Source of the DNA: an uncultured Ruminococcus sp.
Lineage (GTDB): Bacteria; Bacillota; Clostridia; Oscillospirales; Acutalibacteraceae
Direction of reading: 5' to 3'
Length of the DNA: 64,000 bases
Assembly (NCBI GenBank): GCA_904393835.1
Contig: CAJFNC010000009.1
Coordinates: 8,660-72,659 of the forward strand
Below are positions 1 to 64,000 of this stretch, piece by piece. The position numbers and the translations under genes were made by a program. Below the pieces are notes generated by a model. The model did no database searches. It was not told the origin of the DNA and saw nothing but the letters and a program-made list of their open reading frames with translations. How positions within the stretch are numbered: position 1 is the first letter of the stretch; every line of letters starts with the position of its first letter.

Positions 1-1190
1 GAGTTACATATTGCCTGCACAAAATTCTGTGTGCCGTGACCGCTGTGCAAGTGGCAGTGAATTATATCCTTACCGAATGTCATTGAACCTGTACAGGAAA
101 ATGTGCTTTTATCGTTTACTTTATTTTCCTCAAGCGCCATTGAAGCCACGCAAATCTTAAATACCGAACCCGGAGAATATGTATCGGTTACCGCCTTATT
201 TCTCCACATTGCCGCAAGCTTTTCGCTTTCAGCCTGTGAGCGCTCATCTTCGGGCAAAGCCTCAATTTCTTTTTGGTCCGCCTCCGACAGTTCATAAGGG
301 TTGTTCAAATCATATCCGCCTACTGTTACCATGGCAATAATTTCACCCGTATTTACGTCCATTGCAATACAAACGCCCCTGTTAAGAACGTTGTAATCCT
401 GAATACCCTGTTTCATATATTTTTCGCAGATGGACTGAGCCGTTTCATCAATTGTAAGATAAACATTGTTTCCGTCCTCTGAATCAACACTCTGTTCATA
501 CTGGAAAGGCATATCGGTGCCGAGCGAAGTTTTTGCCGAAACTATTCTTCCGGGGGTACCCGACAGGTAGCTGTCATACTGATATTCAATACCTTCAAGT
601 CCCTGTTCGTCGCTGCCCGTAAAGCCTATTACGCAGGAGGCAAGGTCGTTCTGAGGATAGTAACGCTTGTAGTCGTCAAGTATCTGAATAACATTTCCGC
701 AGTTATATTCCTTTGAAAGCTGCTCAGAAAGTTCAAGCACCTTATCACGGGCTTCAACTTCTATTTTTCTTTTAACAACTACATAGTAGCTGTTCTGCTT
801 TGTCTTTTCATATACGTTATCATAGTCAAGCTCAAGAATTTCGGACAAGCCTCTTGCCGCAGCCACCCTTTGCTCGTCATTTTTAAAGTTTGCCGGCGCC
901 AAAACAACCTGCCACACCGAAGCGCTTTCCGCAAGCACCTTTCCGTTTTTATCGTAAATAGTGCCTCGTTTAGCCCTGATTGTTGTATCCTTTAGCTGCT
1001 GGTTTACCGCCTTTTCCTGAAGCTCGTTGCCCTGCACAAGCGTCAGATATCCGAGACGGCCGATAGCAGCGCCAAAACCTATTATCAGTATTAATACTAT
1101 CAATATTGCGGTTCGCTGCCTTAATCGCTGGTTTGGCCCCTTTTCTGCTCGTTTTTTAGATTTAATGGGTGTGTTTTTTTGGTTTTCCAA
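1..1190 (-). CDS. Class B penicillin-binding protein (FtsI/SpoVD-like), runs off the window start
   Basis: Hand translation from TTG at 1190 behind a GAAGGAG RBS: MENQKNTPIKSKKRAEKG... one TM segment, then IRAKRGTIYDKNGKVLAES (PBP dimerisation-domain motif). Follows mraZ-rsmH-ftsL. Absent from the ORF track because it is truncated. Confidence 0.9.
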   Translation of the reverse strand, partial: MENQKNTPIKSKKRAEKGPNQRLRQRTAILIVLILIIGFGAAIGRLGYLTLVQGNELQEKAVNQQLKDTTIRAKRGTIYDKNGKVLAESASVWQVVLAPANFKNDEQRVAAARGLSEILELDYDNVYEKTKQNSYYVVVKRKIEVEARDKVLELSEQLSKEYNCGNVIQILDDYKRYYPQNDLASCVIGFTGSDEQGLEGIEYQYDSYLSGTPGRIVSAKTSLGTDMPFQYEQSVDSEDGNNVYLTIDETAQSICEKYMKQGIQDYNVLNRGVCIAMDVNTGEIIAMVTVGGYDLNNPYELSEADQKEIEALPEDERSQAESEKLAAMWRNKAVTDTYSPGSVFKICVASMALEENKVNDKSTFSCTGSMTFGKDIIHCHLHSGHGTQNFVQAICN

Positions 1191-1319
1191 AATAAATCTC
1201 CTTCCACCGCAATTTTATATTAAAATTTTTCAAATACCCGCATATATACCGAAAAAAGAGTCAAGACGCAGTCTTAACTCTCATTCCCTCATAACATATT
1301 TATTAAGTTGCAATAAATG

Positions 1320-1880
1320 TTATGACCAAAGATTTGTAAGTGAATCAATAAACTTTGTAAAAAGGTTCTCGCTCTGCTGAGCCGATACCTCTGCTTTGTC
1401 GCCGCCTGAAAGAGTGACAAATTCTTTTTGAGCGTCTGATGCTTTGGTCATACCAAGCACATTTTCGGCATATTCTTCAATTTCCGAATTTGAAAGCTTG
1501 CTTTCAACCTTCATCTGGTTTTGTGTGTAAACACTTTGACTGTCAGTAAGCTGATCCTTTGCTTCGCTGATTTGCTGGTTTAGCTCATTGAGCTGAACTT
1601 GTCCGATTATTATGGTTCCGATAACGAAAGCGATTGCAAGTCCGCAAACACTGCCAACAGCAAGCTTCAAAGGATTGTGCTTACGTCTTCTTATTTTTAT
1701 AAGCTCCTCCTCCGGAAGAGTTACGATGTTATTCTTTTTTGAAGCTTTCTTTTTTGTATGCTGTTTATGTACTTCCTGCTGATCATCACGGTCGTCGCGT
1801 TTAGGAGCCGCCGAAGAACGTACAGCTTCCTCGTCAAAAAGACTTAAATCATAAGCAGCGTTTTTATTAATATATGCCAT
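1320..1880 (-). CDS. ftsL: FtsL-like cell division protein
   Basis: Basic N-terminus, single TM, coiled coil, EIEEYAENVLGM motif; lies between rsmH and the PBP. Start moved to the ATG (MAYINK) after AGGA. Confidence 0.75.
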   Translation of the reverse strand: MAYINKNAAYDLSLFDEEAVRSSAAPKRDDRDDQQEVHKQHTKKKASKKNNIVTLPEEELIKIRRRKHNPLKLAVGSVCGLAIAFVIGTIIIGQVQLNELNQQISEAKDQLTDSQSVYTQNQMKVESKLSNSEIEEYAENVLGMTKASDAQKEFVTLSGGDKAEVSAQQSENLFTKFIDSLTNLWS

Positions 1881-2169
1881 TATTCCTGCACACCGGACCT
1901 TTCTATAACTAAAATTTTCATAAAACACACATTTTTACCTTTTTATTCTTTTAAATAAAAAAGTTTCAAATTTTTAACAATTATTTCTAATTGCCACACA
2001 CACAATCACAGTTTAACGCGATTACCCGAGACAAAAAAACCGTATATGTAGTAATTACAAATAAGTTAAATACTAATGCTTGTATTTGTAATATTCTTTA
2101 CAACTTTGTTATATTTTACTACAAATCAGACGTTTTGTCTATACCTGAGAAGAATTATTTTTATATTTT

Positions 2170-3093
2170 TTAAATTTTTTCGCAAATTCTCAACTTTGCA
2201 CTTCTCGCTCTCGGGTTTTCATTTAATTCTGTTTCATTTGCACAAATCGGCTTTTTATTTACCAATTTGGCTTTTGGTTTATTTCCGCAAACACAAACAG
2301 GAAAATCTTTCGGACAGGTGCAGCCCTGACACCATGACGCCATTTTTTGCTTAACTATTCTGTCCTCAAGTGAATGGAAAGTTATTACCGCCAGTCTTCC
2401 GCCGCTCCCGAGCATTTCAAAAGCCCCGTCAAGCCCTCTTTTAAGAGCTCCGAGTTCATCGTTTACCGCAATTCGCAGCGCTTGAAAGGTCTTACGTGCA
2501 GGATGTCCGTCTCTTCTAACTTTTTGCGGTACGTTTGATTTTATAATTTCTGCAAGCTCAAGGGTTGTTTTTATAGGTTTTGCCCGACGTGCCTCTTCAA
2601 TTCCGCGGGCTATTGACCGAGCGTATTTTTCCTCACCGTAGCGGCTGATTATGCTGCTCAATTCCTCAACCGGCAAAGTGTTTACAAGTTCTTCTGCTGT
2701 TGTTCCGCTCCGACTCATACGCATATCCAGCGGTGCATCATCATGAAAAGAAAAACCTCTTTCCACAGTGTCAAGCTGATGTGATGAAACGCCAATATCA
2801 AGCAACACTCCGTCAAGCCTGCCCACGCCGCGGCTTTGCAAAAGCTCCTTTATATCGGCAAAATTCCCCTTTATAATCAGAGAATTTTCGTTATTCTTAA
2901 AACGCTCCGTCAAAGCCAGTATAGCGTCGGGATCCCGGTCAATTGAAATGAGTCTGCCCGTTGTAAGGCGTTTTAAAATCTCGCTGCTGTGACCTCCGCC
3001 GCCTGCGGTACCGTCAACATAAATACCGTTTTCCTTGATATTTAAGCCTTCGATTGTTTCATTAAGGAGCACAGGAACATGAGAAAATTCCAT
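2170..3093 (-). CDS. rsmH: 16S rRNA m4C1402 methyltransferase RsmH
   Basis: HVPVLL, VDGTAGGGGHS, DIGVSSHQLD, ITFHSLEDRIVK and NPRARSAKLR motifs. Confidence 0.98.
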   Translation of the reverse strand: MEFSHVPVLLNETIEGLNIKENGIYVDGTAGGGGHSSEILKRLTTGRLISIDRDPDAILALTERFKNNENSLIIKGNFADIKELLQSRGVGRLDGVLLDIGVSSHQLDTVERGFSFHDDAPLDMRMSRSGTTAEELVNTLPVEELSSIISRYGEEKYARSIARGIEEARRAKPIKTTLELAEIIKSNVPQKVRRDGHPARKTFQALRIAVNDELGALKRGLDGAFEMLGSGGRLAVITFHSLEDRIVKQKMASWCQGCTCPKDFPVCVCGNKPKAKLVNKKPICANETELNENPRARSAKLRICEKI

Positions 3094-3105
3094 AAAATAA
3101 CCTCC

Positions 3106-3525
3106 TTAAAATCTCAGCATTGAAACCGCTTCTGTCAGCGTATCCTGATGAGCTGCGGTAAATTCCTCGAATTTCGCCTTATTCCAGATTTCGACCCTGT
3201 TATTCATTCCGATTACGAGCGCTTCGCCCTCAATCTGAGCAAACTCACGCAAAGCCTGAGGAATAATAACCCTGCCTTGTGCGTTTGGCGTAACCTCAAC
3301 AGCCGTAGCAGTAAAGGTGTACTGAAGTATCATTGCTTTGTCGGCGGGAAGCTGCATAATTTTTTCGCTTAAAGCGTTGAACTGCTCCTGCGACATTGCC
3401 TGAATACAACAATTGCCGAAACCTCTGGCAATATAAAATGTACTTCCGAGTTCCTCACGGAACTTTGCAGGCAAAACAATACGTCCTTTTGCGTCTATTG
3501 AATGGTTAGACATTCCGCTAAACAT
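3106..3525 (-). CDS. mraZ: Transcriptional regulator MraZ
   Basis: SIDAKGRIVLPAKFR and NAQGRVIIP repeats, RVEIW; upstream of rsmH; ATG start after GGAGGTG. Confidence 0.96.
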   Translation of the reverse strand: MFSGMSNHSIDAKGRIVLPAKFREELGSTFYIARGFGNCCIQAMSQEQFNALSEKIMQLPADKAMILQYTFTATAVEVTPNAQGRVIIPQALREFAQIEGEALVIGMNNRVEIWNKAKFEEFTAAHQDTLTEAVSMLRF

Positions 3526-3574
3526 TTTGCCCACCTCCGTACATCTTATTTTTCATTAAAAATCGGTCTTTACA

Positions 3575-3639
3575 GTCACCGAATGACACCATATGACACC
3601 GATTGCTATAATTATACTCTATGATTTAAAAAAAATCAA
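3575..3639 (-). promoter_or_regulatory. SigA-type mraZ promoter with three 10-bp-periodic GGTG(T/A)C boxes (candidate MraZ operator)
   Basis: TTGATT (3639-3634), 17-bp spacer, TATAAT (3616-3611), then GGTGTCATAT GGTGTCATTC GGTGAC on the minus strand. Confidence 0.7.
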
Positions 3640-3909
3640 GATAAAAGTTACGATTAATCTGTAAAATTTACAAATTCTTTCATAATTTTTTCAAATTTGA
3701 AATTTTTATTTAATTTATATTCCTATTTAGAATTTTAAATTAATATAATAACAAAAAGTGCATACATTTAAACCGATTAACATTTGAAATTCATCGGAGA
3801 AATATCTTAAAAGGTTACAAACAATCTAAAATATTACAAACATATGTTTGATAAAAAGATGCAAAAAAAACAGCCGCCCTGTCGGACGACTGTCATTCAG
3901 TGTCAAATA

Positions 3910-4380
3910 TCAGTTACTGCTGTTACCGCTTTTTTGCGAATTAACTATACTTGTTCTGGTCTTTTTAATTGTTTCAAGCTGTTCCGCAATTGCCTGCTCT
4001 GTGCGTTTAATAATGCTGTCAACATAAACGTTGGTAGCTTTTCTGATTTCGGCAGACTTTTTCTTAGCATCGTCAACTATTTCCTTTGCCTTTGCCTGAG
4101 CCTCTCTTACCAACTCATTTTGGTTGAGCATTGCTTTTTTGCGTTCCTCGGCGGTTCTGATAATATTTTCAGACTCTCTTTTTGCCTCGGCAAGAATCTG
4201 CTTTCTGTCAGCAACAATATTTTTTGCCTGTCTTACCTCGGCAGGCATTGCATCCTGAATCTGGTCAAGAATGTCATAAATATCATTGCTGTTTACCATA
4301 ACTTTACCGCCGGAAAACGGAACAGGCTTTGCATCGTTAACCACATCCTGAAGCTGTAAAATCAATTCATCAACTTTCAT
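3910..4380 (-). CDS. DivIVA/SepIVA-like coiled-coil protein
   Basis: N-terminal LQDVVNDAKPVPFSGGKVMV...LDQIQDAMPAEVRQA followed by a long coiled coil; directly downstream of rsmD-coaD. Confidence 0.6.
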   Translation of the reverse strand: MKVDELILQLQDVVNDAKPVPFSGGKVMVNSNDIYDILDQIQDAMPAEVRQAKNIVADRKQILAEAKRESENIIRTAEERKKAMLNQNELVREAQAKAKEIVDDAKKKSAEIRKATNVYVDSIIKRTEQAIAEQLETIKKTRTSIVNSQKSGNSSN

Positions 4381-4414
4381 ATTTTCCACTCCTTATTCCT
4401 ATATACGAAATAGA

Positions 4415-4906
4415 TTATTTTCTTAAAGTGAGCATTCGCTCGACAATTTCATCACGAATACAATCGGGAACAAAATTAGTTATATCTCCGCCCATAGCGG
4501 CAACCTCACGCACCATACTGGAACTGAGATACATCGAATCCGCGTTTGCCATCAAAAAGATGGTTTCAAGCTCGGGATTGATTTTTTTATTTGTAATCGC
4601 CATCTGGAACTCATATTCAAAATCTGATACGGCGCGCAAACCCTTTACAATCGCGTCGGCACCGCGCTGTTTGCAATATTCCGCAAGCAGTCCGTCAAAA
4701 CTTGATATCTCAACATTCTCGATATCACCGGTAACTTCCTCCAAAAACCTCATTCTTTCCTCGGTAGAAAAGCACGGCGACTTTGCGGAATTTACCAGGA
4801 CTGCCACTATTACATGGTCAAACATTTTAGCCGCTCTCTTGATTATGTCAAGATGTCCCAGTGTTACCGGATCAAAACTGCCCGGACAAATTACTGTTTT
4901 ACTCAT
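4415..4906 (-). CDS. coaD: Phosphopantetheine adenylyltransferase
   Basis: PGSFDPVTLGHLDII, KGLRAVSDFEYE, LSSSMVRE. Confidence 0.98.
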   Translation of the reverse strand: MSKTVICPGSFDPVTLGHLDIIKRAAKMFDHVIVAVLVNSAKSPCFSTEERMRFLEEVTGDIENVEISSFDGLLAEYCKQRGADAIVKGLRAVSDFEYEFQMAITNKKINPELETIFLMANADSMYLSSSMVREVAAMGGDITNFVPDCIRDEIVERMLTLRK

Positions 4907-5451
4907 TTTACAAAATCCTTATGTCTGTAAGTACTTATTTTTATTTTACCATAGCGATACTGTCTGTCAAGTACAAAATCGCCGTAATTCGACAAAAGTT
5001 CTTCATCAAAAGGATTTTCCGCAATAATTACGCCGGTTTCTTTCATTGAATCGGTAATTTTTTCAAGAGCCTGCTGAAGCATTCCCGTTTTATATGGCGG
5101 ATCCAAAAAAGCAATATCAAACTTGGTTGTATTCATCAGCAAAAAGCTGTGAAAGTCCAACGCCAAAGTCTTTGCTTTGTTATCAAGCTTCGTTGTTTTT
5201 AAATTTCTGTTTACCGTATCAAGCGACTTTTTGGAATTGTCAACAAAGTATGCCTCTTTAGCGCCTCTGCTGAGTGCTTCAATGCCCATCTGACCCGAAC
5301 CGGCAAACAAGTCGAGAAATGTTCTGCCCTCGATTTCAAATTGGATAATTGAAAAAATTGCCTCTTTTATTCTGTCGGTAGTAGGTCTTACATCTTCGCC
5401 GTCAAGGGTTTCAAGGCGTCTGCCTCTCGCCGATCCTGTTATAACTCTCAT
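4903..5451 (-). CDS. rsmD: 16S rRNA m2G966 methyltransferase RsmD
   Basis: MRVITGSARGRRL, RPTTDRIKEAIF, LDLFAGSGQMGIEALSRG, DPPY. Confidence 0.97.
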   Translation of the reverse strand: MRVITGSARGRRLETLDGEDVRPTTDRIKEAIFSIIQFEIEGRTFLDLFAGSGQMGIEALSRGAKEAYFVDNSKKSLDTVNRNLKTTKLDNKAKTLALDFHSFLLMNTTKFDIAFLDPPYKTGMLQQALEKITDSMKETGVIIAENPFDEELLSNYGDFVLDRQYRYGKIKISTYRHKDFVK

Positions 5452-5528
5452 AGTATCTTCCTTTACTTTTGTGCTGTAAGTATAACATATTTTTCGTCAT
5501 TTTACAACAATATTTTGTGTTTTATACT

Positions 5529-7370
5529 TTATTCACGGTCAAATTTCTCAGGGTGAAAATACTTATACACCGCCAAGGCAGCGTCTTTTGTCATTTTCGG
5601 AGCATTCTCAATCTCTTGCAAATCAGCTTTTGAAATGTTTTCTATTGTGCGAAAATAACGCAAAAGATTTTTTGCTCTAACCTGACCTACACCGTCAATC
5701 TCGGTAAGTGAACTTTTAAAAGTGTTTTTGCTTCGCCTGTTGTGGTGATAACCGATGGCAAATCGGTGAACCTCATCCTGCATTTTGCTGACAAAAGTAA
5801 ACAGCGCGCGTTTTGAACTGATTGAGATTTCTCCGCCGTCGCCCGTAATTGCGCGAGTGCGGTGTTTGTCGTCCTTTACCATACCAAACAAAGGAACGTC
5901 TATTCCAATTTGTGCAAGCGCCTGCTTTACGGCTGCAACCTGTCCCTTACCGCCGTCCAGCAAAATAAGGTCGGGCATTTTGCCAAAGCCCTCGTCGCTC
6001 TTTTCGGCTTTTTTGTACTCCTCAAAACGGCGCGTCAGCACTTCTGCCATTGATGCGTAGTCGTCCTGACCCTCAAATCCCTTGATTTTGAATTTGCGGT
6101 ATGCCGACTTGAGCGGCTTGCCGTTTTTATAAACAATCATACCTGCCACGTTTTCGGTGCCCGCAAGGTTTGAAATGTCGTAGGATTCGATATATTCCGG
6201 AAGCTTTTTGAGTCCCAAAGCGTCCTTGAGTTCCTCAAGTACGCCGTATTCACGCACTGTTGCGCCCTTTTTTTGAGCCAGAGCTTCGGCGGCGTTGGAA
6301 CGACACATTGCAACTAACTGAGCCTGTTCGCCTCTTTGCGGCACTGTTACGTTTACCTTATTGCCCCGCTTTTGCGAAAGCCATTGCGAAATTTCTTCCA
6401 TATCGTCAAGCTCACGGTCAATAGCGATATTTTTAGGCACATCGTTTCTCAGAGTGTAGTAGCTGAGGATAAATTCCTCAACGTCCGATTGCGGATCGCC
6501 GCTGTCAAAAATGAAGCTTTCTCTGTCAAACAGCCGTCCGCCCTCAAATCGAAATACCTGAAAGCATACCTTTCCGCCGTCGGTAAAACACCCTATTACA
6601 TCTTGGTCAAGAATTTTATTTGAAACAACTTTCTGCTTATCGCGCATTTTTTTGACAGAATTAATTTTGTCGCGGATTTTTGCGGCGCGCTCAAATTCAA
6701 GGTTTTCAGCCGCCCGCTCCATTTCCTCAGTCAGTTTTTTAATCGAGTTAGACGAACCGCCCTTTAAAAACTCAAGCGCCTGAGCAACGCTTTCCTGATA
6801 ATCTTTTAGCTTTACCCTGCCCGTGCACGGCGCCATACATTGTTTTATATGATAATTAAGGCACGGTCTGCTCTTGCGGAAATCCCTCGGGAATTTTCTG
6901 TTGCAGGTTGGGAGCATAAAAATTTTGTTAGCTTCCTCCACGGCATTTTTTACATAGTAACTGCTTTTGTATGGTCCGATATAACGCGCGCCGTCGTCAT
7001 TTTTTTGAAGCGCATAGGTGATTTTGGGCCAGTCGCCGTCACTTACACGGATATAACTGTAGCCTTTGTCATCCTTGAGAAGAATGTTGTATTTCGGGGT
7101 GTGCTGTTTGATAAGACTGCATTCAAGGATAAGCGCCTCAAACTCACTGTCGGTAATAATATACTCAAAATCGTCAACATTATCCACCATTCGGCGAACC
7201 TTTTCGGGATGGTTGTTTTGCGAGCCGAAGTACTGGCTTACCCTGTTTTTGAGCGCCTTTGCCTTGCCGATATATATAATTTTTGAATCTTTGTCGTGCA
7301 TTATGTACACGCCCGGCAAAAGCGGGAGCGCCATGGCTTTTTTGCGGAGCTGTGACATTTTTGGATTCAT
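5529..7370 (-). CDS. uvrC: Excinuclease ABC subunit C
   Basis: GIY-YIG N-terminus (PGVYIM...IYIGKAKALKNRVSQYF), YDISN, DGGKGQ, C-terminal HhH. Confidence 0.98.
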   Translation of the reverse strand: MNPKMSQLRKKAMALPLLPGVYIMHDKDSKIIYIGKAKALKNRVSQYFGSQNNHPEKVRRMVDNVDDFEYIITDSEFEALILECSLIKQHTPKYNILLKDDKGYSYIRVSDGDWPKITYALQKNDDGARYIGPYKSSYYVKNAVEEANKIFMLPTCNRKFPRDFRKSRPCLNYHIKQCMAPCTGRVKLKDYQESVAQALEFLKGGSSNSIKKLTEEMERAAENLEFERAAKIRDKINSVKKMRDKQKVVSNKILDQDVIGCFTDGGKVCFQVFRFEGGRLFDRESFIFDSGDPQSDVEEFILSYYTLRNDVPKNIAIDRELDDMEEISQWLSQKRGNKVNVTVPQRGEQAQLVAMCRSNAAEALAQKKGATVREYGVLEELKDALGLKKLPEYIESYDISNLAGTENVAGMIVYKNGKPLKSAYRKFKIKGFEGQDDYASMAEVLTRRFEEYKKAEKSDEGFGKMPDLILLDGGKGQVAAVKQALAQIGIDVPLFGMVKDDKHRTRAITGDGGEISISSKRALFTFVSKMQDEVHRFAIGYHHNRRSKNTFKSSLTEIDGVGQVRAKNLLRYFRTIENISKADLQEIENAPKMTKDAALAVYKYFHPEKFDRE

Positions 7371-7401
7371 ACCGCTACCCCTTTCGTAAAATTTACATTG
7401 C

Positions 7402-7430
7402 TAAAAGAAAAGGGCGGAAAAATCCGCCCT
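7402..7430 (-). terminator. Rho-independent terminator after ptsH
   Basis: AGGGCGGA-4-TCCGCCCT stem followed by a T-rich tract on the minus strand. Confidence 0.75.
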
Positions 7431-7453
7431 AAATATTTTTATATAGTTGAATC

Positions 7454-7717
7454 TTATTCTGTAAAACCCGATTCAACAAGAGAAACAAGGCCTTCAACTG
7501 CATCTGTTTCATCCGAACCGTCAGCGATAATTTTGATTGTTGTACCGCCGATAATGCCGAGCGACAAAACACCGAGAAGACTTTTTGCATTTACGCGTCT
7601 TTCTTCCTTTTCTACCCAGATAGTTGACTTGTACTCGTTAGCTTTCTGAATAAAGAAAGTAGCGGGACGTGCGTGCAAACCTGCCTTGTTTTGTACTAAA
7701 ACTTCCTTAACATACAT
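7454..7717 (-). CDS. ptsH: PTS phosphocarrier HPr
   Basis: AGLHARPA (His15) and NAKSLLGV (Ser46); start moved to MYVKEV. Confidence 0.96.
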   Translation of the reverse strand: MYVKEVLVQNKAGLHARPATFFIQKANEYKSTIWVEKEERRVNAKSLLGVLSLGIIGGTTIKIIADGSDETDAVEGLVSLVESGFTE

Positions 7718-7923
7718 TTTTGAAAACCCTCTCTGCCTATAAAATTTTCCGTTTAGCCGTTTTGGCTTGAATTTATTCATATTATAAACTTTTTTTGGTA
7801 CAAGGTCAATACAGAATAATATTTTCGTATTAATTTTCACTTGCGGACATCAAAATATGAGGTTTATTGTGCAAGTTAACAATTTTAGTGAATAAACTGT
7901 CATTTTGTAAATAGTAAACACTA

Positions 7924-8055
7924 TTTCAAAGCTTTGCCTTTATCAAAGCAAGCAGCGCATTGCGCTGCAATTTCAGTGGAGGATGCAGTCCCGCCGCTGA
8001 ATTTTGATACCTGACGCCGCCTATAAAGGCGGCGTCAGGTATGCTGTTTGTTATA
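7924..8055 (+). repeat. Dispersed multi-hairpin intergenic repeat, copy 1
   Basis: TTTCAAA...GCAGCGCATTGCGCTGC...CCGCCGCTGAATTTTGATA-[perfect 16-bp hairpin]-CTGTTTGTTATA; aligns by eye with 21822, 28778 and 49572. Confidence 0.85.
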
Positions 8056-8097
8056 TTATTATGCACTTCACCTTATAATAAATGCATATTTCAAAAG

Positions 8098-8796
8098 CTA
8101 TTCTTGCTGATCCTTGTATTTTTTGAGCATTTCAGGGCGTTTTTTAAGAGTGTTTTCTATGCTCTTTTCCTTACGCCATTTTGCAATATTAGCGTGATGG
8201 CCGCTCAAAAGCACCTCGGGAACATCCATCCCCCTCCAGCTTGACGGCTTTGTATATTGCGGGTATTCAAGCAAACCGTTAAAATGACTCTCTTCGGTAA
8301 AGCACTCGTTGTTTGTCAGAACGCCGGGCACCATACGAGCAAGGGCGTCCGTAAGCACCATTGCAGGCAATTCTCCACCTGTAAGAACATAGTCGCCTAT
8401 TGAAATTTCTTCGTCAACAAAGGCGTCGAGCAAACGCTGGTCAACACCCTCGTAGTGGCCGCAGAGAATACAGATATTATCAATTTCGGCAAGCTCTTTT
8501 AGCCGCTGCTGCGTGAGCGTTTTACCCTGCGGCGACATATATATAAAATGAGGTTTTACCTTTGTCTGCCTGCAAATATCCTCAAAGCAAAGCGCAATGG
8601 GTTCAGCTTTCATCAACATTCCCATTCCGCCTCCGTACGGGGTATCATCAACTCTTTTGTGCTTGTCAAAAGCAAAATACCTGAGCTGGTGACAGGCGAT
8701 TTCAATGGCGCCGCTTTTTTGCGCTCTGCCGATTATGCTTTCACTGATAATGGGCTCAAACATTTCGGGAAAAAGCGTTATTATATCAATCCTCAT
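8098..8796 (-). CDS. trmD: tRNA (guanine-N1)-methyltransferase TrmD
   Basis: VDDTPYGGGMGM, CGHYEGVDQR, SIGDYVLTGGELPAM, LLEYPQYT. Confidence 0.98.
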   Translation of the reverse strand: MRIDIITLFPEMFEPIISESIIGRAQKSGAIEIACHQLRYFAFDKHKRVDDTPYGGGMGMLMKAEPIALCFEDICRQTKVKPHFIYMSPQGKTLTQQRLKELAEIDNICILCGHYEGVDQRLLDAFVDEEISIGDYVLTGGELPAMVLTDALARMVPGVLTNNECFTEESHFNGLLEYPQYTKPSSWRGMDVPEVLLSGHHANIAKWRKEKSIENTLKKRPEMLKKYKDQQE

Positions 8797-9301
8797 CGTC
8801 AAAAATTCCTTTCATCGGACGTATGAGCACATATCCCTCGTCAACATTGATTTCAATTACTACTTCGTCGATTACGGGAGCCAGGTATTTTTTGTTTTGA
8901 CTGTCGGTAATTTCGTACACGTCGTTGGCGCCGGTGCGCAGAACATCTGTAATTTTTCCGTAAACCTTGCCGTTGGCGGCGTCTTTTACCTCAAGGCCGA
9001 TTAAATCCTGTACAAAATTTACGCCCTCTCCGAGTTTTATGTCGCTTCTGTTGATATAGACAATTTTACCTCTGAGTTTTTCAGCCTGCTCAATTGTTTC
9101 AACGCCCTTAATTTTGCATAGCGTAATATTTTTGTGAGGTCTTGATTTTACTTCGATTGAAGTCTTTCCCTCGCTGTCAAGATACAGCTTTTTAAACGCA
9201 CATAAAAATTCGGGCGAATCACACCACGGGTCAATTCTTACTTCGCCTTTTATGCCGTGTGTACCCACGATTTTTCCTGAGTCGAGATACTGTTTTTTCA
9301 T
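8786..9301 (-). CDS. rimM: Ribosome maturation factor RimM
   Basis: GKIVGTHGIKGEV, TGANDVYEI; overlaps the trmD start. Confidence 0.96.
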   Translation of the reverse strand: MKKQYLDSGKIVGTHGIKGEVRIDPWCDSPEFLCAFKKLYLDSEGKTSIEVKSRPHKNITLCKIKGVETIEQAEKLRGKIVYINRSDIKLGEGVNFVQDLIGLEVKDAANGKVYGKITDVLRTGANDVYEITDSQNKKYLAPVIDEVVIEINVDEGYVLIRPMKGIFDDED

Positions 9302-9325
9302 ACTTTCCCCCGATAATTTATTTTA

Positions 9326-11689
9326 TTACTTGAGTTCAACTATTGTTACGCCGTCTTCGCCCTCGCCGAACACACCCAAGCGCTGACTTTTGACAGCTTT
9401 ATTAGTCTTTAGATATTTGTTTATTTCACGGCGCAAAACGCCTGTTCCCTTACCGTGAATAATCGTCATTTTGCTGATACCCGACAATACCGCATTGTCG
9501 ATTGCCTTATCAACAATATTTATCGCGTCATATGCGGTTTCGCCTCTTACATCAACTTCGGTTTCGGCGTGAACATCCATTCTGCTTGGAATATTGCGCT
9601 TATTTGAAAATTTGCTGACATTCGGCTTATCCTGTGATTTTAACAGGCGCAGGTTCTTTATGTCAACTCTCGTTTTAATTATTCCCGCCTGTACAAGAAC
9701 CTGACCGTCTTTATTGGGTGGTGCGAGCACCGTAGCGTTTTTATCGATGTCGTAAATTAAAACGCTGTCGCCGACCTTTAGCGGACGCGGCAACTTGTAT
9801 TCTTCATCGGGTGTGCTTTTTAAAGTAACAGGATCGGCGTGCGCCTCCATTTTGTCGATATTGCGCTTGAGTTTTGAACGCGCTTCGGCGCTCAAATCCT
9901 TTGCCTTGCGCGCCTGTTCAAGCTCTTTTACGAGGGCGTCCGCCTGGGCTCTGGTTTTTGAAATAATACGCTGAGCTTCCTGTCTTGCTTTTTCTATCTG
10001 ACGTTCGGCGTTTTCCTTTGCCTTACGCATTTCGTTTTCTGCTTTCTGCTTTTCGGTATTGGCTTTTGCTGTGAGTCTGTTGGCGTTTTCAAGCTGCTTT
10101 TCAAGGCTCTGACGGCGTTTTTCAAGCGTTTCAACTACGTCCTCAAACTGTCTGTTTTCATTTGAAACAAGCTCCTGCGCACGCTCAACGATTGCCTCCT
10201 CCATACCGAGTCTTTTGGAGATTGCGAAAGCGTTACTCTTGCCGGGTACTCCGATTAAAAGCTTATATGTTGGCTTGAGAGTCGCTACGTCAAATTCACA
10301 GCAGCCGTTTTCAACGCCTTCTGTGCGAAGAGCAAACTCTTTTAATTCCGCATAGTGTGTGGTCGATGCAATTTTTGCTCGGCGCGACCTGAGTTTTTCA
10401 AGAATTGCAATCGCAAGCGCCGCGCCCTCTACAGGGTCGGTGCCTGCACCGAGTTCGTCAATAAGGCAGAGAGAACCTGAATTTGCAAGCTTTATTATCT
10501 GAATGATGTTTGTCATATGTGCCGAAAAAGTGGACAGCGACTGCTCAATACTCTGCTCGTCGCCTATGTCCACAAGCACACGGCGAAATACCGAAAGCTC
10601 GCTGTTGTCGGCGCACGGCACCAACAGTCCGCACATAGCCATCAAGGTAAACAATCCGAGCGTTTTCAGCGTTACAGTTTTACCGCCCGTGTTGGGACCT
10701 GTAATTACAAGTGTGTCAAAGTCCTTGCCGAGAACAATATCAACCGGAACAACTTTGTCTTTGTTAATAAGCGGATGACGTGCCTGTTTTAGATTTACAA
10801 CTCCCCTGTCGTTCATTATAGGCAGAGAGGCTTTCATTGAATACGCGAGATTTGCCTTTGCGAATATCAGATTGAGCAGAGCCAAATTTTTGTAGCTTTT
10901 GATAATTGTATCTGCAAATTCGCCCGCATTGTCTGAAAGTTCAAACAAAATGCGGTCTATTTCCTCTTCTTCCTTTGACCTGAGGATTTTTATATCATTG
11001 TTTGCCTGTACAACCCCCATAGGTTCAACAAACACGGTAGCGCCGCTCGCCGAGGTGTCGTGAACAAGTCCTGGAACGTTATTTCTGCACTCACTTCTTA
11101 CCGGCACAACATACCTGCCGTCACGCTGTGTGACAATCGCGTCCTGCAAAAACTTTATGTATGTTGAGCTGTGGATAATTTTGTCAAGAATCTCACGTGC
11201 CTTTGACGAGGCGGTACGGATTTTTCGGCGTATATCCGACAAAACAGGGCTTGCATTATCGGAAATTTCGTCCTCGCTGATAATCGCCGAGTTGATTTTG
11301 TCCTCTAAAAATTTGTTCGATATAAGCCCTCCGAAAAAACCGTCAAGCGTGGTTTTTTCCGACGTGCATCTTGATTTCCATTCTTTTACAGTGCGAATCA
11401 CATGTAAAGTACGGGCAATTTTCAGCAACTCGCCTGTTGTAAGGCTTCCGCCTGCCTGTGCTCTGCGCAGCTGTCCCGCGCAGTCCGCCGCTCCGCCGAA
11501 AGACGGAGTTCCGTATTTTCCGCTCAGCATAACGGCGTCGTCTGTTTGTCTGAGCAGTGTCTGAACCTTATTTAAGTCAAACTGCGGTTCAAGTTCAAGA
11601 GCCATTCTGTGCGCTTCGTCAATAGAAGTCTGACCCGCAAGCATCTCTAAAATTTTATCAAGTTCAAGTGTTTTATAGTGTCTGTTCAT
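9326..11689 (-). CDS. mutS2: Endonuclease MutS2
   Basis: ITGPNTGGKT, DIGDEQSIEQSLSTFS, DELGAGTDP, C-terminal Smr domain (IIHGKGTG). Confidence 0.97.
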   Translation of the reverse strand: MNRHYKTLELDKILEMLAGQTSIDEAHRMALELEPQFDLNKVQTLLRQTDDAVMLSGKYGTPSFGGAADCAGQLRRAQAGGSLTTGELLKIARTLHVIRTVKEWKSRCTSEKTTLDGFFGGLISNKFLEDKINSAIISEDEISDNASPVLSDIRRKIRTASSKAREILDKIIHSSTYIKFLQDAIVTQRDGRYVVPVRSECRNNVPGLVHDTSASGATVFVEPMGVVQANNDIKILRSKEEEEIDRILFELSDNAGEFADTIIKSYKNLALLNLIFAKANLAYSMKASLPIMNDRGVVNLKQARHPLINKDKVVPVDIVLGKDFDTLVITGPNTGGKTVTLKTLGLFTLMAMCGLLVPCADNSELSVFRRVLVDIGDEQSIEQSLSTFSAHMTNIIQIIKLANSGSLCLIDELGAGTDPVEGAALAIAILEKLRSRRAKIASTTHYAELKEFALRTEGVENGCCEFDVATLKPTYKLLIGVPGKSNAFAISKRLGMEEAIVERAQELVSNENRQFEDVVETLEKRRQSLEKQLENANRLTAKANTEKQKAENEMRKAKENAERQIEKARQEAQRIISKTRAQADALVKELEQARKAKDLSAEARSKLKRNIDKMEAHADPVTLKSTPDEEYKLPRPLKVGDSVLIYDIDKNATVLAPPNKDGQVLVQAGIIKTRVDIKNLRLLKSQDKPNVSKFSNKRNIPSRMDVHAETEVDVRGETAYDAINIVDKAIDNAVLSGISKMTIIHGKGTGVLRREINKYLKTNKAVKSQRLGVFGEGEDGVTIVELK

Positions 11690-11700
11690 ACTGACCCCTG

Positions 11701-12444
11701 TTATATCATCATTTTATAAAAATTAAGTGTTTTAAAATCCTTTTCAAACCTGTATTTCAAGTAGCTTTCGCTTGCCTGATTCACCATTTCAAGCTCCCTG
11801 TCGGGCAGAGCAAACGAAAACAGTTTTTTATTCTCGGCATATATCGTGTGCCTGAGCGCAGTCATTGCGGAGCTGTTAAGCATTACCGCATATTCTCCGC
11901 CCTTTTTGTAACAGTTGCCGCATTCTACTATGCCGCTCTGCGGCAAAAAGTACATAACCTCACATAAATATTCACCGCACTCGCTGCACATTCTAAGATC
12001 GGGCATATATCCCGCCATACTTGCAAGGCGCATTTCAAAGCACGGTTTGACAAGATTTTCGCTGCGTTTATTTTCATTGAGCAAATACAGGGAATTGAGT
12101 GCCAAACTCAAAAAGGCATCGCTCTTTTGTTCTCTTGGACAAATGGTAAGAATAAGCTCGCAAAAATACTGTGCAAGGCACATTTTTTTCACATCGCTTC
12201 TCAATTTTGAAAAAATACGTATTGTCCGCGCTTCACCGATTATGTAGCTTTCCCGACCCTTGTAAACAGTGAGTCGGGAATATGAAAGCAGAGATGTTGA
12301 GGCGCACTTTTGATTTTTTATGTTTTTTGCTCCTCGAACAAACGCTTTAATTACGCCGTTTGACTTGGTCAGCGCATAAACAAGCTTGTCCTGTTCACCG
12401 ATATTCTGCTCCTTTATAATCAGACCCTCTGTATGGAATTTCAT
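11701..12444 (-). CDS. recO: DNA repair protein RecO
   Basis: GEQDKLV N-terminus, CSECG...ECGNC zinc finger; era-yqzL-recO synteny. Confidence 0.95.
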   Translation of the reverse strand: MKFHTEGLIIKEQNIGEQDKLVYALTKSNGVIKAFVRGAKNIKNQKCASTSLLSYSRLTVYKGRESYIIGEARTIRIFSKLRSDVKKMCLAQYFCELILTICPREQKSDAFLSLALNSLYLLNENKRSENLVKPCFEMRLASMAGYMPDLRMCSECGEYLCEVMYFLPQSGIVECGNCYKKGGEYAVMLNSSAMTALRHTIYAENKKLFSFALPDRELEMVNQASESYLKYRFEKDFKTLNFYKMMI

Positions 12445-12568
12445 CGGTTTCCTCCCTGTTTATTGTATCTGCGCCCGTGTCTTTTGCGTCCTGAATACTC
12501 TTGTAGCGTATATAGTCAAGCACGCTGCCGGTTGTAAAAAACACATTCCAGGCATACCATTCGTCCAT
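12395..12568 (-). CDS. YqzL-family small protein
   Basis: WNVFFTTGSVLDYIRYK resembles YqzL; sits between era and recO; GAGGTG RBS. Confidence 0.7.
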   Translation of the reverse strand: MDEWYAWNVFFTTGSVLDYIRYKSIQDAKDTGADTINREETDEIPYRGSDYKGAEYR

Positions 12569-12636
12569 TAAAAACACCTCCGATATTAGTGTTTTTAACA
12601 AAGGCGAAAATATAATCAGTAAAATATGGATTTTTA

Positions 12637-13545
12637 TTAATCAAAATTCTTTTCGTTGTAACCGAAGTTCTGCAAAAGCTGGGCGCGGTTTCGCCAATCC
12701 TCTTTTACCTTTACCCACGTCTGCAAAAATACTTTGCAGTCAAAAAATCTCTCTATATCCTGTCGGGCATATGTACTGATTTTTTTGAGCATAGATCCGT
12801 TTTTGCCGATTAAAATACGCTTATGTGTGTCACGCTCGCAAAAAATCGTGGCGTCAATGTCAAGAATTCCGTTTTCTCTTGTTTTCATTTTTTCAATTAC
12901 TACTGCCGTTCCGTGAGGGATTTCCTTGTCACAGAGGCGAAGTATTTTTTCACGGATAATTTCCGCTGCAATTACTCTTTCAGGCTGGTCGGTGAGTGTG
13001 TCGTCGTCAAAGTAGTGGCCGCCCTCACTCGACTGTTTTTTCAGCTCGTCTAAAAGCTCGTCTATTCCGCTTCCGTCCTGTGCGCTTACGGGAACGACTG
13101 CATCAAAATTGTAAAGGTTGCTGTATGCAAGGATTTGCTTCATCAAAACTTCCTTGTCGGGCAACATATCAATTTTATTTATCGCCAAAATCGCAGGCAT
13201 ATCAAGCGTTTTAAATTTTTCAATTAAATCGAGTTCGGTTTTACCCGGTTCCTTGCCTGCCTCGACAACAAGCATACAGCAGTCAACGCCGCCTACCGAC
13301 TCATTTACAGAACGCACCATATACTTACCGAGTGAATTTTTCGGCTTGTGCATACCCGGCGTATCGAAAAACACAAGCTGATACTCACCGTCGGTGAGAA
13401 CGCCCGTAATTCTGTTGCGCGTCGTCTGCGGCTTACTTGATACAATTGCTATTTTTTGACCCAACAAGCGGTTTAAAATTGAGCTTTTGCCCACATTGGG
13501 TCTGCCTACAATGGCAATAAACGCTGATTTATCACTTTTGTTCAT
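12637..13545 (-). CDS. era: GTPase Era
   Basis: GRPNVGKS, PQTTRNRI, DTPG, NKID, KH domain. Confidence 0.98.
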   Translation of the reverse strand: MNKSDKSAFIAIVGRPNVGKSSILNRLLGQKIAIVSSKPQTTRNRITGVLTDGEYQLVFFDTPGMHKPKNSLGKYMVRSVNESVGGVDCCMLVVEAGKEPGKTELDLIEKFKTLDMPAILAINKIDMLPDKEVLMKQILAYSNLYNFDAVVPVSAQDGSGIDELLDELKKQSSEGGHYFDDDTLTDQPERVIAAEIIREKILRLCDKEIPHGTAVVIEKMKTRENGILDIDATIFCERDTHKRILIGKNGSMLKKISTYARQDIERFFDCKVFLQTWVKVKEDWRNRAQLLQNFGYNEKNFD

Positions 13546-13596
13546 ATTTACCTCTTACACAAAATTTGGGGCATACTCAAAAGAGCGCCCCTTATT

Positions 13597-14091
13597 TTAT
13601 AACTTTTTTCTTTTAAAAATACGCAAAATACACGCCTTGATTCCGACAGGTCCTTTCCATACAAAAATCACAAAAAAAACAAGCGACAGAACAAAAAGTA
13701 AAAGCAAAATCGGATTGCAGATAAAAAATACAATTATCCTTTTTATAACCTTAATTTTCAAATAAAAAATTATTCCGACTGCAAACGCTGCAAGCGCTAT
13801 TACAAGCACCACGCCTGCGGCTGCGTTTTTTATGGCTTTTATTCTGCGGTCATATCTGTCGGCAACAAAATCACAAAGCTGTTCAATGCTTGTGTTCAGA
13901 ATTTCGGCAGCCAAAACCATTGCAATTAAAACTAAAAGCAAGGCATACTGATCTGCCGTAAAACCGTAAAACGGTGCAAATACAAGAACATAAAAAGCTG
14001 AGGCAATGTGAAAACGCATATGCGGCTCACTCTTTATTGTACTCAAAACACCTTTTATTGCATTTTTAAAGCTTGTAATTTGTTTTTTCAT
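13597..14091 (-). CDS. dgkA: Diacylglycerol/undecaprenol kinase family protein
   Basis: EPHMRFH, EILNTSIEQLCD, KNAAAG; ybeY-dgkA-era synteny. Confidence 0.85.
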   Translation of the reverse strand: MKKQITSFKNAIKGVLSTIKSEPHMRFHIASAFYVLVFAPFYGFTADQYALLLVLIAMVLAAEILNTSIEQLCDFVADRYDRRIKAIKNAAAGVVLVIALAAFAVGIIFYLKIKVIKRIIVFFICNPILLLLFVLSLVFFVIFVWKGPVGIKACILRIFKRKKL

Positions 14092-14106
14092 ACTTAACTT
14101 TGAATA

Positions 14107-14619
14107 TTATACCATATCGTCGTCAACTATGTAACTCGGTGAAGCAGGAAGTCCCAACTGTTCCATAATTAACTCTTCTTTTTCTCTCATTCTTACTTTT
14201 TCAAGTTTTTCCATATGGTCATAGCCCAAAAGGTGAAGAACACTGTGGGCGGTAAGGTATCCCACTTCTCTTTGCAGACTGTGTCCGTAAAGTTCAGCCT
14301 GATCTCTTGCCTTTTCCATGGATATTACAACATCACCCAGAATTTTTGCTCCTGTTTCCATATCCGTGTCATACTTGCCGTTTTCACCCATCGGAAAAGA
14401 AAGTACATCTGTTTCAATATCCTTGTTGCGATACTGTTTATTGAGTTCTTTTATACCTTTATTGTCTGTAAACGTCACGCTGATTTCGGCAGGTCCTTCA
14501 AATTTTTCAAGCTGAAGGACTGCGTTGCAACAACGACGAATTAACATTCTGATACCGGTAGGAATTTTGACCGCCTTTTGTTTGTTCGTAATTATTACCT
14601 TGATTTTGTTATCTGCCAT
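14107..14619 (-). CDS. ybeY: rRNA maturation RNase YbeY
   Basis: TDVLSFP, LGDVVIS, HSVLHLLGYDH; start moved to MADNK. Confidence 0.96.
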   Translation of the reverse strand: MADNKIKVIITNKQKAVKIPTGIRMLIRRCCNAVLQLEKFEGPAEISVTFTDNKGIKELNKQYRNKDIETDVLSFPMGENGKYDTDMETGAKILGDVVISMEKARDQAELYGHSLQREVGYLTAHSVLHLLGYDHMEKLEKVRMREKEELIMEQLGLPASPSYIVDDDMV

Positions 14620-14676
14620 AAAAAACATCCCTTTCATCAAATTTCTTATTCTATAACCCTAAATAGTTAAACCAAC

Positions 14677-15642
14677 TCAAGAGCGGTCTCTTGAATTTTC
14701 ATATTTAGCATATGCCTTTATAATATCCTGAACAAGACGGTGTCTCACTACGTCCTTTTCGTCAAAGGTACAGTCGGCAATACCATCGATATTTCTCAGA
14801 ATTTTTATACATTCTTTTAAGCCGCTTTTTACTCCTCTGGGCAAGTCAATCTGCGTAATGTCGCCTGTAATAACCATTTTTGAATTAAAGCCCAGTCGTG
14901 TGAGAAACATTTTCATCTGTTCACCCGTAGTGTTTTGAGCTTCGTCCAGAATAATAAAGCTGTCATCAAGCGTCCTGCCTCGCATATATGCAAGCGGCGC
15001 GACCTCAATATTGCCTCTTTCAAGGTATTTTTGATATGTTTCGGCGCCGAGCATATCAAACAAAGCATCATACAGCGGTCTCAGATACGGGTCAACCTTG
15101 CTTTGCAAATCACCGGGCAAAAAGCCGAGCTTCTCGCCTGCTTCAACCGCAGGTCTTGTCAGGATAATCCTGTTAATCTGCTTGCTTCTAAACGCCGTAA
15201 CCGCCATTGCCACCGCCAGGTAAGTTTTACCGGTTCCCGCTGGACCCACGCCGATAGTAACGGTGTTTTTGGCTATGAGATTGCAATAGCGTTTTTGACC
15301 GATTGTTTTCGGCTTTATCGGCTTGCCTTTTGCCGTAATACAGATACAGTCGCCCGCAAGCTGTTCAATTTTATCTTCACTTCCCTCGTTAACAAGAGAA
15401 ATGCAGTATCTTATATTTTGTTCAGACAAAGCCTCGCCTCTGTTAATAAACTGCAAGAGGCTCTGTATAACCTTGCACGCCTTAGAAACGTTCTCGGCTT
15501 CACCGTCAACCTTGAGTTCGCTGTCACGGCACGTTATTTGAACGTTGAATTCTTTTTCTATCAGTTTGATATTTTCGTCAAAGCTGCCAAAAAGCGCGAC
15601 GGCGGTTTCCATTCTGTCAATACTGATTATCTGTTCCGTAAT
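14677..15642 (-). CDS. phoH: PhoH-family ATPase (probable ATT start at 15642; first ATG at 15612)
   Basis: GPAGTGKT, LTRPAVEAGEKLGFLPGDL, DEAQN; the start position is an inference (see findings). Confidence 0.95.
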   Translation of the reverse strand: MTEQIISIDRMETAVALFGSFDENIKLIEKEFNVQITCRDSELKVDGEAENVSKACKVIQSLLQFINRGEALSEQNIRYCISLVNEGSEDKIEQLAGDCICITAKGKPIKPKTIGQKRYCNLIAKNTVTIGVGPAGTGKTYLAVAMAVTAFRSKQINRIILTRPAVEAGEKLGFLPGDLQSKVDPYLRPLYDALFDMLGAETYQKYLERGNIEVAPLAYMRGRTLDDSFIILDEAQNTTGEQMKMFLTRLGFNSKMVITGDITQIDLPRGVKSGLKECIKILRNIDGIADCTFDEKDVVRHRLVQDIIKAYAKYENSRDRS

Positions 15643-16086
15643 ACAAAACTCCCGTTTGGATATTTTTTGGGGAATTACTTATATAATGTCAGAACATTAA
15701 GCAATCCCGTTTCTTAAAAGATTCAAACAAATTTACAATATGCTCGCCGACAACCGGCCAACAATTTGCTTTATTTTTAATTATTATAACACATTTTCAC
15801 AAAAAAGTTAAAGTGATTTTTAGTTTTTTTACTAAAATTTCAAAATTTGTACATTTTAACGAAAAGCGACTTTTAAATTCCTATACAGTTGGTAGAATAT
15901 GTTAGGATAAATACAATTGAAATATCCTAATTTTTGTGAATTTATAAAAATTCATTAATATTACTGCAATATTTTCAAATTATCCATCGCATTATTGAAT
16001 CAATAGTGCAAAATAGCATAACTTCATTTGAAGTATAATATATCATAAATATTAAACGAAAAAATTGCAAAAAATCCGAAAAATCC

Positions 16087-16115
16087 TTGACAAATGTTTT
16101 GGTTTATATTATAAT
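16087..16115 (+). promoter_or_regulatory. Perfect-consensus SigA promoter for ylxM-ffh
   Basis: TTGACA, 17-bp spacer, TATAAT. Confidence 0.9.
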
Positions 16116-16176
16116 CACTTACGGTGTAAAGATTTTTACTTTACAGTGCTTTGCAGATACGCAAAGGAGTCTGTCT

Positions 16177-16533
16177 ATGGAAAAGGAAAAAAACATTGAG
16201 GTTTCGCTTTTGCTCGACTTTTACGGTCAGCTTTTAAAGCCGTCGGGCAAAGAGGCTCTTGAGTTGTACTACAATGAGGACTTGTCGCTGTCGGAAATTT
16301 CCGAGCAGCTCGGAATTACCCGTCAGGGTGTTTACGATAATGTAAAGCGCAGCGAACAGCGGCTTTTTGAGCTTGAAGAAAAACTCGGCCTTTTTAAGAG
16401 ATTCAGAGAGCTTGAACAAGGCCTTGACGAGATTGCCGACGAGGCAAAAAAAATTTACGAAAATTCGGACAATACACAAATTATCACGCTTGCCAAAGCC
16501 ATTGAGCGCAAGGCAAGCATACTTAAAGAATAA
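16177..16533 (+). CDS. ylxM: YlxM/p13 SRP-associated HTH protein
   Basis: LLLDFYGQLL, YYNEDLSLSEI, ITRQGVYDNVKR; directly upstream of ffh; AAGGAG RBS. Confidence 0.93.
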   Translation: MEKEKNIEVSLLLDFYGQLLKPSGKEALELYYNEDLSLSEISEQLGITRQGVYDNVKRSEQRLFELEEKLGLFKRFRELEQGLDEIADEAKKIYENSDNTQIITLAKAIERKASILKE

Positions 16534-16550
16534 TAATAAAGGAGATTGCC

Positions 16551-17936
16551 ATGGCATTTGAAGGACTTGCAGATAAGCTCAGCAATGCGTTCAAAAAGTT
16601 AAAAAATAAAGGTAAGCTCTCCGAAAGCGACGTTAAGGAAGCTATGCGTGAAGTCAGGCTTGCTTTGCTTGAGGCTGACGTAAACTACAAGGTTGCCAAG
16701 GATTTTACAAACAAAGTTACCGAGCGCGCAGTAGGTCAGGACGTAATGGAAAGTCTGACCCCCGCTCAGATGGTAATTAAAATTGTTGATGAAGAGCTGA
16801 CTAATCTAATGGGCGGCGAAGGTGCAAGAATTGAATTTGCTTCTCATCCACCTACAGTAATTATGATGTGCGGTTTGCAGGGCTCGGGTAAAACAACGCA
16901 CTCGGCAAAGCTTGCAAAAATGCTTAAAGAGCAAAACAGACGTCCTCTTTTGGTTGCATGCGATATTTACAGGCCCGCCGCTATTGACCAGTTAAAGGTT
17001 GTGGGTGAAAAAGCCGGTGTTCCTGTTTTTGAAATGGGCACCGAAAAACCGGTTAAAATCGCAAAAGAGGCTGTTAAACACGCTAAAGACTACGGCAACG
17101 ACGTAGTTATACTTGACACGGCGGGACGTTTGCATATTGACGAAGCTCTGATGAACGAGCTGAAAGATATAAAGGACGCTTTAAACCCCAACGAAATTTT
17201 GCTTGTTATTGACTCGATGACAGGTCAGGACGCCGTAAATGTCGCAAAGCGATTTAACGAGCTGCTTGAAATCACGGGTGTTATCCTGACAAAACTCGAC
17301 GGTGACACACGGGGCGGTGCGGCGTTGTCGGTTAAGGCTGTAACGGGCAAGCCTATTAAGTTTGCCGGTATGGGCGAAAAGCTTGAGGATCTTGAGGTTT
17401 TCCACCCCGACAGAATGGCAAGTCGTATTTTAGGCATGGGCGATGTTCTTACTCTTATTGAGGACGCTCAAAACAAAATGGATCAGAAAAAAGCCGAGCA
17501 GATGGCTCAGAAGATGATGAGCAACAAGTTCGACTTTAACGATCTCAACGAACAATTTGAGCAGATTAAAAAAATGGGTCCGCTCAAGGGAATTATTTCA
17601 AAAATTCCGGGAATGGGCAAACAGCTTGAAAACGTTGATATTGACGACAGACAGATTGATTGGGTACAGGCGATTATTCTTTCGATGACTCCTGAAGAAA
17701 GAAGCGACCCGTCCCTTTTGAATCCGTCCAGAAAGCGCCGAATAGCTGCCGGTTCCGGTCGTTCGGTCGAAGAGGTCAACAGACTTATAAAACAGCTTGA
17801 GCAAATGCAGAAAATGTTTAAGCAGATAAAATCAAAAGGCAAGAGCACCAAAAAGAAAAAGAGAAAAATGCTCCCCGGCCTTGGCGGTATGCCCATGGGT
17901 GGTATGCCCAACGGCGGAATGCCTCCGTTTAAATAA
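16551..17936 (+). CDS. ffh: Signal recognition particle protein Ffh
   Basis: GLQGSGKTT, DTAGRLH, TKLDGDTRGG, M domain. Confidence 0.98.
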   Translation: MAFEGLADKLSNAFKKLKNKGKLSESDVKEAMREVRLALLEADVNYKVAKDFTNKVTERAVGQDVMESLTPAQMVIKIVDEELTNLMGGEGARIEFASHPPTVIMMCGLQGSGKTTHSAKLAKMLKEQNRRPLLVACDIYRPAAIDQLKVVGEKAGVPVFEMGTEKPVKIAKEAVKHAKDYGNDVVILDTAGRLHIDEALMNELKDIKDALNPNEILLVIDSMTGQDAVNVAKRFNELLEITGVILTKLDGDTRGGAALSVKAVTGKPIKFAGMGEKLEDLEVFHPDRMASRILGMGDVLTLIEDAQNKMDQKKAEQMAQKMMSNKFDFNDLNEQFEQIKKMGPLKGIISKIPGMGKQLENVDIDDRQIDWVQAIILSMTPEERSDPSLLNPSRKRRIAAGSGRSVEEVNRLIKQLEQMQKMFKQIKSKGKSTKKKKRKMLPGLGGMPMGGMPNGGMPPFK

Positions 17937-18000
17937 GTAATTCATCCAATAAAATTGGTGAATAAATATACTATATTATTATTTCTTAGAGGTGAAAAAA

Positions 18001-18246
18001 ATGGCAGTTAAAATCAGACTTAGAAGAATGGGTTCAAAAAAAGCTCCTTTTTACAGAGTAGTAGTTGCTGATTCAAGATACCCCAGAAACGGTCGTTTCA
18101 TCGAGGAAATCGGCACGTATGATATTCTCAAAAAGCCCTCTGAATTCAAGGTAGACGCAGAGGCTGTAAAGAAGTGGCTTGCTAACGGCGCTCAGCCGAC
18201 TGACACAGTCAAGGCTCTTCTCAAGAAAAACGGCGTAATTGAATAA
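18001..18246 (+). CDS. rpsP: 30S ribosomal protein S16
   Basis: [26 protein letters not shown]. Confidence 0.98.
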
Positions 18247-18275
18247 TTACACTATATTTGGAAAGGACTTTTAAT

Positions 18276-18509
18276 ATGCAGGAATTACTTGCTATTATAG
18301 CAAAGGGTCTCGTTGATGATCCCGATTCTGTTAAAGTCGAGGCCGACGCTCCCGCTGAGGACGGTACAATCGTATATCACATCCATGTTGCGGAAGATGA
18401 TATGGGCAGAATTATCGGTAAGCAGGGCAGAATTGCCAAAGCTATCCGCACAATTGCCCGCAGCGCTGCAATTCGCAGTGAACAAAAAGTTATGGTAGAA
18501 ATCGACTGA
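18276..18509 (+). CDS. khpA: KH-domain RNA-binding protein KhpA
   Basis: DMGRIIGKQGRIAKAIRT; follows rpsP. Confidence 0.93.
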   Translation: MQELLAIIAKGLVDDPDSVKVEADAPAEDGTIVYHIHVAEDDMGRIIGKQGRIAKAIRTIARSAAIRSEQKVMVEID

Positions 18510-18522
18510 TGCACTTTTTCGC

Positions 18523-18550
18523 AAAAGCCTCCGTTTGGGGGCTTTTTTCT
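18523..18550 (+). terminator. Terminator after khpA
   Basis: AAAAGCCTCC-GTTT-GGGGGCTTTT followed by T tract. Confidence 0.8.
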
Positions 18551-18610
18551 TTTGCTTAATTTGTAATTATGAGCTTTTTGTGTTAAAATTCTTATGGGTA
18601 GGCGATATAA

Positions 18611-19873
18611 TTGAAAGAACTTATTGAGCACAAACTAAAGTCGGCGTTTGTGTATGTAAAAACATTTTTAAAATGGACTTTGATTGCAGCTGTACTGGGA
18701 CTTACAGGCGGCGCTATAGGCTCGCTGTTCAGCATATGTATTAAGTATGCTAATGAATATAATGAAAATTTATGGTATCTGACGCTGTTTATGCCGATTG
18801 GCGGCATTATCATTGTTGCGCTGTATAAGCTGTGTAAAATTGACAATGACCCCGGTACAAACTGCGTTATCGAGTCGATACGCAGCCAAAGTCATGTGCC
18901 GTATGCAATGGCGCCGCTGATTTTCGTGAGTACAATTATAACTCATCTTACGGGCGGTTCTGCAGGTCGTGAGGGCGCAGCTCTTCAGCTGGGCGGAAGC
19001 ATCGGTACTGCGCTGGGACGTATACTAAAGCTTGACGAAAGCGACCTGCATATTGCAATTATGTGCGGAATGAGCGCAGTTTTTTCGGCTTTGTTTTGCA
19101 CTCCTATTACAGCGGCATTTTTCGCACTTGAAGTAATAAGCGTAGGCGCGGCGTATTACGCGGCTCTTGTCCCCTGCTTTACGGCATCAATTGTTTCTTA
19201 CTTTACAGCGCTGAAACTTGGTGTTGAACCGCTCAGATTTATTATTGAAAACACCATACCTGCTTTTGACCTGCTTAATTTTGTGAGGATTATCGGGCTT
19301 TCGGCAGCCTGTGCGTTAATCAGTATTCTCTTCTGTGTAGTGATGAGAAAAACTCAAAAATACGCCAAAAAATTTCTTAAAAATGAATATCTGCGCGCGG
19401 CAGTCGGCGGTGCATTAATCATTTTACTGACATTTTCGGTCGGCTGCAAAGACTACAACGGCGCAGGCACTCACATAATTCAAACTGCGTTGAGCGGTCA
19501 TGCGAAACCGGAAGCGTTTCTTCTGAAAATTCTGTTTACCGCAATTACAATCGGCTGCGGATACAAGGGCGGTGAGATAGTTCCCACGCTGTTTATCGGT
19601 TCTGCATTCGGTTGCGTGATGGGCGGATTTTTGGGAATCAACCCAATATTCGGCGCGGCTATGGGTATGATTTGCCTGTTCTGCGGTGTAATCAACTGCC
19701 CGATTGCTTCAATTCTTTTAAGCGTAGAGGTTTTCGGCGCTCACGGTCTTATTTTCTTTGCCACGGGAGTTGCGGTAAGCTATATGCTCAGCGGTTACTA
19801 CGGACTTTACAGCAGTCAAAAAATTCTTTATTCAAAGCTAAAGGCAAAATTCATAAACATTAACGCTAAATAA
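18611..19873 (+). CDS. ClC/EriC-family chloride channel/antiporter
   Basis: GGSAGREGAALQ, GGEIVPTLF, multiple TM segments. Confidence 0.9.
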   Translation: MKELIEHKLKSAFVYVKTFLKWTLIAAVLGLTGGAIGSLFSICIKYANEYNENLWYLTLFMPIGGIIIVALYKLCKIDNDPGTNCVIESIRSQSHVPYAMAPLIFVSTIITHLTGGSAGREGAALQLGGSIGTALGRILKLDESDLHIAIMCGMSAVFSALFCTPITAAFFALEVISVGAAYYAALVPCFTASIVSYFTALKLGVEPLRFIIENTIPAFDLLNFVRIIGLSAACALISILFCVVMRKTQKYAKKFLKNEYLRAAVGGALIILLTFSVGCKDYNGAGTHIIQTALSGHAKPEAFLLKILFTAITIGCGYKGGEIVPTLFIGSAFGCVMGGFLGINPIFGAAMGMICLFCGVINCPIASILLSVEVFGAHGLIFFATGVAVSYMLSGYYGLYSSQKILYSKLKAKFININAK

Positions 19874-19882
19874 TATAAAATT

Positions 19883-19905
19883 AGGGCTGTTCAATGAACA
19901 GCCCT
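19883..19905. terminator. Probably bidirectional terminator between convergent ClC and Na/Pi genes
   Basis: AGGGCTGTTC-AAT-GAACAGCCCT perfect stem with A-rich and T-rich flanks. Confidence 0.8.
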
Positions 19906-19928
19906 TTACTTTTTGAAATTTTATAAAA

Positions 19929-21686
19929 TCAATTTGTCTGAGGCAAAGCATATTTTTCCTTATATGCCTTGAAATCAGCATTATACTGAACGTCATCAGA
20001 GTTCTTGAGCTCGTGCAGATACTCGTGAGCCTCGTAACCGTTTCTGTTAATTTGGATTACTCCGATTGCAATGTTAGAGCAATGATCCGATACGCGCTCA
20101 ATGCTTGTAATAAGGTCAGTAAACACAAATCCGAGTTCTATTGTACATTCACCGTTTATAAGGCGTTTGATGTGGGATTCTTTTATCTTATCTCTCAAGC
20201 GATCAATTACCTGCTCAAGGGGCTCTACCTTAGCGGCAAGATTAACATCGTTGTTTATAAACGAGTTTGTGGTATTTTCGATAATCTCTTTAAGCGCTCT
20301 TATCATAACATCAATATCCTGCTGAGCTTTTTGAGAAAATTGGATTTTCTTATCGTGCAGTTCTTTAGCGGTTCCGAGAATATTTACCGCGTGGTCGCTT
20401 ATACGTTCAAAATCGCTGATTGTATGCAATATAAGCTGAATAGTTTTACTGTCGCGTTCGGAAAGTGTTTTTGAACTCAGTTTTACAAGATATGTCGAAA
20501 TTACGTCTTCGTAAGAATCAATCAGATCCTCGTTCTCCTGAATTTCTTTTGCCGATTTTTCATCGTAATCGGCAACTACTTTCAGAGAATCAAGCAATGT
20601 GCTTTTACTGAGCATTGCCATTTTTGTACTTAAGCCAAAAGCTCTTTCCGTTGCAATAGAAGGTGTGTTGAGAAAACGCTCATCAAGAAACGGTATGTCG
20701 CTGTCCTCGTCACGGTCACGAATTGTGAGGCAGGCGAGTTTTTCAAGCTGTTTGCTGAGCGGCAGAAGCATAGCTGTTACAATAACGTTAAACAATGTAT
20801 GGATTATCGCAATGTTGGCAGGATTTACTACATCGTCAAGGAAGCCGAAATGCAGAAACAAATTGGCCGTATAGAATACTATTGAAACTACTATTGTACC
20901 GATAATGTTAAAATACAGGTGTACAAAAGCCGCACGCTTTGCGTTTTTCTTGGCACCAATACATGACAAAAGCGCTGTTACACAAGTGCCGATGTTCTGT
21001 CCCATAACAATCGGTATAGCCATTGAATAGGTTATGCTTCCGGTTGAGGAAAGCGCCTGCAAAATTCCGACAGATGCGCTTGAACTCTGAATAATTGCTG
21101 TAAGAATCGCACCTGCAAGAATACCGAGAATCGGATTTTGAAATGCCGTGAGAATACTTGTAAAAGTCGGATCGTCAGCAAGAGGCTCAACAGCCGCACT
21201 CATCATATCCATTCCCACCATCAGCACTGCAAAACCGACAAAAATTGAGCCGACGTTCTTTTTGCCGTTTGACTTGCAGAACATCAGCATAATAATACCG
21301 GCAAGAGCAAAAACAGCCGAAAAACTTGACGGCTTTAAAAGCATCATAAGGAAGCTGTCGCCATCGATGCCGGTAAGACTGAGAATCCACGCTGTAACCG
21401 TTGTGCCGACGTTGGCTCCCATTATAATTCCGATTGCCTGTCTGAGCTTCATAATACCGGAGTTTACAAATCCGACAACCATTACCGTGGTGGCAGATGA
21501 CGACTGAATTACACCGGTAACTGCTGCGCCAAGTAAAAAGCCTTTAAAAGTGCTGTCAGTCATCTTTTCAAGTGTTTTTTCGAGTTTACCGCCTGAAAAC
21601 TTTTCAAGACCGTCGCCCATGGTATTCATACCAAACAGGAAAAGAGACAATCCGCAAAGCAGGCTCAAAGCTGCAAATAAATCCAT
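19929..21686 (-). CDS. Na/Pi cotransporter family protein with PhoU-like C-terminus
   Basis: Two QSSSA repeats, GANVGTT and GQNIGT, C-terminal DFERISDHA and ERVSDHCSNIA. Confidence 0.93.
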   Translation of the reverse strand: MDLFAALSLLCGLSLFLFGMNTMGDGLEKFSGGKLEKTLEKMTDSTFKGFLLGAAVTGVIQSSSATTVMVVGFVNSGIMKLRQAIGIIMGANVGTTVTAWILSLTGIDGDSFLMMLLKPSSFSAVFALAGIIMLMFCKSNGKKNVGSIFVGFAVLMVGMDMMSAAVEPLADDPTFTSILTAFQNPILGILAGAILTAIIQSSSASVGILQALSSTGSITYSMAIPIVMGQNIGTCVTALLSCIGAKKNAKRAAFVHLYFNIIGTIVVSIVFYTANLFLHFGFLDDVVNPANIAIIHTLFNVIVTAMLLPLSKQLEKLACLTIRDRDEDSDIPFLDERFLNTPSIATERAFGLSTKMAMLSKSTLLDSLKVVADYDEKSAKEIQENEDLIDSYEDVISTYLVKLSSKTLSERDSKTIQLILHTISDFERISDHAVNILGTAKELHDKKIQFSQKAQQDIDVMIRALKEIIENTTNSFINNDVNLAAKVEPLEQVIDRLRDKIKESHIKRLINGECTIELGFVFTDLITSIERVSDHCSNIAIGVIQINRNGYEAHEYLHELKNSDDVQYNADFKAYKEKYALPQTN

Positions 21687-21738
21687 AAATACATACTCTC
21701 CTTTATGAGTAAATCATATATAAGGTAAGTAATGTATT

Positions 21739-21766
21739 TGTAAATTTAATGTAAAAATTCTGTAAA
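21739..21766 (-). promoter_or_regulatory. Pho box (three TTTACA at 11-bp period) upstream of the Na/Pi cotransporter
   Basis: TGTAAA on the plus strand at 21739, 21750 and 21761. Confidence 0.75.
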
Positions 21767-21821
21767 GTTTTAGAAATTTGTCAATATTTCGTAAATTTTG
21801 TGTTATTAATAAGATTCCATA

Positions 21822-21937
21822 TTTCAAAACAAGCAGCTCAATGCGCTGCAAATTTAGTGGAGGGATTGTATACCGACGCTGAATTTTGATAATAGACTCA
21901 GCCTTTAACGGCGGCGTCCATTATCCTGTTTGTTATA
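21822..21937 (+). repeat. Dispersed multi-hairpin intergenic repeat, copy 2
   Basis: TTTCAAAACAAGCAGCTCAATGCGCTGC...GCTGAATTTTGATAAT...CTGTTTGTTATA. Confidence 0.85.
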
Positions 21938-22061
21938 TTTTGTATGGAATGTATTTGGGATATGTTTTGATTTTAACATCACAACATAATAATTCCGCTT
22001 TTACTTTTATGAATATGAATTGAACCACCGCAATAGTCGCGCGGTTTTCGGGATATAAAAA

Positions 22062-22091
22062 ACACAGCGGGTATGCAAGTGCCCGCTGTGT
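22062..22091 (-). terminator. Terminator after phoR
   Basis: ACACAGCGGG-10-CCCGCTGTGT stem, T tract on the minus strand. Confidence 0.8.
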
Positions 22092-22094
22092 AAA

Positions 22095-23759
22095 TCAAAA
22101 TTCAACTGTAAATGTTGAACCGCCTTCTCCGCTTTTGAGCGTTACCGTACCGCCGTGACGTTCGGCAATATGCTTAACAATGGCAAGACCAAGGCCTGTA
22201 CCGCCTGTTTCTTTTGAACGGCTCTTATCCACACGATAAAAACGCTCAAATACACGTTTTTGATGCTTTTCGGGAATACCGATTCCGGTATCCGATACCG
22301 TTATATAGGCTCTATCGTCTTTGTCCTTACCTGTCATAATAGTAACAGTACCGTTTGGACGGTTATATCTAATTGCATTATCACATAGGTTATATATCAG
22401 TTCGTAAATCTGATTACGGTTGCCCATAATTGTTACAGGATGTACGTCGGTATTGATTGTGACGTTATGTTTCTGAGCATTTGAACGCAGATCCTCGGCA
22501 ACTTCTTTTGCAACCATAGAACAGTCAACTTTTACAAAGTCTTCATTGTAGATATTCTCATCAAGCTGAGAAAGCTTTATAATATCGCCTATAAGAGACA
22601 GCAATCTGCCTGATTCCTTGTGGATTTTTCCCGCAAATCCCCTTACATCATCGGGACGCGCAAGTCCGCTGGCAATAATTTCGGCATAGCCTGAAATAGA
22701 GGTAAGCGGAGTTTTAAGCTCATGTGTAACATTTGCTGTAAACTCACGGCGCATTTTTTCGACTTTTTTCTTAGCTGAAACGTCAATTATAAGACAAATT
22801 ACGCCGTTTTGCTTTTTATTTGAATAGACGGGATTTGTAATAATCTGGAGTACCCTGCCGTTTATGGTAACATCGCCGTTTTTACCTTTGCCTTTTATGG
22901 CGGAATCAACGCAATCAAGCAAAGAATCACTTCGTGAAAATGTCAAAATACTCTTGCCGACAATGTTCTGTTCTCTTGCTCCCAAAAACTTTGCCGCAGA
23001 GTGATTGCTCATAAGAATCTTTTCATCCATATCGATAAGTATAAAACCTTCCGACATATTCTGAATAAGGGTATTAATTTTATCCTTTTCGAGCTGCAGT
23101 TTTTTGACCTGCTTTTTGATTTCTCGCTGCTGACTGCTGATTTTTTCTGCAAGCGGCACAAGCTCTTCGTATGTAGTGTCATCAAGATCCTGCGTCATTC
23201 TTTCAATCGGCTTAATTATCTTTTTAGTGGTGCAGCGTGAAAGTACTACGCATATAATAAACACACCCGCAACAATTACTATTATTGCCGGAAGCACCTT
23301 TACAAATACCGAAAATATACTGCTGATCGTGTTAGACACACGGATTACATTGCCGTCATTTGTTCTTACTGCATAATAATACGTGGTGCTGTTAAGCGTT
23401 GATGACATACGGTTGCTTGAACCGTACCCGTCTTTTAATGCCCCCTGAACCTCAGGACGGTTTAAATGATTGGACATATTTTCAGCATTTTCCGCACTGT
23501 CATATAATACCGTTCCGTCCTGAGAAATCAATGTAACGCGGGTTGATGAAGAGCTGTAACTTTCCAATTCTGAAATTTCTCCGTCTGCATCGTAATTGCG
23601 CGCAACGGTAATTGCGTAACTTCTTATGTCATTTTCTTCCTGGTCCGCAAATACAAACCAAAAAGCGGCTGTTGAAAAAACAGCCGTCAGAATTATTGAT
23701 ATTATTGCTATTAGAGAAAAAGCCATAAGTAACTTTTTTCTGAGTTTCAACTTATTCAC
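22095..23759 (-). CDS. phoR: Phosphate regulon sensor kinase PhoR
   Basis: Two TM segments, NHLNRPEV, PAS domain, FTANVTHELKTPL, RVDKSRSKETGGTGLGL. Confidence 0.92.
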   Translation of the reverse strand: MNKLKLRKKLLMAFSLIAIISIILTAVFSTAAFWFVFADQEENDIRSYAITVARNYDADGEISELESYSSSSTRVTLISQDGTVLYDSAENAENMSNHLNRPEVQGALKDGYGSSNRMSSTLNSTTYYYAVRTNDGNVIRVSNTISSIFSVFVKVLPAIIVIVAGVFIICVVLSRCTTKKIIKPIERMTQDLDDTTYEELVPLAEKISSQQREIKKQVKKLQLEKDKINTLIQNMSEGFILIDMDEKILMSNHSAAKFLGAREQNIVGKSILTFSRSDSLLDCVDSAIKGKGKNGDVTINGRVLQIITNPVYSNKKQNGVICLIIDVSAKKKVEKMRREFTANVTHELKTPLTSISGYAEIIASGLARPDDVRGFAGKIHKESGRLLSLIGDIIKLSQLDENIYNEDFVKVDCSMVAKEVAEDLRSNAQKHNVTINTDVHPVTIMGNRNQIYELIYNLCDNAIRYNRPNGTVTIMTGKDKDDRAYITVSDTGIGIPEKHQKRVFERFYRVDKSRSKETGGTGLGLAIVKHIAERHGGTVTLKSGEGGSTFTVEF

Positions 23760-24423
23760 CAGCCTTATATCCGACGTTTCTCACGGTTTTGATAAGGTTG
23801 CCGCATTCACCCAGCTTTTGTCTTAAAGTGGTGATGTGCATATCAACTGTACGGCTTTCACCCTCAAAATCATATCCCCAAACATTGAGGATTATGTTTT
23901 CTCTTGTAAGCGCCATACCTTTATTTTTTAACAGATATTTTAACAACTCATATTCCTTATAGGTAAGAGTACAAGGTTCTCCGTTACTTGTGACAATGTG
24001 CTTTGAGTCGTCAAACACAATTCCGCCGAGAGTAATTACCTCTTGACGTGTCTGCGACGAACATCTGCGTAAAATAGCCCTTACCCTTGAAATAAGCTCA
24101 AGCACGGAAAACGGCTTTGTAATATAGTCGTCAGCGCCCATATCAAGCCCTTTGACCTTGTCCATTTCGCTGCCTTTTGCAGTAACAAGTATGACGGGCA
24201 CCGACTTTGTAACGGCGTCTTTTCTTAGCTTTTCAAGCACGGAAAGGCCGTCAAAGTCAGGCAACATAACGTCAAGTATAACAAGATTCGGCATCTGAGT
24301 AAGGCACGCTTTAAAAAAGCTTTTGCTTTCCGGAAAACTTTGAACATCGTATCCGCTGTTTTTTAAAGCATAAGTTTCAAGTTCTCTGATGTCTGTATCA
24401 TCTTCAACAACATATATAAGCAT
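23752..24423 (-). CDS. phoP: OmpR-family response regulator PhoP/PhoB
   Basis: VEDD, LDVMLP, GADDYITKPF, winged helix; follows phoU. Confidence 0.9.
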   Translation of the reverse strand: MLIYVVEDDTDIRELETYALKNSGYDVQSFPESKSFFKACLTQMPNLVILDVMLPDFDGLSVLEKLRKDAVTKSVPVILVTAKGSEMDKVKGLDMGADDYITKPFSVLELISRVRAILRRCSSQTRQEVITLGGIVFDDSKHIVTSNGEPCTLTYKEYELLKYLLKNKGMALTRENIILNVWGYDFEGESRTVDMHITTLRQKLGECGNLIKTVRNVGYKAGE

Positions 24424-24496
24424 TTACATTTGCTCCTCAATTCAGATTAACTGCCGTTTAAATTATTATAACACAGGCATCTGAAAATTAAAACAA

Positions 24497-25144
24497 TTAT
24501 TTTATATCACAGCTGCCTGTAATTGAAAAAGCAACCCACTCGGCAATATTAACGGCGTGGTCGCCGATTCTTTCAAGATACTTTGCAATCATCATAAGAT
24601 CAATTGCCTCAGTACCGAGGTTGCGGTCATTGTGGATAATCTCGACGGTTTCATCTTTAACCTGATCAAAAAGGTTGTCGATAACATCATCGTGCTTATT
24701 TACGGTTTTTGCAAGTTCCAAATCGCTCTTCACGAACGCATCAATTGCAAGTGTAACCATATCTGCCGCTTTAGATGCCATTTCGGAAATGTGAGTCATA
24801 TTAAGAACCGTAGTTCTGTTATTGATGTACTCTGACATTTCGGCAATATCAATCGCCTGATCGCCGATTCTCTCAAGGTCGGTAATCATTTTAAGAGCTG
24901 CGGAAATATATCTCAAATCCTTGGCGACGGGAGCCTGGTGGAGCAAAAGTCTGATGCAATGATTCTGAATTGACTTCTCAGCCTCGTTAATTTTATTTTC
25001 CTGCTCTCTTGCGAAATCAAGGCTTTCATCCTTATCGCTTGTTATAACATCTACCGTGTTTTTAATAGCTTTTTCTACCAAACTGCCCATCTCAATGAGC
25101 TGGTTGTTAAGTTTATCAAGATCTTTATCAAAATATTCTCTCAT
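24497..25144 (-). CDS. phoU: Phosphate signalling protein PhoU
   Basis: QAPVAKDLR, DLERIGDQA, YLERIGDHAVNIAEW. Confidence 0.97.
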   Translation of the reverse strand: MREYFDKDLDKLNNQLIEMGSLVEKAIKNTVDVITSDKDESLDFAREQENKINEAEKSIQNHCIRLLLHQAPVAKDLRYISAALKMITDLERIGDQAIDIAEMSEYINNRTTVLNMTHISEMASKAADMVTLAIDAFVKSDLELAKTVNKHDDVIDNLFDQVKDETVEIIHNDRNLGTEAIDLMMIAKYLERIGDHAVNIAEWVAFSITGSCDIK

Positions 25145-25893
25145 TAGCCGAACCTTCCCGTAATGTATTCTTCTGTACGCTTATCCTTCGGAGCCGAGAA
25201 AATGGTATCTGTTGAACCGTATTCAACCATTTCTCCGAGCAGGAAAAACGCCGTGTTGTTTGAAATACGCAGAGCCTGCTGCATATTATGCGTTACCATA
25301 ACAATTGTGTAGTTATCTTTAAGTTTGAGGCAAAGTTCCTCAATTTTACCCGTGGAAATCGGGTCAAGAGCAGATGTTGCCTCGTCCATAAGCAAAACCT
25401 CGGGTTTTACTGCCAATGCACGCGCAATGCAAAGACGCTGCTGCTGACCGCCCGAAAGACCGAGCGCACTCTTTTTGAGTCTGTCTTTTAATTCGTCCCA
25501 TATAGCTGCGTCACGCAAAGATTCCTCAACAATTTGGTCGAGCTCTTTTTTGTTTTTGATACCGTGTGTACGGGGACCGAACGCAACGTTATCATACACG
25601 CTCATTGGGAACGGATTTGCCTTTTGGAACACCATACCCACTCTTTTTCTTAACAAGTTTATATCCATATCGCCGTAAATATCTTCGCCGTCAAGCTTGA
25701 TTTCACCTGTAATTTTACAACCCTCAACAAGGTCGTTCATTCTGTTGAGCGACTTTAATAAGGTAGATTTACCGCAGCCCGACGGACCGATAAAGGCCGT
25801 TATTTTATTTTTCTCCATACGCAAATTCACGTCTTTTAAAGCGTGAAAATTACCGTAGTAGAGGTTCATATTTTCAACTGTTATTTTATCCAT
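25144..25893 (-). CDS. pstB: Phosphate ABC transporter ATPase PstB
   Basis: [32 protein letters not shown]. Confidence 0.97.
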
Positions 25894-25901
25894 TTCCCTG
25901 T

Positions 25902-26810
25902 TTATCCTTTCTTGCTACCGAGCTTCTTGGCAATAAACGCCGACAATGTGTTTATACCGAACACCAAAACCAAAAGCACAACCGCAGTACCCCATGCCTG
26001 ATCGGTGTGCAAACCCTCATTTGCCAAAACGTACATATGAACGGCAAGTGAACGTCCGGAACTGAGCGGACCTGCAGCGTAGCCTGTCGCCGAACCGTAG
26101 GTGTAAATCAAAGCTGCTGTTTCACCGACAATTCTGCCGACAGCAAGGATAATACCTGCCAAAATACCCGGCATTGCGCTCGGAAGAATAATTTTTACAA
26201 TCGTTCTGAGCTTACCTGCGCCCAATCCGAAACTGCCTTCACGGTATGAGTCGGGAACAGTGATTAAAGCTTCTTCGGTTGTTCTCATAATTGTAGGAAG
26301 AACCATAATTGCAAGTGTAAAAGCGCCCGCCAAAAGCGAGTACCCCCAGTGAAGCGCCGATACAAAGAACAACATACCAAACAAACCGTAAACGATAGAC
26401 GGAATACCGGCAAGGGTTTCTGCCATTGTTCTGATTACCTTTACAAGCTTGTTTCCTTTTTTGGCATACTCTGCAAGATATATAGCCGCGCCTACACCAA
26501 ATGGTACGGCAATTACAAGAGTAAGTAAAGTAAGCATTATTGTATTGATTATTGAAGGCATACACGAGACATTGTCACTGTTGTAAGTAAGTGAGAACAA
26601 GTCCGGTGTGAGGTTTGGAATACCCTTTACAAGCACATATACAATAATAAACACAAGCGCTGCCGCGGAAAGCGCCGCCGCCAATGCAACCAAAATCAGC
26701 ATTACAAGCGAAAGCGGTTTCTTTTTGTACGAAATCATTCTTTGTTTAAAAGAGACCTTGTTTATCGCCTTAATACTTTTGGGATCGGCAATAATTCTGT
26801 TATCATCCAT
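25902..26810 (-). CDS. pstA: Phosphate ABC transporter permease PstA
   Basis: [23 protein letters not shown]; start moved to MDDNR, overlapping the pstC stop. Confidence 0.95.
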
Positions 26811-27675
26811 TCTTTTTCTCACTCCTACTCTTGATAGCCTGCATTGAAAGCGTAATAAGCAAGATAAATACAAAGAGTACAACGCCTGTTGCGATTAGCG
26901 CCTGACGGTGAAGTCCTGTAGAGTAACCCATTTCCATTACAATGTTCGCGGTCATTGTTCTTAAACCGTCGGTAAGTCTTGTAGGAATTTGTACCTGGTT
27001 GCCGGCAATAAGAACTACTGCCATTGTTTCACCTAATGCTCTGCCTATTCCCAAAACAACGCCGGCAAGAACGCCTGACTTTGCGGCGGGAAGAATAGTT
27101 CTGAAAACACTTCTCTCCTTTGTCGCGCCCAAAGCAAGCGCACCTTCATAATAGCTTTCCGGCACTGCTCTGATTGCGGATTCGGAAACGCCGATAATTG
27201 TAGGCAAAATCATTATTCCCAAAACTATAGAAGCCGCAAGCCAGCTTGAACCGTTTCCGCCAAAGTGATCACGGATAAACGGAACTATAACCATAAGTCC
27301 GAAAAAGCCGTAAACAATTGATGGGATACCTGCCAAAAGCTCTGTTGCGGGTTTTAATATTTTATAAAGCGGTTTGGGACAAAATCTGGCAAGAAATACT
27401 GCCGTTAAAATACCGATAGGCACACCGATTACAATTGCGCCTGCCGTTACATATATGCTGGCAATTATCATATTGAATATTCCGTAGCTTGCGGGCACGT
27501 TTGTAGGCGCCCATTTCTGGCCGCCTACAAAATTGAAGAACCCTATTTCCGCCATTGCGGGAACACCGTTATAAAATAAGAATACACAGATAATGACAAC
27601 TGCTGCTATACTTGTTATAGCTGTCAGGAAGAAAACTCCCTGCATTGCCTTTTCACCAAATCTGTTTAATCTCAT
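26803..27675 (-). CDS. pstC: Phosphate ABC transporter permease PstC
   Basis: [22 protein letters not shown]. Confidence 0.95.
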   Translation of the reverse strand: MRLNRFGEKAMQGVFFLTAITSIAAVVIICVFLFYNGVPAMAEIGFFNFVGGQKWAPTNVPASYGIFNMIIASIYVTAGAIVIGVPIGILTAVFLARFCPKPLYKILKPATELLAGIPSIVYGFFGLMVIVPFIRDHFGGNGSSWLAASIVLGIMILPTIIGVSESAIRAVPESYYEGALALGATKERSVFRTILPAAKSGVLAGVVLGIGRALGETMAVVLIAGNQVQIPTRLTDGLRTMTANIVMEMGYSTGLHRQALIATGVVLFVFILLITLSMQAIKSRSEKKNG

Positions 27676-28589
27676 TTAATTATGTCACTCCAAACAGTTG
27701 TTTCTCCTGTATAAATAGATTTAATCTGATCCAATGTGATGTCATCACAGGGGTTTGCATTGTTAACGATGATTGCAATACCATCTTTCGCAATTGTCTG
27801 CGATTTAAGATTCTTTGTTTCATCGTCTTTAAGCTCTCTTGAAGCCATACCGATATCGCATGTGCCCTCTGTTGCAGCCTGCATACCTGCCGATGAGTCT
27901 GATGTCTGAATTTCAACCTTAGCGTTTGTGTTTACTGCCTGATAAGCCTCAGCGAGTTTTTCCATTACCGGGGATACTGATGAAGAACCTGCTACGCTGA
28001 TTTTGCCTGAAGGTTTAGAACCGCTGTATGCTTCAGACTCTGAAACAGATACATAGCCTTCGTCTGTAATAACTTTCTGACCGTCTGAGCTCATAATGTA
28101 GTCAACAAAATCCTGAGCAACTTCGCTGAGTTCGCCCTTGTAAGCAATGTTGAACGGACGGCTGATTGCGTAGTCACCGGATTTTACATTGTCGCCTGTT
28201 GCCTCAACGCCGTTAACCTTAAGAGCCTTTACCGTATCGTTGAGTGAACCGAGTGAAATATAACCGATAGCTGCTTCGTTATCTTTTACGTTTGTAATAA
28301 CAGCCTCTGTGCTGTTGATTGTTACAGCTGAAGATGTTGTGTTGTCGCTCTTATTATCGCCATCTTTTACAAGAACACCTGTAAGTTCCGTGAAAGCATC
28401 TCTTGTACCTGAACCTTCTTCTCTTGTTACTACTGTAATCTGCTTGCTTGTGTCAAAAGATGAACCGCTTGATGAACCGTTGCCGGCATCTGAAGAACTT
28501 TCTGTACTTGAACCGCAGCCCGCAAAAGCTGTTACTGCCAATGTACTCATTACTGTTAATGCTGCAATTTTTTTAATAGCTGTTTTCAT
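27672..28589 (-). CDS. pstS: Phosphate-binding lipoprotein PstS (circularly permuted type)
   Basis: Lipobox FAGC; TREEGSGTRDAF lies before AGSSSVSP; start moved to MKTAIKK. Confidence 0.92.
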   Translation of the reverse strand: MKTAIKKIAALTVMSTLAVTAFAGCGSSTESSSDAGNGSSSGSSFDTSKQITVVTREEGSGTRDAFTELTGVLVKDGDNKSDNTTSSAVTINSTEAVITNVKDNEAAIGYISLGSLNDTVKALKVNGVEATGDNVKSGDYAISRPFNIAYKGELSEVAQDFVDYIMSSDGQKVITDEGYVSVSESEAYSGSKPSGKISVAGSSSVSPVMEKLAEAYQAVNTNAKVEIQTSDSSAGMQAATEGTCDIGMASRELKDDETKNLKSQTIAKDGIAIIVNNANPCDDITLDQIKSIYTGETTVWSDIIK

Positions 28590-28651
28590 TAGTAATTTCT
28601 CCTTAAAATATTCTTGTACTTCTTTGGTACACATTTAGTCTATTTGCTTTT

Positions 28652-28691
28652 TGTAAAGAACATAATATTACGAATGTAAAATCAATGTAAA
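28652..28691 (-). promoter_or_regulatory. Pho box upstream of pstS
   Basis: TGTAAA on the plus strand at 28675 and 28686 (11-bp period), with a third at 28652. Confidence 0.7.
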
Positions 28692-28737
28692 ATTAAATAT
28701 AGTTTTTGTATTGAATTCAATGTTATTACAAAACTGC

Positions 28738-28766
28738 GTGACAACATTAGTTTTTTATGTTATAAT
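28738..28766 (+). promoter_or_regulatory. SigA promoter with extended -10, pointing into repeat copy 3 and trpB2
   Basis: GTGACA, 17-bp spacer, TG-T-TATAAT. Confidence 0.65.
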
Positions 28767-28777
28767 ATCACAAACGC

Positions 28778-28889
28778 TTTCAAATCCGGCAGCGCATTGC
28801 GCTGAAAATTCAGCAGGGATTGTATCCCGCCGCTGAATTTTGATAATGTTCTCAGACTTTAGGACGGGGACATTGTCCTGTTTGTCATA
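28778..28889 (+). repeat. Dispersed multi-hairpin intergenic repeat, copy 3
   Basis: GCAGCGCATTGCGCTG-AAATTCAGC-GGGAT-TGT-ATCCC-GCTGAATTTTGATAATG...CTGTTTGTCATA. Confidence 0.85.
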
Positions 28890-29018
28890 TGTCATCTGTT
28901 TTTATTACTTCATTCGACATATTATTAGGTTAATAAATTGTTTGCTGTTTTAAAAACATATAACATATAATATATTTTGACTATTATGGAAAAATAAATT
29001 CCTACAGGAGGTAAAATT

Positions 29019-30398
29019 ATGGACAAAAATCAAATCCCCTACAAAATCTATCTGGACGAAAACGAAATTCCGAAACAGTGGTACAATGTGCGCGCAGATA
29101 TGAAAAACAAGCCTGCTCCGCTTCTTAACCCTGCAACACTCAAACCAATGACGGCTGACGAGCTTTCCGTCGTATTTTGTAAAGAGCTTGTGGAACAGGA
29201 GCTTGACGACACCGACGCCTACATTGACATTCCTCAGGAAATTCAGGACTTTTACAAAATGTACCGCCCGTCGCCGCTTATAAGAGCATATTTTCTTGAA
29301 AAGGAGCTTGATACTCCCGCTAAAATCTACTATAAATTTGAGGGAAACAACACCAGCGGCAGCCACAAATTAAACAGCGCGATTGCTCAGGCTTATTATG
29401 CAAAAAAGCAGGGACTCAAAGGCGTTACTACAGAAACAGGCGCAGGTCAGTGGGGTACAGCGCTTTCAATGGCTTGCGCTTTCTTTGGCCTTGACTGCCA
29501 TGTATATATGGTTAAGGTTTCGTATGAGCAAAAACCGTTCAGACGCGAGGTTATGAGAACCTATGGTGCGAGCGTTACACCTTCTCCGTCAACTACAACA
29601 TCTGTCGGCAGAAAAATTCTTGAAAAGCACCCCGGCACAACGGGAAGCCTCGGATGCGCAATTTCCGAAGCTGTTGAGGCAGCTACAACTAACGAGGGCT
29701 ACCGTTATGTCCTTGGCAGTGTACTCAATCAGGTACTGCTGCACCAATCAATTATAGGTCTTGAAGCTAAGACGGCTTTGGATAAATACGGCGTTAAACC
29801 AGATATTATCATCGGCTGCGCAGGCGGCGGCTCAAACCTCGGAGGTCTTATTTCTCCTTTTATGGGAGAAAAATTAAGGGGCGAGGCTGATTACCGCTTT
29901 ATTGCCGTAGAACCAGCGTCTTGCCCGAGCTTTACAAGAGGAAAATTCGCCTATGACTTCTGTGACACAGGTATGGTTTGTCCGCTTTCAAAGATGTACA
30001 CCCTCGGCAGTGGATTTATTCCCTCTGCCAACCACGCAGGCGGCTTGAGATACCACGGAATGAGCTCAACTCTTTCACAGCTCTATCACGACGGTCTTAT
30101 GGAAGCTGTTGCTGTTGAGCAGACTTCTGTATTTGCCGCTGCGGAACAGTTTGCAAAGGTCGAGGGTATCCTCCCCGCTCCCGAAAGCAGTCATGCTATC
30201 AGGGTCGCTATTGACGAAGCCCTCAAGTGCAAGGAAACAGGTGAGGAAAAAACAATCCTCTTCGGTCTTACAGGTACAGGCTATTTTGACATGGTCGCTT
30301 ATCAAAAGTTTAACGACGGCGAAATGAGCGACTATATTCCGAGCGACGAGGAATTGCAAAAAAGCTTTGACGAGCTGCCAAAGGTTGAAATCGACTGA
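29019..30398 (+). CDS. TrpB2 (TrpB-like PLP enzyme, tryptophan synthase beta type 2)
   Basis: YKFEGNNTSGSHKLN (PLP Lys), TETGAGQWG, GGLRYHGM, PAPESSHA; 459 aa, typical of TrpB2. Confidence 0.92.
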   Translation: MDKNQIPYKIYLDENEIPKQWYNVRADMKNKPAPLLNPATLKPMTADELSVVFCKELVEQELDDTDAYIDIPQEIQDFYKMYRPSPLIRAYFLEKELDTPAKIYYKFEGNNTSGSHKLNSAIAQAYYAKKQGLKGVTTETGAGQWGTALSMACAFFGLDCHVYMVKVSYEQKPFRREVMRTYGASVTPSPSTTTSVGRKILEKHPGTTGSLGCAISEAVEAATTNEGYRYVLGSVLNQVLLHQSIIGLEAKTALDKYGVKPDIIIGCAGGGSNLGGLISPFMGEKLRGEADYRFIAVEPASCPSFTRGKFAYDFCDTGMVCPLSKMYTLGSGFIPSANHAGGLRYHGMSSTLSQLYHDGLMEAVAVEQTSVFAAAEQFAKVEGILPAPESSHAIRVAIDEALKCKETGEEKTILFGLTGTGYFDMVAYQKFNDGEMSDYIPSDEELQKSFDELPKVEID

Positions 30399-30435
30399 TT
30401 ATACTGATTATTTATATTAATACTATTTATATGTA

Positions 30436-30527
30436 AAAAGCCGGCGGATAATCCCGTCGGCTTTTAAACTATATACACTTATTACAAAATAAATGTAAAA
30501 AATCCCGTACACACAGCACGGGATTTT
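30436..30527. terminator. Two back-to-back terminators between convergent trpB2 and acpP
   Basis: AAAAGCCGGCGG...CCGTCGGCTTTT (30436-30465) and AAAATCCCGT...ACGGGATTTT (30499-30527). Confidence 0.75.
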
Positions 30528-30564
30528 AAACAACCGAATGAGTCGGTATCAGATTCATAATCAA

Positions 30565-30792
30565 TTAAGAGTTAGCCTCAATGTAAGAAACAAGAGCGCC
30601 GACAGTCTTGATGTTTTCAACTTCCTCGTCGGGAATTTCTACACCAAATTCGTCCTCAATTGACATAACCAAGTCAACAACGTCGAGTGAATCTGCGCCG
30701 AGGTCTTCCTGTAAATCAGTATCGGCTGTGATTGTATCTTCTTCAACGTCGAACTGCTCAGAAAGAATAGATTTTACTTTTTCCATTACCAT
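30565..30792 (-). CDS. acpP: Acyl carrier protein
   Basis: DLGADSLDVVDLVMSIEDEFG (phosphopantetheine Ser); GGAGG RBS. Confidence 0.95.
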   Translation of the reverse strand: MVMEKVKSILSEQFDVEEDTITADTDLQEDLGADSLDVVDLVMSIEDEFGVEIPDEEVENIKTVGALVSYIEANS

Positions 30793-31030
30793 AGTAATTC
30801 CTCCCATGAAAAATTTACGTGCCTTTATAAGTAAATATAGACAAAAGCACATATTTTATGCTACAATGGTGTGAAAGCAAACTCGTTTGCCTTACTCAAT
30901 AATATTATTGATATTTTAACGTTTTGTCAATATATATTTTAAAATTTTTAAAATAATTCTCAAATTTGCATAATAATAATTGTTTTAATTTATATTTGCA
31001 TAGCAAAAACACAGATATGGAGTGATATAA

Positions 31031-31873
31031 ATGAGTAAAAAAAAGTATGCGGTAATCGGACACCCAATCGGTCACACAATGTCCCCTTTTATTCACAAAA
31101 GACTTTTTGACCTTCAGGGTATCGACGCAGAATACACAAAGCTTGACATTCCGTTTGAAAACTTTGCCGAGGAATATAAAAACACTCTCTCAAAGCTCGA
31201 CGGCTATAACATTACTATTCCTCACAAGCGTACCATTATCCCCTATATTGACGAAATCGACGAAAAAGCCAAAATGTACGGCAGCGTAAACACTGTTGAC
31301 AACAAAAACGGAATCGCCAAGGGCTACACCACTGATCCGGACGGCTTTTTAAAGGCTCTGTCGGCTGCGGGAATTGTAATCGGCGGCAGAGTTGTTGTGC
31401 TCGGCTGCGGCGGTGTTGCAAGAACTGTCGCTTACGAAATTGTTCTTAAAAACGTGCCTGTACTTTTCGGCGTGCGCAAAGAGGACGTTCAAATAGCAAA
31501 CGATTTGTGTGCCGAAATCAAAAATACGGTTAAAAACGCTCAGGTACGCGTTTGCCTGATAGATGAAGTATGCGGTGATATTGATTTGCTAATTAACGCC
31601 ACACCCCTTGGAATGTTCCCCAAAGTTGACGCTCAGCCCGTTAAAGATGATGTTATCGCGAAATGCGCAAATGTTTTTGACCTTGTATATAATCCGCTTG
31701 AAACGATGCTCGTTCAAAAAGCCAAAGCAAACGGCGCAAAAGCAAGCGGCGGTATGTCAATGCTGGTATGGCAGGCGGTTGTTGCTCACGAAAAATGGGA
31801 TAACTCTGTTTATGATGTAAAGGATATTGAGCAGCTCTGCATTGACGCTTCAAACGAGCTTGCTGCAAAATAA
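31031..31873 (+). CDS. aroE: Shikimate dehydrogenase
   Basis: GHPIGHTMSP, NITIPHK, GSVNT, NATPLGM, GGMSMLVWQA. Confidence 0.95.
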   Translation: MSKKKYAVIGHPIGHTMSPFIHKRLFDLQGIDAEYTKLDIPFENFAEEYKNTLSKLDGYNITIPHKRTIIPYIDEIDEKAKMYGSVNTVDNKNGIAKGYTTDPDGFLKALSAAGIVIGGRVVVLGCGGVARTVAYEIVLKNVPVLFGVRKEDVQIANDLCAEIKNTVKNAQVRVCLIDEVCGDIDLLINATPLGMFPKVDAQPVKDDVIAKCANVFDLVYNPLETMLVQKAKANGAKASGGMSMLVWQAVVAHEKWDNSVYDVKDIEQLCIDASNELAAK

Positions 31874-31884
31874 CGGTGATATAG

Positions 31885-32397
31885 ATGAATAATATTGTAC
31901 TTTGCGGCTTTATGGGCTGCGGAAAATCTACTATCGGGAAAAACATTGCAAAAAAGACGGGCAGGCGGTTTCTTGATATGGATACATACATTGAAAAAAA
32001 ATCAGGTATGACGGTATCGGAAATTTTTGAAAAATACGGTGAAAACGAATTTAGGGATATGGAGCACGAGGCTTGCAAGGAACTTGCGGAAAAAAGCAAC
32101 CTCATCATTGCCTCCGGCGGCGGTGCGTTTACGTTTGAAAGAAATGTACGCGTGTTCAAGGGCAAGGACAAAATTGTCTTGCTTGATGTTCCGCTCAACA
32201 TTATAAAATACAGACTGCGTAATGACAAAACCCGTCCCCTGCTTCAAAAGCCTGACAGGGACAAGGTTATGAAAGAGCTGTACGAAAAAAGACTACCGAT
32301 TTATAAAAAGGCGGCTGACATCACTGTTTCCGGAAAAAGTTCGCCCATGAAAACGGCTTTGGCAGTAATTGCCGCTGTTGAAAAAGAAAATTCTTAA
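31885..32397 (+). CDS. aroK: Shikimate kinase
   Basis: GFMGCGKST, FRDME, GGG, RPLL. Confidence 0.95.
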   Translation: MNNIVLCGFMGCGKSTIGKNIAKKTGRRFLDMDTYIEKKSGMTVSEIFEKYGENEFRDMEHEACKELAEKSNLIIASGGGAFTFERNVRVFKGKDKIVLLDVPLNIIKYRLRNDKTRPLLQKPDRDKVMKELYEKRLPIYKKAADITVSGKSSPMKTALAVIAAVEKENS

Positions 32398-32484
32398 ACC
32401 CTATTGATTATAGCGCTTTAAAGTGGTAAAATATATAGGCGTAATCGCATTTTCGGTATTCTCAATTTGAAAGGATAGGTATTT

Positions 32485-33501
32485 ATGATTATAGTTTTAA
32501 AACCTTCTACAACAAACGAGCAGTTGATGAATTTTACATCTATGCTCAAAGACAAATACAATGTAAAGGTTAATAAATGGGACGGCGTTCAGTCAACCGT
32601 TCTCGGTCTTATAGGCGACACAACAAGCATTGATATTGAATATATCGACGCTCAGGATATTGTTGAAAGCGTAAAGCGTGTTCAGGAACCGTACAAAAAG
32701 GCAAACAGAAAATTTCACCCTGACAACAGCGTTATTAAAATTACCGACACCGTATCTATCGGCGACGGTAGCCTTAATATTATGGCAGGTCCTTGCTCTG
32801 TTGAAAGCGAAGAACAGATTGTCGCTGTTGCAAAAGCGGTTAAAAAGTCCGGCGCTACAATCTTAAGAGGCGGCGCTTTTAAACCCAGAACCTCTCCTTA
32901 CGCTTTCCAAGGTTTGAAAGCGGAAGGTCTTGAACTTTTAAAAATCGCACGTCAGGAAACCGGACTTCCCATTGTAACCGAAATTATGAGCGCATCTCAC
33001 ATTGAATTGTTTGAGGACGTTGATATCATTCAGGTTGGCGCAAGAAATATGCAGAATTTTGAGCTTTTAAAAGAGCTGGGTAAAACTAACAAGCCGATTT
33101 TGCTTAAAAGAGGTCTTTGCGCAACAATTGAAGAGTGGCTTATGAGCGCCGAATACATTATGGCGGGCGGCAACGACAATGTTATTCTCTGCGAAAGAGG
33201 TATCAGAACCTACGAAAACTTTACTCGAAACACGCTGGATATTGCCGCTGTTCCGATTGTTAAACGTTTGTCGCATCTTCCCATTGTAGTTGATCCGAGC
33301 CACGCGTCTGGTAAATCATGGCTTGTTGAGCCGCTTGCGATGTCAGCTGTTGCCTGCGGTGCAGACGGTCTTATAATTGAAGTTCACAACGACCCTGCGC
33401 ACGCATTGAGCGACGGAGCTCAGTCGCTTACACCGGAACAGTTTGACGGTGTTTCCAAAAAAATCTTTGCACTTAAAAATGCAATGGATAACCAGGTATA
33501 A
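32485..33501 (+). CDS. aroF: DAHP synthase (type I-beta) with N-terminal regulatory domain
   Basis: AGPCSVES, RGGAFKPRTSPY, QVGARNMQNF, VDPSHA. Confidence 0.95.
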   Translation: MIIVLKPSTTNEQLMNFTSMLKDKYNVKVNKWDGVQSTVLGLIGDTTSIDIEYIDAQDIVESVKRVQEPYKKANRKFHPDNSVIKITDTVSIGDGSLNIMAGPCSVESEEQIVAVAKAVKKSGATILRGGAFKPRTSPYAFQGLKAEGLELLKIARQETGLPIVTEIMSASHIELFEDVDIIQVGARNMQNFELLKELGKTNKPILLKRGLCATIEEWLMSAEYIMAGGNDNVILCERGIRTYENFTRNTLDIAAVPIVKRLSHLPIVVDPSHASGKSWLVEPLAMSAVACGADGLIIEVHNDPAHALSDGAQSLTPEQFDGVSKKIFALKNAMDNQV

Positions 33502-33515
33502 CGGAGGCGTTAACA

Positions 33516-34346
33516 ATGAATATTGCCGTTGTCGGCTTGGGAATTATCGGCGGCAGTTTTTGCAAGGCATTTAAAAAATATACAAACCACCACATTATCG
33601 GTATGAACAGAACCCTGTCAACGGCTCAAAAAGCTCTTGACACGGGCGCAATCGACGAAATCGGCGCCCCCGAAACGCTTGGCAAAGCGGATTTGATTAT
33701 TTTGACAATGTATCCGCAGGCTGACGTTGAATTTATTGAAAAAAACGGCAATTATATTAAAAAGGGCGCTCTTGTTACCGATGCGTCGGGAATAAAAAAG
33801 GCGATTTGCCCCCAGCTTAAAGAGCTTGCCGAAAAATACGGCTTTGTCTTTGCAGGCAGTCATCCCATGGCAGGTAAGGAGAAAAACGGGTTTGACGTAT
33901 CGGATGCAGATTTGTACAAAAATGCAAGCTACATTATTACTCCCTGCGGCGCTGATCAGAAATATATTGATATTCTCAGCGAGCTTGCAAAGTCAATCGG
34001 ATTTACCACAATCAAAATCACTACACCCGAGGAACACGACAGGATGATTGCGTTTACCTCTCAACTTCCTCATGTACTTGCCTGCTCATATGTTATGAGT
34101 CCGTGCTGCCCCAATCACAAGGGCTTTTCGGCGGGCAGTTACCGTGACGTTTCCAGAGTTGCCAACATAAATTCAAAGCTCTGGAGCGAACTGTTTTTGG
34201 AAAACAAAGAACCTCTTACAAAAGAGCTTGATATTCTGATTGGCAACATAACTCGCATTAAGGACGCAATTAAAAATGAGGACAAAGAAACCCTTACCGA
34301 CCTGCTGGAACAAGGTCATCAGATAAAAAAGGCATTGGGTGAATAG
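33516..34346 (+). CDS. tyrA: Prephenate dehydrogenase
   Basis: VGLGIIGGS, HPMAGKE, HDRMIAFTSQLPH. Confidence 0.93.
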   Translation: MNIAVVGLGIIGGSFCKAFKKYTNHHIIGMNRTLSTAQKALDTGAIDEIGAPETLGKADLIILTMYPQADVEFIEKNGNYIKKGALVTDASGIKKAICPQLKELAEKYGFVFAGSHPMAGKEKNGFDVSDADLYKNASYIITPCGADQKYIDILSELAKSIGFTTIKITTPEEHDRMIAFTSQLPHVLACSYVMSPCCPNHKGFSAGSYRDVSRVANINSKLWSELFLENKEPLTKELDILIGNITRIKDAIKNEDKETLTDLLEQGHQIKKALGE

Positions 34347-34362
34347 GAAAGGAGCGGTCAAT

Positions 34363-35418
34363 TTGAGAACGATACACGTAAACACAGGCAGACCGTATGA
34401 TATTTTTATTGAAAGAGGAATTATCGACAACTGCGGCGAATATGTAAAAAAACTTTCACAGGCACAAAAGGTTACTGTTATCACCGACACCAACGTTGCT
34501 CCTCACTACAAATGGAGAGTTTTTAACTCGCTTGAAAGCGCAGGTTTTCAGGTGACTTCACACATCTTCAACGCAGGAGAAGAATCAAAAACTCTTGATA
34601 CAATAGCAGAAATGTACAACACCCTTGCAAAATTCAAAATGTCGCGCAAGGACGTTATTGTTGCACTGGGAGGCGGCGTGGCAGGCGATATGGCGGGGTT
34701 TGCCGCCGCTACTTATCTGAGAGGAATTGATTTTATCCAGATTCCAACTTCTCTGCTTGCTCAGGTGGACTCCTCAGTCGGCGGTAAAACAGGCGTTGAC
34801 CTGTCTTTCGGCAAAAACCTTGTCGGAGCATTCCACCAACCGATCGCCGTTTTAATTGACCCCGATACACTCAACACTCTTCCCGACTACTATTTAAGCG
34901 ACGGTATGGCTGAGGTTATAAAATACGGCTGTATCAAGGATAAAGATTTGTTTGAAAATCTTGAAACTCAAAGCGCTTACGATCATATTGAAGATATAAT
35001 TGAAAGATGTGTTTCAATCAAGCGTGACGTTGTAAGCCGTGACGAAAAGGAAAAGGGCGAACGTATGCTTTTAAACTTCGGTCACACCCTCGGTCACGCA
35101 ATTGAAAAAATTTACAACTATACGGGAATTTCTCACGGCAGAGCCGTTGCAATCGGTATGGTGCTGATTACAATGGCAAGCGAAAAAGCCGGAATTACCG
35201 AATCGGGTACTGCCGAAAAAATTGAAAATTTGTGTCAAAAATATGATTTGCCGTCTCGCACCGATAAAGAGATAACATTTGCCGAAATGGCACAAGCCGC
35301 AGCAGGCGACAAAAAGACGGCGGGCAATGAAATTAACCTCGTTTTGCTCAAGAAAATCGGCGAAAGCTACACGCAAAAGAAAAAGCTTGACGAGCTTGAA
35401 GACTTTATCAAAGATTAA
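34363..35418 (+). CDS. aroB: 3-dehydroquinate synthase
   Basis: GGGVAGDMAGF, PTSLLAQVDSSVGGKT, LNFGHTLGHA; TTG start after AGGAG. Confidence 0.96.
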   Translation: MRTIHVNTGRPYDIFIERGIIDNCGEYVKKLSQAQKVTVITDTNVAPHYKWRVFNSLESAGFQVTSHIFNAGEESKTLDTIAEMYNTLAKFKMSRKDVIVALGGGVAGDMAGFAAATYLRGIDFIQIPTSLLAQVDSSVGGKTGVDLSFGKNLVGAFHQPIAVLIDPDTLNTLPDYYLSDGMAEVIKYGCIKDKDLFENLETQSAYDHIEDIIERCVSIKRDVVSRDEKEKGERMLLNFGHTLGHAIEKIYNYTGISHGRAVAIGMVLITMASEKAGITESGTAEKIENLCQKYDLPSRTDKEITFAEMAQAAAGDKKTAGNEINLVLLKKIGESYTQKKKLDELEDFIKD

Positions 35419-35427
35419 GGTGATACA

Positions 35428-36699
35428 ATGCAGAATGTAGTATATAAGCCGTTTATACCAAACGGTGAGGTAAATATTCCGCCGTCAAAAAGCGACGTTC
35501 ACAGGGCTGTTATATGTGCCGCACTCGCAAAGGGAGTCAGCCGTATTTCCCCTGTTGCTTTATCAAACGACATAAAGGCGACTATCGGCTGTATAAAATC
35601 ACTCGGCGCGTCTGCTGCAATTGAAAACAACGTTTTAACGGTTGACGGCACTAAAATGTTTGACTGCAAAAAAACAACGCTTGACTGCGGTGAAAGCGGC
35701 AGCACGCTCAGATTTTTTATTCCTGTGGCGGCTGTCGGCGGAGTAAACGCAAAATTTGTCGGACACGGACTTTTGCCGCAGCGACCCATTGGAATTTTTA
35801 CCGACGCATTGCCTAAAAAAGGCGTTTCCTGCAAAACAGAGGGTGGTTTGCCGCTTGAAATAAACGGTAGGCTGAAAAGCGGAACATACAAAATTCCGGG
35901 AAATGTAAGCTCCCAGTTTATAACGGGGCTTTTATTTGCGCTGCCGTTGCTTGAGGGCAACAGCGACATTGTGCTCACCTCCCCCATTGAAAGCGTCGGT
36001 TATATAAATATGACAATTGCAACCATGGCAAAATTCGGCGTCACGGTTGAAACCACCGACTACGGCTGGCACATAGACGGAGGTCAGAGTTACAAGCCTG
36101 CCGACTACACCACAGACGGCGACTGGTCACAGGCGGCTTTCTTTATGGCGGCGGGCGCAATAGGCGGAAAAGCTACGGTCAACGGTGTTTTTCCCGATTC
36201 AATTCAGGGTGATAAAACGGTTGCCGAAATTATTAAAAATTTCGGTGCCAAGGTAACGCAGATTGAAAACAGCATTACCGTAGAAAAAGCGCCGCTGAAA
36301 GCAATCACTATTGACGCTTCGCAAATTCCCGATTTGGTACCCGTGCTTGCGGTTTGCGCCTGCTTTGCCGAGGGTACTACACGCATAATTAACGCTGAAA
36401 GGCTAAGAATAAAGGAATGCGACCGTCTGAAAGCTACCGCAGAGCTACTCAACAACCTCGGCGGCAAGGTAAATGAGCTTCGGGACGGGCTTGAAATAGA
36501 AGGTATTGACTGTCTTAATGGCGGCAGGGTCAACGGATACAACGATCACAGAATCGTTATGTCCGCAGGTGTTTGCGCCGCCGGGCTTAAAGGGGAAATC
36601 GAATGTACTTACGCTATGAGCATAAACAAAAGCTACCCCGATTTTTATAAAGACTACAACAGCATAGGAGGAAACGCAAATGTCTTCGACGTACGGTGA
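35428..36699 (+). CDS. aroA: EPSP synthase
   Basis: PPSKS, CGESGSTLRF, SSQFITGLL, LRIKECDRL, DHRIVM. Confidence 0.96.
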   Translation: MQNVVYKPFIPNGEVNIPPSKSDVHRAVICAALAKGVSRISPVALSNDIKATIGCIKSLGASAAIENNVLTVDGTKMFDCKKTTLDCGESGSTLRFFIPVAAVGGVNAKFVGHGLLPQRPIGIFTDALPKKGVSCKTEGGLPLEINGRLKSGTYKIPGNVSSQFITGLLFALPLLEGNSDIVLTSPIESVGYINMTIATMAKFGVTVETTDYGWHIDGGQSYKPADYTTDGDWSQAAFFMAAGAIGGKATVNGVFPDSIQGDKTVAEIIKNFGAKVTQIENSITVEKAPLKAITIDASQIPDLVPVLAVCACFAEGTTRIINAERLRIKECDRLKATAELLNNLGGKVNELRDGLEIEGIDCLNGGRVNGYNDHRIVMSAGVCAAGLKGEIECTYAMSINKSYPDFYKDYNSIGGNANVFDVR

Positions 36700-37750
36700 T
36701 AAAATTAAAATTTCAGTTTTCGGTGAAAGCCACGGCAACGGCATAGGCGTTGTAATTGACGGACTTCCCGCGGGCGAAAAAATTGATATGGACAAGGTTC
36801 TTGTTCAAATGTCAAGACGTGCTCCCGGTAATGACAAGACGGCCACTCCCCGAAAGGAAAAAGACTTGCCGAAAATTTTATCCGGTATGCTCGGCGACAC
36901 GCTTACAGGCGCTCCTCTTTGCGCTGTTATTGAAAACACAAATACTCGGAGCGCGGATTATAACAACCTGCTTGCCGTACCTCGCCCGGGTCATTCCGAC
37001 TACACGGCTTTTGTAAAATACAAGGCATCAAACGACATCAGAGGCGGCGGGCATTTTTCCGGACGAATAACTGCTCCGATTGTTTTTGCAGGTGCAGTAA
37101 TCCGCCAATTGCTTGAGAAAAAAGGCATTAAAATTGCCGCTCACATAAGCAGTATCGGCGGCGTTGAAGATACGCCGTTTAATCCGCTGAAGCTTGATGA
37201 CGAACTTGATCAAAAGCTGAACAATGCTCGCTTTGCCGTTATTGACGACAGCGTTGAACAGAAAATGAGAGATGTTGTTGAGGATGCGAGAATGAACCTT
37301 GACAGCGTAGGCGGCACGATTGAATGTATTGTTGACGGCATTGACGCGGGATTTGGCGGCCCGATGTTTGACGGAGTAGAGGGTGTAATCGCAAAGGCCG
37401 TTTTCGGTGTTCCCGCCGTTAAGGGCATTGAGTTTGGCAAGGGCTTTGAACTTGCAAATATGAGAGGATCACAGTCAAACGACCCGTTCAGATACAAAGA
37501 CGGCAAAGTTGTTACCGAAACCAACAACTGCGGCGGTATTCTGGGCGGCATTACTAACGGAATGCCGATTTTGTTTAAGGCGGTTGTAAAACCCACTTCG
37601 TCAATCGCACAAAAACAAAAATCAGTTGATTTGCAGAAAAAAGAAAATACGGACCTCGAAGTTCACGGTCGGCACGATCCCTGCATTGTTCCCCGTGCGG
37701 TTCCCGTCATTGAGGCTGTTACAGCAATTGCAATTATCAACTTACTGTAA
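36680..37750 (+). CDS. aroC: Chorismate synthase
   Basis: FGESHG, RPGHSD, GGHFSGR, GRHDPC. Confidence 0.97.
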   Translation: MSSTYGDKIKISVFGESHGNGIGVVIDGLPAGEKIDMDKVLVQMSRRAPGNDKTATPRKEKDLPKILSGMLGDTLTGAPLCAVIENTNTRSADYNNLLAVPRPGHSDYTAFVKYKASNDIRGGGHFSGRITAPIVFAGAVIRQLLEKKGIKIAAHISSIGGVEDTPFNPLKLDDELDQKLNNARFAVIDDSVEQKMRDVVEDARMNLDSVGGTIECIVDGIDAGFGGPMFDGVEGVIAKAVFGVPAVKGIEFGKGFELANMRGSQSNDPFRYKDGKVVTETNNCGGILGGITNGMPILFKAVVKPTSSIAQKQKSVDLQKKENTDLEVHGRHDPCIVPRAVPVIEAVTAIAIINLL

Positions 37751-37762
37751 AGGAATGAGAAG

Positions 37763-38890
37763 ATGAAAGAATTGTCCGAAATCAGAGCGGAAATTGATAA
37801 AATAGACACTCAGCTTATCGAATTATTCAAGCAGCGCATGGACTGTGCAAAAGAAGTCGGCATATACAAAAAAGCAAACGGCACACCCGTTTTGAACCAG
37901 GAAAGGGAAAATGAAATTCTAGATTCTGTTGAAGAGAGAAGCGGCGAATACGGTGCATATGCAAGACTTTTATTTTCAAATATAATGGAGCTTTCACGTG
38001 CTTTGCAACATAATATTGTCGGTAGTGGTAAAAAGCTGCGCGGTGAAATTAAAAACGCCGAAACAAAGCCGCAAACCTCCGATATTACCGTTGCCTATCA
38101 GGGAATTAAGGGCGCAAACGGTCATGAAGCAGCGCTCAGACTGTTTCCCGACGGAAATATTAAAGGTTACAAAACCTTTGCCGATGTCTTTGAGGCAGTT
38201 GATTCAGGCGACGCGATCTACGGCGTGTTGCCGGTAGAAAACTCAACAGCAGGTTCTGTTTCCGCTGTTTATGATCTGATTTTAAAACACCGCTTTTACA
38301 TTGTCGGCGCTCTTGATTTGCCGATTGACTACTGTATGGGAGGTCTTAAGCAGTCGGAATTTGAGGACATTGAAATTGTCCGTTCACATCCGCAGGCAAT
38401 TTCACAGTGCTCAAACTACATCGCAAAGCATAATTTTGAGGCTGTACCCTGCGCAAATACTGCTGTTGCAGCCAAAGACATTGCCAAAGAAAAACGCCTT
38501 AACGTTGCCGCAATCTGCCCCTACAAGGCAGCTGAGGAATACGGCCTGAAAATTCTTGACAACCACTTGCAGGATGACAAAAATAACACCACAAGATTTA
38601 TTGTCATTTCCAAGAAGCTCTACATACCCGAAAATGCAAACAAAATCAGCCTTTGCTTTTCGCTTCCCCATGTCACCGGGTCTCTTTACGGCTTACTTTG
38701 CCGATTTAATTCACTCGGATTAAACCTCACAAAAATTGAATCGCGTCCTATTAAGGGCAAGGATTTTGAATATCTGTTCTACCTTGACTTTGCAGGCAAC
38801 GTACATATTCAAGAGGTTACCGAACTTATAAGCCAGCTTAGTGAGGAATTGCCCGAATTCAGTTTTTTGGGAAACTACTGCGAGCTTTAA
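37763..38890 (+). CDS. pheA: Chorismate mutase-prephenate dehydratase (with ACT domain)
   Basis: N-terminal CM domain (IRAEIDKID), PVENSTAG, NTTRF, LTKIESRP. Confidence 0.95.
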   Translation: MKELSEIRAEIDKIDTQLIELFKQRMDCAKEVGIYKKANGTPVLNQERENEILDSVEERSGEYGAYARLLFSNIMELSRALQHNIVGSGKKLRGEIKNAETKPQTSDITVAYQGIKGANGHEAALRLFPDGNIKGYKTFADVFEAVDSGDAIYGVLPVENSTAGSVSAVYDLILKHRFYIVGALDLPIDYCMGGLKQSEFEDIEIVRSHPQAISQCSNYIAKHNFEAVPCANTAVAAKDIAKEKRLNVAAICPYKAAEEYGLKILDNHLQDDKNNTTRFIVISKKLYIPENANKISLCFSLPHVTGSLYGLLCRFNSLGLNLTKIESRPIKGKDFEYLFYLDFAGNVHIQEVTELISQLSEELPEFSFLGNYCEL

Positions 38891-38909
38891 TTTACAAATA
38901 AAAACAATT

Positions 38910-38971
38910 ACGGCAGAGTTTATCTGCCGTTTTTTTGCGTAAAAAGCGGTCTGAATTAACAGACCGCTTTT
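38910..38971. terminator. Tandem terminators between convergent pheA and the EF-G paralog
   Basis: ACGGCAGA-TCTGCCGT plus T tract; AAAAGCGGTCTG-CAGACCGCTTTT. Confidence 0.8.
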
Positions 38972-38982
38972 AGTAATTTTAA

Positions 38983-41055
38983 TTATTCCTGATTTTCTGC
39001 TTTTGCCTTTTCGATAATTTTCTGAGCAACGTTTTCAGGAACTTCCTCATATCTTACGAATGAAAATTCGTATGAACCTCTGCCCTGCGTAACCTGCTTG
39101 ATGAATGTTGAAAAGTCGGACATTTCCGCAACGGGAACTTCCGCTTCTACTACCTGCATTCCGTTGTCGTCGGGATACATACCGAGCACACGGCCTCTGC
39201 GTTTGTTTACCTCGCCCATAACATCGCCCATATTTGAGTCAGGCACACACGCTTTAAGCGAGCCTATCGGTTCCAGGAGCGTCGGATTTGCATTGGGAAT
39301 ACCGTTTTTATATGCAAGGCTTGCTGCTGTCTTAAACGACATTTCCGATGAATCAACGGGGTGATAAGAGCCGTCATAGAGGGTCGCCTTTATGCCGACA
39401 GTCGGATATCCCGCCAAAACACCCTTTTTAATTGAATCTCTCAGACCCTTTTCTACTGCGGGGAAAAAGTTCTTGGGAACTGCACCGCCGACAACTCTTT
39501 CTTCAAATACAAGGTCGTCGGTATCCCATGGTTCAAACTCAATCCAAACATCGCCGAACTGACCATGACCGCCTGACTGCTTTTTGTATCTGCCCTGAGC
39601 AGAAACCTTTTTGCGAATTGTTTCACGGTATGCAACCTTGGGCTTCTGCAATGAAGCGTCAATGTTGTACTTGGACTTAAGTCTCGATATAACAACATCG
39701 AGGTGCTGCTCGCCCAACCCCGATACAAGCATTTCGTGTGTTTCGTGATTATTTTCCACCTTGATTGTGGGATCTTCGTCGGCAAGCTTTGACAAAGCCT
39801 GGGCAACCTTATCCTCATCGCCTTTCTTGGCAGGATAAATAGCCATTGTATATGATGAAGCCGGGTAGTCAATACCGTCAAGCACTACCTTGCGGAGCGG
39901 AGAACATAGCGTATCGCCCGTTTTTGTGGTGCTCAGCTTCGGAATTGCGCCTATATCGCCTGCGCAAATACAGCTGACGTCGCTTTGCTTTTTTCCGCAC
40001 ACGGATAAAAGCTTTGTAATTCTTTCCTGCTCGCCGGTACGCATATTAATCAGCGGCGCGTCGGTAGTGATTTTTCCCGAAACAGTCTTTACATATGAAA
40101 GACGTCCGATAAACGGGTCGGAAACCGTCTTAAATACTATTGCAGCTGTCGCTCCGCTGTCATTTACAGAAACTTCTACCGGGTCGCCGTTTATATCAAC
40201 GCCGATTTCGCTTCCCTTGTCGGCAGCTGACGGTGCAAGCCATGTAAGGCTGTTTAAAAGCTGGTCAATAGCAAAGGTATTATGTGCGTCACCGCAGAAT
40301 ACCGGGCATATAGAGCCGTCTTTTACGCCTTTACTTACACCGAGAATAATTTCCTCAGGTGTAAACTCCTCGCCCATTATGAATTTCTCAAGCAATTCCT
40401 CACTTGTTTCGGCAACCGCCTCTTTAATTGCTTCGCGCAGGCCCTCGAGCCTGTTACCCATATCGGGAAGAGCGGTCTGCTTGACGGCGCCGTCGGTTGA
40501 ATATTCATATGCCTTGTAGTCAAACAAATTAACATATGTATTTGCCTGACCGTCAACTATATACGGAACGACAACCGGGCACACCGAAGGTCCGAATGTC
40601 GCTTTGAGATTTTCAAATACACGGTAGAAACGAGCATCCTCGTCGCAAAGTCCGTTTACAAAAAACACCTTGGTAAGTCCTGCTTTTGTTGCTGCCGAGA
40701 CAGCCTTTTCGGTGCCTACATTTACGCCGTCCTTACCTGATACTACTATCAGAGCGGTATCTGCGGCACGCATACCCTCAGCCACACCGCCGGCAAAGTC
40801 AAACAGACCGGGAGTGTCGATAAGGTTGATTTTTGTATTCTTCCATTCAACGGGCGCAACGGCTGTCATAATAGACGCCTGACGCTTAATTTCCTCAGCA
40901 TCAAAATCAAGGGTAGTGTTACCCTCAGAAATTTTTCCGAGGCGCTCGGTAACTTTTGACAAATACAAAATTGACTCCGCAACGGATGTTTTTCCGCTGC
41001 CGCTGTGTCCTACTAAAGCAATATTTAAAATTTTATTTGCATCATACTGTTTCAA
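38983..41055 (-). CDS. Elongation factor G paralog (EF-G2/FusA2-type)
   Basis: GHSGSGKTS, DTPG, GLGEQHL, KKQSGGHGQFG, DGSYHPVDSSE; lies outside the str operon; G2 and G4 motifs diverge. Confidence 0.93.
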   Translation of the reverse strand: MKQYDANKILNIALVGHSGSGKTSVAESILYLSKVTERLGKISEGNTTLDFDAEEIKRQASIMTAVAPVEWKNTKINLIDTPGLFDFAGGVAEGMRAADTALIVVSGKDGVNVGTEKAVSAATKAGLTKVFFVNGLCDEDARFYRVFENLKATFGPSVCPVVVPYIVDGQANTYVNLFDYKAYEYSTDGAVKQTALPDMGNRLEGLREAIKEAVAETSEELLEKFIMGEEFTPEEIILGVSKGVKDGSICPVFCGDAHNTFAIDQLLNSLTWLAPSAADKGSEIGVDINGDPVEVSVNDSGATAAIVFKTVSDPFIGRLSYVKTVSGKITTDAPLINMRTGEQERITKLLSVCGKKQSDVSCICAGDIGAIPKLSTTKTGDTLCSPLRKVVLDGIDYPASSYTMAIYPAKKGDEDKVAQALSKLADEDPTIKVENNHETHEMLVSGLGEQHLDVVISRLKSKYNIDASLQKPKVAYRETIRKKVSAQGRYKKQSGGHGQFGDVWIEFEPWDTDDLVFEERVVGGAVPKNFFPAVEKGLRDSIKKGVLAGYPTVGIKATLYDGSYHPVDSSEMSFKTAASLAYKNGIPNANPTLLEPIGSLKACVPDSNMGDVMGEVNKRRGRVLGMYPDDNGMQVVEAEVPVAEMSDFSTFIKQVTQGRGSYEFSFVRYEEVPENVAQKIIEKAKAENQE

Positions 41056-41291
41056 AAAATAAAACTCCTTTCGTAGCTATGAAAGCACAAAATCAAATTG
41101 CACAAATGCTAAAATTATTTCTTGATTATTATATCATATTTGTATAAAATATACAACTAAATTTAAGCAAAATAAAAAAATTCACCCTTTGCCCAATTAG
41201 ACAAGGGGTGAATTGTGCAAATTGCTTATTTTATTTTAAAAAAACAATATACTGTACAAAATTAAATTAATATTTTATATGTTTTGTACAA

Positions 41292-42950
41292 TTATTCAAG
41301 TACAGCACCCTGAGCACCTGAGGTTACAAGCTTTGCGTAACGAGCAAGGTAACCCGTAGTTATTCTCGGTTTTCTCGGAGTCCATGTAGCTTTACGCTTT
41401 GCAAGCTCTTCGTCTGACACAAGAACATTAATTGTATTTGCAGGGATGTCAATTTCGATTGTATCGCCTTCTTCAACAAGGGCAATAGGGCCGCCTACTG
41501 CTGCTTCGGGTGAGACGTGACCGATTGCCGCGCCTCTTGTAGCGCCTGAAAAACGTCCGTCTGTGATAAGCGCTACGCAATTGCCGAGACCGCTGCCCAT
41601 AATAGCAGAAGTAGGATTGAGCATCTCTCTCATACCGGGGCCGCCCTTAGGTCCTTCGTAACGGATAACCACAACGTCGCCGGGATTGATTTTGCCGTCG
41701 TAGATTGCATTAAGTGCGTCCTCTTCACAGTCAAATACTCTGGCAAAGCCCTTGTGGTGCATCATTTCCTCTGCAACTGCACTTCTCTTAACTACGCAGC
41801 CATCGGGAGCAAGGTTACCCTTAAGCACTGCTATGCCGCCTGTCTTGCTGTACGGATTGGAAACCGGTCTGATGATTTCTGTATTTTTAATCTCGCAACC
41901 CTCAATGTTTTCACCGACAGTCTTGCCTGTACAGGTTTTAAGTGAAGTATTGATAAGGTTGAGTTTTGAAAGCTCGTGCATAACCGCATAAATACCGCCT
42001 GCCTCGTTAAGCTCCTCGATAAAGTGCTCGCCTGCGGGAGCAAGATGACAGAGGTTGGGAGTTTTGGCAGAAATGCCGTTGGCAATATCAAGGTCAAGAT
42101 CAATACCGCATTCGTGAGCGATTGCGGGCAAGTGAAGCATTGTATTTGTTGAGCAGCCGAGAGCCATATCAACTGTGAGAGCGTTTTTAAAAGCCTCTTC
42201 CGTCATAATATCTCTCGGACGAATATCATTTTTAACAAGCTCCATAATCTGCATACCTGCGTGCTTTGCAAGCTGCAAACGCTGTGAGTAAACAGCGGGA
42301 ATTGTACCGTTGCCTTTTAAACCCATTCCGATAACTTCCGTTAGGCAGTTCATACTGTTTGCAGTAAACATACCCGAACATGAACCGCAGGTAGGACAAG
42401 CGTTGTTTTCGTATTCGCCGAGCTTTTCGTCGTCGATTTCGCCCACCTTATAGCGTGAAACTGCCTCCGAAACAGTTGAGTAACTGATTTTTTTGCCGTC
42501 AACTCTGCCTGCAAGCATAGGACCGCCGCTGACAAAAATTGTCGGAATATTGATTCTTGCCGCAGCCATCAAAAGGCCTGGAACGTTTTTATCGCAGTTT
42601 GGAACCATTACAAGACCGTCAAAAGCATGAGCCTTTGCCATAGCCTCTGTTGAATCGGCGATAAGCTCACGAGTTACGAGTGAATATTTCATACCCTCGT
42701 GACCCATTGCAATACCGTCGCAAACAGCAATTGCAGGAAATACAATCGGTACGCCGCCAGCAAGAGCAACGCCCATTTTAACTGCCTCTACTACCTTGTC
42801 AATATTCATATGACCGGGCACGATATCATTTTTTGAGCTTACGATACCGATTTTCGGCTTTTTGATTTCTTCGTCTGTAAGTCCGAGAGCGTGCAAAAGT
42901 GTACGCTGCGGAGCGGCGTTGATGCCCTCCGAAATAACTGAACTTTTCAT
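41292..42950 (-). CDS. ilvD: Dihydroxy-acid dehydratase
   Basis: [46 protein letters not shown]. Confidence 0.97.
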
Positions 42951-43233
42951 ATGTAACATTCCTTTCAGAATTAAATTAATTAGCGTCAGATTATAATAAA
43001 ATACTGATATACTTTCATATTATCATAAGCACCCGATAAAATCAAGGCAATAAGTACAAATATAATATGATTTTACAACATTTACCTTAGCCGTCGTTAA
43101 CTAAATCAAGAGGAAAATGTGCCGAGGCTTGAGGACTTTCCGTTCCTTTCAACAAAAAGTTCCTCTGCCGCGGCGTGTATTATTTGCCTCTGTCGCAAAC
43201 TATTGGTTGCAGCTGCATAAAACTTTCGATATT

Positions 43234-44154
43234 TTAACTTAAAAATCCTTCGATGATTTTATTTTCCGCCTCCTGCTCGGTAAGTCCGAGTGTGCGGAGT
43301 TTGAGAATCTGGTCTCCCGCGATTTTTCCGATTGCTGCTTCGTGAATCAATGAGGCGTCCTCACATCTTGCACTTAGCTTTGGTGCGGCGTCAACAGTTG
43401 CCTTGCCGCTGATAATAGCGTCGCACTCCGAGTGACCGCTGCACTTTGCATTTCCGATAATATTCGAGGTGTACTCCTGGTACGAGGTATCTTTTGCAAC
43501 CGAACGGGAGACTATATCAACGCCCGAATCTTCGCCGTTGAGCTCAACTGTAAACGTGGTTACTGCCGTCTGCTCCTTTTCGGTCATAATTCTTTCTCTT
43601 ATCAAAAGCTTTGCGCCTGCTTTAAGCGACGCCTTTGTCTTTCGGTCGGTTTTATCGACTCCTCCGATTTGAGCCGTGTCCATTTCAAGCACCGAGTCCT
43701 CATCAAGAAAAACCTCGGTTACAGGGTCAATAGACCTGATTCCGTTTCCTTTGCCGGTACCGATATGTTTTTCAACATATTTTACCTTAGCGCCTTTTTC
43801 AAGGAAAAATCTGTGAATACCGTTATGGCGGGCAGGCTCGCCGTTTTCTGTGTGAACTCCGCAGCCTGCAACAATTACCACATCAGCGTTTTCTCCGACA
43901 AAAAAGTCATTATATACCAAATCGTCAACATCACCGTGGGTAACGCAGGCAGGAATTGAAACGGTTTCTCCCTTTGTGCCCGGCATTATATGAATATCAA
44001 GTCCCGGCGCGTCGGTTTTGCTGTCTATTATTATATTTTTACTTGACTGTCGCCCAACCGAACAGCCGTTTTCTCTTATGTTATAAGCTCCTTTGAAAGA
44101 ACCGTTGTAATTGGAAATTACTTTGAGCATTTTTTCTGTAATGTTATTCATCAA
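43234..44154 (-). CDS. SufB/SufD-family Fe-S scaffold (short, SmsB-like)
   Basis: GHSECDAII, LIHEAAIGKI, TLGLTEQEAE...IIEGFL; paired with a SufC-like ATPase. Confidence 0.85.
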   Translation of the reverse strand: MMNNITEKMLKVISNYNGSFKGAYNIRENGCSVGRQSSKNIIIDSKTDAPGLDIHIMPGTKGETVSIPACVTHGDVDDLVYNDFFVGENADVVIVAGCGVHTENGEPARHNGIHRFFLEKGAKVKYVEKHIGTGKGNGIRSIDPVTEVFLDEDSVLEMDTAQIGGVDKTDRKTKASLKAGAKLLIRERIMTEKEQTAVTTFTVELNGEDSGVDIVSRSVAKDTSYQEYTSNIIGNAKCSGHSECDAIISGKATVDAAPKLSARCEDASLIHEAAIGKIAGDQILKLRTLGLTEQEAENKIIEGFLS

Positions 44155-44875
44155 AAATCGCCTCCTCTTTGCGGCAGGACGGTTTTATGCCTCCGTCGGC
44201 AAACACGTGCTGCATCATTTTTTCACGTTCTCCCTGCTGACTGATTTTTCCGTCTGCAAGCAGAACAATTTCATCTGCTATTTTCAGAATACGCTCCTGA
44301 TGAGAAATTATGAGCATTGTTTCAAGATGATTTTCGTGCATATTTTTAAATACGCCGATAAGGCTTTTAAAGCTCCAGAGGTCAATACCTGCTTCGGGCT
44401 CATCAAAAACCGTTATGTTAGTTTTGCGCGCAATTACCGTAGCAATTTCAATTCTCTTGATTTCCCCGCCCGAGAGAGTATCGTTTACTTCTCGGTCAAG
44501 GTAGTTGCGCGCACAAAGTCCCACGCTTGCGAGAATGTCGCAAAGCTCCTTATCGTTAAGCTTGCTTTGGGCAGCGATTTCAATGAGCTGTCTTACCGTT
44601 ATACCCTTGAATCTTACCGGCTGCTGAAAAGCAAAGCTAATGCCGATTTTTGCGCGTTCGGTTACGTCAAAATCGGTTATATCCTTGTCATCAAGAAATA
44701 TTTTGCCCTCTGAGGGCTTTTCGATACCTGCAATAATTTTTGCAAGCGTTGTTTTTCCGCTGCCGTTAGGTCCCGTGATTACCGTGAGCTTGCCTGACGG
44801 AATGTCAAGATTGAGTCCGTTTAGGATTTTTTTGCCGTCAGGGGAAACCCATGATATATTTTGTAAACTTAACAT
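44144..44875 (-). CDS. SufC-like ABC ATPase (SmsC-like)
   Basis: GPNGSGKTT, LSGGEIKRIEIA, DEPEAGIDLWS, ISHQERIL. Confidence 0.85.
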   Translation of the reverse strand: MLSLQNISWVSPDGKKILNGLNLDIPSGKLTVITGPNGSGKTTLAKIIAGIEKPSEGKIFLDDKDITDFDVTERAKIGISFAFQQPVRFKGITVRQLIEIAAQSKLNDKELCDILASVGLCARNYLDREVNDTLSGGEIKRIEIATVIARKTNITVFDEPEAGIDLWSFKSLIGVFKNMHENHLETMLIISHQERILKIADEIVLLADGKISQQGEREKMMQHVFADGGIKPSCRKEEAIFDE

Positions 44876-45182
44876 ATCAATTCTCCTTGTATGTGTAGAT
44901 ATTTACCTTATTTTAGTATCTGTATTTTAATAAAAAATACTCAAATGTTGCTATATTTTACCGTTAATATTTAAAAATTAGTTTTTGCTAACTGCAATTT
45001 TATCAATCCTTGTAAATTTATAGGAATGATAGGGATTACAGTTATAAAAACTGTGTTCATATAATTATAAAGCGTATGGATATTTTTGTCAAGAAGCAGG
45101 ATTTTTTGTCGGAAATCCTGTCTAAAATCCGCCTAAAAAACACATATAACCACAAAATAAGATACGCTTGTATATTAACCTT

Positions 45183-46403
45183 TTAATATATCTTTTTTAC
45201 TTTTTGAAGAGTGTATATCGACTTGTTCATATTGAAAACATAAGCGATTGCGCAAACAATAAAAAAGTACGGCATATATTCAAATCCGAACACCTCGCCG
45301 CCGATAAAAATCGGGGCAAACAGAGTATTTGTGGCGCTTCCGAAAACTGCCGCATAGCCTAAGGCGGCAACAAACGCTGTCGGCATATTGAAAACGCACG
45401 CAAGCACAGCACCGAGACTTGCTCCGATTGCAAACAGCGGAGTTACCTCGCCGCCCTGAAAACCTGCCGCAAGCGTTATTACGGTGAGAGCGAATTTTAA
45501 AATCCAGTCATAAGTATAAATTGTTTCGCCGTTTAAACTGCTGTTGATAAGGTTGGTGCCAAGGCCCGAATATCTGCCCTGCCAAAGAAGTATAAAAAGT
45601 ATGCTCAAAGCAACGCCGATTACGGCAATTCTGATTATCGGGTTTTTGAGCTTTTCACCTGCAAGATTTTTGGCAAACTTTAAGCAAAGCGCAAATGCAC
45701 CGCCGACAATACCGAAAATTACACCTATTACAAGCAATTTAAAAAAAGTTTCCGCAGTAAGATTTATATTTAACCTGAGTGCAAATGTAAATTTTTCAAG
45801 ACCTGTAAAACGGGCAACGGTACTTGCCGTAAATGATGCGGCAAAGGTTGGCAAAAGCGCCTGATACCTCATCTCGCCCGCCGTGAGAACCTCCACGGCA
45901 AAAAGCACAGCCGCTATCGGTGTACCGAACAAGCCCGCAAAACCGGCTGCCATACCTGCTACAAGAAAAATCTGCCCCGCATTTTTTACGGGAATCCGTT
46001 TGCCGACAAAATGAGAAATCGTTGCTCCGATTTGAACGGCCACACCTTCTCTGCCCGCGCTGCCGCCGAAAAGGTGCGTAAGCCATGTACCCGACATAAC
46101 AAACGGAATAAGTCGCAGAGGAATCGCATTTTCGTCGCCGTTACCGACTTCAAATACCAGATTCATACCCTTTGAGCTTTTTCCGCCGAATTTTTGGTAA
46201 CAATAGACTATTACTATACCTGCCAACGGCAAAAAAGGTATGTAGTACAGCGGATTTACATCACGTATATCTGTAATTTTCAGCAGAATTTGCCCGAAAA
46301 ACGAATCTACTGCGCCTATCGCCGCTCCTACGGGAATAGCAACTGATGTCAACAGCAGTATTTCTCCTAAGTTTTGAAAAATATTTTTTACAGTCGTTTT
46401 CAT
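45183..46403 (-). CDS. CLC-F type fluoride/proton antiporter (EriC-F)
   Basis: GMNLV, GREGV and GGEVTP signatures; upstream fluoride riboswitch. Confidence 0.85.
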   Translation of the reverse strand: MKTTVKNIFQNLGEILLLTSVAIPVGAAIGAVDSFFGQILLKITDIRDVNPLYYIPFLPLAGIVIVYCYQKFGGKSSKGMNLVFEVGNGDENAIPLRLIPFVMSGTWLTHLFGGSAGREGVAVQIGATISHFVGKRIPVKNAGQIFLVAGMAAGFAGLFGTPIAAVLFAVEVLTAGEMRYQALLPTFAASFTASTVARFTGLEKFTFALRLNINLTAETFFKLLVIGVIFGIVGGAFALCLKFAKNLAGEKLKNPIIRIAVIGVALSILFILLWQGRYSGLGTNLINSSLNGETIYTYDWILKFALTVITLAAGFQGGEVTPLFAIGASLGAVLACVFNMPTAFVAALGYAAVFGSATNTLFAPIFIGGEVFGFEYMPYFFIVCAIAYVFNMNKSIYTLQKVKKIY

Positions 46404-46441
46404 AAACCTCACCCCGGCAATTAATTTTTGTTTCAGGCAAC

Positions 46442-46529
46442 AAAAAAGCTGATTACCCCTATGTTGCCATAGAAGTCATCAGCACATCGGCGGTTTAGGA
46501 CATGATCCAAGGGAGCACCTCATTCCCTG
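46442..46529 (-). ncRNA. Fluoride (crcB) riboswitch with terminator expression platform
   Basis: GGGAAUGAGGUGCUCCC...AAACCGC...GCUGAUGACUUCUA; the 3-prime part can pair with CAUAGGGGUAAUCAGC, followed by U6. Confidence 0.92.
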
Positions 46530-46645
46530 TATTTACTTTATATTACCACTGCTATTATTAATTTTCAAGTTAAATTTGAATATTTTCCGTATCTTACCGT
46601 ATCATTGCTTACAAAAGCCAGCTTAATTATTACAGTATTTCTCTG

Positions 46646-47794
46646 TTATTCAAGCATTATTTCTTTGACAGAAATTTTCTTTATTCTTTCGGAATAGATG
46701 TGCATTACAGCTTCGTAGATTACAACAAAGGCTGCAAGAGAAATAAGCATAACAGGAAAATCAAATTCATAAGCGGGTACATTCTCGACATCTTTAAACA
46801 CAATATCAACCATAATACGAAGCAATACATATTGATACACCGTTCCGACAGCAAAGCCGATGTATGACATAGGTCTGTAACCGCTGAGAATTGCTTTGCT
46901 GCATTCTTTTTGCGAATATCCAAATACTCTCATCATTGCAATTGTTTTTGTATTGCCGTTAATGACCGTTGTTATCGCAAGCAATAATGTAGTAAACGCC
47001 AGTGCAATTCCGATAAGCAACATCATTGCCCCCATCATTTCGCTTGATAAATCTTTCATACTAAATGACATCTGCGTCATTGCCGAAAAACAAAAAGATG
47101 CAAAGATAATAAAAAACGTAAGCGTTTTTTTGCTCTTTATCGTATTCTTTTTTAACTCGTTAATAAATGAACATTCGCTGTTTTTATCTGTTTTGTGTTT
47201 TTTTATTTTAGCCGTTGTATGCAGGCTGTCTTTCAAAAGGTTTAATACAGGTTTTTTCAGCTTATACCAAGCATAGAAAATTGCAATGGCAGCAAAAATT
47301 ACTGTCGGTAATATCACAAAATAAACAAAAACAGTGGGATAGAAATGAACAGAAATCTTCGGCAACAGCTTATCTTCATTTTGCAGCTCATAAAATTTCG
47401 GCATTAATATAAATGCTCCTCCGAAACCGATTGCAGTTCCGATAAAAGTACTTATTCCAAACACCCAAAAATTCTTTGCAATTTTAAAATTTGTATATCC
47501 CAAAGCCTTTAATATGCCGAGTTCTTTTTTGTGTGTATCTATATAATGCTTAATATAAAATATCAGCATTACAACAGAAGTTATAAAAAGGCAGCCTCCG
47601 GATACAAGGCAAACCACTTTTACCGTGGATACCTGAGCGTTATAATAAAACATCGATAATTCCGACGTTATTTCATTCTTGACCGAAAGAATATCAAAAT
47701 AGAAGTTTAAAAATAAAGTACACACAAACACAGCACAGCAAGATATGACAGAAATACCGATAAGCTTTGCAGCGTCTTTTATTCCGACAATCAT
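46646..47794 (-). CDS. ABC transporter permease, FtsX/MacB-like
   Basis: ELGILKALGY and IAMMRVFGYS repeats; about 8 TM segments; small extracellular parts. Confidence 0.85.
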   Translation of the reverse strand: MIVGIKDAAKLIGISVISCCAVFVCTLFLNFYFDILSVKNEITSELSMFYYNAQVSTVKVVCLVSGGCLFITSVVMLIFYIKHYIDTHKKELGILKALGYTNFKIAKNFWVFGISTFIGTAIGFGGAFILMPKFYELQNEDKLLPKISVHFYPTVFVYFVILPTVIFAAIAIFYAWYKLKKPVLNLLKDSLHTTAKIKKHKTDKNSECSFINELKKNTIKSKKTLTFFIIFASFCFSAMTQMSFSMKDLSSEMMGAMMLLIGIALAFTTLLLAITTVINGNTKTIAMMRVFGYSQKECSKAILSGYRPMSYIGFAVGTVYQYVLLRIMVDIVFKDVENVPAYEFDFPVMLISLAAFVVIYEAVMHIYSERIKKISVKEIMLE

Positions 47795-47798
47795 ATCA

Positions 47799-48491
47799 TC
47801 ACCAGCCAATCTCATAAGCGGTTTTTTGTATTTCGTTGGAATAGATTTGAGATACTTTTCCGCTGTTCATCTTAATTACTGTGTTTGCCATTTCAGCAAT
47901 ATTCAAATTGTGCGTTACCATTACGATTGTAAAACCGTATTCTTTTTGCAGCTTGCAGATATAGTCAAGCACCTGTCTTCCGGTTTGCTCGTCTAATGCG
48001 CCTGTCGGTTCGTCAAGGAATAAAACCTTCGGCTTTTTTGCCAAAGCTCTTGCAACTGAAACTCTCTGCTGTTCGCCGCCCGAGAGTTCACTCGGAAACT
48101 TATGTAGTTTATCACCAAGTCCAACCGCTTTGATGATTTCTTTATAATCTTTGTTGCCGGCCAGATCGGCGCCCATTTTTACATTTTTGTCAACACTCAT
48201 ATTAGGCAGCAAATAATACTGCTGAAAAATAAATCCAACAGTTACTTTGCGAAATTGAGTCAATTCTTTATCGGTCATTGCCGATATATCTGTTTTGTCA
48301 TACAGTATTTTTCCGCTGTCAGGGCGTTCAAGTCCCGATATTACATTTAGCAAAGTGGATTTTCCCGAACCCGACGCCCCGAGAATTACCGTAAAGTCCC
48401 CGTCTTTAATTTCCAAACTGATACCTTTTAATACTTGTAATCCGCTTTCGCCTGTTCCGTAAGATTTTGTAATTTCTTTTACTTCAATCAT
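47799..48491 (-). CDS. ABC ATPase, MacB/LolD-like
   Basis: GASGSGKST, LSGGEQQRV, DEPTGALD, VTHN. Confidence 0.93.
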   Translation of the reverse strand: MIEVKEITKSYGTGESGLQVLKGISLEIKDGDFTVILGASGSGKSTLLNVISGLERPDSGKILYDKTDISAMTDKELTQFRKVTVGFIFQQYYLLPNMSVDKNVKMGADLAGNKDYKEIIKAVGLGDKLHKFPSELSGGEQQRVSVARALAKKPKVLFLDEPTGALDEQTGRQVLDYICKLQKEYGFTIVMVTHNLNIAEMANTVIKMNSGKVSQIYSNEIQKTAYEIGW

Positions 48492-49065
48492 CGTGCTTTC
48501 TTACCCCCATATTTTTCAAAAGACTCACACATACCTCTGTCATCATCTTACTGATTTCCTCACCCGTAAATCGGCACATATTGGTAGCGCAAAGCATTGC
48601 TATACCGTGAGTGTATATCCAAAGGTGACGGTACAATTTTACGGCAGAAACACTGTCTATTCCAAAGTCCCGTTGTATAGATGAGATAATTTGCTCATAG
48701 TTGTCATCTATCAAAGGCAGTACATCTGTCAAATCGGGAATTTGCTTATGCTCATTCATAAAGAGAAGCCGAAACAGTTTCGGTTCATTTATCGCAAAAA
48801 GAATATACTGCATTCCCACACCTTTAAACGCCGGCTTTTGTGATAATCCTTTTTGGACATATTCTTTATAACGCTTTTTGGCTTCTTCAATTACGGACTG
48901 CTGTACCTCTTCCATATTTTGGAACACTGTAAAAATCGGTCTTGCCGAACTGCCGAGCTTTGCGCCCAAAGCTCTTGAAGTTAAAGAGTCAACACCCTCT
49001 TCCCTGACAATGGTTAATGCGGCTTTTGTGATTTCTTCTTTTGAAAATTTTGCTTTTGGCGGCAC
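48484..49065 (-). CDS. TetR/AcrR-family regulator (WHG-like C-terminus)
   Basis: N-terminal HTH (LTSRALGAKLGSSARPIFTVF), LWIYTHGIA; GTG start; overlaps the ATPase start. Confidence 0.88.
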   Translation of the reverse strand: MPPKAKFSKEEITKAALTIVREEGVDSLTSRALGAKLGSSARPIFTVFQNMEEVQQSVIEEAKKRYKEYVQKGLSQKPAFKGVGMQYILFAINEPKLFRLLFMNEHKQIPDLTDVLPLIDDNYEQIISSIQRDFGIDSVSAVKLYRHLWIYTHGIAMLCATNMCRFTGEEISKMMTEVCVSLLKNMGVRKHDD

Positions 49066-49099
49066 TCAATATCAATCCCTTTAATTAAAATCAAGCGTT

Positions 49100-49168
49100 T
49101 TAAATCAATTGATTTAATTATAAGTGAATATCTTCCGGAAGTCAATATTTCAAACGTAAATTTTACGT
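49100..49168. promoter_or_regulatory. Two palindromes upstream of tetR (candidate operators)
   Basis: TTAAATCAATTGATTTAA (perfect 18 bp, 49100-49117) and ACGTAAA-T-TTTACGT (49154-49168). Confidence 0.4.
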
Positions 49169-49265
49169 AAAAAGCAAACAGCGTAACGTACAAAAAATTA
49201 ATGCACGTCACGCTGTTTGTTTAAGTTCTGCTTATGATTATTTATCTGTGCAGTGATGGAGCAGA

Positions 49266-49403
49266 TCACTTTTTAAAGTTCTTCAATGCCTGCGGCTGCT
49301 TGGGCTGATACTGGAAAACAATGCATGCAGAGTTTGTGCTTTTTACGGCAGTTTTAACAGCCGCATCGGTAACAGCTTTTTTCAACATCTTTGTTGCTTT
49401 CAA
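49266..49403 (-). CDS. agrD: AgrD-type cyclic (thio)lactone autoinducing peptide precursor, 45 aa
   Basis: Hand translation from TTG after AAGAGGTG: MKATKMLKKAVTDAAVKTAVKSTNSACIVFQYQPKQPQALKNFKK; clostridial AgrD layout (leader, NSAC-xxxx-YQP, basic tail); adjacent to agrB/A/C. Confidence 0.9.
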   Translation of the reverse strand: MKATKMLKKAVTDAAVKTAVKSTNSACIVFQYQPKQPQALKNFKK

Positions 49404-49477
49404 TGTTTTCACCTCTTTTCTATTATATTTTATAGTTATATTTTATCACCTTATTATGTTAATTTCAATCACGTATT

Positions 49478-49507
49478 CCTGAAAACAACTATTTCCGCCC
49501 TGAATGT
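49478..49507 (-). promoter_or_regulatory. LytTR-type direct repeat upstream of agrD
   Basis: ACATTCAGG-12-GTTTTCAGG (21-bp period) on the minus strand. Confidence 0.7.
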
Positions 49508-49510
49508 CTC

Positions 49511-49550
49511 AGAACAAAAAAGAAACGCATAATTTTGTTCTGCGTTTTTT
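49511..49550 (-). terminator. Probable terminator between agrC and the agrD promoter
   Basis: AAACGCA...TGCGTTT stem followed by CTTTTTTGTT on the minus strand. Confidence 0.55.
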
Positions 49551-49571
49551 GTCATATTATATTGTTTTTTA

Positions 49572-49702
49572 TTCAAAGTTTCGGCTTTTATTAAGGCAAG
49601 CAAATCATTGCACCGCAAATTCAGCAGTAGGTTGTATCCTCCGCCGAATTTTGATAATGTCCCCCATCTTTATAGGCGAGGGACATTATCTTGTTTGTTA
49701 TA
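49572..49702 (+). repeat. Dispersed multi-hairpin intergenic repeat, copy 4 (overlaps the agrC stop codon)
   Basis: TTCAAAG...GCAAGCAA...AAATTCAGC...GAATTTTGATAATGTCCC...GGGACATTATCTTGTTTGTTATA. Confidence 0.8.
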
Positions 49703-50990
49703 TCGGAATTGTAATTTCAGTATAAAAATATTTGTCGTCGTATGATATATTATATACACAGCGATATTTTTCAACTGTTGATTTAATTATTGACAAACCC
49801 ATTCCGTCGTGTTCCGGTTTTGTGGAAAGTATTTTATTTCTGTGTTTATTTATTTTTCCGTCAAATGTATTTTTTACATTTATCAATATAAAATCGTTTG
49901 CTTTTTTAATTTTAAATTCTATTAACCTTTTTTCGGGTCCAAGTTTAAGGCAAGCCTCGATGGCGTTGTCCCACAGGTTTGAAAACAATGCGGTAATATC
50001 AATATCGCTCAAAAAACTGAAAGATAAATCCTCTACGTCTGTTATCACTTTTATCCCGTTGCGCTCGGCATATTCGATTTTTTGACTGAATATTACGCCT
50101 AAAATTTTATTTGAAGCCTGAAACCCCATATACAATGAATCGACCTCATGTTCTACCTTTTGTTTGTATTTTAAAGCCGCCTCACTGTCTTTTGTATTTA
50201 ATTCGTTTAATACATTAAGGTGTTTTTTCATATCGTGAATAATTTTACGTGTTTTTTCATATTGTAAAATCATTTCATTGTAGTTTGCAATCTGCATTTC
50301 ATTCTGCCTTTTCATTATATCAAGCTCATACTGCAATTTATAAGCGTTTGACAATTTTTCCAATATATATGAGGCATAAACGTTCAGCAAACAAAAAACA
50401 GCTATCATTATAACTAACACATATCCGTCACTTGTAGATGTTGCTTTTTTTACATAAACATACAAAATGAAAAATTCCGATATAAATAGTAATAATGTAA
50501 AAATTATCTCTTGTACTCTGATAGAAATTGTACCCTTTTTACTGAGAAAAACGGTAAACATTTTATAGATAAAAATTATTACAATAATATTTAGCAAACA
50601 GCTGATGATAAATATTAATACGTCGCTTATAATCTGCTCTAAATTTTTACCCGATATTACAAGCCATATAAATGTAGTAAAAATATCGCTGAACGCCAAA
50701 AAGGTAAGGTAAAGCATATTGTATAATATCGACTGCTTAAAACCGATGTCATACAAAATCAAGCATATTACATTGAAACCGATAACGGCATATAAAAAAT
50801 TAATCAAATACATATTTAATTGATTAATCAACACCATACATATGCACGAAAAAACAAAGACTGCTATGTACAATATTTTGTTGTCGTACCTTGGCTTATA
50901 AACCTTTCCGAAAAAAGAAAATGTCGCAACATTGATTACTATCGCCAAAAGTATTCTGATGCCAACTACTGCTATATGCAAATTTAACAT
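49698..50990 (-). CDS. agrC: AgrC-like GHKL sensor histidine kinase
   Basis: Multi-TM N-terminus, RKIIHDMKKHL, NLWDNAIEAC, STKPEHDGMGL. Confidence 0.88.
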   Translation of the reverse strand: MLNLHIAVVGIRILLAIVINVATFSFFGKVYKPRYDNKILYIAVFVFSCICMVLINQLNMYLINFLYAVIGFNVICLILYDIGFKQSILYNMLYLTFLAFSDIFTTFIWLVISGKNLEQIISDVLIFIISCLLNIIVIIFIYKMFTVFLSKKGTISIRVQEIIFTLLLFISEFFILYVYVKKATSTSDGYVLVIMIAVFCLLNVYASYILEKLSNAYKLQYELDIMKRQNEMQIANYNEMILQYEKTRKIIHDMKKHLNVLNELNTKDSEAALKYKQKVEHEVDSLYMGFQASNKILGVIFSQKIEYAERNGIKVITDVEDLSFSFLSDIDITALFSNLWDNAIEACLKLGPEKRLIEFKIKKANDFILINVKNTFDGKINKHRNKILSTKPEHDGMGLSIIKSTVEKYRCVYNISYDDKYFYTEITIPI

Positions 50991-50994
50991 CCCC

Positions 50995-51714
50995 TTAACT
51001 GCGAAGAATCTGCGAAAGTTTGTTTAAAAAGTCCTTTTGCTTTTTAGTTGCAAGAGGCAGCCACTCGCCGTTGTCCATTATAACTCCGTCATCCTTGCGG
51101 ATTGACTGCACGTGTCTGAGATTTACTATACAGGATCTGTTTGTCTGGTAAAATCCGTCATTTTGAATTTTGGAATATATGTCCGATAAATTTTCCTTTA
51201 CAACATATATCTTTTTTGAGGTATTAACCTGTACTCTCCTTTTTTCGAGCAAAATAAAATATATTACCTCGTCAAGCGGTTGAATTTCGACTCCGTTACC
51301 GGTAAAAAGCTCGACATTTTTCGCGTCATTCTTAAAATTAAAATACTTTATAACATCTTTTAGCGTCTGTGTAACAGCCTCAATCGACAACGGTTTTGTA
51401 ATAAAATCAAAAGCGTGAACCTTGTACGCTCTTCTGCTGTAATCAGCGTAACTGGTAATATAAACAATCGGTACATAATTATCGGTTTTGCGTATTTCCA
51501 TACCAACGGAAATACCGTTTGAATCCTGCATTTCGATATCCATAAAAATTAAATCAAAATGCTTTTCTTCTTTGAGCATCTGTGTGCCGTCGTAATATTT
51601 TTCAATATTAACCGCGATATTGTTTTTATCAAAAAAAGAAGATACAATTTTTTCAAGATTTCCAACGCATCTCACTTCATCATCACAAATTGCAATATTA
51701 AACACGTTTATCAT
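50995..51714 (-). CDS. agrA: AgrA-like LytTR response regulator
   Basis: IAICDD, LIFMDIEM, FDFITKP, LytTR domain (FYQTNRSCIVNL). Confidence 0.9.
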   Translation of the reverse strand: MINVFNIAICDDEVRCVGNLEKIVSSFFDKNNIAVNIEKYYDGTQMLKEEKHFDLIFMDIEMQDSNGISVGMEIRKTDNYVPIVYITSYADYSRRAYKVHAFDFITKPLSIEAVTQTLKDVIKYFNFKNDAKNVELFTGNGVEIQPLDEVIYFILLEKRRVQVNTSKKIYVVKENLSDIYSKIQNDGFYQTNRSCIVNLRHVQSIRKDDGVIMDNGEWLPLATKKQKDFLNKLSQILRS

Positions 51715-51791
51715 CTTCCCAACATAATAAAATTGTAAAAGTTAATTCAACAAAAATTATTATACACTAATGTTGCAAAAATTTCCACTAA

Positions 51792-52370
51792 TTATTTATT
51801 ATGTCGCGCGCTTTTTTTGTATCCTGCCGCAAGCAGTATCCCGGACATTGTTATTGCCAGCATTGCAGCAGAGGACAAAACATAAATTTTAAAATACAGC
51901 ATTATCAAAGCAAAAATGACTTCTGCAATTAAAATAACAATTGAACGAGTTTTGAACTTGACAATTTCGTCCTTTTCAAGCCTTTTATTTTCGCTGTCAA
52001 CGGGGGCAAGCAAAATTATCGCGATTCCGCTTAAAAATGCCGTGACCGCAAGCACAATCATTGTTGCAGTATTTACATACATAAGTACCAGCATTGCAAC
52101 TATCATTGTGAGCATTGACTGTATAAAGCACCGAATCCTGGTATCCGCATGATACCCTCCGGCGTTTGTACGCAGTATGGTAAAAAGCACAAGATAAACA
52201 ACGCACTCAAAAAACATTCCCATAAACGCACCTATTACCAGACAGACGCCAAAGAAAATTATTTTGAGCAACATTAATTCTATGCCGTATTTTACAACCG
52301 CAATTTTGTCGTCATCAAAATTCTCTCCATCGCAAACACGTACGGTAATCCAATTTACAAGTTTATCCAT
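51792..52370 (-). CDS. agrB: AgrB-family peptide-processing membrane protein
   Basis: KYGIE, LRTNAGGYHADTRIRC (catalytic His/Cys motif), APVDSENK; start moved to MDKLV after GAGGTG. Confidence 0.93.
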   Translation of the reverse strand: MDKLVNWITVRVCDGENFDDDKIAVVKYGIELMLLKIIFFGVCLVIGAFMGMFFECVVYLVLFTILRTNAGGYHADTRIRCFIQSMLTMIVAMLVLMYVNTATMIVLAVTAFLSGIAIILLAPVDSENKRLEKDEIVKFKTRSIVILIAEVIFALIMLYFKIYVLSSAAMLAITMSGILLAAGYKKSARHNK

Positions 52371-52386
52371 AATACACCTCAAATAA

Positions 52387-52428
52387 TAATATTGCAATAA
52401 TATTATACAACATATTATTGCAATATTA
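52387..52428. promoter_or_regulatory. Perfect 17-bp inverted repeat around the TATAAT upstream of agrB
   Basis: TAATATTGCAATAATAT-8-ATATTATTGCAATATTA. Confidence 0.55.
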
Positions 52429-52499
52429 AACAGTTAAAGTATATTTTTTCACTCTACAAACTATATTTGTTAATTTTATGCAATCAAGGCGGATGACTC

Positions 52500-53375
52500 T
52501 CACACCCCGTTCTCAAAAACGTACAAATACAAATCCTCAAGGGTTGGCTTAACGGATTCTGTTTTACAGCCTTTCGGCGGATTATCGGTTACGGTGCGCA
52601 CGATTATTTTATCGTCATTATGATATAGGTTTGAAACACGGTAATTATCCTGAAAATATTTCAGACTTTCTTTATCTGTTTCTATCTCAAACACCTTGTT
52701 TTCTATCTCTTTGATAAGATTGTCGCAGGTATCGTGCGACACCAGTTTTCCGCTTTTTAAAAGGATTATTTCCTTTGCAATAAATTCAATGTCCGACACA
52801 ACGTGGGTAGAAATTAAAACAATTTTATCCTCCGCAATTTCGCTTATGAAGTTGCGGATTCTTATTCGTTCTTTTGGGTCAAGACCTGCCGTAGGCTCGT
52901 CAAGAATCAAAACCTTTGGGTCATTAAGCAGCGCTTGTGCAATCAAGGCCCTTTGCTTCATACCGCCCGAGAAAGAACCGAGTTTTTTGTGCGCTGAATC
53001 AATAAGATTAACGGTTTCAAGAAGTGAAACAATTTTTTGCTTTGCCTCTTTCTTTTTTAATCCCTTTAACGCCGCCATATACCACAAAAAGCGGTTGAGT
53101 GTAAAATCGTCGTACAAGCCCTGCTGCTGAGGCATATATCCGAGCAAAGAGCGGTAGCTTTTGCCGAGCTTTTTTATATTATCGCCGTCATAAAGCACCT
53201 CTCCGCTGTCAGCGTTGAGATTATCGGTAATAATATTCATCAGCGTAGATTTGCCTGAGCCGTTCGGTCCCAGTAATCCATATACACCCGACGTAAGCGT
53301 TACCGAAAAATTATCAAGAGCTTTTACCGTTCCTTTTTTATATGTTTTACTGAGGTTTGCAATTTTAAGTTCCAT
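52500..53375 (-). CDS. ABC ATPase (DrrA/CcmA-like, ABC-2 exporter type)
   Basis: GPNGSGKST, FSGGMKQR, DEPTAGLDPKER, STHVVSD, PTLEDLY. Confidence 0.93.
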   Translation of the reverse strand: MELKIANLSKTYKKGTVKALDNFSVTLTSGVYGLLGPNGSGKSTLMNIITDNLNADSGEVLYDGDNIKKLGKSYRSLLGYMPQQQGLYDDFTLNRFLWYMAALKGLKKKEAKQKIVSLLETVNLIDSAHKKLGSFSGGMKQRALIAQALLNDPKVLILDEPTAGLDPKERIRIRNFISEIAEDKIVLISTHVVSDIEFIAKEIILLKSGKLVSHDTCDNLIKEIENKVFEIETDKESLKYFQDNYRVSNLYHNDDKIIVRTVTDNPPKGCKTESVKPTLEDLYLYVFENGV

Positions 53376-55755
53376 TTCTGCGCCTCCTTAGTGATTTTCC
53401 CGTAAAGTTCTTATAGGTAAATCCTGCGAAAATAACTGCTAAAATTGTTGATACGCCGATAAGCAATGCCATAACCCAAAGCTTGTTATTCATCAGCAGT
53501 GAAAAAATTCTCAAATCACGATTGAAATAAATAAGAACACAAGGAATAAGTGTTACAGCCGTAGAAACTATCATGGTAGTCACAGTGTTTTTTAACTTAT
53601 TCGACAAAAGCAGAATCACCCCGGCTGCCGCTAAACTTATGGTTATGTGTAATAAGCCCTCAAGCAATATTGCCTGCATAATAGTAATACTGCTCTCCAG
53701 CCGCTCAAAGCCCTCTAAAAATACAAGTGGTTCCGAAAATATATCCGTACCGAAAGTTTTTATAAAATTAATAATATACGGCAGATAAATAAGAACATAC
53801 ATAACAGAATATGTCAACAGGGCTACTGAAAATTTAGCGGCAACAAGCCTGCCCTTACCCTTTTGGGCAGCACAGATAAGTCTTTTCATATTACGCTTAT
53901 ATTCATAAGCAAAAATTCCCGACAGAGTGAAAACTATAAGCACCATAAACAGTGCAAACAAATTCCACTCTCTTGAAGCGTCCGCCATAAGGCGTTTGCC
54001 TACTGTGTAATTTATAAAGTAAGGCGTAATGTTCAGTTTTTCACCTACGGCCTTAATTGTATCGTACTGAAGCATTACGGTTTCAAAGCCCTTGCCCCTT
54101 GTGTCAAGTATATTATTTATTGCCGTTATCTGAGCGCTTTTTTGATCTTCGGTAAGCGTTGTATCGTAAGTAACGGCTTCTTTTTCGGCATTAAGCTCAT
54201 CAAAATATTTTTGCTCATCTTCAAGAAATTGCTCTTTTTCGGGGGTCAGCTCTCCCTCAAGCCTGTTAAGATATGCGGCGTAGGCAACATCAGCACCGAG
54301 TGAATAATTAATATTAATGTTTTCGGTAAAATTGGCAAAAGCAAATCCTGCAACCAAAACGAGAACAATCACAACTTTTGAGCTTACATAATGCTTGTAA
54401 CATTCACCTTTGAATACCGAAGTACTTCCCCTGAATGTATGTATCCTCAATCTAATTTTTTCGGAAAGATTTGCAAAAACATTCGCACCTGCAAACTGTC
54501 CCTGCTTAGAAAACGCAATCAAACACAACGGCGGAATTATAAGTGCGCACAGCACTAAAAACAACAGATATATCCACACCACATTGACAGGGTGCGTGAA
54601 AAAATTCAAATTCAGATATTTTCCAAATAACTCATTACCGCTGAGAAAATAAAACACATTAATATATTTGAAATGATTGACAGGCGACATTGAGTCTATA
54701 AAATTATACATACAAAATTCTGCGCCGAAAAATGCAACAAGAACAATATATGTTATATTAGTGCTTTTTATCAATGTAAAGACTAAAGCTAAAATCAAAG
54801 CCACAGCACAAAGTGTAAATGCTTTTTTCAGCACCCACAAAACCAGATATTGTAAAACAGTGCATTTTAATGTGCAGTTCATAAACTCAGGTATGGACTG
54901 AATACTGCGGTTAAGGTCGCCCAAACCGAAAGCAACTCCGCCTGTCAGCAAATTCGATATATAAAAAACTAATGTAACTCCCGCAACTGTCAGGAGCGTA
55001 ACAACAAGTTTTGCCGCCATTGTATGATGTCTGCCTTTTTGGGTAGATTTTACCAGCGCTGTAAGCCCTTTTTCTCTTTCCAAAGAAAACAAAGCAATAC
55101 ATACAAGCAACACAAGTATTAACAGCAGATAATCTGTTAATACAAAGGTTGTTGACAGATTAATTCCCAAGTCAAAGCCCGGCGTAATTTCTACACCCTT
55201 GAGATGCTCAAAATCCAGGGGCGTTTTTTCTATATTATTGTAAGCAAAAGTTCCCGGTTTAGAGAATATTGAAAACTGCAGCTGTGAGTCTGTACGAGAC
55301 TGCATATCATTTATAAACGTATTATACTCGTCAATGTAAGAGAATTTTTCATAAAGCAAATCCGTAACATACACATCGCCCGAGGAAAAGCCTTCTTCAA
55401 TTAGTTGCTGAGCACGCTCGTATGCTTTGGGGTTCTCAGATTTATACTGTTCAATAAGGGCGGTAACATATGTTGGATCAATATTTTCACTTGACGCAGA
55501 CTGAATATTTGAGGCTATTGAATATGCCTCTTTTAGTTCGGAAAGTTCAGCCGCAGCGTCATCCCTATCCATATCAAGATAATATGAAAGTTTGTTTTCC
55601 AGTTCATCGCTGAGGCTCAGCTCATATTTATATGTTTCATCAGACGTTGTAAAAAAGTAAAATCCTGCCGCATTTATTACAAAAAACAACGCAAAGCAAA
55701 TTATAAAAAGCCTGTTAGAAAATAGCTTTACGAACTCGGAACACACCAGTCTCAA
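53365..55755 (-). CDS. Large (796 aa) ABC-2-type permease with two extracellular loops, paralog 2
   Basis: Multi-TM; EREKG...KSTQKGR and EYKRNM...KGKGRL motifs; immediately before the ATPase; paralog of 58454-60868. Confidence 0.8.
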   Translation of the reverse strand: MRLVCSEFVKLFSNRLFIICFALFFVINAAGFYFFTTSDETYKYELSLSDELENKLSYYLDMDRDDAAAELSELKEAYSIASNIQSASSENIDPTYVTALIEQYKSENPKAYERAQQLIEEGFSSGDVYVTDLLYEKFSYIDEYNTFINDMQSRTDSQLQFSIFSKPGTFAYNNIEKTPLDFEHLKGVEITPGFDLGINLSTTFVLTDYLLLILVLLVCIALFSLEREKGLTALVKSTQKGRHHTMAAKLVVTLLTVAGVTLVFYISNLLTGGVAFGLGDLNRSIQSIPEFMNCTLKCTVLQYLVLWVLKKAFTLCAVALILALVFTLIKSTNITYIVLVAFFGAEFCMYNFIDSMSPVNHFKYINVFYFLSGNELFGKYLNLNFFTHPVNVVWIYLLFLVLCALIIPPLCLIAFSKQGQFAGANVFANLSEKIRLRIHTFRGSTSVFKGECYKHYVSSKVVIVLVLVAGFAFANFTENININYSLGADVAYAAYLNRLEGELTPEKEQFLEDEQKYFDELNAEKEAVTYDTTLTEDQKSAQITAINNILDTRGKGFETVMLQYDTIKAVGEKLNITPYFINYTVGKRLMADASREWNLFALFMVLIVFTLSGIFAYEYKRNMKRLICAAQKGKGRLVAAKFSVALLTYSVMYVLIYLPYIINFIKTFGTDIFSEPLVFLEGFERLESSITIMQAILLEGLLHITISLAAAGVILLLSNKLKNTVTTMIVSTAVTLIPCVLIYFNRDLRIFSLLMNNKLWVMALLIGVSTILAVIFAGFTYKNFTGKSLRRRRNGT

Positions 55756-55810
55756 AGAATCACCCCCGATTATAAAACCGAATTATTTATACTGTTATTG
55801 GCCTTTAATA

Positions 55811-57481
55811 TCAAGAAAAGCTAAAAAACTCTCCTGAAAATTGTGCGCCGTCTATCGGCTCTATCGGTTCACCGTCAAGGATAGAGACAAGCATAGAATG
55901 TACCTCCTCCGGTACAGATTCCACACCTAAAAGAACTAAAAATTTTCCTGAACGCAAAGCGTAAGGATACTCAGACATAAACTCCTTTGCCTTATCCTCG
56001 GATTCAAATTCCATAAACGGAAAATATGAGGTCACCGTTCCGCCGTCCTGCTCCCAACTGAGCTTTACTGAAAAACCTGCCTCTGCGTCGGCGCCCTCCG
56101 ACTGGAACGAATCCTTAACGCCGTAATCCTTATCCTTTGCCTTTTGCCACATATTAACCAGCTCTTCGCTGCCGCTCGGCGGTGTCTCGCTGATTGCACC
56201 TGTTTTATTGGAGTTTGACGACTTTGTCTGTGATTCAGGATTCAGACAAAAGGTTTTTTCCCATAATTTTCCGTTCAGGCTTCCAAGCTCGCTTTTATCG
56301 TAATAGAATATAAAGTTTCCGTTATCGTTCTTACCTCCGAACAAAAATACTTCATCGTCAATAGGAAGCAAAAACCATGTTTTAGCTGAACCGTCGCCCA
56401 AAGAAAATTCATCTACCTTATTCAGCTTTGAATCATACACGGTAATATATCTCTCTTTTCTGTTCACGGGCTCGTCATTTGTGGCCATCCGCTGGATATT
56501 TAATGCAATGTAGTTATCCACATACATATATTTTCCGTCACAAATAATATTTTCATGCTCGTAAGTCTCAAAAAATTTTTCGGGATTGTTTCCTTCAAAA
56601 TCGGTTTTGTAATATATATACTTGCCGTTTTCTTCATCGCCTGATGAAAATATCAACATTCCGTCTAAATACATAGGAGTGAACAAATAGTTACCCGTAC
56701 CTGCAGGAGAAAGCATTTCGGTAACAGAATAATCGCTGAGATTCATTTTGAGCCTTTTGCTGATATTTACGGTTTTATTATCGCGCTTCATACCGTTAAT
56801 GGCAAAGTACAAATTATCTCCGTAAGCCATAAGCTCTGATATTTGTGCGTCCCGCTGCACCTCTTCTGCAAAATAAATTTCCTTTGGCTCTGACGACGAT
56901 TTATCAAGGGAATAGCTGTAAATATAGCAGTCAATATCATTTATATTTTCCATTCCCGTGTTTTCGTCGATTGAATATTTTCTCACCGTATAATAAAAAA
57001 CGCCTCTGTGAATTATCCATTCATCGGGAGCCAAGTCCATATGAAAAACAGTTTCCTTTTGACTGCCGTCGGCGGACATTCTTATCAGATTGGAGCCCTC
57101 AAAATTGTACTCATCATCTGCGCTCTCAACAAAGTAAATGCTGCCGTCGTAATAGCTGATGTTATCGACCACACCAATATTTGAATTGCAGCTGTCGTCA
57201 TTATGCATACAGTTGGGCTTATTGCACAGTGGCGTAGCCTGCATTGTTTCACCTTCAACATAGTAGATATTTTTATTTGCTAATACATAGTACCCGGTTT
57301 CACATTTTGCAATATTTGCCTGCGACATAGGCAAATAGTCGGAATTTACCAGCTGACAATCCTTGGTATAATCATAATCTCCCTTGTTTTGAATATCCTC
57401 ATTTGAACAACCGCCGAATATTGATAAAACGCTGAAAGCCGCAAGTATTAAAGCCAATGTTTTTTTTATTATATGTTTCAT
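55811..57481 (-). CDS. Lipoprotein, predicted beta-propeller with PLCxKxxCxH..C motif and extra C-terminal domain
   Basis: Lipobox FGGC, PLCNKPNCMHNDDSC, aromatic strand repeats, Ser-rich linker. Confidence 0.75.
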   Translation of the reverse strand: MKHIIKKTLALILAAFSVLSIFGGCSNEDIQNKGDYDYTKDCQLVNSDYLPMSQANIAKCETGYYVLANKNIYYVEGETMQATPLCNKPNCMHNDDSCNSNIGVVDNISYYDGSIYFVESADDEYNFEGSNLIRMSADGSQKETVFHMDLAPDEWIIHRGVFYYTVRKYSIDENTGMENINDIDCYIYSYSLDKSSSEPKEIYFAEEVQRDAQISELMAYGDNLYFAINGMKRDNKTVNISKRLKMNLSDYSVTEMLSPAGTGNYLFTPMYLDGMLIFSSGDEENGKYIYYKTDFEGNNPEKFFETYEHENIICDGKYMYVDNYIALNIQRMATNDEPVNRKERYITVYDSKLNKVDEFSLGDGSAKTWFLLPIDDEVFLFGGKNDNGNFIFYYDKSELGSLNGKLWEKTFCLNPESQTKSSNSNKTGAISETPPSGSEELVNMWQKAKDKDYGVKDSFQSEGADAEAGFSVKLSWEQDGGTVTSYFPFMEFESEDKAKEFMSEYPYALRSGKFLVLLGVESVPEEVHSMLVSILDGEPIEPIDGAQFSGEFFSFS

Positions 57482-57499
57482 ATCTATCACCTGAGCAGG

Positions 57500-57523
57500 G
57501 GGGCAATAGAAATCTATTGCCCC
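57500..57523. other. Intergenic stem-loop without U tract
   Basis: GGGGCAATAG-AAAT-CTATTGCCCC, 10 nt after the secreted-protein stop. Confidence 0.6.
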
Positions 57524-57532
57524 AGAAAAAAA

Positions 57533-57976
57533 TTAAATATCAGAATAATCAGGAACTACACTTCCTACGTGTGAATCATCCGCACTTTCATGGCTTGACC
57601 AAATCATATAACTTGTCGCCTTAACCTTGTGACTACCGATAGCGCCAACATATTCATCTGTCGATGAATTGTTAGTATAGCTGGCAGAGTATGTGTCAAA
57701 ACCGTTTGTAACGAATGTGTCCACATCTCCTCTAGAAATACATTTTATTTCATGACCATAGTAATAATAATAATTCAATTGCACAGACTTACCATAGTTA
57801 TAATTTTCACAATACGTAGATGAAGAAGCTACCTTATCATTCATAACCGTACTGCCCCTCAGTTTATAGCCGTTCATATAATACGTGTTCGTATAATCAA
57901 GCGCCGCAGAGGCAGAGATACTGCACATACCGATTAAAAACGATGAAACAATCAATAACGAAATTAACTTTTTCAT
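57533..57976 (-). CDS. Small secreted Tyr/Ser-rich protein of unknown function (147 aa)
   Basis: Sec signal peptide ending ASA|A, strong GGAGGGAG RBS, two Cys in the mature part, YYYYY run. Confidence 0.8.
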   Translation of the reverse strand: MKKLISLLIVSSFLIGMCSISASAALDYTNTYYMNGYKLRGSTVMNDKVASSSTYCENYNYGKSVQLNYYYYYGHEIKCISRGDVDTFVTNGFDTYSASYTNNSSTDEYVGAIGSHKVKATSYMIWSSHESADDSHVGSVVPDYSDI

Positions 57977-58453
57977 AAATAAAACTCCCTCCTTGAAATT
58001 ATTATAATACAATTTTTAAAATCAAAATTTATACTGTCTCATCTGTCCCATCGGAATCTTCTCCTCTCCTTAATATCCTGCATTTTTTAATTGACTTAAT
58101 ATTTTCAGTGCTTGCAGTTGCCTGCAATATACTGTTAAAACTAATCATCATTAAAAGTGCTTTAACCACACTTAAATTCAGTTTTATAATGTAAAATATC
58201 TGTGTAACTAACGAAATATAGTATAAGATATTTATGCGTGTATTTTTAAATTATATATGTATTAGTTACAGCAAAAATAATAGTTTTATAAAATCAAGTT
58301 AAAATATTTTGTGTATATTTTTATAGTTATATATTAGCACGCGTGTTCTGTTTTGTCAATATATATGTGATAGTTTTTATAATATTATTTTTTAAAATTA
58401 TATTTTGCAATATTTGCTTTGTAATTGAGAAAATAACGGCGACAAATTAGGAA

Positions 58454-60868
58454 TTATATATGTTTTTTAATAATTTTTAGGGTCGGCATTTTTCTTCCCA
58501 ACATTTTTGTTTGTGTGAATTTTAATTCTGAAATAACTGTAAAAGAAACTACAATTGCAATACTGATTACGCAGGCAATAATAAGCGCCGCGATATGATT
58601 ATTTACAATACAGTAGCCTATCCGCAAAGGATCTGCTGAATATACGGCAAGGCAGGGTATGATGATAAGCACAGTGGAAAGCACCATTGTAAACATATTG
58701 CTCCGGGTAATTATTGAAGCTGCCGTAATTACAAAAGTTACAGCCAATGCCATCAGCAAATAACACAGCAAATTTGTTAACGCCGCACCGATCACGCTGA
58801 AATAAGAATTTTGCAGGTTTTCGAAAACGCAAACTATCGGTGTCGCCAAGCTGTTTGTACCGTAGGTGCTCATAAAGCGTATAAGATACGGCAGATAAAC
58901 CGCTGCGAATGACACAAAAGTAAACATAAGCAAAACCGCTGTTTTTCTGATAAAAAGTCTTGCTTTTCCGTTTACGGTCGGGCGAATCAGGTTAATCATT
59001 TTATTTTTATACTCCACCGTAAATACACACGGAACGGCTATAAGAAGCACAAGACTAAGCAGAGCAAAATCGTTCCATTCCCGTGTTTTACTAGACACAA
59101 AGGTTGAATAAATGTTCTCGTCAATGAATCTTGCATTGACGCCGCTTTCTTTTAATTCAAGCAGTCGGCTGTACTGCTCGCTGACTCTTTCAAAGGCAAC
59201 GCCCTTGCTGTTTAGGATATTTTCAATTGACTTTGACATAGCCTGCTTTGTGCTCTCAGACAACTTATCATTTTCCGCAATTTCATCAAGCCGCCTTATT
59301 AAACCGTCAAAATACTCCTGCTGTTGTGCAATATAATTTTCCTTTTCCGAGGTTATGTCTCCCTCAAGGTATTCCATATACGCTTTGTAGTCTGCGTCTG
59401 AGATTTCGGAATAAGGATAGCGCACCGTTCCGAATGAGGAAACAACTGCGAAAAGCACAAGCAAAATAAGCAAAACCGCCATTTTATTCTGTATGGTGAA
59501 TTTAAAAATCTCGCCTTTTAAAACACTCGTACTGCTGTTTATTTTGAAAAATTTTGATTTGAATTTTTCAAACAATCTTGAAAAAACGTTGGTCTTTTTC
59601 TGCTGATTTCTTCTGCAAAATACTATGCACGAAAACACAGCGCACAATACAAATACAATACCAAAAACGGCAAGCACAATCGGAACGGAAGTAACGGCAT
59701 CCGAAAATATGTTGAGGTTTAAGTAACTGCCGAAAAACTCACCGACGTTAAGTATATAAAATACATTTATATATTTGAGCAGATTTAAGTATGAATTTTG
59801 CCCAATTAATATATAGAGCAAATACTCTGCACCGACTGCTCCAAGCCCCGTAAGATACATAGCCGCAGAGCTTGAAAAACACATAAACACAAGGGCAAAC
59901 AATGCCGAAATAATGAAAATTCCGATTATCTTTGCAAGCGCAAAGAGCATTAAAAACCGACCTGTCGTTACCGAAAGAGTACAGTTGCGAAACTCGGAAA
60001 TTGACTGAATATTTACGCTTAAATCAGTACCTCCGTACAAAAATACGTTCACGATATAATCAGACGATAAGAACAGAACCGACACAAAGGCAGACAACAC
60101 AAAAAGCACCGCAAGCTTTGATATTATCGTTTTCAGTCTTCCGAATTTTGTACAACGAATCAGCGAATAAAGTCCCTTGTCACGCTCGTAACCGAAAAGG
60201 TAAATGCAAATCAAAAGCACAACGGCAATTACAAAAATATCGGTCAAGCCGTAATTTACCGTTGCCGTAAAAGCATCGGAATTTACAAGGCTTAACTCGG
60301 TCTCTTTTAAATGCGCATAATCATCGGCAGTTTTGTAAAGATTTTTGTATGAAAATGAATTTTCGTCACCAAAAATTGACGACGCCGACTGCGCGTTTGC
60401 CCTGTCATACATTTCATCAATAAAATCGGGATATGATTTTATATACTCAATCTGCTGTGAAATATCGTAAAGAAAGCTGTTTTTCCAAAAGCTATCCTCT
60501 CCCTGCGAATTCATATTAAGGGCTTTTTGATATGCTTCGGGGTTGTTCTTTCTGTACTCTTCAAGCTCTGAGGTATAGCTTTCAATAAGTTCTTCATTGT
60601 CGGCCTGCGCCATACTTTCAAGCATACCCGAAATTTCATATGCAAGCAGTTCATTGTCAACTTGCTTTTTTGCTTCATCAATCGGAATTGAGGAATACTC
60701 ATCAAGCATTTTGCCGTACTCATCGGAATAGGTAAGCCTTAAATTATTCTCATCATTATTCTGCGCTGAATAAAGCAAAAATCCGTTAACCGCAAGGCAG
60801 AGTGCAAGCACGATTAAAAATATTCTTTTGTTAAGTACCTTTTTAAATTCGTAAAAAAATAGTTTCAT
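58454..60868 (-). CDS. Large (804 aa) ABC-2-type permease, paralog 1
   Basis: Multi-TM; ERDKG...RCTKFGR and EYKNKM...NGKARL; shares SIQSIxEFxNCTL, KYxNVFY, LEGxxTxEKE and REWNxFAL with 53365-55755. Confidence 0.8.
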   Translation of the reverse strand: MKLFFYEFKKVLNKRIFLIVLALCLAVNGFLLYSAQNNDENNLRLTYSDEYGKMLDEYSSIPIDEAKKQVDNELLAYEISGMLESMAQADNEELIESYTSELEEYRKNNPEAYQKALNMNSQGEDSFWKNSFLYDISQQIEYIKSYPDFIDEMYDRANAQSASSIFGDENSFSYKNLYKTADDYAHLKETELSLVNSDAFTATVNYGLTDIFVIAVVLLICIYLFGYERDKGLYSLIRCTKFGRLKTIISKLAVLFVLSAFVSVLFLSSDYIVNVFLYGGTDLSVNIQSISEFRNCTLSVTTGRFLMLFALAKIIGIFIISALFALVFMCFSSSAAMYLTGLGAVGAEYLLYILIGQNSYLNLLKYINVFYILNVGEFFGSYLNLNIFSDAVTSVPIVLAVFGIVFVLCAVFSCIVFCRRNQQKKTNVFSRLFEKFKSKFFKINSSTSVLKGEIFKFTIQNKMAVLLILLVLFAVVSSFGTVRYPYSEISDADYKAYMEYLEGDITSEKENYIAQQQEYFDGLIRRLDEIAENDKLSESTKQAMSKSIENILNSKGVAFERVSEQYSRLLELKESGVNARFIDENIYSTFVSSKTREWNDFALLSLVLLIAVPCVFTVEYKNKMINLIRPTVNGKARLFIRKTAVLLMFTFVSFAAVYLPYLIRFMSTYGTNSLATPIVCVFENLQNSYFSVIGAALTNLLCYLLMALAVTFVITAASIITRSNMFTMVLSTVLIIIPCLAVYSADPLRIGYCIVNNHIAALIIACVISIAIVVSFTVISELKFTQTKMLGRKMPTLKIIKKHI

Positions 60869-60876
60869 AATAGTTC

Positions 60877-62073
60877 TCAGCTGTTACTTTCAAAAGTATA
60901 AATCTTTTCCGCAGTTGAAGTGTTACTCTTATCAATGTAATAAAGCGATTGTTCATCCTCTTTGTAATCAATAAAACATTGGCTGTCAAATCCTATTTCC
61001 GCGCTGAATTCAAACGGCATATTTTTGACACTTGCATTATATGATTTATCGCAGAATATAAGCTTATCAGCTTCGCTGTCATCATTTGCGGCTGAAATTA
61101 TCAGGTTTTCTTCGTCGGTTGTAAACGGCGTATAGTACTTATAACCGCCGAGAATATCCGAACAGTCGAGTATTTCGTTTTGATTTTCTCCGTTAAAATC
61201 ACTCTCGTATATTTTACTACCGTTGGCAAAAATGAGTTTGTCGTTATATACCGTAAACATTGAATTTATGTTTACTTTTAGCTTTTCGCTTAAATTTTCC
61301 CACTTGTCGGTTTGCAAATCATAATTAATCAGGTAACCGATTTCTTTTGTGCCTTCGAGCTTGGTTATCCACAAAAATATATGATTTCCGTAGAATCTGG
61401 TATCATTTACACTCATATCTTTTTGTATGCCGTATTTATAATACGGCAGCAATTCACTTGTATCTCCTTTGCCGTCTGCCGCAACTCTATACAGAGCCGT
61501 ATTGCTTCCGTCGGCGCTGCCCTCGGTATCCTTTCGGCTTCCGTCAAAATAGATATATCCTCTGTGAATTTTAAAGTTCCAAATTACATAATCCTTTGTT
61601 GAATACACAACCTCACGGTTATTTCCGTCAAGTGAGATTTTACAAATTTCGTTGAGTTCATACGTTACGCCGTCATTGTCAACCTTGTCTTCAACACATT
61701 GAAAATATAAGCAGTCGTTGTAAAAAACAAGACTTTTAAAAAATGTATTTAAAAAAGCCGAACATTTTTGTTTTTTCGCAAGCGATGTTTCCCTGTCGTG
61801 CAGGCAGTCGCTTTTTCCGCAAAGCGGCTGACACTTGTGCGTTTTTTTGTCAATCACATATAAGAAGCCGTTGTCGGTGTTAAGGTAATAGTAACTGTCC
61901 TCGCTTTCGGCATAGTATAACTGACTTTGATACCTGATAAAATTTTCCTGACTGTCCTGATTAAAAATATATTTATCGGTATTGTCAATTTTCAAATTGT
62001 TATTGCCGCAGCCCGACACTGCACTTGTAAAAAATATTGCAATAATTATTGCCGATAAAAGCCTGTTCATCAT
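60877..62073 (-). CDS. Lipoprotein, predicted beta-propeller with PLCxKxxCxH..C motif
   Basis: Lipobox VSGC, PLCGKSDCLH...KCSA, KIHRGYIYF. Confidence 0.75.
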   Translation of the reverse strand: MMNRLLSAIIIAIFFTSAVSGCGNNNLKIDNTDKYIFNQDSQENFIRYQSQLYYAESEDSYYYLNTDNGFLYVIDKKTHKCQPLCGKSDCLHDRETSLAKKQKCSAFLNTFFKSLVFYNDCLYFQCVEDKVDNDGVTYELNEICKISLDGNNREVVYSTKDYVIWNFKIHRGYIYFDGSRKDTEGSADGSNTALYRVAADGKGDTSELLPYYKYGIQKDMSVNDTRFYGNHIFLWITKLEGTKEIGYLINYDLQTDKWENLSEKLKVNINSMFTVYNDKLIFANGSKIYESDFNGENQNEILDCSDILGGYKYYTPFTTDEENLIISAANDDSEADKLIFCDKSYNASVKNMPFEFSAEIGFDSQCFIDYKEDEQSLYYIDKSNTSTAEKIYTFESNS

Positions 62074-63002
62074 TTTACCTCTGTTGTCAATTCTGCATTG
62101 ATATTGCCGTTTTCATCAAACGAAATATTCAGCTTATAATTCTCTTTTGAACCATCGTTATAGTTTACAGCAATGTCAACCGTTTCTCCTTTTAAATCGT
62201 AATAATCAAAGCTGTTTTTGCTTTTCAACGCCTTCTGCTGTGATATGTAAAACAATTTTTCATATCTGTAAATAAAGCTGTCCTGCGTTACATTATTGTT
62301 AGTTTTAACTTTTTCACCAGGAATTACAGCGTCGTCGGGTTTATCGGCAAGCTCCTTTTTAAAATTTGGATCTGCCGCTCTTTTCAGAATGTCAACCACA
62401 ACAACGGGCGAATTAATCTTTTGCTTCTTATCAAGGTAATAAAACTCGTCACAATCCTTTAAATTATCCGCTTTCCAAAGGTAAGCGTCTACGCCTGCAA
62501 TTTGTTTGCTCGGGTCTTTTCTTGTCCTCGATATTTCCATACTGGTCATACCATCAAAATAAACATTTTTTATTTCATTAAACTGCCCTGAATCCCACTT
62601 GGCGGCAAAATCAGCCATAGGATTGAAATTTTCGTCAATTTCAGACGGATTAACATAGTAATATAATGAAAACATATCTACACAGCGTGTAACCGTATCA
62701 TAATGGTCGTACAAAATTGTTTTGTTTTCACTCTTGGCAGTCACGTTTTTTATGTTTTTGCCATCAAAACAAAGGTACATATTATCAAATGTGTTTTTGT
62801 CATTCTTGTTGAAAACGAGATCTGAATTTTCGATTTTTTCTTTATTTTGTTTAATCGCAACCGATTTATTGAGTTCAAGGCTTGTGTTATTTTTTGCTGT
62901 TTCGGAGGTACCGAAATAAAAGCTTATTTCCTTGCCGCCGCACCCTGTTAATGATATAATCATCGTTATACAAATCAAAAGAAAAACAAGCTTTTTATTC
63001 AT
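62070..63002 (-). CDS. Lipoprotein of unknown function
   Basis: Lipobox LTGC; no PLC motif; beta-rich C-terminus. Confidence 0.7.
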   Translation of the reverse strand: MNKKLVFLLICITMIISLTGCGGKEISFYFGTSETAKNNTSLELNKSVAIKQNKEKIENSDLVFNKNDKNTFDNMYLCFDGKNIKNVTAKSENKTILYDHYDTVTRCVDMFSLYYYVNPSEIDENFNPMADFAAKWDSGQFNEIKNVYFDGMTSMEISRTRKDPSKQIAGVDAYLWKADNLKDCDEFYYLDKKQKINSPVVVVDILKRAADPNFKKELADKPDDAVIPGEKVKTNNNVTQDSFIYRYEKLFYISQQKALKSKNSFDYYDLKGETVDIAVNYNDGSKENYKLNISFDENGNINAELTTEVK

Positions 63003-64000
63003 ATCTGTAAACCTCTTTATATGTAAGTTTTACTCCGCTTTTCAGAATATCAGACTTTTTGACACAACACAAAACTTGTGCACCCGTTTCCAACGACTGT
63101 TGAAACCACATATAATCATCGCCGAAGGTTATCATATACATATAGTTTGCAATTTCATCGGGTACGGTAACGTATGAAATTTTCTTTCCGTTTTTGTCGT
63201 AAACTGAAATTATTTTTTCATCGGAGCTTTCATTTACAACCGACTGATTGTAAATATAAATATAGTCATCATCACAAAACACCCTGTAATTAATATCCGT
63301 ATGTGTAATATCACAACAATCGGCTCCGTCAAGTCCGGAAAAGCAAACATACTTTTTATTATCTTTGATATATGTACCAATCAACTTGCCATCGGAAAAT
63401 CCTATGAACTCGTAATCATTTTTGTCGGGCAAAATATCCGTACAGCTTCCGTCTTTAAGGTTGTATCTGACGATTTTTCTCACCGTAGAAACCTCGCCGT
63501 CAATTTCTTCCCCTTTTATTATTGTTTCATAATCATCTTTATTTTTATATCCGTTTACGGTAACATACATATATCCGTCATAAACATTGCGAAGAGTGCC
63601 CGACGCTCCGTAAATTCCGTCGAGCTGAGAAAAATCAATAAATTCCTGCTCTGATTTATCGGCAAGACTGACCCTGTAATAATTTCCCGCCTGCGTTTGG
63701 GTACTTTCATCGCTTATGCTGACAACCGACTGATAATAAAAATATCCATCGTAAACAAACCAGTCGCAAATAAATTTATCGCTGAACTCAAGCGATGTAT
63801 AGGACTGCGTACCGTCAAGCAAAGTACTTTTCAAAACAGTTACAGTATTGTCTGTTCTCTCGTTGTATTGAGCCGATAGATAGTACATTTTATCTCTGTA
63901 TATTTGAAAATTATCAAACGAAGCTTCCATATCATCAAGTCTTGCGTTACATTCGGGAAAGTCACCTGTGTGCAGACAATCGGATTTATTGCAAAGAGGA
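62995..64000 (-). CDS. PLC-motif beta-propeller protein (probable lipoprotein), 5-prime end outside the window
   Basis: The frame stays open upstream of the track's ATG to the window edge: PLCNKSDCLHTGDFPECNARLDDMEASF... Confidence 0.75.
   Translation of the reverse strand, partial: PLCNKSDCLHTGDFPECNARLDDMEASFDNFQIYRDKMYYLSAQYNERTDNTVTVLKSTLLDGTQSYTSLEFSDKFICDWFVYDGYFYYQSVVSISDESTQTQAGNYYRVSLADKSEQEFIDFSQLDGIYGASGTLRNVYDGYMYVTVNGYKNKDDYETIIKGEEIDGEVSTVRKIVRYNLKDGSCTDILPDKNDYEFIGFSDGKLIGTYIKDNKKYVCFSGLDGADCCDITHTDINYRVFCDDDYIYIYNQSVVNESSDEKIISVYDKNGKKISYVTVPDEIANYMYMITFGDDYMWFQQSLETGAQVLCCVKKSDILKSGVKLTYKEVYRYE

What the first reader, a model, noticed from the sequence alone, without database searches (positions are those of the whole stretch)
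7924..8055. Unannotated ~110-130 bp structured repeat family: four co-oriented copies with compensatory mutations
Copies lie at 7924-8055, 21822-21937, 28778-28889 and 49572-49702. All are intergenic and on the plus strand regardless of flanking gene direction. Shared layout: TTCAAA, hairpin GCAGCGCA-T-TGCGCTGC, stem AAATTCAGC...GGGAT-TGT-ATCCC...GCTGAATTT, a third hairpin, then CTGTTTGTTATA. The third hairpin changes sequence but keeps pairing (copy 1 ATACCTGACGCCGCCT/AGGCGGCGTCAGGTAT, copy 4 ATAATGTCCC/GGGACATTAT, copy 3 with G-U pairs). The ends can close a stem, (A/G)CAAGCAG with CTGTTTGT, which becomes CAAGCAA/TTGTTTG in copy 4. Wobble pairs mostly work on the plus strand, pointing to selection on single-stranded RNA or DNA structure. 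Candidates are a REP/PATE-like non-autonomous element mobilised by an HUH (IS200/RAYT-type) transposase encoded elsewhere, or a multicopy structured ncRNA. I do not recognise it as a named family.
Basis: partly seen in the sequence, partly recalled or inferred. Interest (0 to 1): 0.75.

Follow-up and report, generated by a model that had tools for sequence, protein, structure and literature searches.

The report
Species-specific structured intergenic DNA repeat family
The four look-alike 115-135 bp hairpin-rich stretches are real members of a roughly 20-copy intergenic repeat family found only in one chicken-gut Ruminococcus species; it most likely spread as a small non-autonomous mobile element that is now dormant, so it is an ordinary kind of thing in a new place, not a new RNA gene.

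Summary
There are exactly four copies, all on the + strand (nhmmer E 1e-32 to 1e-35; covariance model 109-135 bits), 67-79% identical to each other, and no Rfam family matches. The host is a chicken-gut relative of Ruminococcus bromii. Metagenome contig depth points to about 20-25 copies per genome, and assemblies break inside the element. The element is missing from the same intergenic sites in three related species; those gaps are about 100-160 nt shorter. It is present and almost unchanged in every strain of its own species, so it inserted in the past and is now fixed and dormant.

Wobble pairs show no strand preference in the local hairpins (9 G·T against 10 A·C). Compensatory changes occur only in the third hairpin.

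No copy has a shared promoter. Copy 3 lies in a 5' UTR in sense orientation. Copies 1 and 4 lie in 3' UTRs in antisense orientation. Copy 4 supplies a gene's stop codon.

Best reading: a new family of the MITE/REP/SPRITE/bcr1 class of structured selfish repeats, with an unknown mobilising enzyme and terminator-like hairpins as a likely side effect. A link to a HUH transposase is neither supported nor excluded. A multicopy sRNA is unlikely.

The parts
7924..8056 (+). Copy 1, long form. Parts: TTTCAAAG 7924-7931; extra 5' hairpin 7931-7949; hairpin 1 7952-7968; hairpin 2 7969-8004; junction TGATA; hairpin 3 8007-8042 (16 perfect pairs); tail GCTGTTTGTTATAT 8043-8056. It lies between the trmD stop (8098) and the ptsH (HPr) promoter.
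   Evidence: Present in 10 strains. Absent from the trmD-ptsH gap in two related species.
21822..21938 (+). Copy 2, short form, with somewhat decayed stems. It lies between the phoR terminator and the promoter of the Na/Pi-cotransporter gene.
   Evidence: Present in a relative about 95% identical. Absent from the same gap in R. bromii.
28778..28890 (+). Copy 3, short form. It lies in the divergent pstS / PLP-enzyme promoter region, immediately downstream of the + strand promoter, so it is transcribed in the sense orientation as 5' UTR.
   Evidence: Absent in R. bromii, which keeps the same promoter.
49572..49703 (+). Copy 4, long form, with decayed hairpin 1 and decayed extra 5' hairpin. Its right end supplies the TAA stop (49698-49700, minus strand) of the AgrC-like kinase gene 49698-50990.
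   Evidence: Nearly invariant in 8 strains.
28738..28766 (+). Host promoter GTGACA-17-TGtTATAAT of the PLP-dependent enzyme gene (29019-30398). It is not part of the element. It matters because copy 3 was inserted just downstream of it.
   Evidence: The same GTGACA-17-TACAAT arrangement is present in R. bromii without the element (read from the sequence).

Best explanation
This is a lineage-restricted family of short, non-coding, hairpin-rich intergenic repeats. It belongs to the same general class as MITEs, REP-like elements, pneumococcal RUP/SPRITE and Bacillus bcr1. It spread through the genome of one chicken-gut Ruminococcus species by transposition in trans, using an enzyme encoded elsewhere or since lost, and it is now fixed and immobile.

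Shown:
- It is multicopy.
- It is absent from orthologous sites in relatives.
- It is fixed within the species.
- It has no promoter of its own and no coding capacity.
- Copies lie in different transcriptional contexts.

Inferred:
- Mobilisation was by a transposase, into AT-rich (often TA/TAT) intergenic sites.
- The palindromes persist because hairpins tend to correct themselves (template switching between arms), because copies that disrupt genes are removed, or both.
- When transcribed, hairpin 3 plus the U-rich tail (+ sense), or hairpin 1 plus TTGCTTTG (- sense), can act as intrinsic terminators or 3'-end stabilisers. This would be a side effect that may be useful at some loci, such as downstream of trmD.
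For: - Repeat family: four copies at E 1e-32 to 1e-35 and 109-135 bits.
- Copy number: in run X1, where single-copy depth is 42x, 17-24 separate contigs of depth 37-46 each carry a copy. Summed core depth is 800-1040, which gives about 20-25 copies.
- Assembly behaviour: Logan assemblies break 28 nt into the element.
- Boundaries: contigs with different flanks start their match at 7924/7925 and end at ..GTTATA|T.
- Absent in relatives: R. bromii has the same gene order, but its gaps are 282 and 249 nt against 384 and 408 nt, with no nhmmer or CM hit. Two species with TrmD 87-88% identical have trmD-ptsH gaps of 252 and 249 nt against 380 nt, also with no hit.
- Wider searches: exact-pattern scans of 185,579 species genomes, JGI metagenomes and IMG/VR gave only chance hits.
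- Fixed in the species: copy 1 is in 10 strains, copy 4 in 8 strains, and copies 2 and 3 in a relative about 95% identical. No contig skips an element.
- Not more conserved than its surroundings: in the strain alignment of the copy 1 gap I count about 7 variable events in 132 nt of element against 4 in about 248 nt of flank.
- Palindrome dynamics: one strain has a hairpin 3 loop inversion, TTTATA to TATAAA.
- No shared upstream sequence or promoter.
- Mixed contexts: 5' UTR in sense (copy 3), 3' UTR in antisense (copies 1 and 4), between a terminator and a promoter (copy 2), and overlapping a stop codon (copy 4).
- Published analogues with the same properties, including past bursts followed by dormancy, are reviewed in PMC3184786.
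Against: - No mobilising enzyme was identified. There is no transposase in the window or in about 105 kb of contigs from this species.
- There is no consistent target-site duplication. TA flanks three of four copies; nothing longer is shared.
- The 'terminal inverted repeat' is only 9 bp, imperfect and subterminal.
- No empty site could be defined to the nucleotide, because the relatives' intergenic DNA is too diverged.
- The GAATTTTGATA junction is invariant and the CTGTTTGTYATAT tail has 92% mean pairwise identity, in copies that are otherwise 65-79% identical. This shows some sequence-specific constraint that a purely decaying relic would not keep.
- Hairpin 3 keeps its pairing through multi-base changes, which could equally reflect selection on structure.
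Confidence: 0.55

Rival explanations
1. The element is specifically a single-strand DNA transposon relic: a PATE of the IS200/IS605 family, or a REP-like element mobilised by a Y1 HUH transposase. It would insert 3' of a short target on the lagging-strand template and leave no target duplication.
For: - No consistent target-site duplication.
- All four copies are co-oriented in a region whose GC skew (about -0.1 on the + strand) and gene direction indicate a single replication direction.
- If the minus strand is the active strand, it lies on the lagging-strand template as expected, and every copy is preceded by ATAT.
- The structure is rich in hairpins on either strand.
Against: - The hairpins near the two ends are unrelated. 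Hairpin 3 is hypervariable between copies, whereas TnpA or RAYT enzymes recognise conserved, similar hairpins.
- The architecture is unlike REP or REPIN: it has 3-4 different hairpins rather than one 20-40 nt palindrome or an inverted pair.
- No Y1 or TnpB gene occurs in about 105 kb of contigs from the species.
- Four of four co-oriented has only p = 0.125.
- The ATAT may simply be part of the element.
Confidence: 0.15
2. The copies are maintained by selection as transcription terminators or insulators (a SPRITE-like role). Hairpin 3 plus the U-tail would stop + strand transcription, and hairpin 1 (with the extra 5' hairpin) plus a T-rich tail would stop - strand transcription. The copies would thus separate neighbouring operons.
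For: - Terminator-like sites are called at hairpin 3 (+) in copies 1 and 3, and at hairpin 1 (-) in copies 1 and 2. This is 4 sites against 0.3 expected in the copy 1 region.
- Hairpin 3 varies in sequence but keeps its pairing, as terminators do.
- Copy 1, which appears to be the only terminator after trmD, has perfect stems. Copies 2 and 4, which sit next to canonical host terminators, have decayed stems.
Against: - The relatives manage without the element at the same sites.
- An insulator need not be co-oriented.
- At three of four loci the better terminator (hairpin 3) faces against the flanking genes.
- Copy 3 would terminate inside the 5' UTR of a biosynthetic gene.
- The stem-quality correlation rests on four copies.
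- There is no direct transcript-end evidence: the RNA-labelled runs are low depth and uninformative.
Confidence: 0.2
3. The copies are a family of paralogous small regulatory RNA genes of about 115-135 nt, transcribed from the + strand. The conserved single-stranded AAUUUUGAUAAU and CUGUUUGUUAUAU would act as seed or protein-binding regions, and hairpin 3 would be the terminator.
For: - The pattern of conserved linear motifs between variable, compensated stems fits an sRNA.
- Hairpin 3 plus the U-rich tail is terminator-like.
- Copy 3 has a strong promoter directly upstream.
Against: - There is no conserved upstream sequence, and no + strand promoter was called at copies 1 and 2.
- The copy 3 promoter is the host gene's own promoter and is conserved in R. 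bromii without the element.
- There is no strand asymmetry in wobble pairs or in fold energy.
- Hairpins 1 and 2 show no compensatory change.
- The element is not more conserved than its flanks within the species.
- Many copies share only the right-hand 80 nt.
- No Rfam family matches.
Confidence: 0.08

Closest known systems
[quoted passage not shown]
   Same: Both occur in Firmicutes and are about 105-130 bp, non-coding, intergenic and multicopy, with a predicted terminator-like hairpin. Both families expanded in an ancestor and are now dormant (review PMC3184786).
   Different: I could not test sequence relationship. RUP has clear terminal inverted repeats and target duplications, which this family lacks. 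This family has 3-4 distinct hairpins and is confined to one Ruminococcus species.
bcr1 repeat of the Bacillus cereus group (about 155 bp)
   Same: A lineage-specific, non-autonomous repeat with independent stem-loops (a cruciform-like fold). Stems are kept by compensatory changes in some copies and decayed in others. It is transcribed with neighbouring genes, and the mobilising enzyme is unknown (PMC3184786).
   Different: bcr1 is flanked by 5-bp direct repeats and its positions differ between closely related strains. Here no direct repeat is seen, and all copies examined are fixed across strains.
REP/BIME/REPIN elements with RAYT transposases, and IS200/IS605-derived PATEs
   Same: Hairpin-forming extragenic repeats with no target duplication and a possible strand bias.
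   Different: REPs are single 20-40 nt palindromes with a conserved tetranucleotide, often arranged in inverted pairs. PATEs have similar conserved hairpins at both ends. Here the hairpins differ from each other and one is hypervariable. No Y1 gene was seen nearby.
ERIC/Correia-type MITEs of Proteobacteria
   Same: Elements of about 100-160 bp inserted in transcribed intergenic regions. They fold in RNA, can provide terminators, promoters or stop codons, and affect neighbouring mRNAs.
   Different: Those elements are long near-perfect inverted repeats with TA duplications. This family's end complementarity is only 9 bp.

Membership tests
Any Rfam 15 RNA family | Covariance-model score at or above the family's gathering threshold | tested here: not met
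   The only gathering-level hit in the window is the fluoride riboswitch. For copies 1-3 at E<=5-10, only sub-threshold chance hits appear, at most 20 bits against thresholds of 40-440.
MITE (DDE-transposase dependent) | Terminal inverted repeats at the very ends | tested here: inconclusive
   Only a 9-bp imperfect, subterminal complement is present (AGCAAGCAG / CTGTTTGTT, two mismatches read as G·T). It is lost in copy 3.
MITE (DDE-transposase dependent) | Target-site duplication flanking each copy | tested here: not met
   No direct repeat longer than 2-3 bp is shared. TA/TAT flanks copies 1, 2 and 4 but not copy 3. Extra left flanks from other copies show TA in about 6 of 10.
MITE (DDE-transposase dependent) | Small, non-coding, multicopy, with insertion polymorphism between genomes | tested here: met
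   Size 113-133 bp. No open frame is shared between copies. About 20-25 copies. Absent from orthologous sites in three related species.
MITE (DDE-transposase dependent) | A parent IS with the same ends in the genome | not testable with these tools
   The source genome is not in the searchable collections. Only about 105 kb of it could be read, and that holds no transposase.
REP/REPIN with RAYT | A 20-40 nt imperfect palindrome with a conserved 5' tetranucleotide, often in inverted pairs, and a RAYT gene flanked by REPs | tested here: not met
   The architecture is 3-4 different hairpins over 115-135 nt, with single, co-oriented copies. No Y1_Tnp hit among the proteins annotated in the window and flanks. 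Genome-wide absence could not be tested.
IS200/IS605-derived PATE | Similar, conserved subterminal hairpins at both ends, recognised by TnpA | tested here: not met
   Hairpin 1 (GCAGCGC..) and hairpin 3 are unrelated. The junction-plus-hairpin-3 segment has only 65% mean pairwise identity between copies.
IS200/IS605-derived PATE | No target duplication, a conserved short target on one side, and orientation tied to the replication direction | tested here: inconclusive
   No duplication is seen. ATAT is constant at one end, but it may belong to the element. Four of four copies are co-oriented in a region with uniform GC skew, which has p = 0.125.
Paralogous sRNA gene family | Own conserved promoter and a discrete transcript | tested here: not met
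   Homology begins at TTTCAAA with unrelated upstream DNA. No + strand promoter is called at copies 1 and 2. The copy 3 promoter belongs to the host gene. Transcript evidence is inconclusive.
SPRITE / bcr1 (named Firmicute repeat families) | Sequence similarity to the family consensus | not tested
   No reference sequences for these families were available in the tools. The resemblance is one of kind only.

The most novel reading that the evidence does not exclude
The family may be a replication-strand-oriented element moved as single-stranded DNA by an as yet unlinked enzyme. In that case the invariant GAATTTTGATA and CTGTTTGTTATAT motifs would be the protein recognition and cleavage sites, and the variable hairpin 3 would be recognised by shape alone. 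That would be a new type of hairpin-dependent mobile element in Clostridia, later co-opted as a two-way terminator.
Probability: 0.12. Interest if true: 0.55.

Novelty: new member of a known kind. Interest (0 to 1): 0.3.

Why it matters
The practical value is modest.
- The repeat breaks short-read assemblies of this gut species.
- It marks one lineage and could serve as a strain or species marker.
- It changes the untranslated regions of housekeeping and phosphate-regulon genes, and it provides one gene's stop codon.
- Two co-oriented copies bracket the whole pst-pho operon. In principle this could allow deletion or amplification by recombination.

It adds an example from the Ruminococcaceae to the list of structured selfish repeats. 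It also illustrates that 'compensatory' changes in a DNA palindrome are not by themselves evidence for a functional RNA.

Tried and rejected
1. Rfam search at gathering threshold and at permissive E-values on three copies: nothing.
2. Exact-pattern scans of GTDB species genomes, JGI metagenomes and IMG/VR using the two most conserved motifs: 38 loci, all chance hits by nhmmer. Two further viral scans found nothing.
3. blastn against plasmid and phage collections: no match.
4. Fishing for spurious ORFs translated from other copies in the 5.8-billion-protein database, to reach more copies: no hit.
5. Walking 4.5-10 kb beyond both window ends: no further copy.
6. Looking for empty-site alleles within the species, using ten strains, eight strains and four divergent metagenomes: none.
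7. RNA-labelled chicken-gut runs: depth 2-6x and flat, with multicopy cross-mapping, so transcription could not be judged.
8. A weak nhmmer hit at 42523-42590 lies inside ilvD and is chance.
9. Candidate internal promoters were considered and dropped as inconsistent between copies. These were TTATCA-16-TACAAT on the minus strand (good only in copies 2 and 3) and a sigma-H-like or CodY-like reading of the GAATTTTGATA region (by eye).
10. Literature search for Ruminococcus repeats or sRNAs: nothing relevant.

Full report
**1. What is there**

Reading the four stretches and aligning them confirms a shared unit with these parts:
- TTTCAAA at the left end.
- Hairpin 1, GCAGCGC-ATT-GCGCTGC.
- Hairpin 2, AAATTCAGC(G/A)G .. 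GGAT-TGT-ATCC .. C(C/G)GCTGAATTT.
- The invariant junction GAATTTTGATA.
- Hairpin 3, 15-16 bp and variable in sequence.
- The tail C(C/T)TGTTTGT(T/C)ATAT.

Copies 1 and 4 are a long form with an extra 17-18 nt at the 5' end, which in copy 1 makes a fourth hairpin (GCTTTG-CCTTTAT-CAAAGC). A profile HMM built from the four copies finds them at E 2.6e-35 to 7.5e-32 and nothing else in the 64 kb. A covariance model scores them 109-135 bits and also finds no fifth copy. A weak hit at 42523-42590 lies inside ilvD and is chance. Copies are 67-79% identical to each other. The tail has 92% mean pairwise identity and the junction is invariant in all four copies, whereas hairpin 3 with its junction has 65% mean pairwise identity.

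**2. Whose genome**

The window has 40.7% G+C and holds ordinary Clostridia housekeeping genes:
- mraZ-rsmH, coaD, uvrC, ptsH, trmD-rimM, mutS2, recO, era and ffh.
- The pstSCAB-phoU-phoBR operon and a shikimate operon.
- fusA, ilvD, sufBD and an agr-like locus.

There is no transposase. Sequencing runs that hold the region are chicken-gut metagenomes. PstS is 81% identical to Ruminococcus bromii PstS, and 97-99% identical variants come from unnamed MAGs and assemblies. The host is therefore an uncultured chicken-gut relative of R. bromii.

**3. Is it a known RNA or element?**

No Rfam family reaches threshold. The only gathering-level hit in the window is a fluoride riboswitch at 46463-46536. 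Permissive searches on copies 1-3 give only chance-level hits. Nothing similar is in the plasmid or phage collections. An exact pattern made of the two most conserved motifs, which matches all four window copies, was scanned against 185,579 species genomes, JGI metagenomes and IMG/VR. It returned 38 loci, and the profile does not recognise any of them. Two further viral scans were empty. The family therefore looks confined to this species, and the species' own genome is not in those collections.

**4. Copy number and boundaries**

- Logan assemblies of several samples end 28 nt into copy 1, which is typical of a repeat.
- In metagenome run X1 this genome sits at 42x depth. There, 17-24 separate contigs, each at 37-46x, carry a match. 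Summed depth over the core reaches 800-1040, so there are about 20-25 copies.
- Only about 5-9 of these match the left part (hairpin 1). Many copies therefore share only the right-hand 80 nt or so.
- No further copy lies within 4.5-10 kb of either window end.

**5. Insertion history**

- R. bromii has the same gene order (PLP enzyme | pstSCAB-phoU-phoBR | Na/Pi transporter). Its two intergenic gaps are 282 and 249 nt against 384 and 408 nt here, and the profile and the model find nothing in 21 kb.
- Two other relatives (TrmD 88% and 87% identical) have trmD-ptsH gaps of 252 and 249 nt against 380 nt here. The difference equals the length of the element, and again there is no hit.
- Within the species the copies are fixed. 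Copy 1 is in all 10 strains sampled. Copy 4 is in all 8. Copies 2 and 3 are in a relative about 95% identical, and no contig in four divergent metagenomes skips an element.

The family therefore spread after this lineage split from its known relatives and has not moved since. The relatives' intergenic DNA is too diverged to define empty sites to the nucleotide.

**6. Structure and strand**

All copies fold well, but they do so equally on both strands. Z-scores run from -3.5 to -7.6 on the + strand and -2.3 to -8.9 on the - strand. Consensus fold energies are -33.2 and -29.3 kcal/mol.

On my hand-drawn structure, 84.7% of cells pair, against 33-42% when the partners are slid. Six pairs changed on both sides, and all six are in hairpin 3. 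Hairpins 1 and 2 show only decay or one-sided change. Most of the hairpin 3 double changes come from copy 1, where a block of adjacent pairs differs (ATACCTGACG.. against ATAATGTCCC..). These may reflect few events.

In hairpins 1-3 there are 9 G·T pairs (tolerated on +) and 10 A·C pairs (tolerated on -). The 9-bp closing stem AGCAAGCAG/CTGTTTGTT does carry G·T pairs, but they sit at the same invariant positions in every copy. It competes with hairpin 1 and could equally be read as a poor terminal inverted repeat.

One strain has the hairpin 3 loop of copy 1 inverted (TTTATA to TATAAA). This is the signature of template switching within a DNA palindrome, a process that also copies changes from one arm to the other without any selection on RNA.

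In the strain alignment of the copy 1 gap I count about 7 variable events in 132 nt of element against 4 in 248 nt of flanking intergenic DNA. Copy 4 has 1 variable site in about 130 nt against 2 in its flanks. The element is not under tighter constraint than its surroundings.

**7. Context**

- Upstream sequences are unrelated, and no + strand promoter is called at copies 1 and 2.
- The strong promoter before copy 3 (GTGACA-17-TGtTATAAT) is the host PLP-enzyme gene's promoter. R. bromii has GTGACA-17-TACAAT at the same place without the element. Copy 3 was therefore inserted at the start of that gene's 5' UTR and is transcribed in the + sense.
- Copy 1 lies in the 3' UTR of the minus-strand rimM-trmD operon.
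- Copy 4 begins inside the stop codon of the minus-strand AgrC-like kinase gene. Copies 1 and 4 are therefore transcribed, if at all, in the - sense.
- Copy 2 sits between the phoR terminator and the next promoter.
- Terminator-like sites are called at hairpin 3 on + (copies 1 and 3) and at hairpin 1 on - (copies 1 and 2).
- RNA-labelled runs are too shallow, and too confused by cross-mapping, to show transcripts.

**8. Orientation**

All four copies are on the + strand. That strand has a GC skew of about -0.1 and carries few genes, so it is the lagging-strand sequence. With four copies, three of them in the same gene context, p is 1/8, and replication and transcription cannot be separated as causes.

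Consider an IS200/IS605-type element. If + were the active strand, this orientation is the disfavoured one. If - were the active strand, the orientation fits and ATAT precedes every copy, but the 'left-end' hairpin would then be the hypervariable one, which does not fit recognition by TnpA. (The IS200/IS605 expectations come from established knowledge of that family, not from a tool result.)

**9. Conclusion**

The best-supported reading is a new, species-restricted family of the well-known class of short structured selfish repeats: MITE, REP-like, RUP/SPRITE and bcr1 (review PMC3184786). It expanded once and is now dormant. Its mobiliser is unknown, and its terminator-like hairpins may matter locally.

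It fails the membership tests for classic MITEs (no target duplication, poor inverted repeats), for REP/RAYT and for PATEs (the end hairpins are unlike each other and one is variable). It is a member of the kind, not of any named family. The sRNA reading is unlikely.

The conserved junction and tail motifs remain unexplained and are the best lead to the protein that once recognised the element.

Noticed in passing
window 46463-46536 (-), 45183-46412 (-), 18611-19873 (+): A fluoride riboswitch (39.2 bits, above the gathering score) sits directly upstream of a CLC-type channel gene, probably a CLC-F fluoride exporter. A second CLC paralogue lies at 18611-19873 without a riboswitch hit.
   Followed up: partly
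L055:9690-9700, equal to window 8022-8027: In one strain (NCBI MAG GCA_949286935.1) the loop of hairpin 3 in copy 1 is inverted (TTTATA to TATAAA) while the stem is unchanged. This is a template-switch signature in a DNA palindrome.
   Followed up: partly
window 21822-21938 and 28778-28890: Copies 2 and 3 are direct repeats 6.9 kb apart that bracket the entire pstSCAB-phoU-phoBR operon. Recombination between them could delete or amplify the phosphate regulon. No such joint was seen in four metagenomes.
   Followed up: partly
window 49266-52397 (-): An agr-like quorum-sensing locus: AgrB (51792-52397), a LytTR response regulator (50995-51705) and a GHKL kinase (49698-50990). Beyond copy 4 and a two-way terminator (about 49505-49545) lies a 48-aa ORF (49266-49412) that could be a separated AgrD-like peptide gene.
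   Followed up: no
window 53365-63930 (-); L059:8764-18913: A run of six large genes (414, 310, 397, 804, 564 and 796 aa) with no Pfam hit on record, next to an ABC ATPase. The region has low G+C (about 36-37%). One strain has an extra 147-aa gene inside the run.
   Followed up: no
L059:1-2000 and L060:2230-4223 (just right of the window): Three tandem Tn916-Xis-like genes and a split tyrosine integrase lie beside a tRNA-binding-domain gene, probably an integrative element remnant. A GntR-ABC module is present in one strain and absent in another.
   Followed up: no
window 28690-28760; L056:9810-9900: The pstS / PLP-enzyme divergent region keeps the blocks TTGTCACGCA(G/A)(T/A)TTTGTAA and ATACAAAA(A/C)CTATATTT in both this species and R. 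bromii. These are candidate shared promoter and Pho-box elements.
   Followed up: no
window 21811-21821 and 21943-21950: Copy 2 is flanked by a perfect 8-bp inverted repeat of host sequence (ATTCCATA .. TATGGAAT), as if it had been inserted into the loop of an existing small hairpin. R. bromii has only a partial counterpart.
   Followed up: partly

What the first reader, a model, noticed from the sequence alone, without database searches (positions are those of the whole stretch)
49266..49403. Hidden agrD: predicted new autoinducing peptide with a CIVFQ ring
This 45-codon TTG-start ORF falls below the ORF-track cutoff but has a strong RBS. By analogy with clostridial AgrD (C. perfringens ring CLWFT followed by HQP), AgrB would cyclise Cys-Ile-Val-Phe-Gln ahead of YQP into a 5-residue thiolactone, possibly with a short N-terminal tail (NSA). 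The polar Gln at the ring-closing position is unusual relative to the AIPs I know. It completes an AgrBDCA system in a probable gut commensal.
Basis: partly seen in the sequence, partly recalled or inferred. Interest (0 to 1): 0.65.

Follow-up and report, generated by a model that had tools for sequence, protein, structure and literature searches.

The report
AgrD quorum-sensing peptide gene, CIVFQ ring
The short gene is a genuine AgrD precursor of a cyclic quorum-sensing peptide in an uncultured chicken-gut Ruminococcus-like bacterium; it is a new sequence variant of a well-known, already annotated peptide family, so it is real but fairly ordinary.

Summary
The 45-codon TTG ORF on the minus strand (49266-49403) is real and is an AgrD. 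It scores 40.6 bits against NCBIfam TIGR04223 (cut-off 19). It lies after agrB, a LytTR regulator (agrA) and an AgrC-type kinase. A gene of the same family holds the same post-agrC position in at least 15 diverged Oscillospiraceae loci.

It looks like a separate transcription unit:
- a terminator after agrC;
- a conserved LytTR-type direct repeat (ATTCAGGG, period 20-21) ending 7-8 nt before a TTGAAA-17-TAAAAT promoter;
- a strong SD;
- its own terminator.

Two chicken-gut metatranscriptomes hold a contig on agrD and almost nothing else across the 10 kb laid.

Two clostridial precursors with known products (CLWFT|HQP and CVLVTL|YEP) place AgrB cleavage just before x-[Q/E]-P. That predicts CIVFQ|YQP, a 5-residue ring. 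It is probably tail-less and then rearranges to the lactam.

The Gln is not an oddity. It closes the ring in 58 of 118 subfamily representatives. CIVFQ itself was found neither among the 120 relatives listed nor in the literature.

Verdict: a new member of a known kind. NCBI already names relatives 'cyclic lactone autoinducer peptide'. The peptide product, its regulon and its function are untested. Interest is modest.

The parts
49266..49403 (-). agrD coding sequence (45 aa + stop): leader MKATKMLKKAVTDAAVKTAVKSTNSA, predicted ring CIVFQ, follower YQPKQPQALKNFKK
   Evidence: (TIGR04223 40.6 bits)
49410..49415 (-). Shine-Dalgarno GAGGTG, 6 nt before the TTG start
   Evidence: read directly
49440..49468 (-). 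sigma-70-type promoter TTGAAA-17-TAAAAT with TG extended -10
   Evidence: the same position holds TTGAyT-N17-TAnAnT in related loci
49477..49505 (-). LytTR/AgrA-type direct repeat ATTCAGGG-N13-TTTCAGGA (period 21), ending 8 nt before the -35
   Evidence: At most 2 mismatches to RTTCAGGG x2 in 7 of 15 loci (0/300 shuffles each). It is the only genome-wide hit at that stringency that also has promoter context.
49512..49550 (-). hairpin plus U-run after agrC (probable terminator that insulates agrD)
49572..49703 (-). copy of a ~130-nt dispersed structured repeat that fills the agrC-agrD spacer and overlaps the agrC stop
   Evidence: at least 50 copies in the genome; z -6.6
49168..49219 (-). 18-bp hairpin plus U-run: intrinsic terminator of the agrD transcript
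   Evidence: z -4.6
49698..50990 (-). agrC-type histidine kinase (about 7 TM segments in residues 1-209, H-box IIHDMKKHL, HATPase_c_5)
50995..51714 (-). agrA-type response regulator (receiver + LytTR)
51792..52370 (-). agrB (PF04647; likely ATG at 52370 behind GAGGTG; GGYH-x6-C motif)

Best explanation
The ORF is the AgrD precursor of an agr-type quorum-sensing circuit in an uncultured chicken-gut Oscillospiraceae (Ruminococcus-like) bacterium. Proposed mechanism: (1) The 45-aa precursor is made from its own short transcript. (2) AgrB (51792-52370) removes the follower YQPKQPQALKNFKK and closes Cys27 onto Gln31, giving a 5-residue thiolactone CIVFQ. (3) A second protease removes the amphipathic leader, most likely completely, as in other Clostridia. 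The tail-less thiolactone can then shift S-to-N to the homodetic cyclo(CIVFQ), [M+H]+ 591.296. (4) The polytopic AgrC kinase senses the peptide and phosphorylates the LytTR regulator. (5) The regulator binds the direct repeat just upstream of the agrD -35 and raises precursor supply. This gives positive feedback on agrD alone, because agrB, agrA and agrC lie upstream of a terminator and lack the box. Shown here: family membership, gene set, conserved synteny, conserved box and promoter, and the presence of RNA contigs. Inferred: ring register, tail length, which AgrB and AgrC partner it, regulator binding, and any regulated phenotype.
For: - Family membership: TIGR04223 at 40.6 bits against a cut-off of 19.
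- Partner genes on the same strand: AgrB PF04647 E 1e-36, LytTR regulator and HATPase_c_5 kinase.
- Conserved position: a TIGR04223-like ORF lies directly after the AgrC homologue in at least 15 loci whose kinases are only 36-50% identical. AgrB is detected upstream in L003-L005, L028, L033 and L034.
- Conservation pattern typical of AgrD: invariant Cys, variable ring, conserved YQPK.
- Cleavage register: anchored by C. perfringens SACLWFT|HQPEEP and C. acetobutylicum GKCVLVTL|YEPKMP, with reported products CLWFT and CVLVTL (PMC12312760; PMC8251862).
- Tail-less products and the S-to-N shift in Clostridia: PMC8251862.
- Promoter: the RTTCAGGG direct repeat sits 7-8 nt before the -35 in the window and in relatives.
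- Terminators on both sides of agrD.
- RNA: metatranscriptome contigs lie on 49221-49404, with almost nothing else covered in 10 kb.
Against: - No peptide evidence exists.
- RNA evidence is thin: contig depth is 4-5.5, the contigs come from a strain variant, and they carry no strand information.
- Ring size is not fixed in Clostridia. Six-residue rings are known, and relatives L097 and L103 have the Cys one residue closer to x-Q-P. CIVFQY or a tailed form therefore cannot be excluded.
- The genome has a second agrB, several other LytTR pairs and an orphan AgrC-like kinase, so partner assignment rests on proximity.
- No binding data exist for the box.
Confidence: 0.8

Rival explanations
1. It is a genuine AgrD, but the mature signal is not the tail-less 5-ring. 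It could be a 6-residue macrocycle CIVFQY (cleavage Y|QP) or a thiolactone that keeps a 1-3 residue tail (A-, SA-, NSA-CIVFQ) and therefore stays a thioester.
For: Six-residue rings exist in Clostridia: CVLVTL and CWFWSY, the latter ending in Tyr (PMC8251862). Relatives with C-x3-[HY]QP (L097, L103) show that the Cys-to-QP distance is not fixed. Q-Y is strongly conserved, so both residues could be ring or receptor contacts.
Against: Both anchored precursors are cut immediately before x-[Q/E]-P. The C. thermocellum ring ends just before a Tyr (PMC5322536). Every native clostridial AIP detected in PMC8251862 lacked a tail.
Confidence: 0.17
2. The ORF is a decayed or silent remnant. The peptide is not made, or it is not processed by the neighbouring AgrB, and the locus signals through the genome's other AgrD.
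For: The gene is absent from the called-protein collection. It lies 2.4 kb from agrB and is separated from agrC by an inserted repeat and a terminator. A second agrB-agrD pair exists on contig C1.
Against: The frame is intact and scores well above the family cut-off. SD, promoter, box and terminator are all intact. The same arrangement is conserved in many species. RNA contigs are centred on the gene. AgrD2 belongs to a different, Ser-type subfamily that has its own kinase and regulator.
Confidence: 0.03

Closest known systems
Clostridium perfringens AgrD / AIP CLWFT (agrBD, sensed through VirS/VirR)
   Same: Same family and same layout around the ring: SAC-x4 | [H/Y]QP-x-x-P-K-x-L. The product is a 5-residue, tail-less ring. 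Close relatives of the window peptide carry CLWFQ, one residue away from CLWFT.
   Different: The ring is CIVFQ with Gln, not Thr, at the closing position. Here a cognate AgrC/AgrA pair is encoded in the locus, and agrD is not adjacent to agrB.
Staphylococcus aureus agrBDCA (P2/P3, AgrA direct repeats)
   Same: The same four components are present. A LytTR regulator has paired direct repeats just upstream of the -35, and the circuit follows autoinduction logic.
   Different: The gene order is B-A-C-terminator-D. Only agrD carries the box, so feedback would act on precursor supply alone. No RNAIII-like effector was found (Rfam search of 49050-49760 gave nothing significant). The follower is basic (YQPKQP...KNFKK) rather than acidic.
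Clostridial cAIPs (Ruminiclostridium cellulolyticum Rc-AIP1, C. acetobutylicum; PMC8251862)
   Same: Clostridia-class AgrD. Tail-less products are expected to undergo an S-to-N acyl shift to homodetic cyclopeptides.
   Different: Those rings have 6 residues, whereas this one is predicted to have 5. Their function (sporulation control) cannot be assumed here.
Gut-microbiome AIP families mined in bulk (PMC11953309)
   Same: AgrD-type RiPP precursors of gut Firmicutes, predicted from sequence by the same logic.
   Different: That survey covered human-associated genomes, while this peptide is from chicken-gut metagenomes. I could not check whether this subfamily is among its families.

Membership tests
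AgrD (TIGR04223, cyclic lactone autoinducer peptide) | Scores above the curated family cut-off | tested here: met
   40.6 bits against a cut-off of 19, E 2e-10; 39.5 bits in the six-frame genome search. No Pfam AgrD hit.
AgrD (TIGR04223, cyclic lactone autoinducer peptide) | 40-50 aa tripartite peptide: amphipathic basic leader, Cys/Ser-x4 core, charged follower with conserved Pro | tested here: met
   45 aa. The Cys27 column is invariant, Q33/P34 are (nearly) invariant and the ring is variable in 15 relatives. The alignment with 20 genus AgrDs is gap-free.
AgrD (TIGR04223, cyclic lactone autoinducer peptide) | Encoded with an AgrB (PF04647) that carries the catalytic His/Cys pair | tested here: met
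   AgrB E 1e-36, 2.4 kb upstream on the same strand. The motif GGYH-x6-C is present here, in AgrB2 and in L003. That these residues are the catalytic H77/C84 equivalents rests on published S. aureus work, recalled from memory and not aligned here.
AgrD (TIGR04223, cyclic lactone autoinducer peptide) | Processed to a secreted cyclic (thio)lactone or lactam peptide | not testable with these tools
   Needs LC-MS/MS; predicted masses are.
agr-type quorum-sensing locus | Cognate polytopic HPK10 kinase (AgrC) and LytTR response regulator (AgrA) | tested here: met
   HATPase_c_5 E 2e-22, about 7 TM segments and an H-box. Response_reg + LytTR. Scores against the staphylococcal equivalog models are far below their cut-offs, so these are family members, not orthologues.
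agr-type quorum-sensing locus | Autoinduced promoter with paired LytTR direct repeats upstream of the -35 | tested here: met
   The repeat pair lies at 49477-49505, 8 nt before TTGAAA, and is conserved in relatives. Binding and induction are not testable here.
agr-type quorum-sensing locus | Canonical agrBDCA operon order with agrD next to agrB | tested here: not met
   The order is agrB-agrA-agrC-terminator-agrD. The same order holds in related loci. Gene order varies among Clostridia (table in PMC12312760), so this does not exclude membership.
agr-type quorum-sensing locus | agrD is transcribed | tested here: inconclusive
   Metatranscriptome runs X26 and X27 each hold a 190-203-nt contig on 49221-49404. 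Elsewhere in the 10 kb laid, only one 177-nt piece matched. Depth is low, the contigs are unstranded and they come from a strain variant. Run X12, labelled RNA-Seq, is covered evenly like DNA.

The most novel reading that the evidence does not exclude
The C-x2-[W/F/Y]-Q | YQPK peptides of gut Oscillospiraceae may form a distinct signalling dialect. Only precursor supply would be autoinduced (order B-A-C / D), and the conserved ring-closing Gln would be functionally important. Its members (CLWFQ, CIVFQ and others) would be close enough to the C. perfringens signal CLWFT to interfere with that pathogen's Agr-like signalling in the chicken gut.
Probability: 0.1. Interest if true: 0.7.

Novelty: new member of a known kind. 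Interest (0 to 1): 0.3.

Why it matters
The finding gives a concrete, testable signal structure for an uncultured chicken-gut commensal: cyclo-CIVFQ, [M+H]+ 591.296. It also shows that this bacterium's clade uses a recurrent agr layout in which agrD sits after agrC behind its own LytTR-box promoter. Pipelines that look for agrD only next to agrB would miss it. The subfamily's rings resemble the C. perfringens AIP, so commensal-pathogen cross-talk in poultry guts is a reasonable experiment. As biology it extends a well-understood system rather than revealing a new one.

Tried and rejected
- Pfam gave no hit for the peptide; NCBIfam settled the family.
- A single-sequence homologue search found only one relative. 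A profile of 15 relatives was needed.
- A second box-like site at 55926-55952 lies inside a coding region without promoter context. A genome-wide count at 2 mismatches or fewer equals chance (7 found against 4-13 in shuffles). I treat that site as chance.
- Requiring promoter context left only the agrD site and one site before an orphan kinase on C10. No regulon could be read from the box.
- Rfam found nothing credible in the spacers, so there is no RNAIII-like RNA.
- PDB holds no AgrB relative by sequence.
- Run X12, labelled RNA-Seq, covers the locus evenly like DNA and was discounted.
- A search for the R. cellulolyticum AgrD1 precursor (ring CWFWSY), using chimeric query words, did not retrieve it. 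The supplement of PMC8251862 is not held.
- The CPBP protease next to agrD in L003 has no orthologue in this genome, only domain-level relatives.

Full report
**Observation.**
The ORF lies on the minus strand at 49266-49403. It starts at TTG 49403-49401 and encodes 45 aa: MKATKMLKKAVTDAAVKTAVKSTNSACIVFQYQPKQPQALKNFKK. GAGGTG (49415-49410) lies 6 nt before the TTG. The longer GTG form listed by the ORF finder starts inside that SD and is unlikely. Family members all begin M-K, as the TTG reading does. Pfam gives no hit. NCBIfam TIGR04223 (quorum_AgrD) matches residues 8-45 end to end at 40.6 bits (cut-off 19, E 2e-10). A six-frame search of the whole 2.05-Mb assembly finds the same place at E 1.6e-9. 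None of three start variants is in the 15-billion-protein collection, so gene callers did miss it.

**Surroundings.**
On the same strand, in transcription order, lie:
- an ABC ATPase and a large permease;
- agrB (PF04647, E 1e-36; likely ATG at 52370; GGYH-x6-C motif);
- a receiver+LytTR regulator (50995-51714);
- a kinase with about 7 TM segments, an H-box and HATPase_c_5 (49698-50990);
- a 285-nt spacer;
- agrD;
- a TetR gene.

No other AgrD-like ORF lies near agrB. The genome has a second agr locus on contig C1, ordered A-C-B-D, with a Ser-type AgrD (SILGL|RQPKEP) and a second AgrB.

**The spacer.**
Bases 49572-49703 are one copy of a ~130-nt structured repeat with at least 50 copies in the genome. 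This explains why the spacer is longer than in relatives. After it comes a hairpin with a U-run (about 49550-49512). Next is a direct repeat, ATTCAGGG-N13-TTTCAGGA (49505-49477). Eight nt further is TTGAAA-17-TAAAAT with a TG extension (49468-49440), followed by the SD. Downstream of agrD, an 18-bp hairpin plus U-run (49219-49168) ends the unit. The sequence therefore predicts a monocistronic agrD mRNA of about 260 nt.

**Comparative evidence.**
- The closest relative (P0001, 78% identical, ring CLWFQ) lies on four metagenome contigs ordered agrB, HTH (opposite strand), agrA, agrC, agrD.
- Loci found with the AgrC protein come from Ruminococcus and Oscillospiraceae genomes, among them Ruminococcus sp. 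CAG:403, Huintestinicola butyrica and Hominimerdicola. Their kinases are 36-50% identical to the window's.
- An HMM built from 20 genus AgrDs finds an AgrD directly after the kinase in at least 15 of these loci.
- Across the loci the Cys and the YQPK stretch are conserved and the ring varies, which is the expected AgrD pattern.
- The upstream regions share the box. Seven of 15 loci have at most 2 mismatches to RTTCAGGG x2 at period 20-21 (0 of 300 shuffles each). Three more have 4 mismatches at the same place. In all ten the box ends 7-8 nt before TTGAyT-N17-TAnAnT, and its first half-site starts 92-122 nt before the start codon.
- In the window's own genome the box with promoter context occurs only here and before an orphan AgrC-like kinase on C10. 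agrB and agrA-agrC have ordinary promoter-like sites and no box.

**Expression.**
The locus is present in chicken-gut metagenomes. Two runs filed as metatranscriptomic each hold a 190-203-nt contig on 49221-49404. That span is agrD plus its 3' UTR, from a strain variant. Only one other small piece matched in the 10 kb laid. This fits a short, abundant agrD RNA, but depth is low and the contigs are unstranded. A run labelled RNA-Seq is covered evenly and looks like DNA.

**Ring prediction.**
In the gap-free alignment the Cys/Ser column lies five residues before x-Q-P. I retrieved the C. perfringens precursor (…SACLWFTHQPEEPKSL…) and the C. acetobutylicum precursor (…GKCVLVTLYEPKMPEEL…). Their reported products are CLWFT and the 6-membered CVLVTL (PMC12312760; PMC8251862). 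Both end immediately before x-[Q/E]-P. The C. thermocellum lactone likewise ends just before a Tyr (PMC5322536). Counting from the Cys and counting from the follower therefore both give CIVFQ|YQPKQP.

Native clostridial AIPs detected so far lack a tail and rearrange to homodetic cyclopeptides (PMC8251862). The likely product is therefore cyclo-CIVFQ, [M+H]+ 591.296. A 6-ring CIVFQY or a tailed form is not excluded. The relatives CFVM|HQP and CFII|YQP show that the register can shift.

**The Gln.**
A profile search returned 175 relatives, and 120 were read. Several are named 'cyclic lactone autoinducer peptide' by NCBI, from Oscillospiraceae and Ruminococcus MAGs. In the 118 that fit the pattern there are 50 ring types. 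Position 5 is Gln in 58, Ile in 28, Leu in 15 and Arg in 6. The next three residues are YQP in 103. Gln is thus the norm of this clade. No relative has CIVFQ, and neither CIVFQ nor CLWFQ occurs in the searched literature. Gut AIP families have already been mined in bulk (PMC11953309).

**Verdict.**
This is a real AgrD and the prediction is sound. It is a new ring variant in a recognised, annotated family, and its layout (agrD after agrC, with its own LytTR box) is typical of its clade. Processing, sensing, autoinduction and function are inferred and not shown.

Noticed in passing
window 49572-49703 (and at least 50 other places in the genome, e.g. C1:11843-11937): A ~130-nt dispersed, strongly folding intergenic repeat at 70-80% identity between copies. 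One copy overlaps the agrC stop codon. Another sits directly after the second agrD on contig C1.
   Followed up: partly
G000 C1:8909-11838 (L002): A second agr locus ordered RR-HK-agrB2-agrD2. AgrD2 is Ser-type (…CGSAS ILGL RQPKEP…), predicting a lactone ring SILGL. Many genomes of the genus carry this G[ST]AS-x4-[HGA]QPKEP type.
   Followed up: partly
G000 C10:8783-10227: An orphan AgrC-like kinase (435 aa, no adjacent regulator) is preceded by a LytTR-type box GTTCGGGG-N12-GTTCGGGA and then TTGAAA. It is the only other box with promoter context in the genome and a possible target of one of the LytTR regulators.
   Followed up: partly
L097, L103, L105 (same-genus genomes): These AgrDs have the Cys one residue closer to the follower (CFVM|HQP, CFII|YQP). 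This implies either a 4-residue ring or a cleavage shifted by one residue.
   Followed up: no
L003-L006, bases about 4119-5707: In the closest relative's locus, agrD is followed by a DUF5085 gene and a CPBP/Rce1-like membrane protease (PF02517, which from memory is the family of S. aureus MroQ, not checked here). The protease is a candidate leader peptidase. The window's genome has only two domain-level relatives elsewhere (C6, C17).
   Followed up: partly
window 55926-55952 (-): A box-like TTCAGG-N15-TTTAGG lies inside the 3' end of the gene upstream of the 796-aa ABC permease. It has no -35/-10 in register and is probably chance.
   Followed up: partly
window 52402-52429 and 51759-51787 (-): Separate sigma-70-like promoters lie before agrB (TTAATA-16-TATAAT) and before the regulator gene (TGGAAA-17-TATAAT), both without a LytTR box. 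This suggests agrB and agrA-agrC are not autoinduced.
   Followed up: no

Follow-up and report, generated by a model that had tools for sequence, protein, structure and literature searches.

A conserved Cys3His motif in predicted propeller lipoproteins linked to a fused ABC-2 permease in gut Clostridia

Three neighbouring genes of a Ruminococcus-like anaerobe encode strongly diverged lipoproteins that share a motif of three cysteines and one histidine, and this motif defines a large clostridial family. The linkage of the propeller genes to a fused ABC-2 permease and an ATPase is near-obligate; it is the strongest functional clue, and it was absent from an earlier note on this DNA. Our preferred reading, which we hold at about even chances, is that the four residues would form a structural Zn(Cys3His) knuckle in extracytoplasmic, interchangeable partner lipoproteins of a three-part ABC exporter.

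Three paralogous lipoproteins

The window, meaning the whole stretch of 64,000 nucleotides that was analysed, comes from a chicken-gut Ruminococcus. A six-frame scan of these 64 kb located PLCxKxxCxH-x(n)-C at exactly three sites, one per paralog gene and all on the minus strand; the chance expectation calculated from the Cys/His content of the long ORFs is about 0.014. The genes (from ORFs and their sequence, for the third also from the same locus elsewhere) and their motif segments (from the six-frame scan) are the following.

55811..57490, minus strand: paralog 1, a 559-aa lipoprotein with lipobox ..IFGGC
57188..57232, minus strand: Cys3His motif of paralog 1, PLCNKPNCMHNDDSC, with an H-to-C spacer of 4
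60877..62073, minus strand: paralog 2, a 398-aa lipoprotein with lipobox AVSGC
61762..61827, minus strand: Cys3His motif of paralog 2, PLCGKSDCLHDRETSLAKKQKC, with a spacer of 11
62995..64000, minus strand: paralog 3, cut by the window edge
63949..63999, minus strand: Cys3His motif of paralog 3, PLCNKSDCLHTGDFPEC, with a spacer of 6

The full paralog 3 was read from contigs that carry an identical copy of paralog 2 and the same gene order; when complete it has 414 aa and the lipobox LCVGC (L001:7832-9076). Paralog 1 consists of a propeller and a C-terminal extension of ~145 aa that paralogs 2 and 3 do not have. The database copy of paralog 2 has 397 aa, as its start is set one Met later. BLASTP aligned paralog 1 with paralog 2 (559 and 398 aa, E-value = 4e-16) and each of them with the edge gene (7e-14 for paralog 1, 8e-6 for paralog 2), with pairwise identities of 23-25%, and judged by these alignments the three lipoproteins are true paralogs. 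The earlier note had proposed this paralogy together with the motif, whose peptides we confirmed as quoted. Its spacer of 4-11 residues describes the three window copies, but is too narrow for the family, and the aligned blocks that it listed (YY..LY..D..T, S.DG and IHRGY.Y) hold, with YDG in place of HRG in paralog 3. All three paralogs bear a signal peptide and a lipobox as Sec/SPase II lipoproteins do, in agreement with the extracellular location claimed before; this assignment was judged by inspection of the sequence alone. Direct scans with Pfam and NCBIfam models matched none of the three proteins, and tblastn against plasmids gave no match.

Conservation of the motif

Among 136 relatives of ~20-25% identity, the invariant columns are C85, C90, H92 and C104 and no others, so that the invariance noted for the window reaches far past its three copies. 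Every member has the ligand spacing C-x4-C-x-H-x(4-18)-C, the distance between the His and the last Cys varying from 4 to 18 residues with 11 by far the commonest. D149, G150, H170, R171 and Y175 are near-invariant, and the lipobox Cys is kept in 135/136 relatives. The median number of Cys per protein is 10 and, lipobox aside, the other Cys columns are occupied in at most 52/136. The motif was present in 185 of the 191 proteins fetched; the six lacking it are short or of low coverage, two of them with unrelated Pfam domains, and were taken for fragments or chimeras. Additionally, Cys3His is kept in 119/119 full-length copies from 80 other loci. The locus scan used a 24-member alignment with the motif itself as the pattern, and invariance was therefore rechecked on 33 neighbouring copies that mismatch this pattern and from the permease side. 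These 33 of the 119 copies, although outside the search pattern, still carry Cys3His, while a lipoprotein reached via the permease side, whose adjoining permease is just 21% identical, keeps only C-x4-C-x-H-x5-C (LCSDASCTHNTPDC).

At 50% identity clustering, the family comprises at least 1,468 clusters at E ≤ 1e-10 and at least 287 at E ≤ 1e-30. The members found belong to Clostridia only and include Ruminococcus, Oscillospiraceae, Lachnospiraceae, Roseburia and Agathobacter. Several family loci often occur in one genome, and nearly every copy is labelled 'hypothetical'. The three window genes are neighbouring and paralogous, and the motif might thus be a mere trace of shared ancestry among recent copies, with no function of its own. 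Such an explanation is refuted by the low identity of the copies and by a motif that alone stays invariant in the 136 relatives and 119 copies across many Clostridia genera, and we give it practically no credence.

Predicted fold and relation to DUF5050

The AF2 model of paralog 2 (pLDDT 88.6, pTM 0.87) contains 27 strands, which we read as grouped into seven sheets, i.e., as a seven-bladed beta-propeller. The best Foldseek match was the 7-bladed 3S25 (JCSG, EUBREC_1955, Eubacterium rectale; E-value = 2.7e-10, TMt 0.62), and model and match together indicate a seven-bladed fold like that of 3S25, as the earlier note had anticipated in suggesting a propeller. Within the model, the motif lies in an excursion of ~30 residues between strand 81-83 and strand 114-118, with a pLDDT of 87-92 over the motif segment. 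PDB profile searches with 24- and 112-member alignments matched propeller blades alone and nothing over the motif; the family profile found the tricorn protease blades 1n6d (E-value = 1.6e-8) and other PD40-like propellers.

Concerning DUF5050 (PF16472), to which the earlier note had pointed together with TolB-like proteins, the guess proved partly right. DUF5050 and 3S25 are, like the window proteins, beta-propellers of gut Clostridia, and the Roseburia and Lachnospiraceae family members L076 and L071 pass the model at 40.3 and 31.4 bits (gathering 27), but only the blades are matched (residues ~122-341, outside the Cys3His segment at ~80-105) and the window's three proteins fall outside, with no PF16472 match even at E ≤ 1 and no score at the gathering level. 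Matches at E < 0.01 were obtained for 4/112 relatives. The Roseburia member above the threshold matched no PDB chain by sequence, 3S25 included. The likeness to TolB/tricorn/PD40 blades is limited to the C-terminal blades of the family (profile positions 254-375); the family proteins have no protease domain, and those blades have no equivalent of the motif. By sequence, the motif defines a family that is a motif-bearing, remote branch of the uncharacterised DUF5050 propellers, with the window copies outside the Pfam model. The view that the motif defines no characterised family stands: in the literature we found no function described for DUF5050 and no functional description under 3S25/EUBREC_1955, propeller lipoprotein with ABC transporter, or the CX4CXH motif, and the spacing C-x4-C-x-H-x(4-18)-C appears as a motif in no paper found by our search.

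The similarity of the blades to those of tricorn and prolyl oligopeptidases, where propellers gate active sites, raises the idea that Cys and His are catalytic, as a peptidase/transpeptidase Cys-His dyad or as a site of thioester formation, with the substrate of the pump as their target. Both residue types are invariant, and D40, Q42, H170 and R171 are further near-invariant polar residues in the family. We regard a catalytic role as very improbable, given that the mature protein is entirely propeller in the AF2 model and has no catalytic domain, that three Cys in a loop of 13-20 residues match no known hydrolase arrangement, and that no peptidase family was matched in Pfam/NCBIfam.

The linked ABC module

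The genes of the window module overlap or abut. Besides the propeller genes, it contains the following.

62070..63002, minus strand: 310-aa lipoprotein without the motif (ORF), overlapping both neighbours by a few bases
58454..60868, minus strand: fused ABC-2 (type V) permease, 804 aa (faint ABC2_membrane_2/3/4 matches, topology, AF2/Foldseek)
57533..58012, minus strand: small secreted protein of 159 aa, or 147 aa if a later start is used, with ISASA at the end of its signal peptide (sequence)
53365..55755, minus strand: fused ABC-2 permease, 796 aa, downstream of paralog 1 (sequence)
52500..53375, minus strand: ABC ATPase (PF00005, E-value = 1e-31)

The 804-aa permease starts 8 bases past the stop of paralog 2, and a metatranscriptome contig crosses this junction. 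The ATPase gene overlaps the stop of the 796-aa permease by 11 bases and is the sole ATPase gene for both permeases, which are 32% identical to each other. The order PROP(1-6 copies)-PERM-ATP or PROP-ATP-PERM (propeller, permease and ATPase genes) is found in nearly every locus with enough DNA; a permease is present in 61/79 loci and an ATPase in 57/79, and the linkage of propeller and pump was recovered also when starting from permease homologs. The arrangement PROP-L310-PROP, with the 310-aa lipoprotein in the middle, was found again in 13 loci. The small secreted protein lies directly upstream of paralog 1 and has no known domain; a second small secreted protein, upstream of paralog 3, has no detectable relation to it.

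The 804-aa permease consists of two copies of a unit made of TM1, a large loop and TM2-6, giving 12 TM in total; specifically, TM1 is followed by a helical outside domain of ~170 aa and TM2-6, and TM7 by an outside domain of ~120 aa and TM8-12. Its AF2 model, run with database homologs, has a pLDDT of 85.6, and the best Foldseek matches were 8k1m_B (a mycobacterial ABC efflux pump), PmtCD (6xjh_A, prob 0.97, TMt 0.55), NosY (7o0y_E, prob 0.84, TMt 0.59), ABCG and ABCA1. The E-values are weak (best 1.1e-2) and the support for ABC-2 is therefore at fold level only; at that level, the models make the partner permease and ATPase a type V (ABC-2) ABC transporter.

An agr-type quorum-sensing locus adjoins the module.

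49266..52397, minus strand: agr-type locus as a whole
51792-52397, minus strand: AgrB
50995-51714, minus strand: LytTR response regulator
49698-50990, minus strand: GHKL kinase
49266-49412, minus strand: AgrD-like ORF of 48 aa

Behind the module, an agr locus is present both in the window and in relatives of 40% identity. BLAST with the window's own proteins detected a LytTR regulator near 16/79 loci and AgrB near 6/79, and because these are few the agr link is specific to the Ruminococcus clade. A distant version of the locus (L083) has an OmpR-type two-component system in front of the module.

Nature of the Cys3His site

The four residues of the Zn(Cys3His) ligand type are conserved in the 136 sequences and the 119 further copies, and in the shortest forms of the motif the four candidate ligands lie within 13 residues; the spacer ranges up to 18 while both ends stay fixed. 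A span of 13 residues resembles that of the CCHC zinc knuckle, C-x2-C-x4-H-x4-C. The knuckle has the same ligand set and an equally short span in comparison with the shortest family variants, but differs in order and spacing, and the family motif would be an extracytoplasmic candidate metal site embedded in a propeller. From the pattern of ligands we infer that zinc is what the site may bind. The family is exported by Sec with a lipobox and the Tat twin-arginine consensus was found in 0/136 sequences; any cofactor would therefore have to be acquired extracytoplasmically, a route more favourable to Zn than to an Fe-S cluster. On the same count we rejected a cofactor protein exported by Tat, and c-type haem (CxxCH), Rieske (CxH...CxxH) and mitoNEET (CxC..CDGxH) sites were rejected as the spacing of no member fits them. 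An odd number of Cys with a His is compatible also with a redox or catalytic role.

In the machine that we propose, each gene of this Ruminococcus-like anaerobe would yield a propeller (seven blades in our reading) that a lipid anchor keeps on the outside of the membrane, with the PLCxKxxCxH-x(4-18)-CNA[YF] segment as a loop inserted between blades one and two. Most likely, the three Cys and one His would hold one Zn2+ as a small structural knuckle that pins together the two ends of a loop free to differ in length; the earlier note had suggested that this variable loop might serve specificity. One or more lipoproteins, the fused 12-TM type V (ABC-2) permease with its two helical outside domains and the ATPase would make up a three-part ABC machine, and the gene order suggests that lipoprotein and permease may be in physical contact. 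As few as one and as many as six diverged lipoprotein copies precede a single pump, and the lipoproteins may therefore be interchangeable units that recognise what it handles or hand it over. The substrate of the pump we can only infer; our guess would be membrane-active peptides, in an export or immunity role, and the neighbouring agr-type system or other two-component regulators might turn this function on. ABC-2 folds serve also as flippases, importers and mechanotransducers. In the gene contexts read, no bacteriocin or lanthipeptide genes were identified beside the module.

Three invariant Cys and one invariant His outside the membrane of an anaerobe could also act as a redox/disulfide switch, with one disulfide and a free thiol tuned by the His, reporting the outside redox state to the ABC machine. 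We hold this switch, the second option of the earlier note, to be unlikely. An odd number of Cys together with an invariant His suits a metal site better than a disulfide, the many unconserved Cys are usual for exported proteins remaining reduced in an anaerobic gut, and a search with the window's own proteins identified no thiol-disulfide oxidoreductase gene in the conserved module. A working metal centre (labile Zn, Cu, Ni or Fe, or a 3Cys-1His Fe-S cluster) that is loaded, unloaded or passed on by the ABC-2 machine is likewise of low probability in our judgement. It would agree with the invariant ligand set, with the union of ABC-2 permease, ATPase and lipoprotein in one module, and with NosY as one of the better matches to the permease fold; the lipoprotein NosL works with NosDFY as a metal-handling partner. 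Nevertheless, up to six diverged copies of the same site per pump suit a scaffold better than a single-metal chaperone, Sec export without a Tat signal speaks against a pre-assembled Fe-S cluster, and in the contexts read we identified neither a metal-responsive regulator nor a gene for a metalloenzyme client. A broader form, in which the fused ABC-2 pump drives Cys3His from the cytoplasm by mechanotransmission as a working centre (either a metal that can be transferred or a redox-active cluster of thiols and His), also seems improbable to us.

Comparison with known transporter partners

NosDFY-NosL has in common with the window module an ABC-2 permease fold and a membrane-anchored lipoprotein with a candidate metal site, as an analogy only; the window module has no NosD-like beta-helix and no N2O reductase context, and its lipoprotein fold is different. 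LanI/LanFEG and PmtABCD follow a common operon logic with it, i.e., a lipoprotein and/or an ABC-2 pump with peptide-sensing regulators, and the window ATPase scores against lantibiotic-protection and Pmt ATPase models, below their cut-offs. Here, however, the lipoprotein is a propeller, and the permease fuses two ABC-2 units and carries large helical domains on the outside. Membership of the LanI/LanFEG immunity type was rejected on the propeller fold, on finding no LanI or immunity-protein match in Pfam and NCBIfam, and on finding no lanthipeptide genes in the contexts read. Finally, BtuG of Bacteroides, a lipoprotein with a seven-bladed propeller, captures vitamin B12 on behalf of a transporter (PMC6143338). 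It too is surface-anchored, has several paralogs and is linked genetically to a transporter, but it belongs to the Bacteroidetes outer membrane and a TonB-dependent transporter and lacks the Cys3His motif; no sequence relationship between BtuG and the window family was found.

Biological implications

The propeller family is large, both it and its partner ABC pump have been unstudied until now, and the Clostridia that carry the family dominate animal and human guts. The handles gained are a mutable four-residue signature, a confident fold and a constant association with a fused ABC-2 pump that is unannotated too. These results support a new Pfam/NCBIfam model for the motif-bearing DUF5050 branch and another for its permease. 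Should the site work as a metal or redox centre, we would be dealing with a new kind of extracytoplasmic ABC-driven machine, and gut Clostridia would harbour widespread, undescribed propeller-lipoprotein/type V ABC machines, parallel to NosDFY-NosL or LolCDE. If the peptides that the pump might handle have an antimicrobial or signalling role, its module would be relevant to how members of gut communities compete and colonise.

Three motif-bearing lipoproteins in one gene string

Sequence analysis led to three proteins carrying the Cys3His motif PLCxKxxCxH-x(n)-C, and the three peptides quoted for them in an earlier note were exact matches in the sequence. When all six frames of the window were scanned, the pattern turned up nowhere else (chance expectation ~0.014). 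Their genes belong to a tight minus-strand string at 52.5-64 kb, listed here in transcription order:

62995 to beyond 64000 (-): paralog 3, cut by the window edge
62070-63002 (-): 310-aa lipoprotein
60877-62073 (-): paralog 2, 398 aa
58454-60868 (-): 804-aa membrane protein
57533-58012 (-): 159-aa secreted protein
55811-57490 (-): paralog 1, 559 aa
53365-55755 (-): 796-aa membrane protein
52500-53375 (-): ABC ATPase

Between adjacent genes there are overlaps of 4-11 bases or gaps of 8-55 bases, the sole exception being a 440-base gap ahead of the 159-aa gene. Near-verbatim copies of the stretch occur in chicken-gut metagenomes and the name on close homologs is Ruminococcus sp. Low-depth RNA contigs from two chicken-gut libraries cover the genes, one of them spanning the junction between paralog 2 and the permease, with DNA carry-over being possible in each case. 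The full paralog 3 (414 aa, lipobox LCVGC) came from metagenome contigs on which the 398-aa paralog is identical and the gene order unchanged. The paralogy proposed in the earlier note was supported by BLASTP (E-values = 4e-16, 7e-14 and 8e-6, at 23-25% identity), and the three are genuine, though old, paralogs. Their extracytoplasmic location was likewise borne out, as all three harbor a Sec signal peptide with a lipobox at its end; the Tat consensus was found in 0 of 136 family members. The mature domain of the 398-aa paralog comprises residues 23-398.

Paralog 1 additionally carries a C-terminal extension of ~145 aa (55811-56250, minus strand) behind a Ser/Thr/Pro-rich linker, in which no domain was identified; it is absent from paralogs 2 and 3, and a similar one may be present in several family representatives that are 550-580 aa long. 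The 310-aa lipoprotein lacks the motif, lies between paralogs 3 and 2 and overlaps both genes. Its sole match is a weak, sub-threshold one to the SP0191 lipoprotein family, and the same arrangement between two motif-bearing lipoproteins recurs in 13 loci, twice in some of them (L006, L010). Small secreted proteins are encoded directly upstream of two paralogs, namely the 159-aa protein before paralog 1 and a 158-aa protein before paralog 3 (L001:7267-7743, on a near-identical contig). Both signal peptides end in ISASA; no relation between the two proteins and no known domain in either was detectable. Relatives of the 158-aa type precede lipoprotein genes in 10 loci, and these small proteins might serve as cargo or as an additional subunit. 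About 4.5 kb past paralog 3, beyond the window's right edge, two otherwise near-identical contigs differ (L001:1297-3290 versus L002:2611-4614). A Tn916-type integrase is present on all the near-identical contigs, L002 having only the end of the integrase region together with an extra insert, a cassette of GntR, ABC ATPase and ABC-2 permease; the segment beyond paralog 3 borders a mobile or variable region.

Fold and family placement

The earlier note had read the proteins as beta-propellers, and AlphaFold2 (24-sequence alignment) agreed with a confident all-beta model (pLDDT 88.6, pTM 0.87) of 27 strands in seven groups. In this model the motif forms an excursion of ~30 residues from strand 81-83 to strand 114-118 (pLDDT 87-92; numbering of the 398-aa paralog). 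The top Foldseek match was 3S25 (E-value = 2.7e-10), followed by YWTD and kelch propellers; 3S25, nearest by fold, is EUBREC_1955 of Eubacterium rectale, a 7-bladed propeller-like protein. By sequence, the family profile reaches tricorn/PD40-type blades only. Pfam and NCBIfam returned nothing for the window proteins, and the literature search found no functional study for DUF5050, 3S25 or a CX4CXH motif, in line with the view that the proteins fall in no characterised family. DUF5050 was matched in only 4 of 112 relatives. Members of ~390 aa from Lachnospiraceae and Roseburia exceed its threshold over residues 122-341, which are blades only, the motif lying outside. The family can therefore be placed among the uncharacterised DUF5050 propellers, as a branch that carries the motif.

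An invariant Cys3His set

With the 398-aa paralog as query, a word-indexed search returned 53 homologs, nearly all unnamed, and an exhaustive profile search returned 3,162 cluster representatives (E<=1e-3), of which 1,468 reached E<=1e-10 and 287 reached E<=1e-30; the motif scan among these matches covered the best 150 of 3,162. C-x4-C-x-H-x(n)-C was present in 185 of 191 fetched proteins. The other six are short or low-coverage matches, two with unrelated Pfam domains, and were taken for fragments or chimeras without being inspected one by one. Across 136 aligned sequences that share only ~20-25% identity with the window protein, C85, C90, H92 and C104 are the only invariant columns. Family proteins contain a median of 10 cysteines; the lipobox Cys is kept in 135/136, and every other Cys column outside the motif in at most 52/136. 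The consensus reads [PV]-L-C-N-K-P-[DN]-C-L-H-x(n)-C-N-A-[YF], and the His is separated from the final Cys by 11 residues in 99/136 and by 4-18 over all copies. Because the genome scan was baited with the motif itself, its invariance was checked on two unbiased samples. Among neighbouring copies that the bait pattern would miss, all 33 of full length had the four residues, and a lipoprotein reached from the permease side, whose adjoining permease is only 21% identical, reads LCSDASCTHNTPDC, keeping the four ligand residues and little else. The motif is confirmed, and it reaches well past the three copies described in the earlier note.

The motif is best explained, at slightly better than even odds, by one structural Zn2+ that would tie the base of a surface loop through the Cys3His residues. 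This is inferred from a ligand set that is invariant amid freely varying cysteines, from its compactness (the shortest forms cover 13 residues) and from Sec export into a reducing habitat. It further draws on the free spacer length: since 4-18 residues are tolerated between fixed ends, these ends should meet in space. That the same residues act as a redox switch in place of structural zinc seems improbable, and a catalytic Cys-His is given very little credence. Conservation close to invariance is also seen outside the motif, in a D-x-Q close to the N-terminus, in L-D-G and in I-H-R-G-Y-x-Y (positions 40, 42, 149-150, 170-171 and 175), H170 being kept in 133/136; window paralog 3 is among the few members in which YDG replaces HRG. 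The conserved positions outside the motif could make up a second functional site or the contact surface for the permease.

Association with a fused ABC-2 pump

We compared 79 loci, all from Clostridia, of which 75 belong to GTDB species representatives, with ORFs classed by BLAST against the window proteins. Cultivable carriers include Oscillibacter valericigenes Sjm18-20 (locus L065) as well as Roseburia and Agathobacter strains. The arrangement that recurs begins with one to six lipoprotein copies in tandem, followed by a membrane protein of ~650-810 aa and then an ATPase, the ATPase standing ahead of the permease in some loci. The permease was found in 61/79 loci and the ATPase in 57/79, the rest being mostly short contigs. 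A search starting from permease homologs showed the linkage again, including alternating lipoprotein/permease arrays. The interpretation in the earlier note is supported in part: its account of paralogous, extracytoplasmic propellers of no characterised family stands, and its metal site is a candidate. The foremost hint at function, the link to an ABC pump, was overlooked there. Judging by gene order, the lipoproteins are very probably partners of this ABC-2 pump.

The permease topology comprises TM1, an outside domain of ~170 aa, TM2-6, TM7, a second outside domain of ~120 aa and TM8-12, both outside domains being helical. ABC2_membrane matches are faint and no solved sequence relative was found. 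The AlphaFold2 model (pLDDT 85.6) best matches 8k1m_B (a mycobacterial ABC efflux pump), PmtCD, NosY, ABCG and ABCA1, with weak Foldseek E-values, and these fold-level matches point to a predicted fused type V (ABC-2) transporter. Beside structural Zn2+, it would be an unlikely reading of the motif that the lipoproteins hold a metal centre which is working or can be transferred, as in NosL/NosDFY. Between 52500 and 60868 (minus strand) the window has one ATPase gene for two fused permeases, and in L085 at least four permease genes alternate with six lipoprotein genes, accompanied by a single ATPase gene in the 16 kb covered; the related locus L007 has an ATPase for each permease. As single ATPase genes accompany several permeases in the window and L085, the ATPase may be shared between pumps.

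Downstream of the module, the window and its ~40%-identical relatives encode AgrB, a LytTR regulator, a GHKL kinase and an AgrD-like peptide. The latter, a 48-aa ORF (MKTLKATKMLKKAVTDAAVKTAVKSTNSACIVFQYQPKQPQALKNFKK; 49266-49412, minus strand) downstream of the kinase, has no Pfam match and resembles a 47-aa ORF after AgrB in a related locus (pairwise E-value = 7e-7). It is probably an AgrD propeptide, so the gene order would be agrB-agrA-agrC-agrD. In its most distant form (L083:2760-9268) the module consists of a 490-aa lipoprotein with LCSDASCTHNTPDC, an ATPase and a 755-aa permease, in that order. Ahead of it, in place of the agr system, are genes for an OmpR-type response regulator and a HAMP/HisKA kinase, a layout that resembles modules for sensing and detoxifying peptide antibiotics. 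By analogy with LanI/LanFEG and Pmt, the pump might handle membrane-active or signalling peptides, as tentatively suggested by its regulators, its PmtCD-like fold and the many diverged lipoproteins. The lipoproteins make up a separate branch of uncharacterised propellers, recognisable by its signature and linked to a fused ABC-2 transporter that is itself undescribed.
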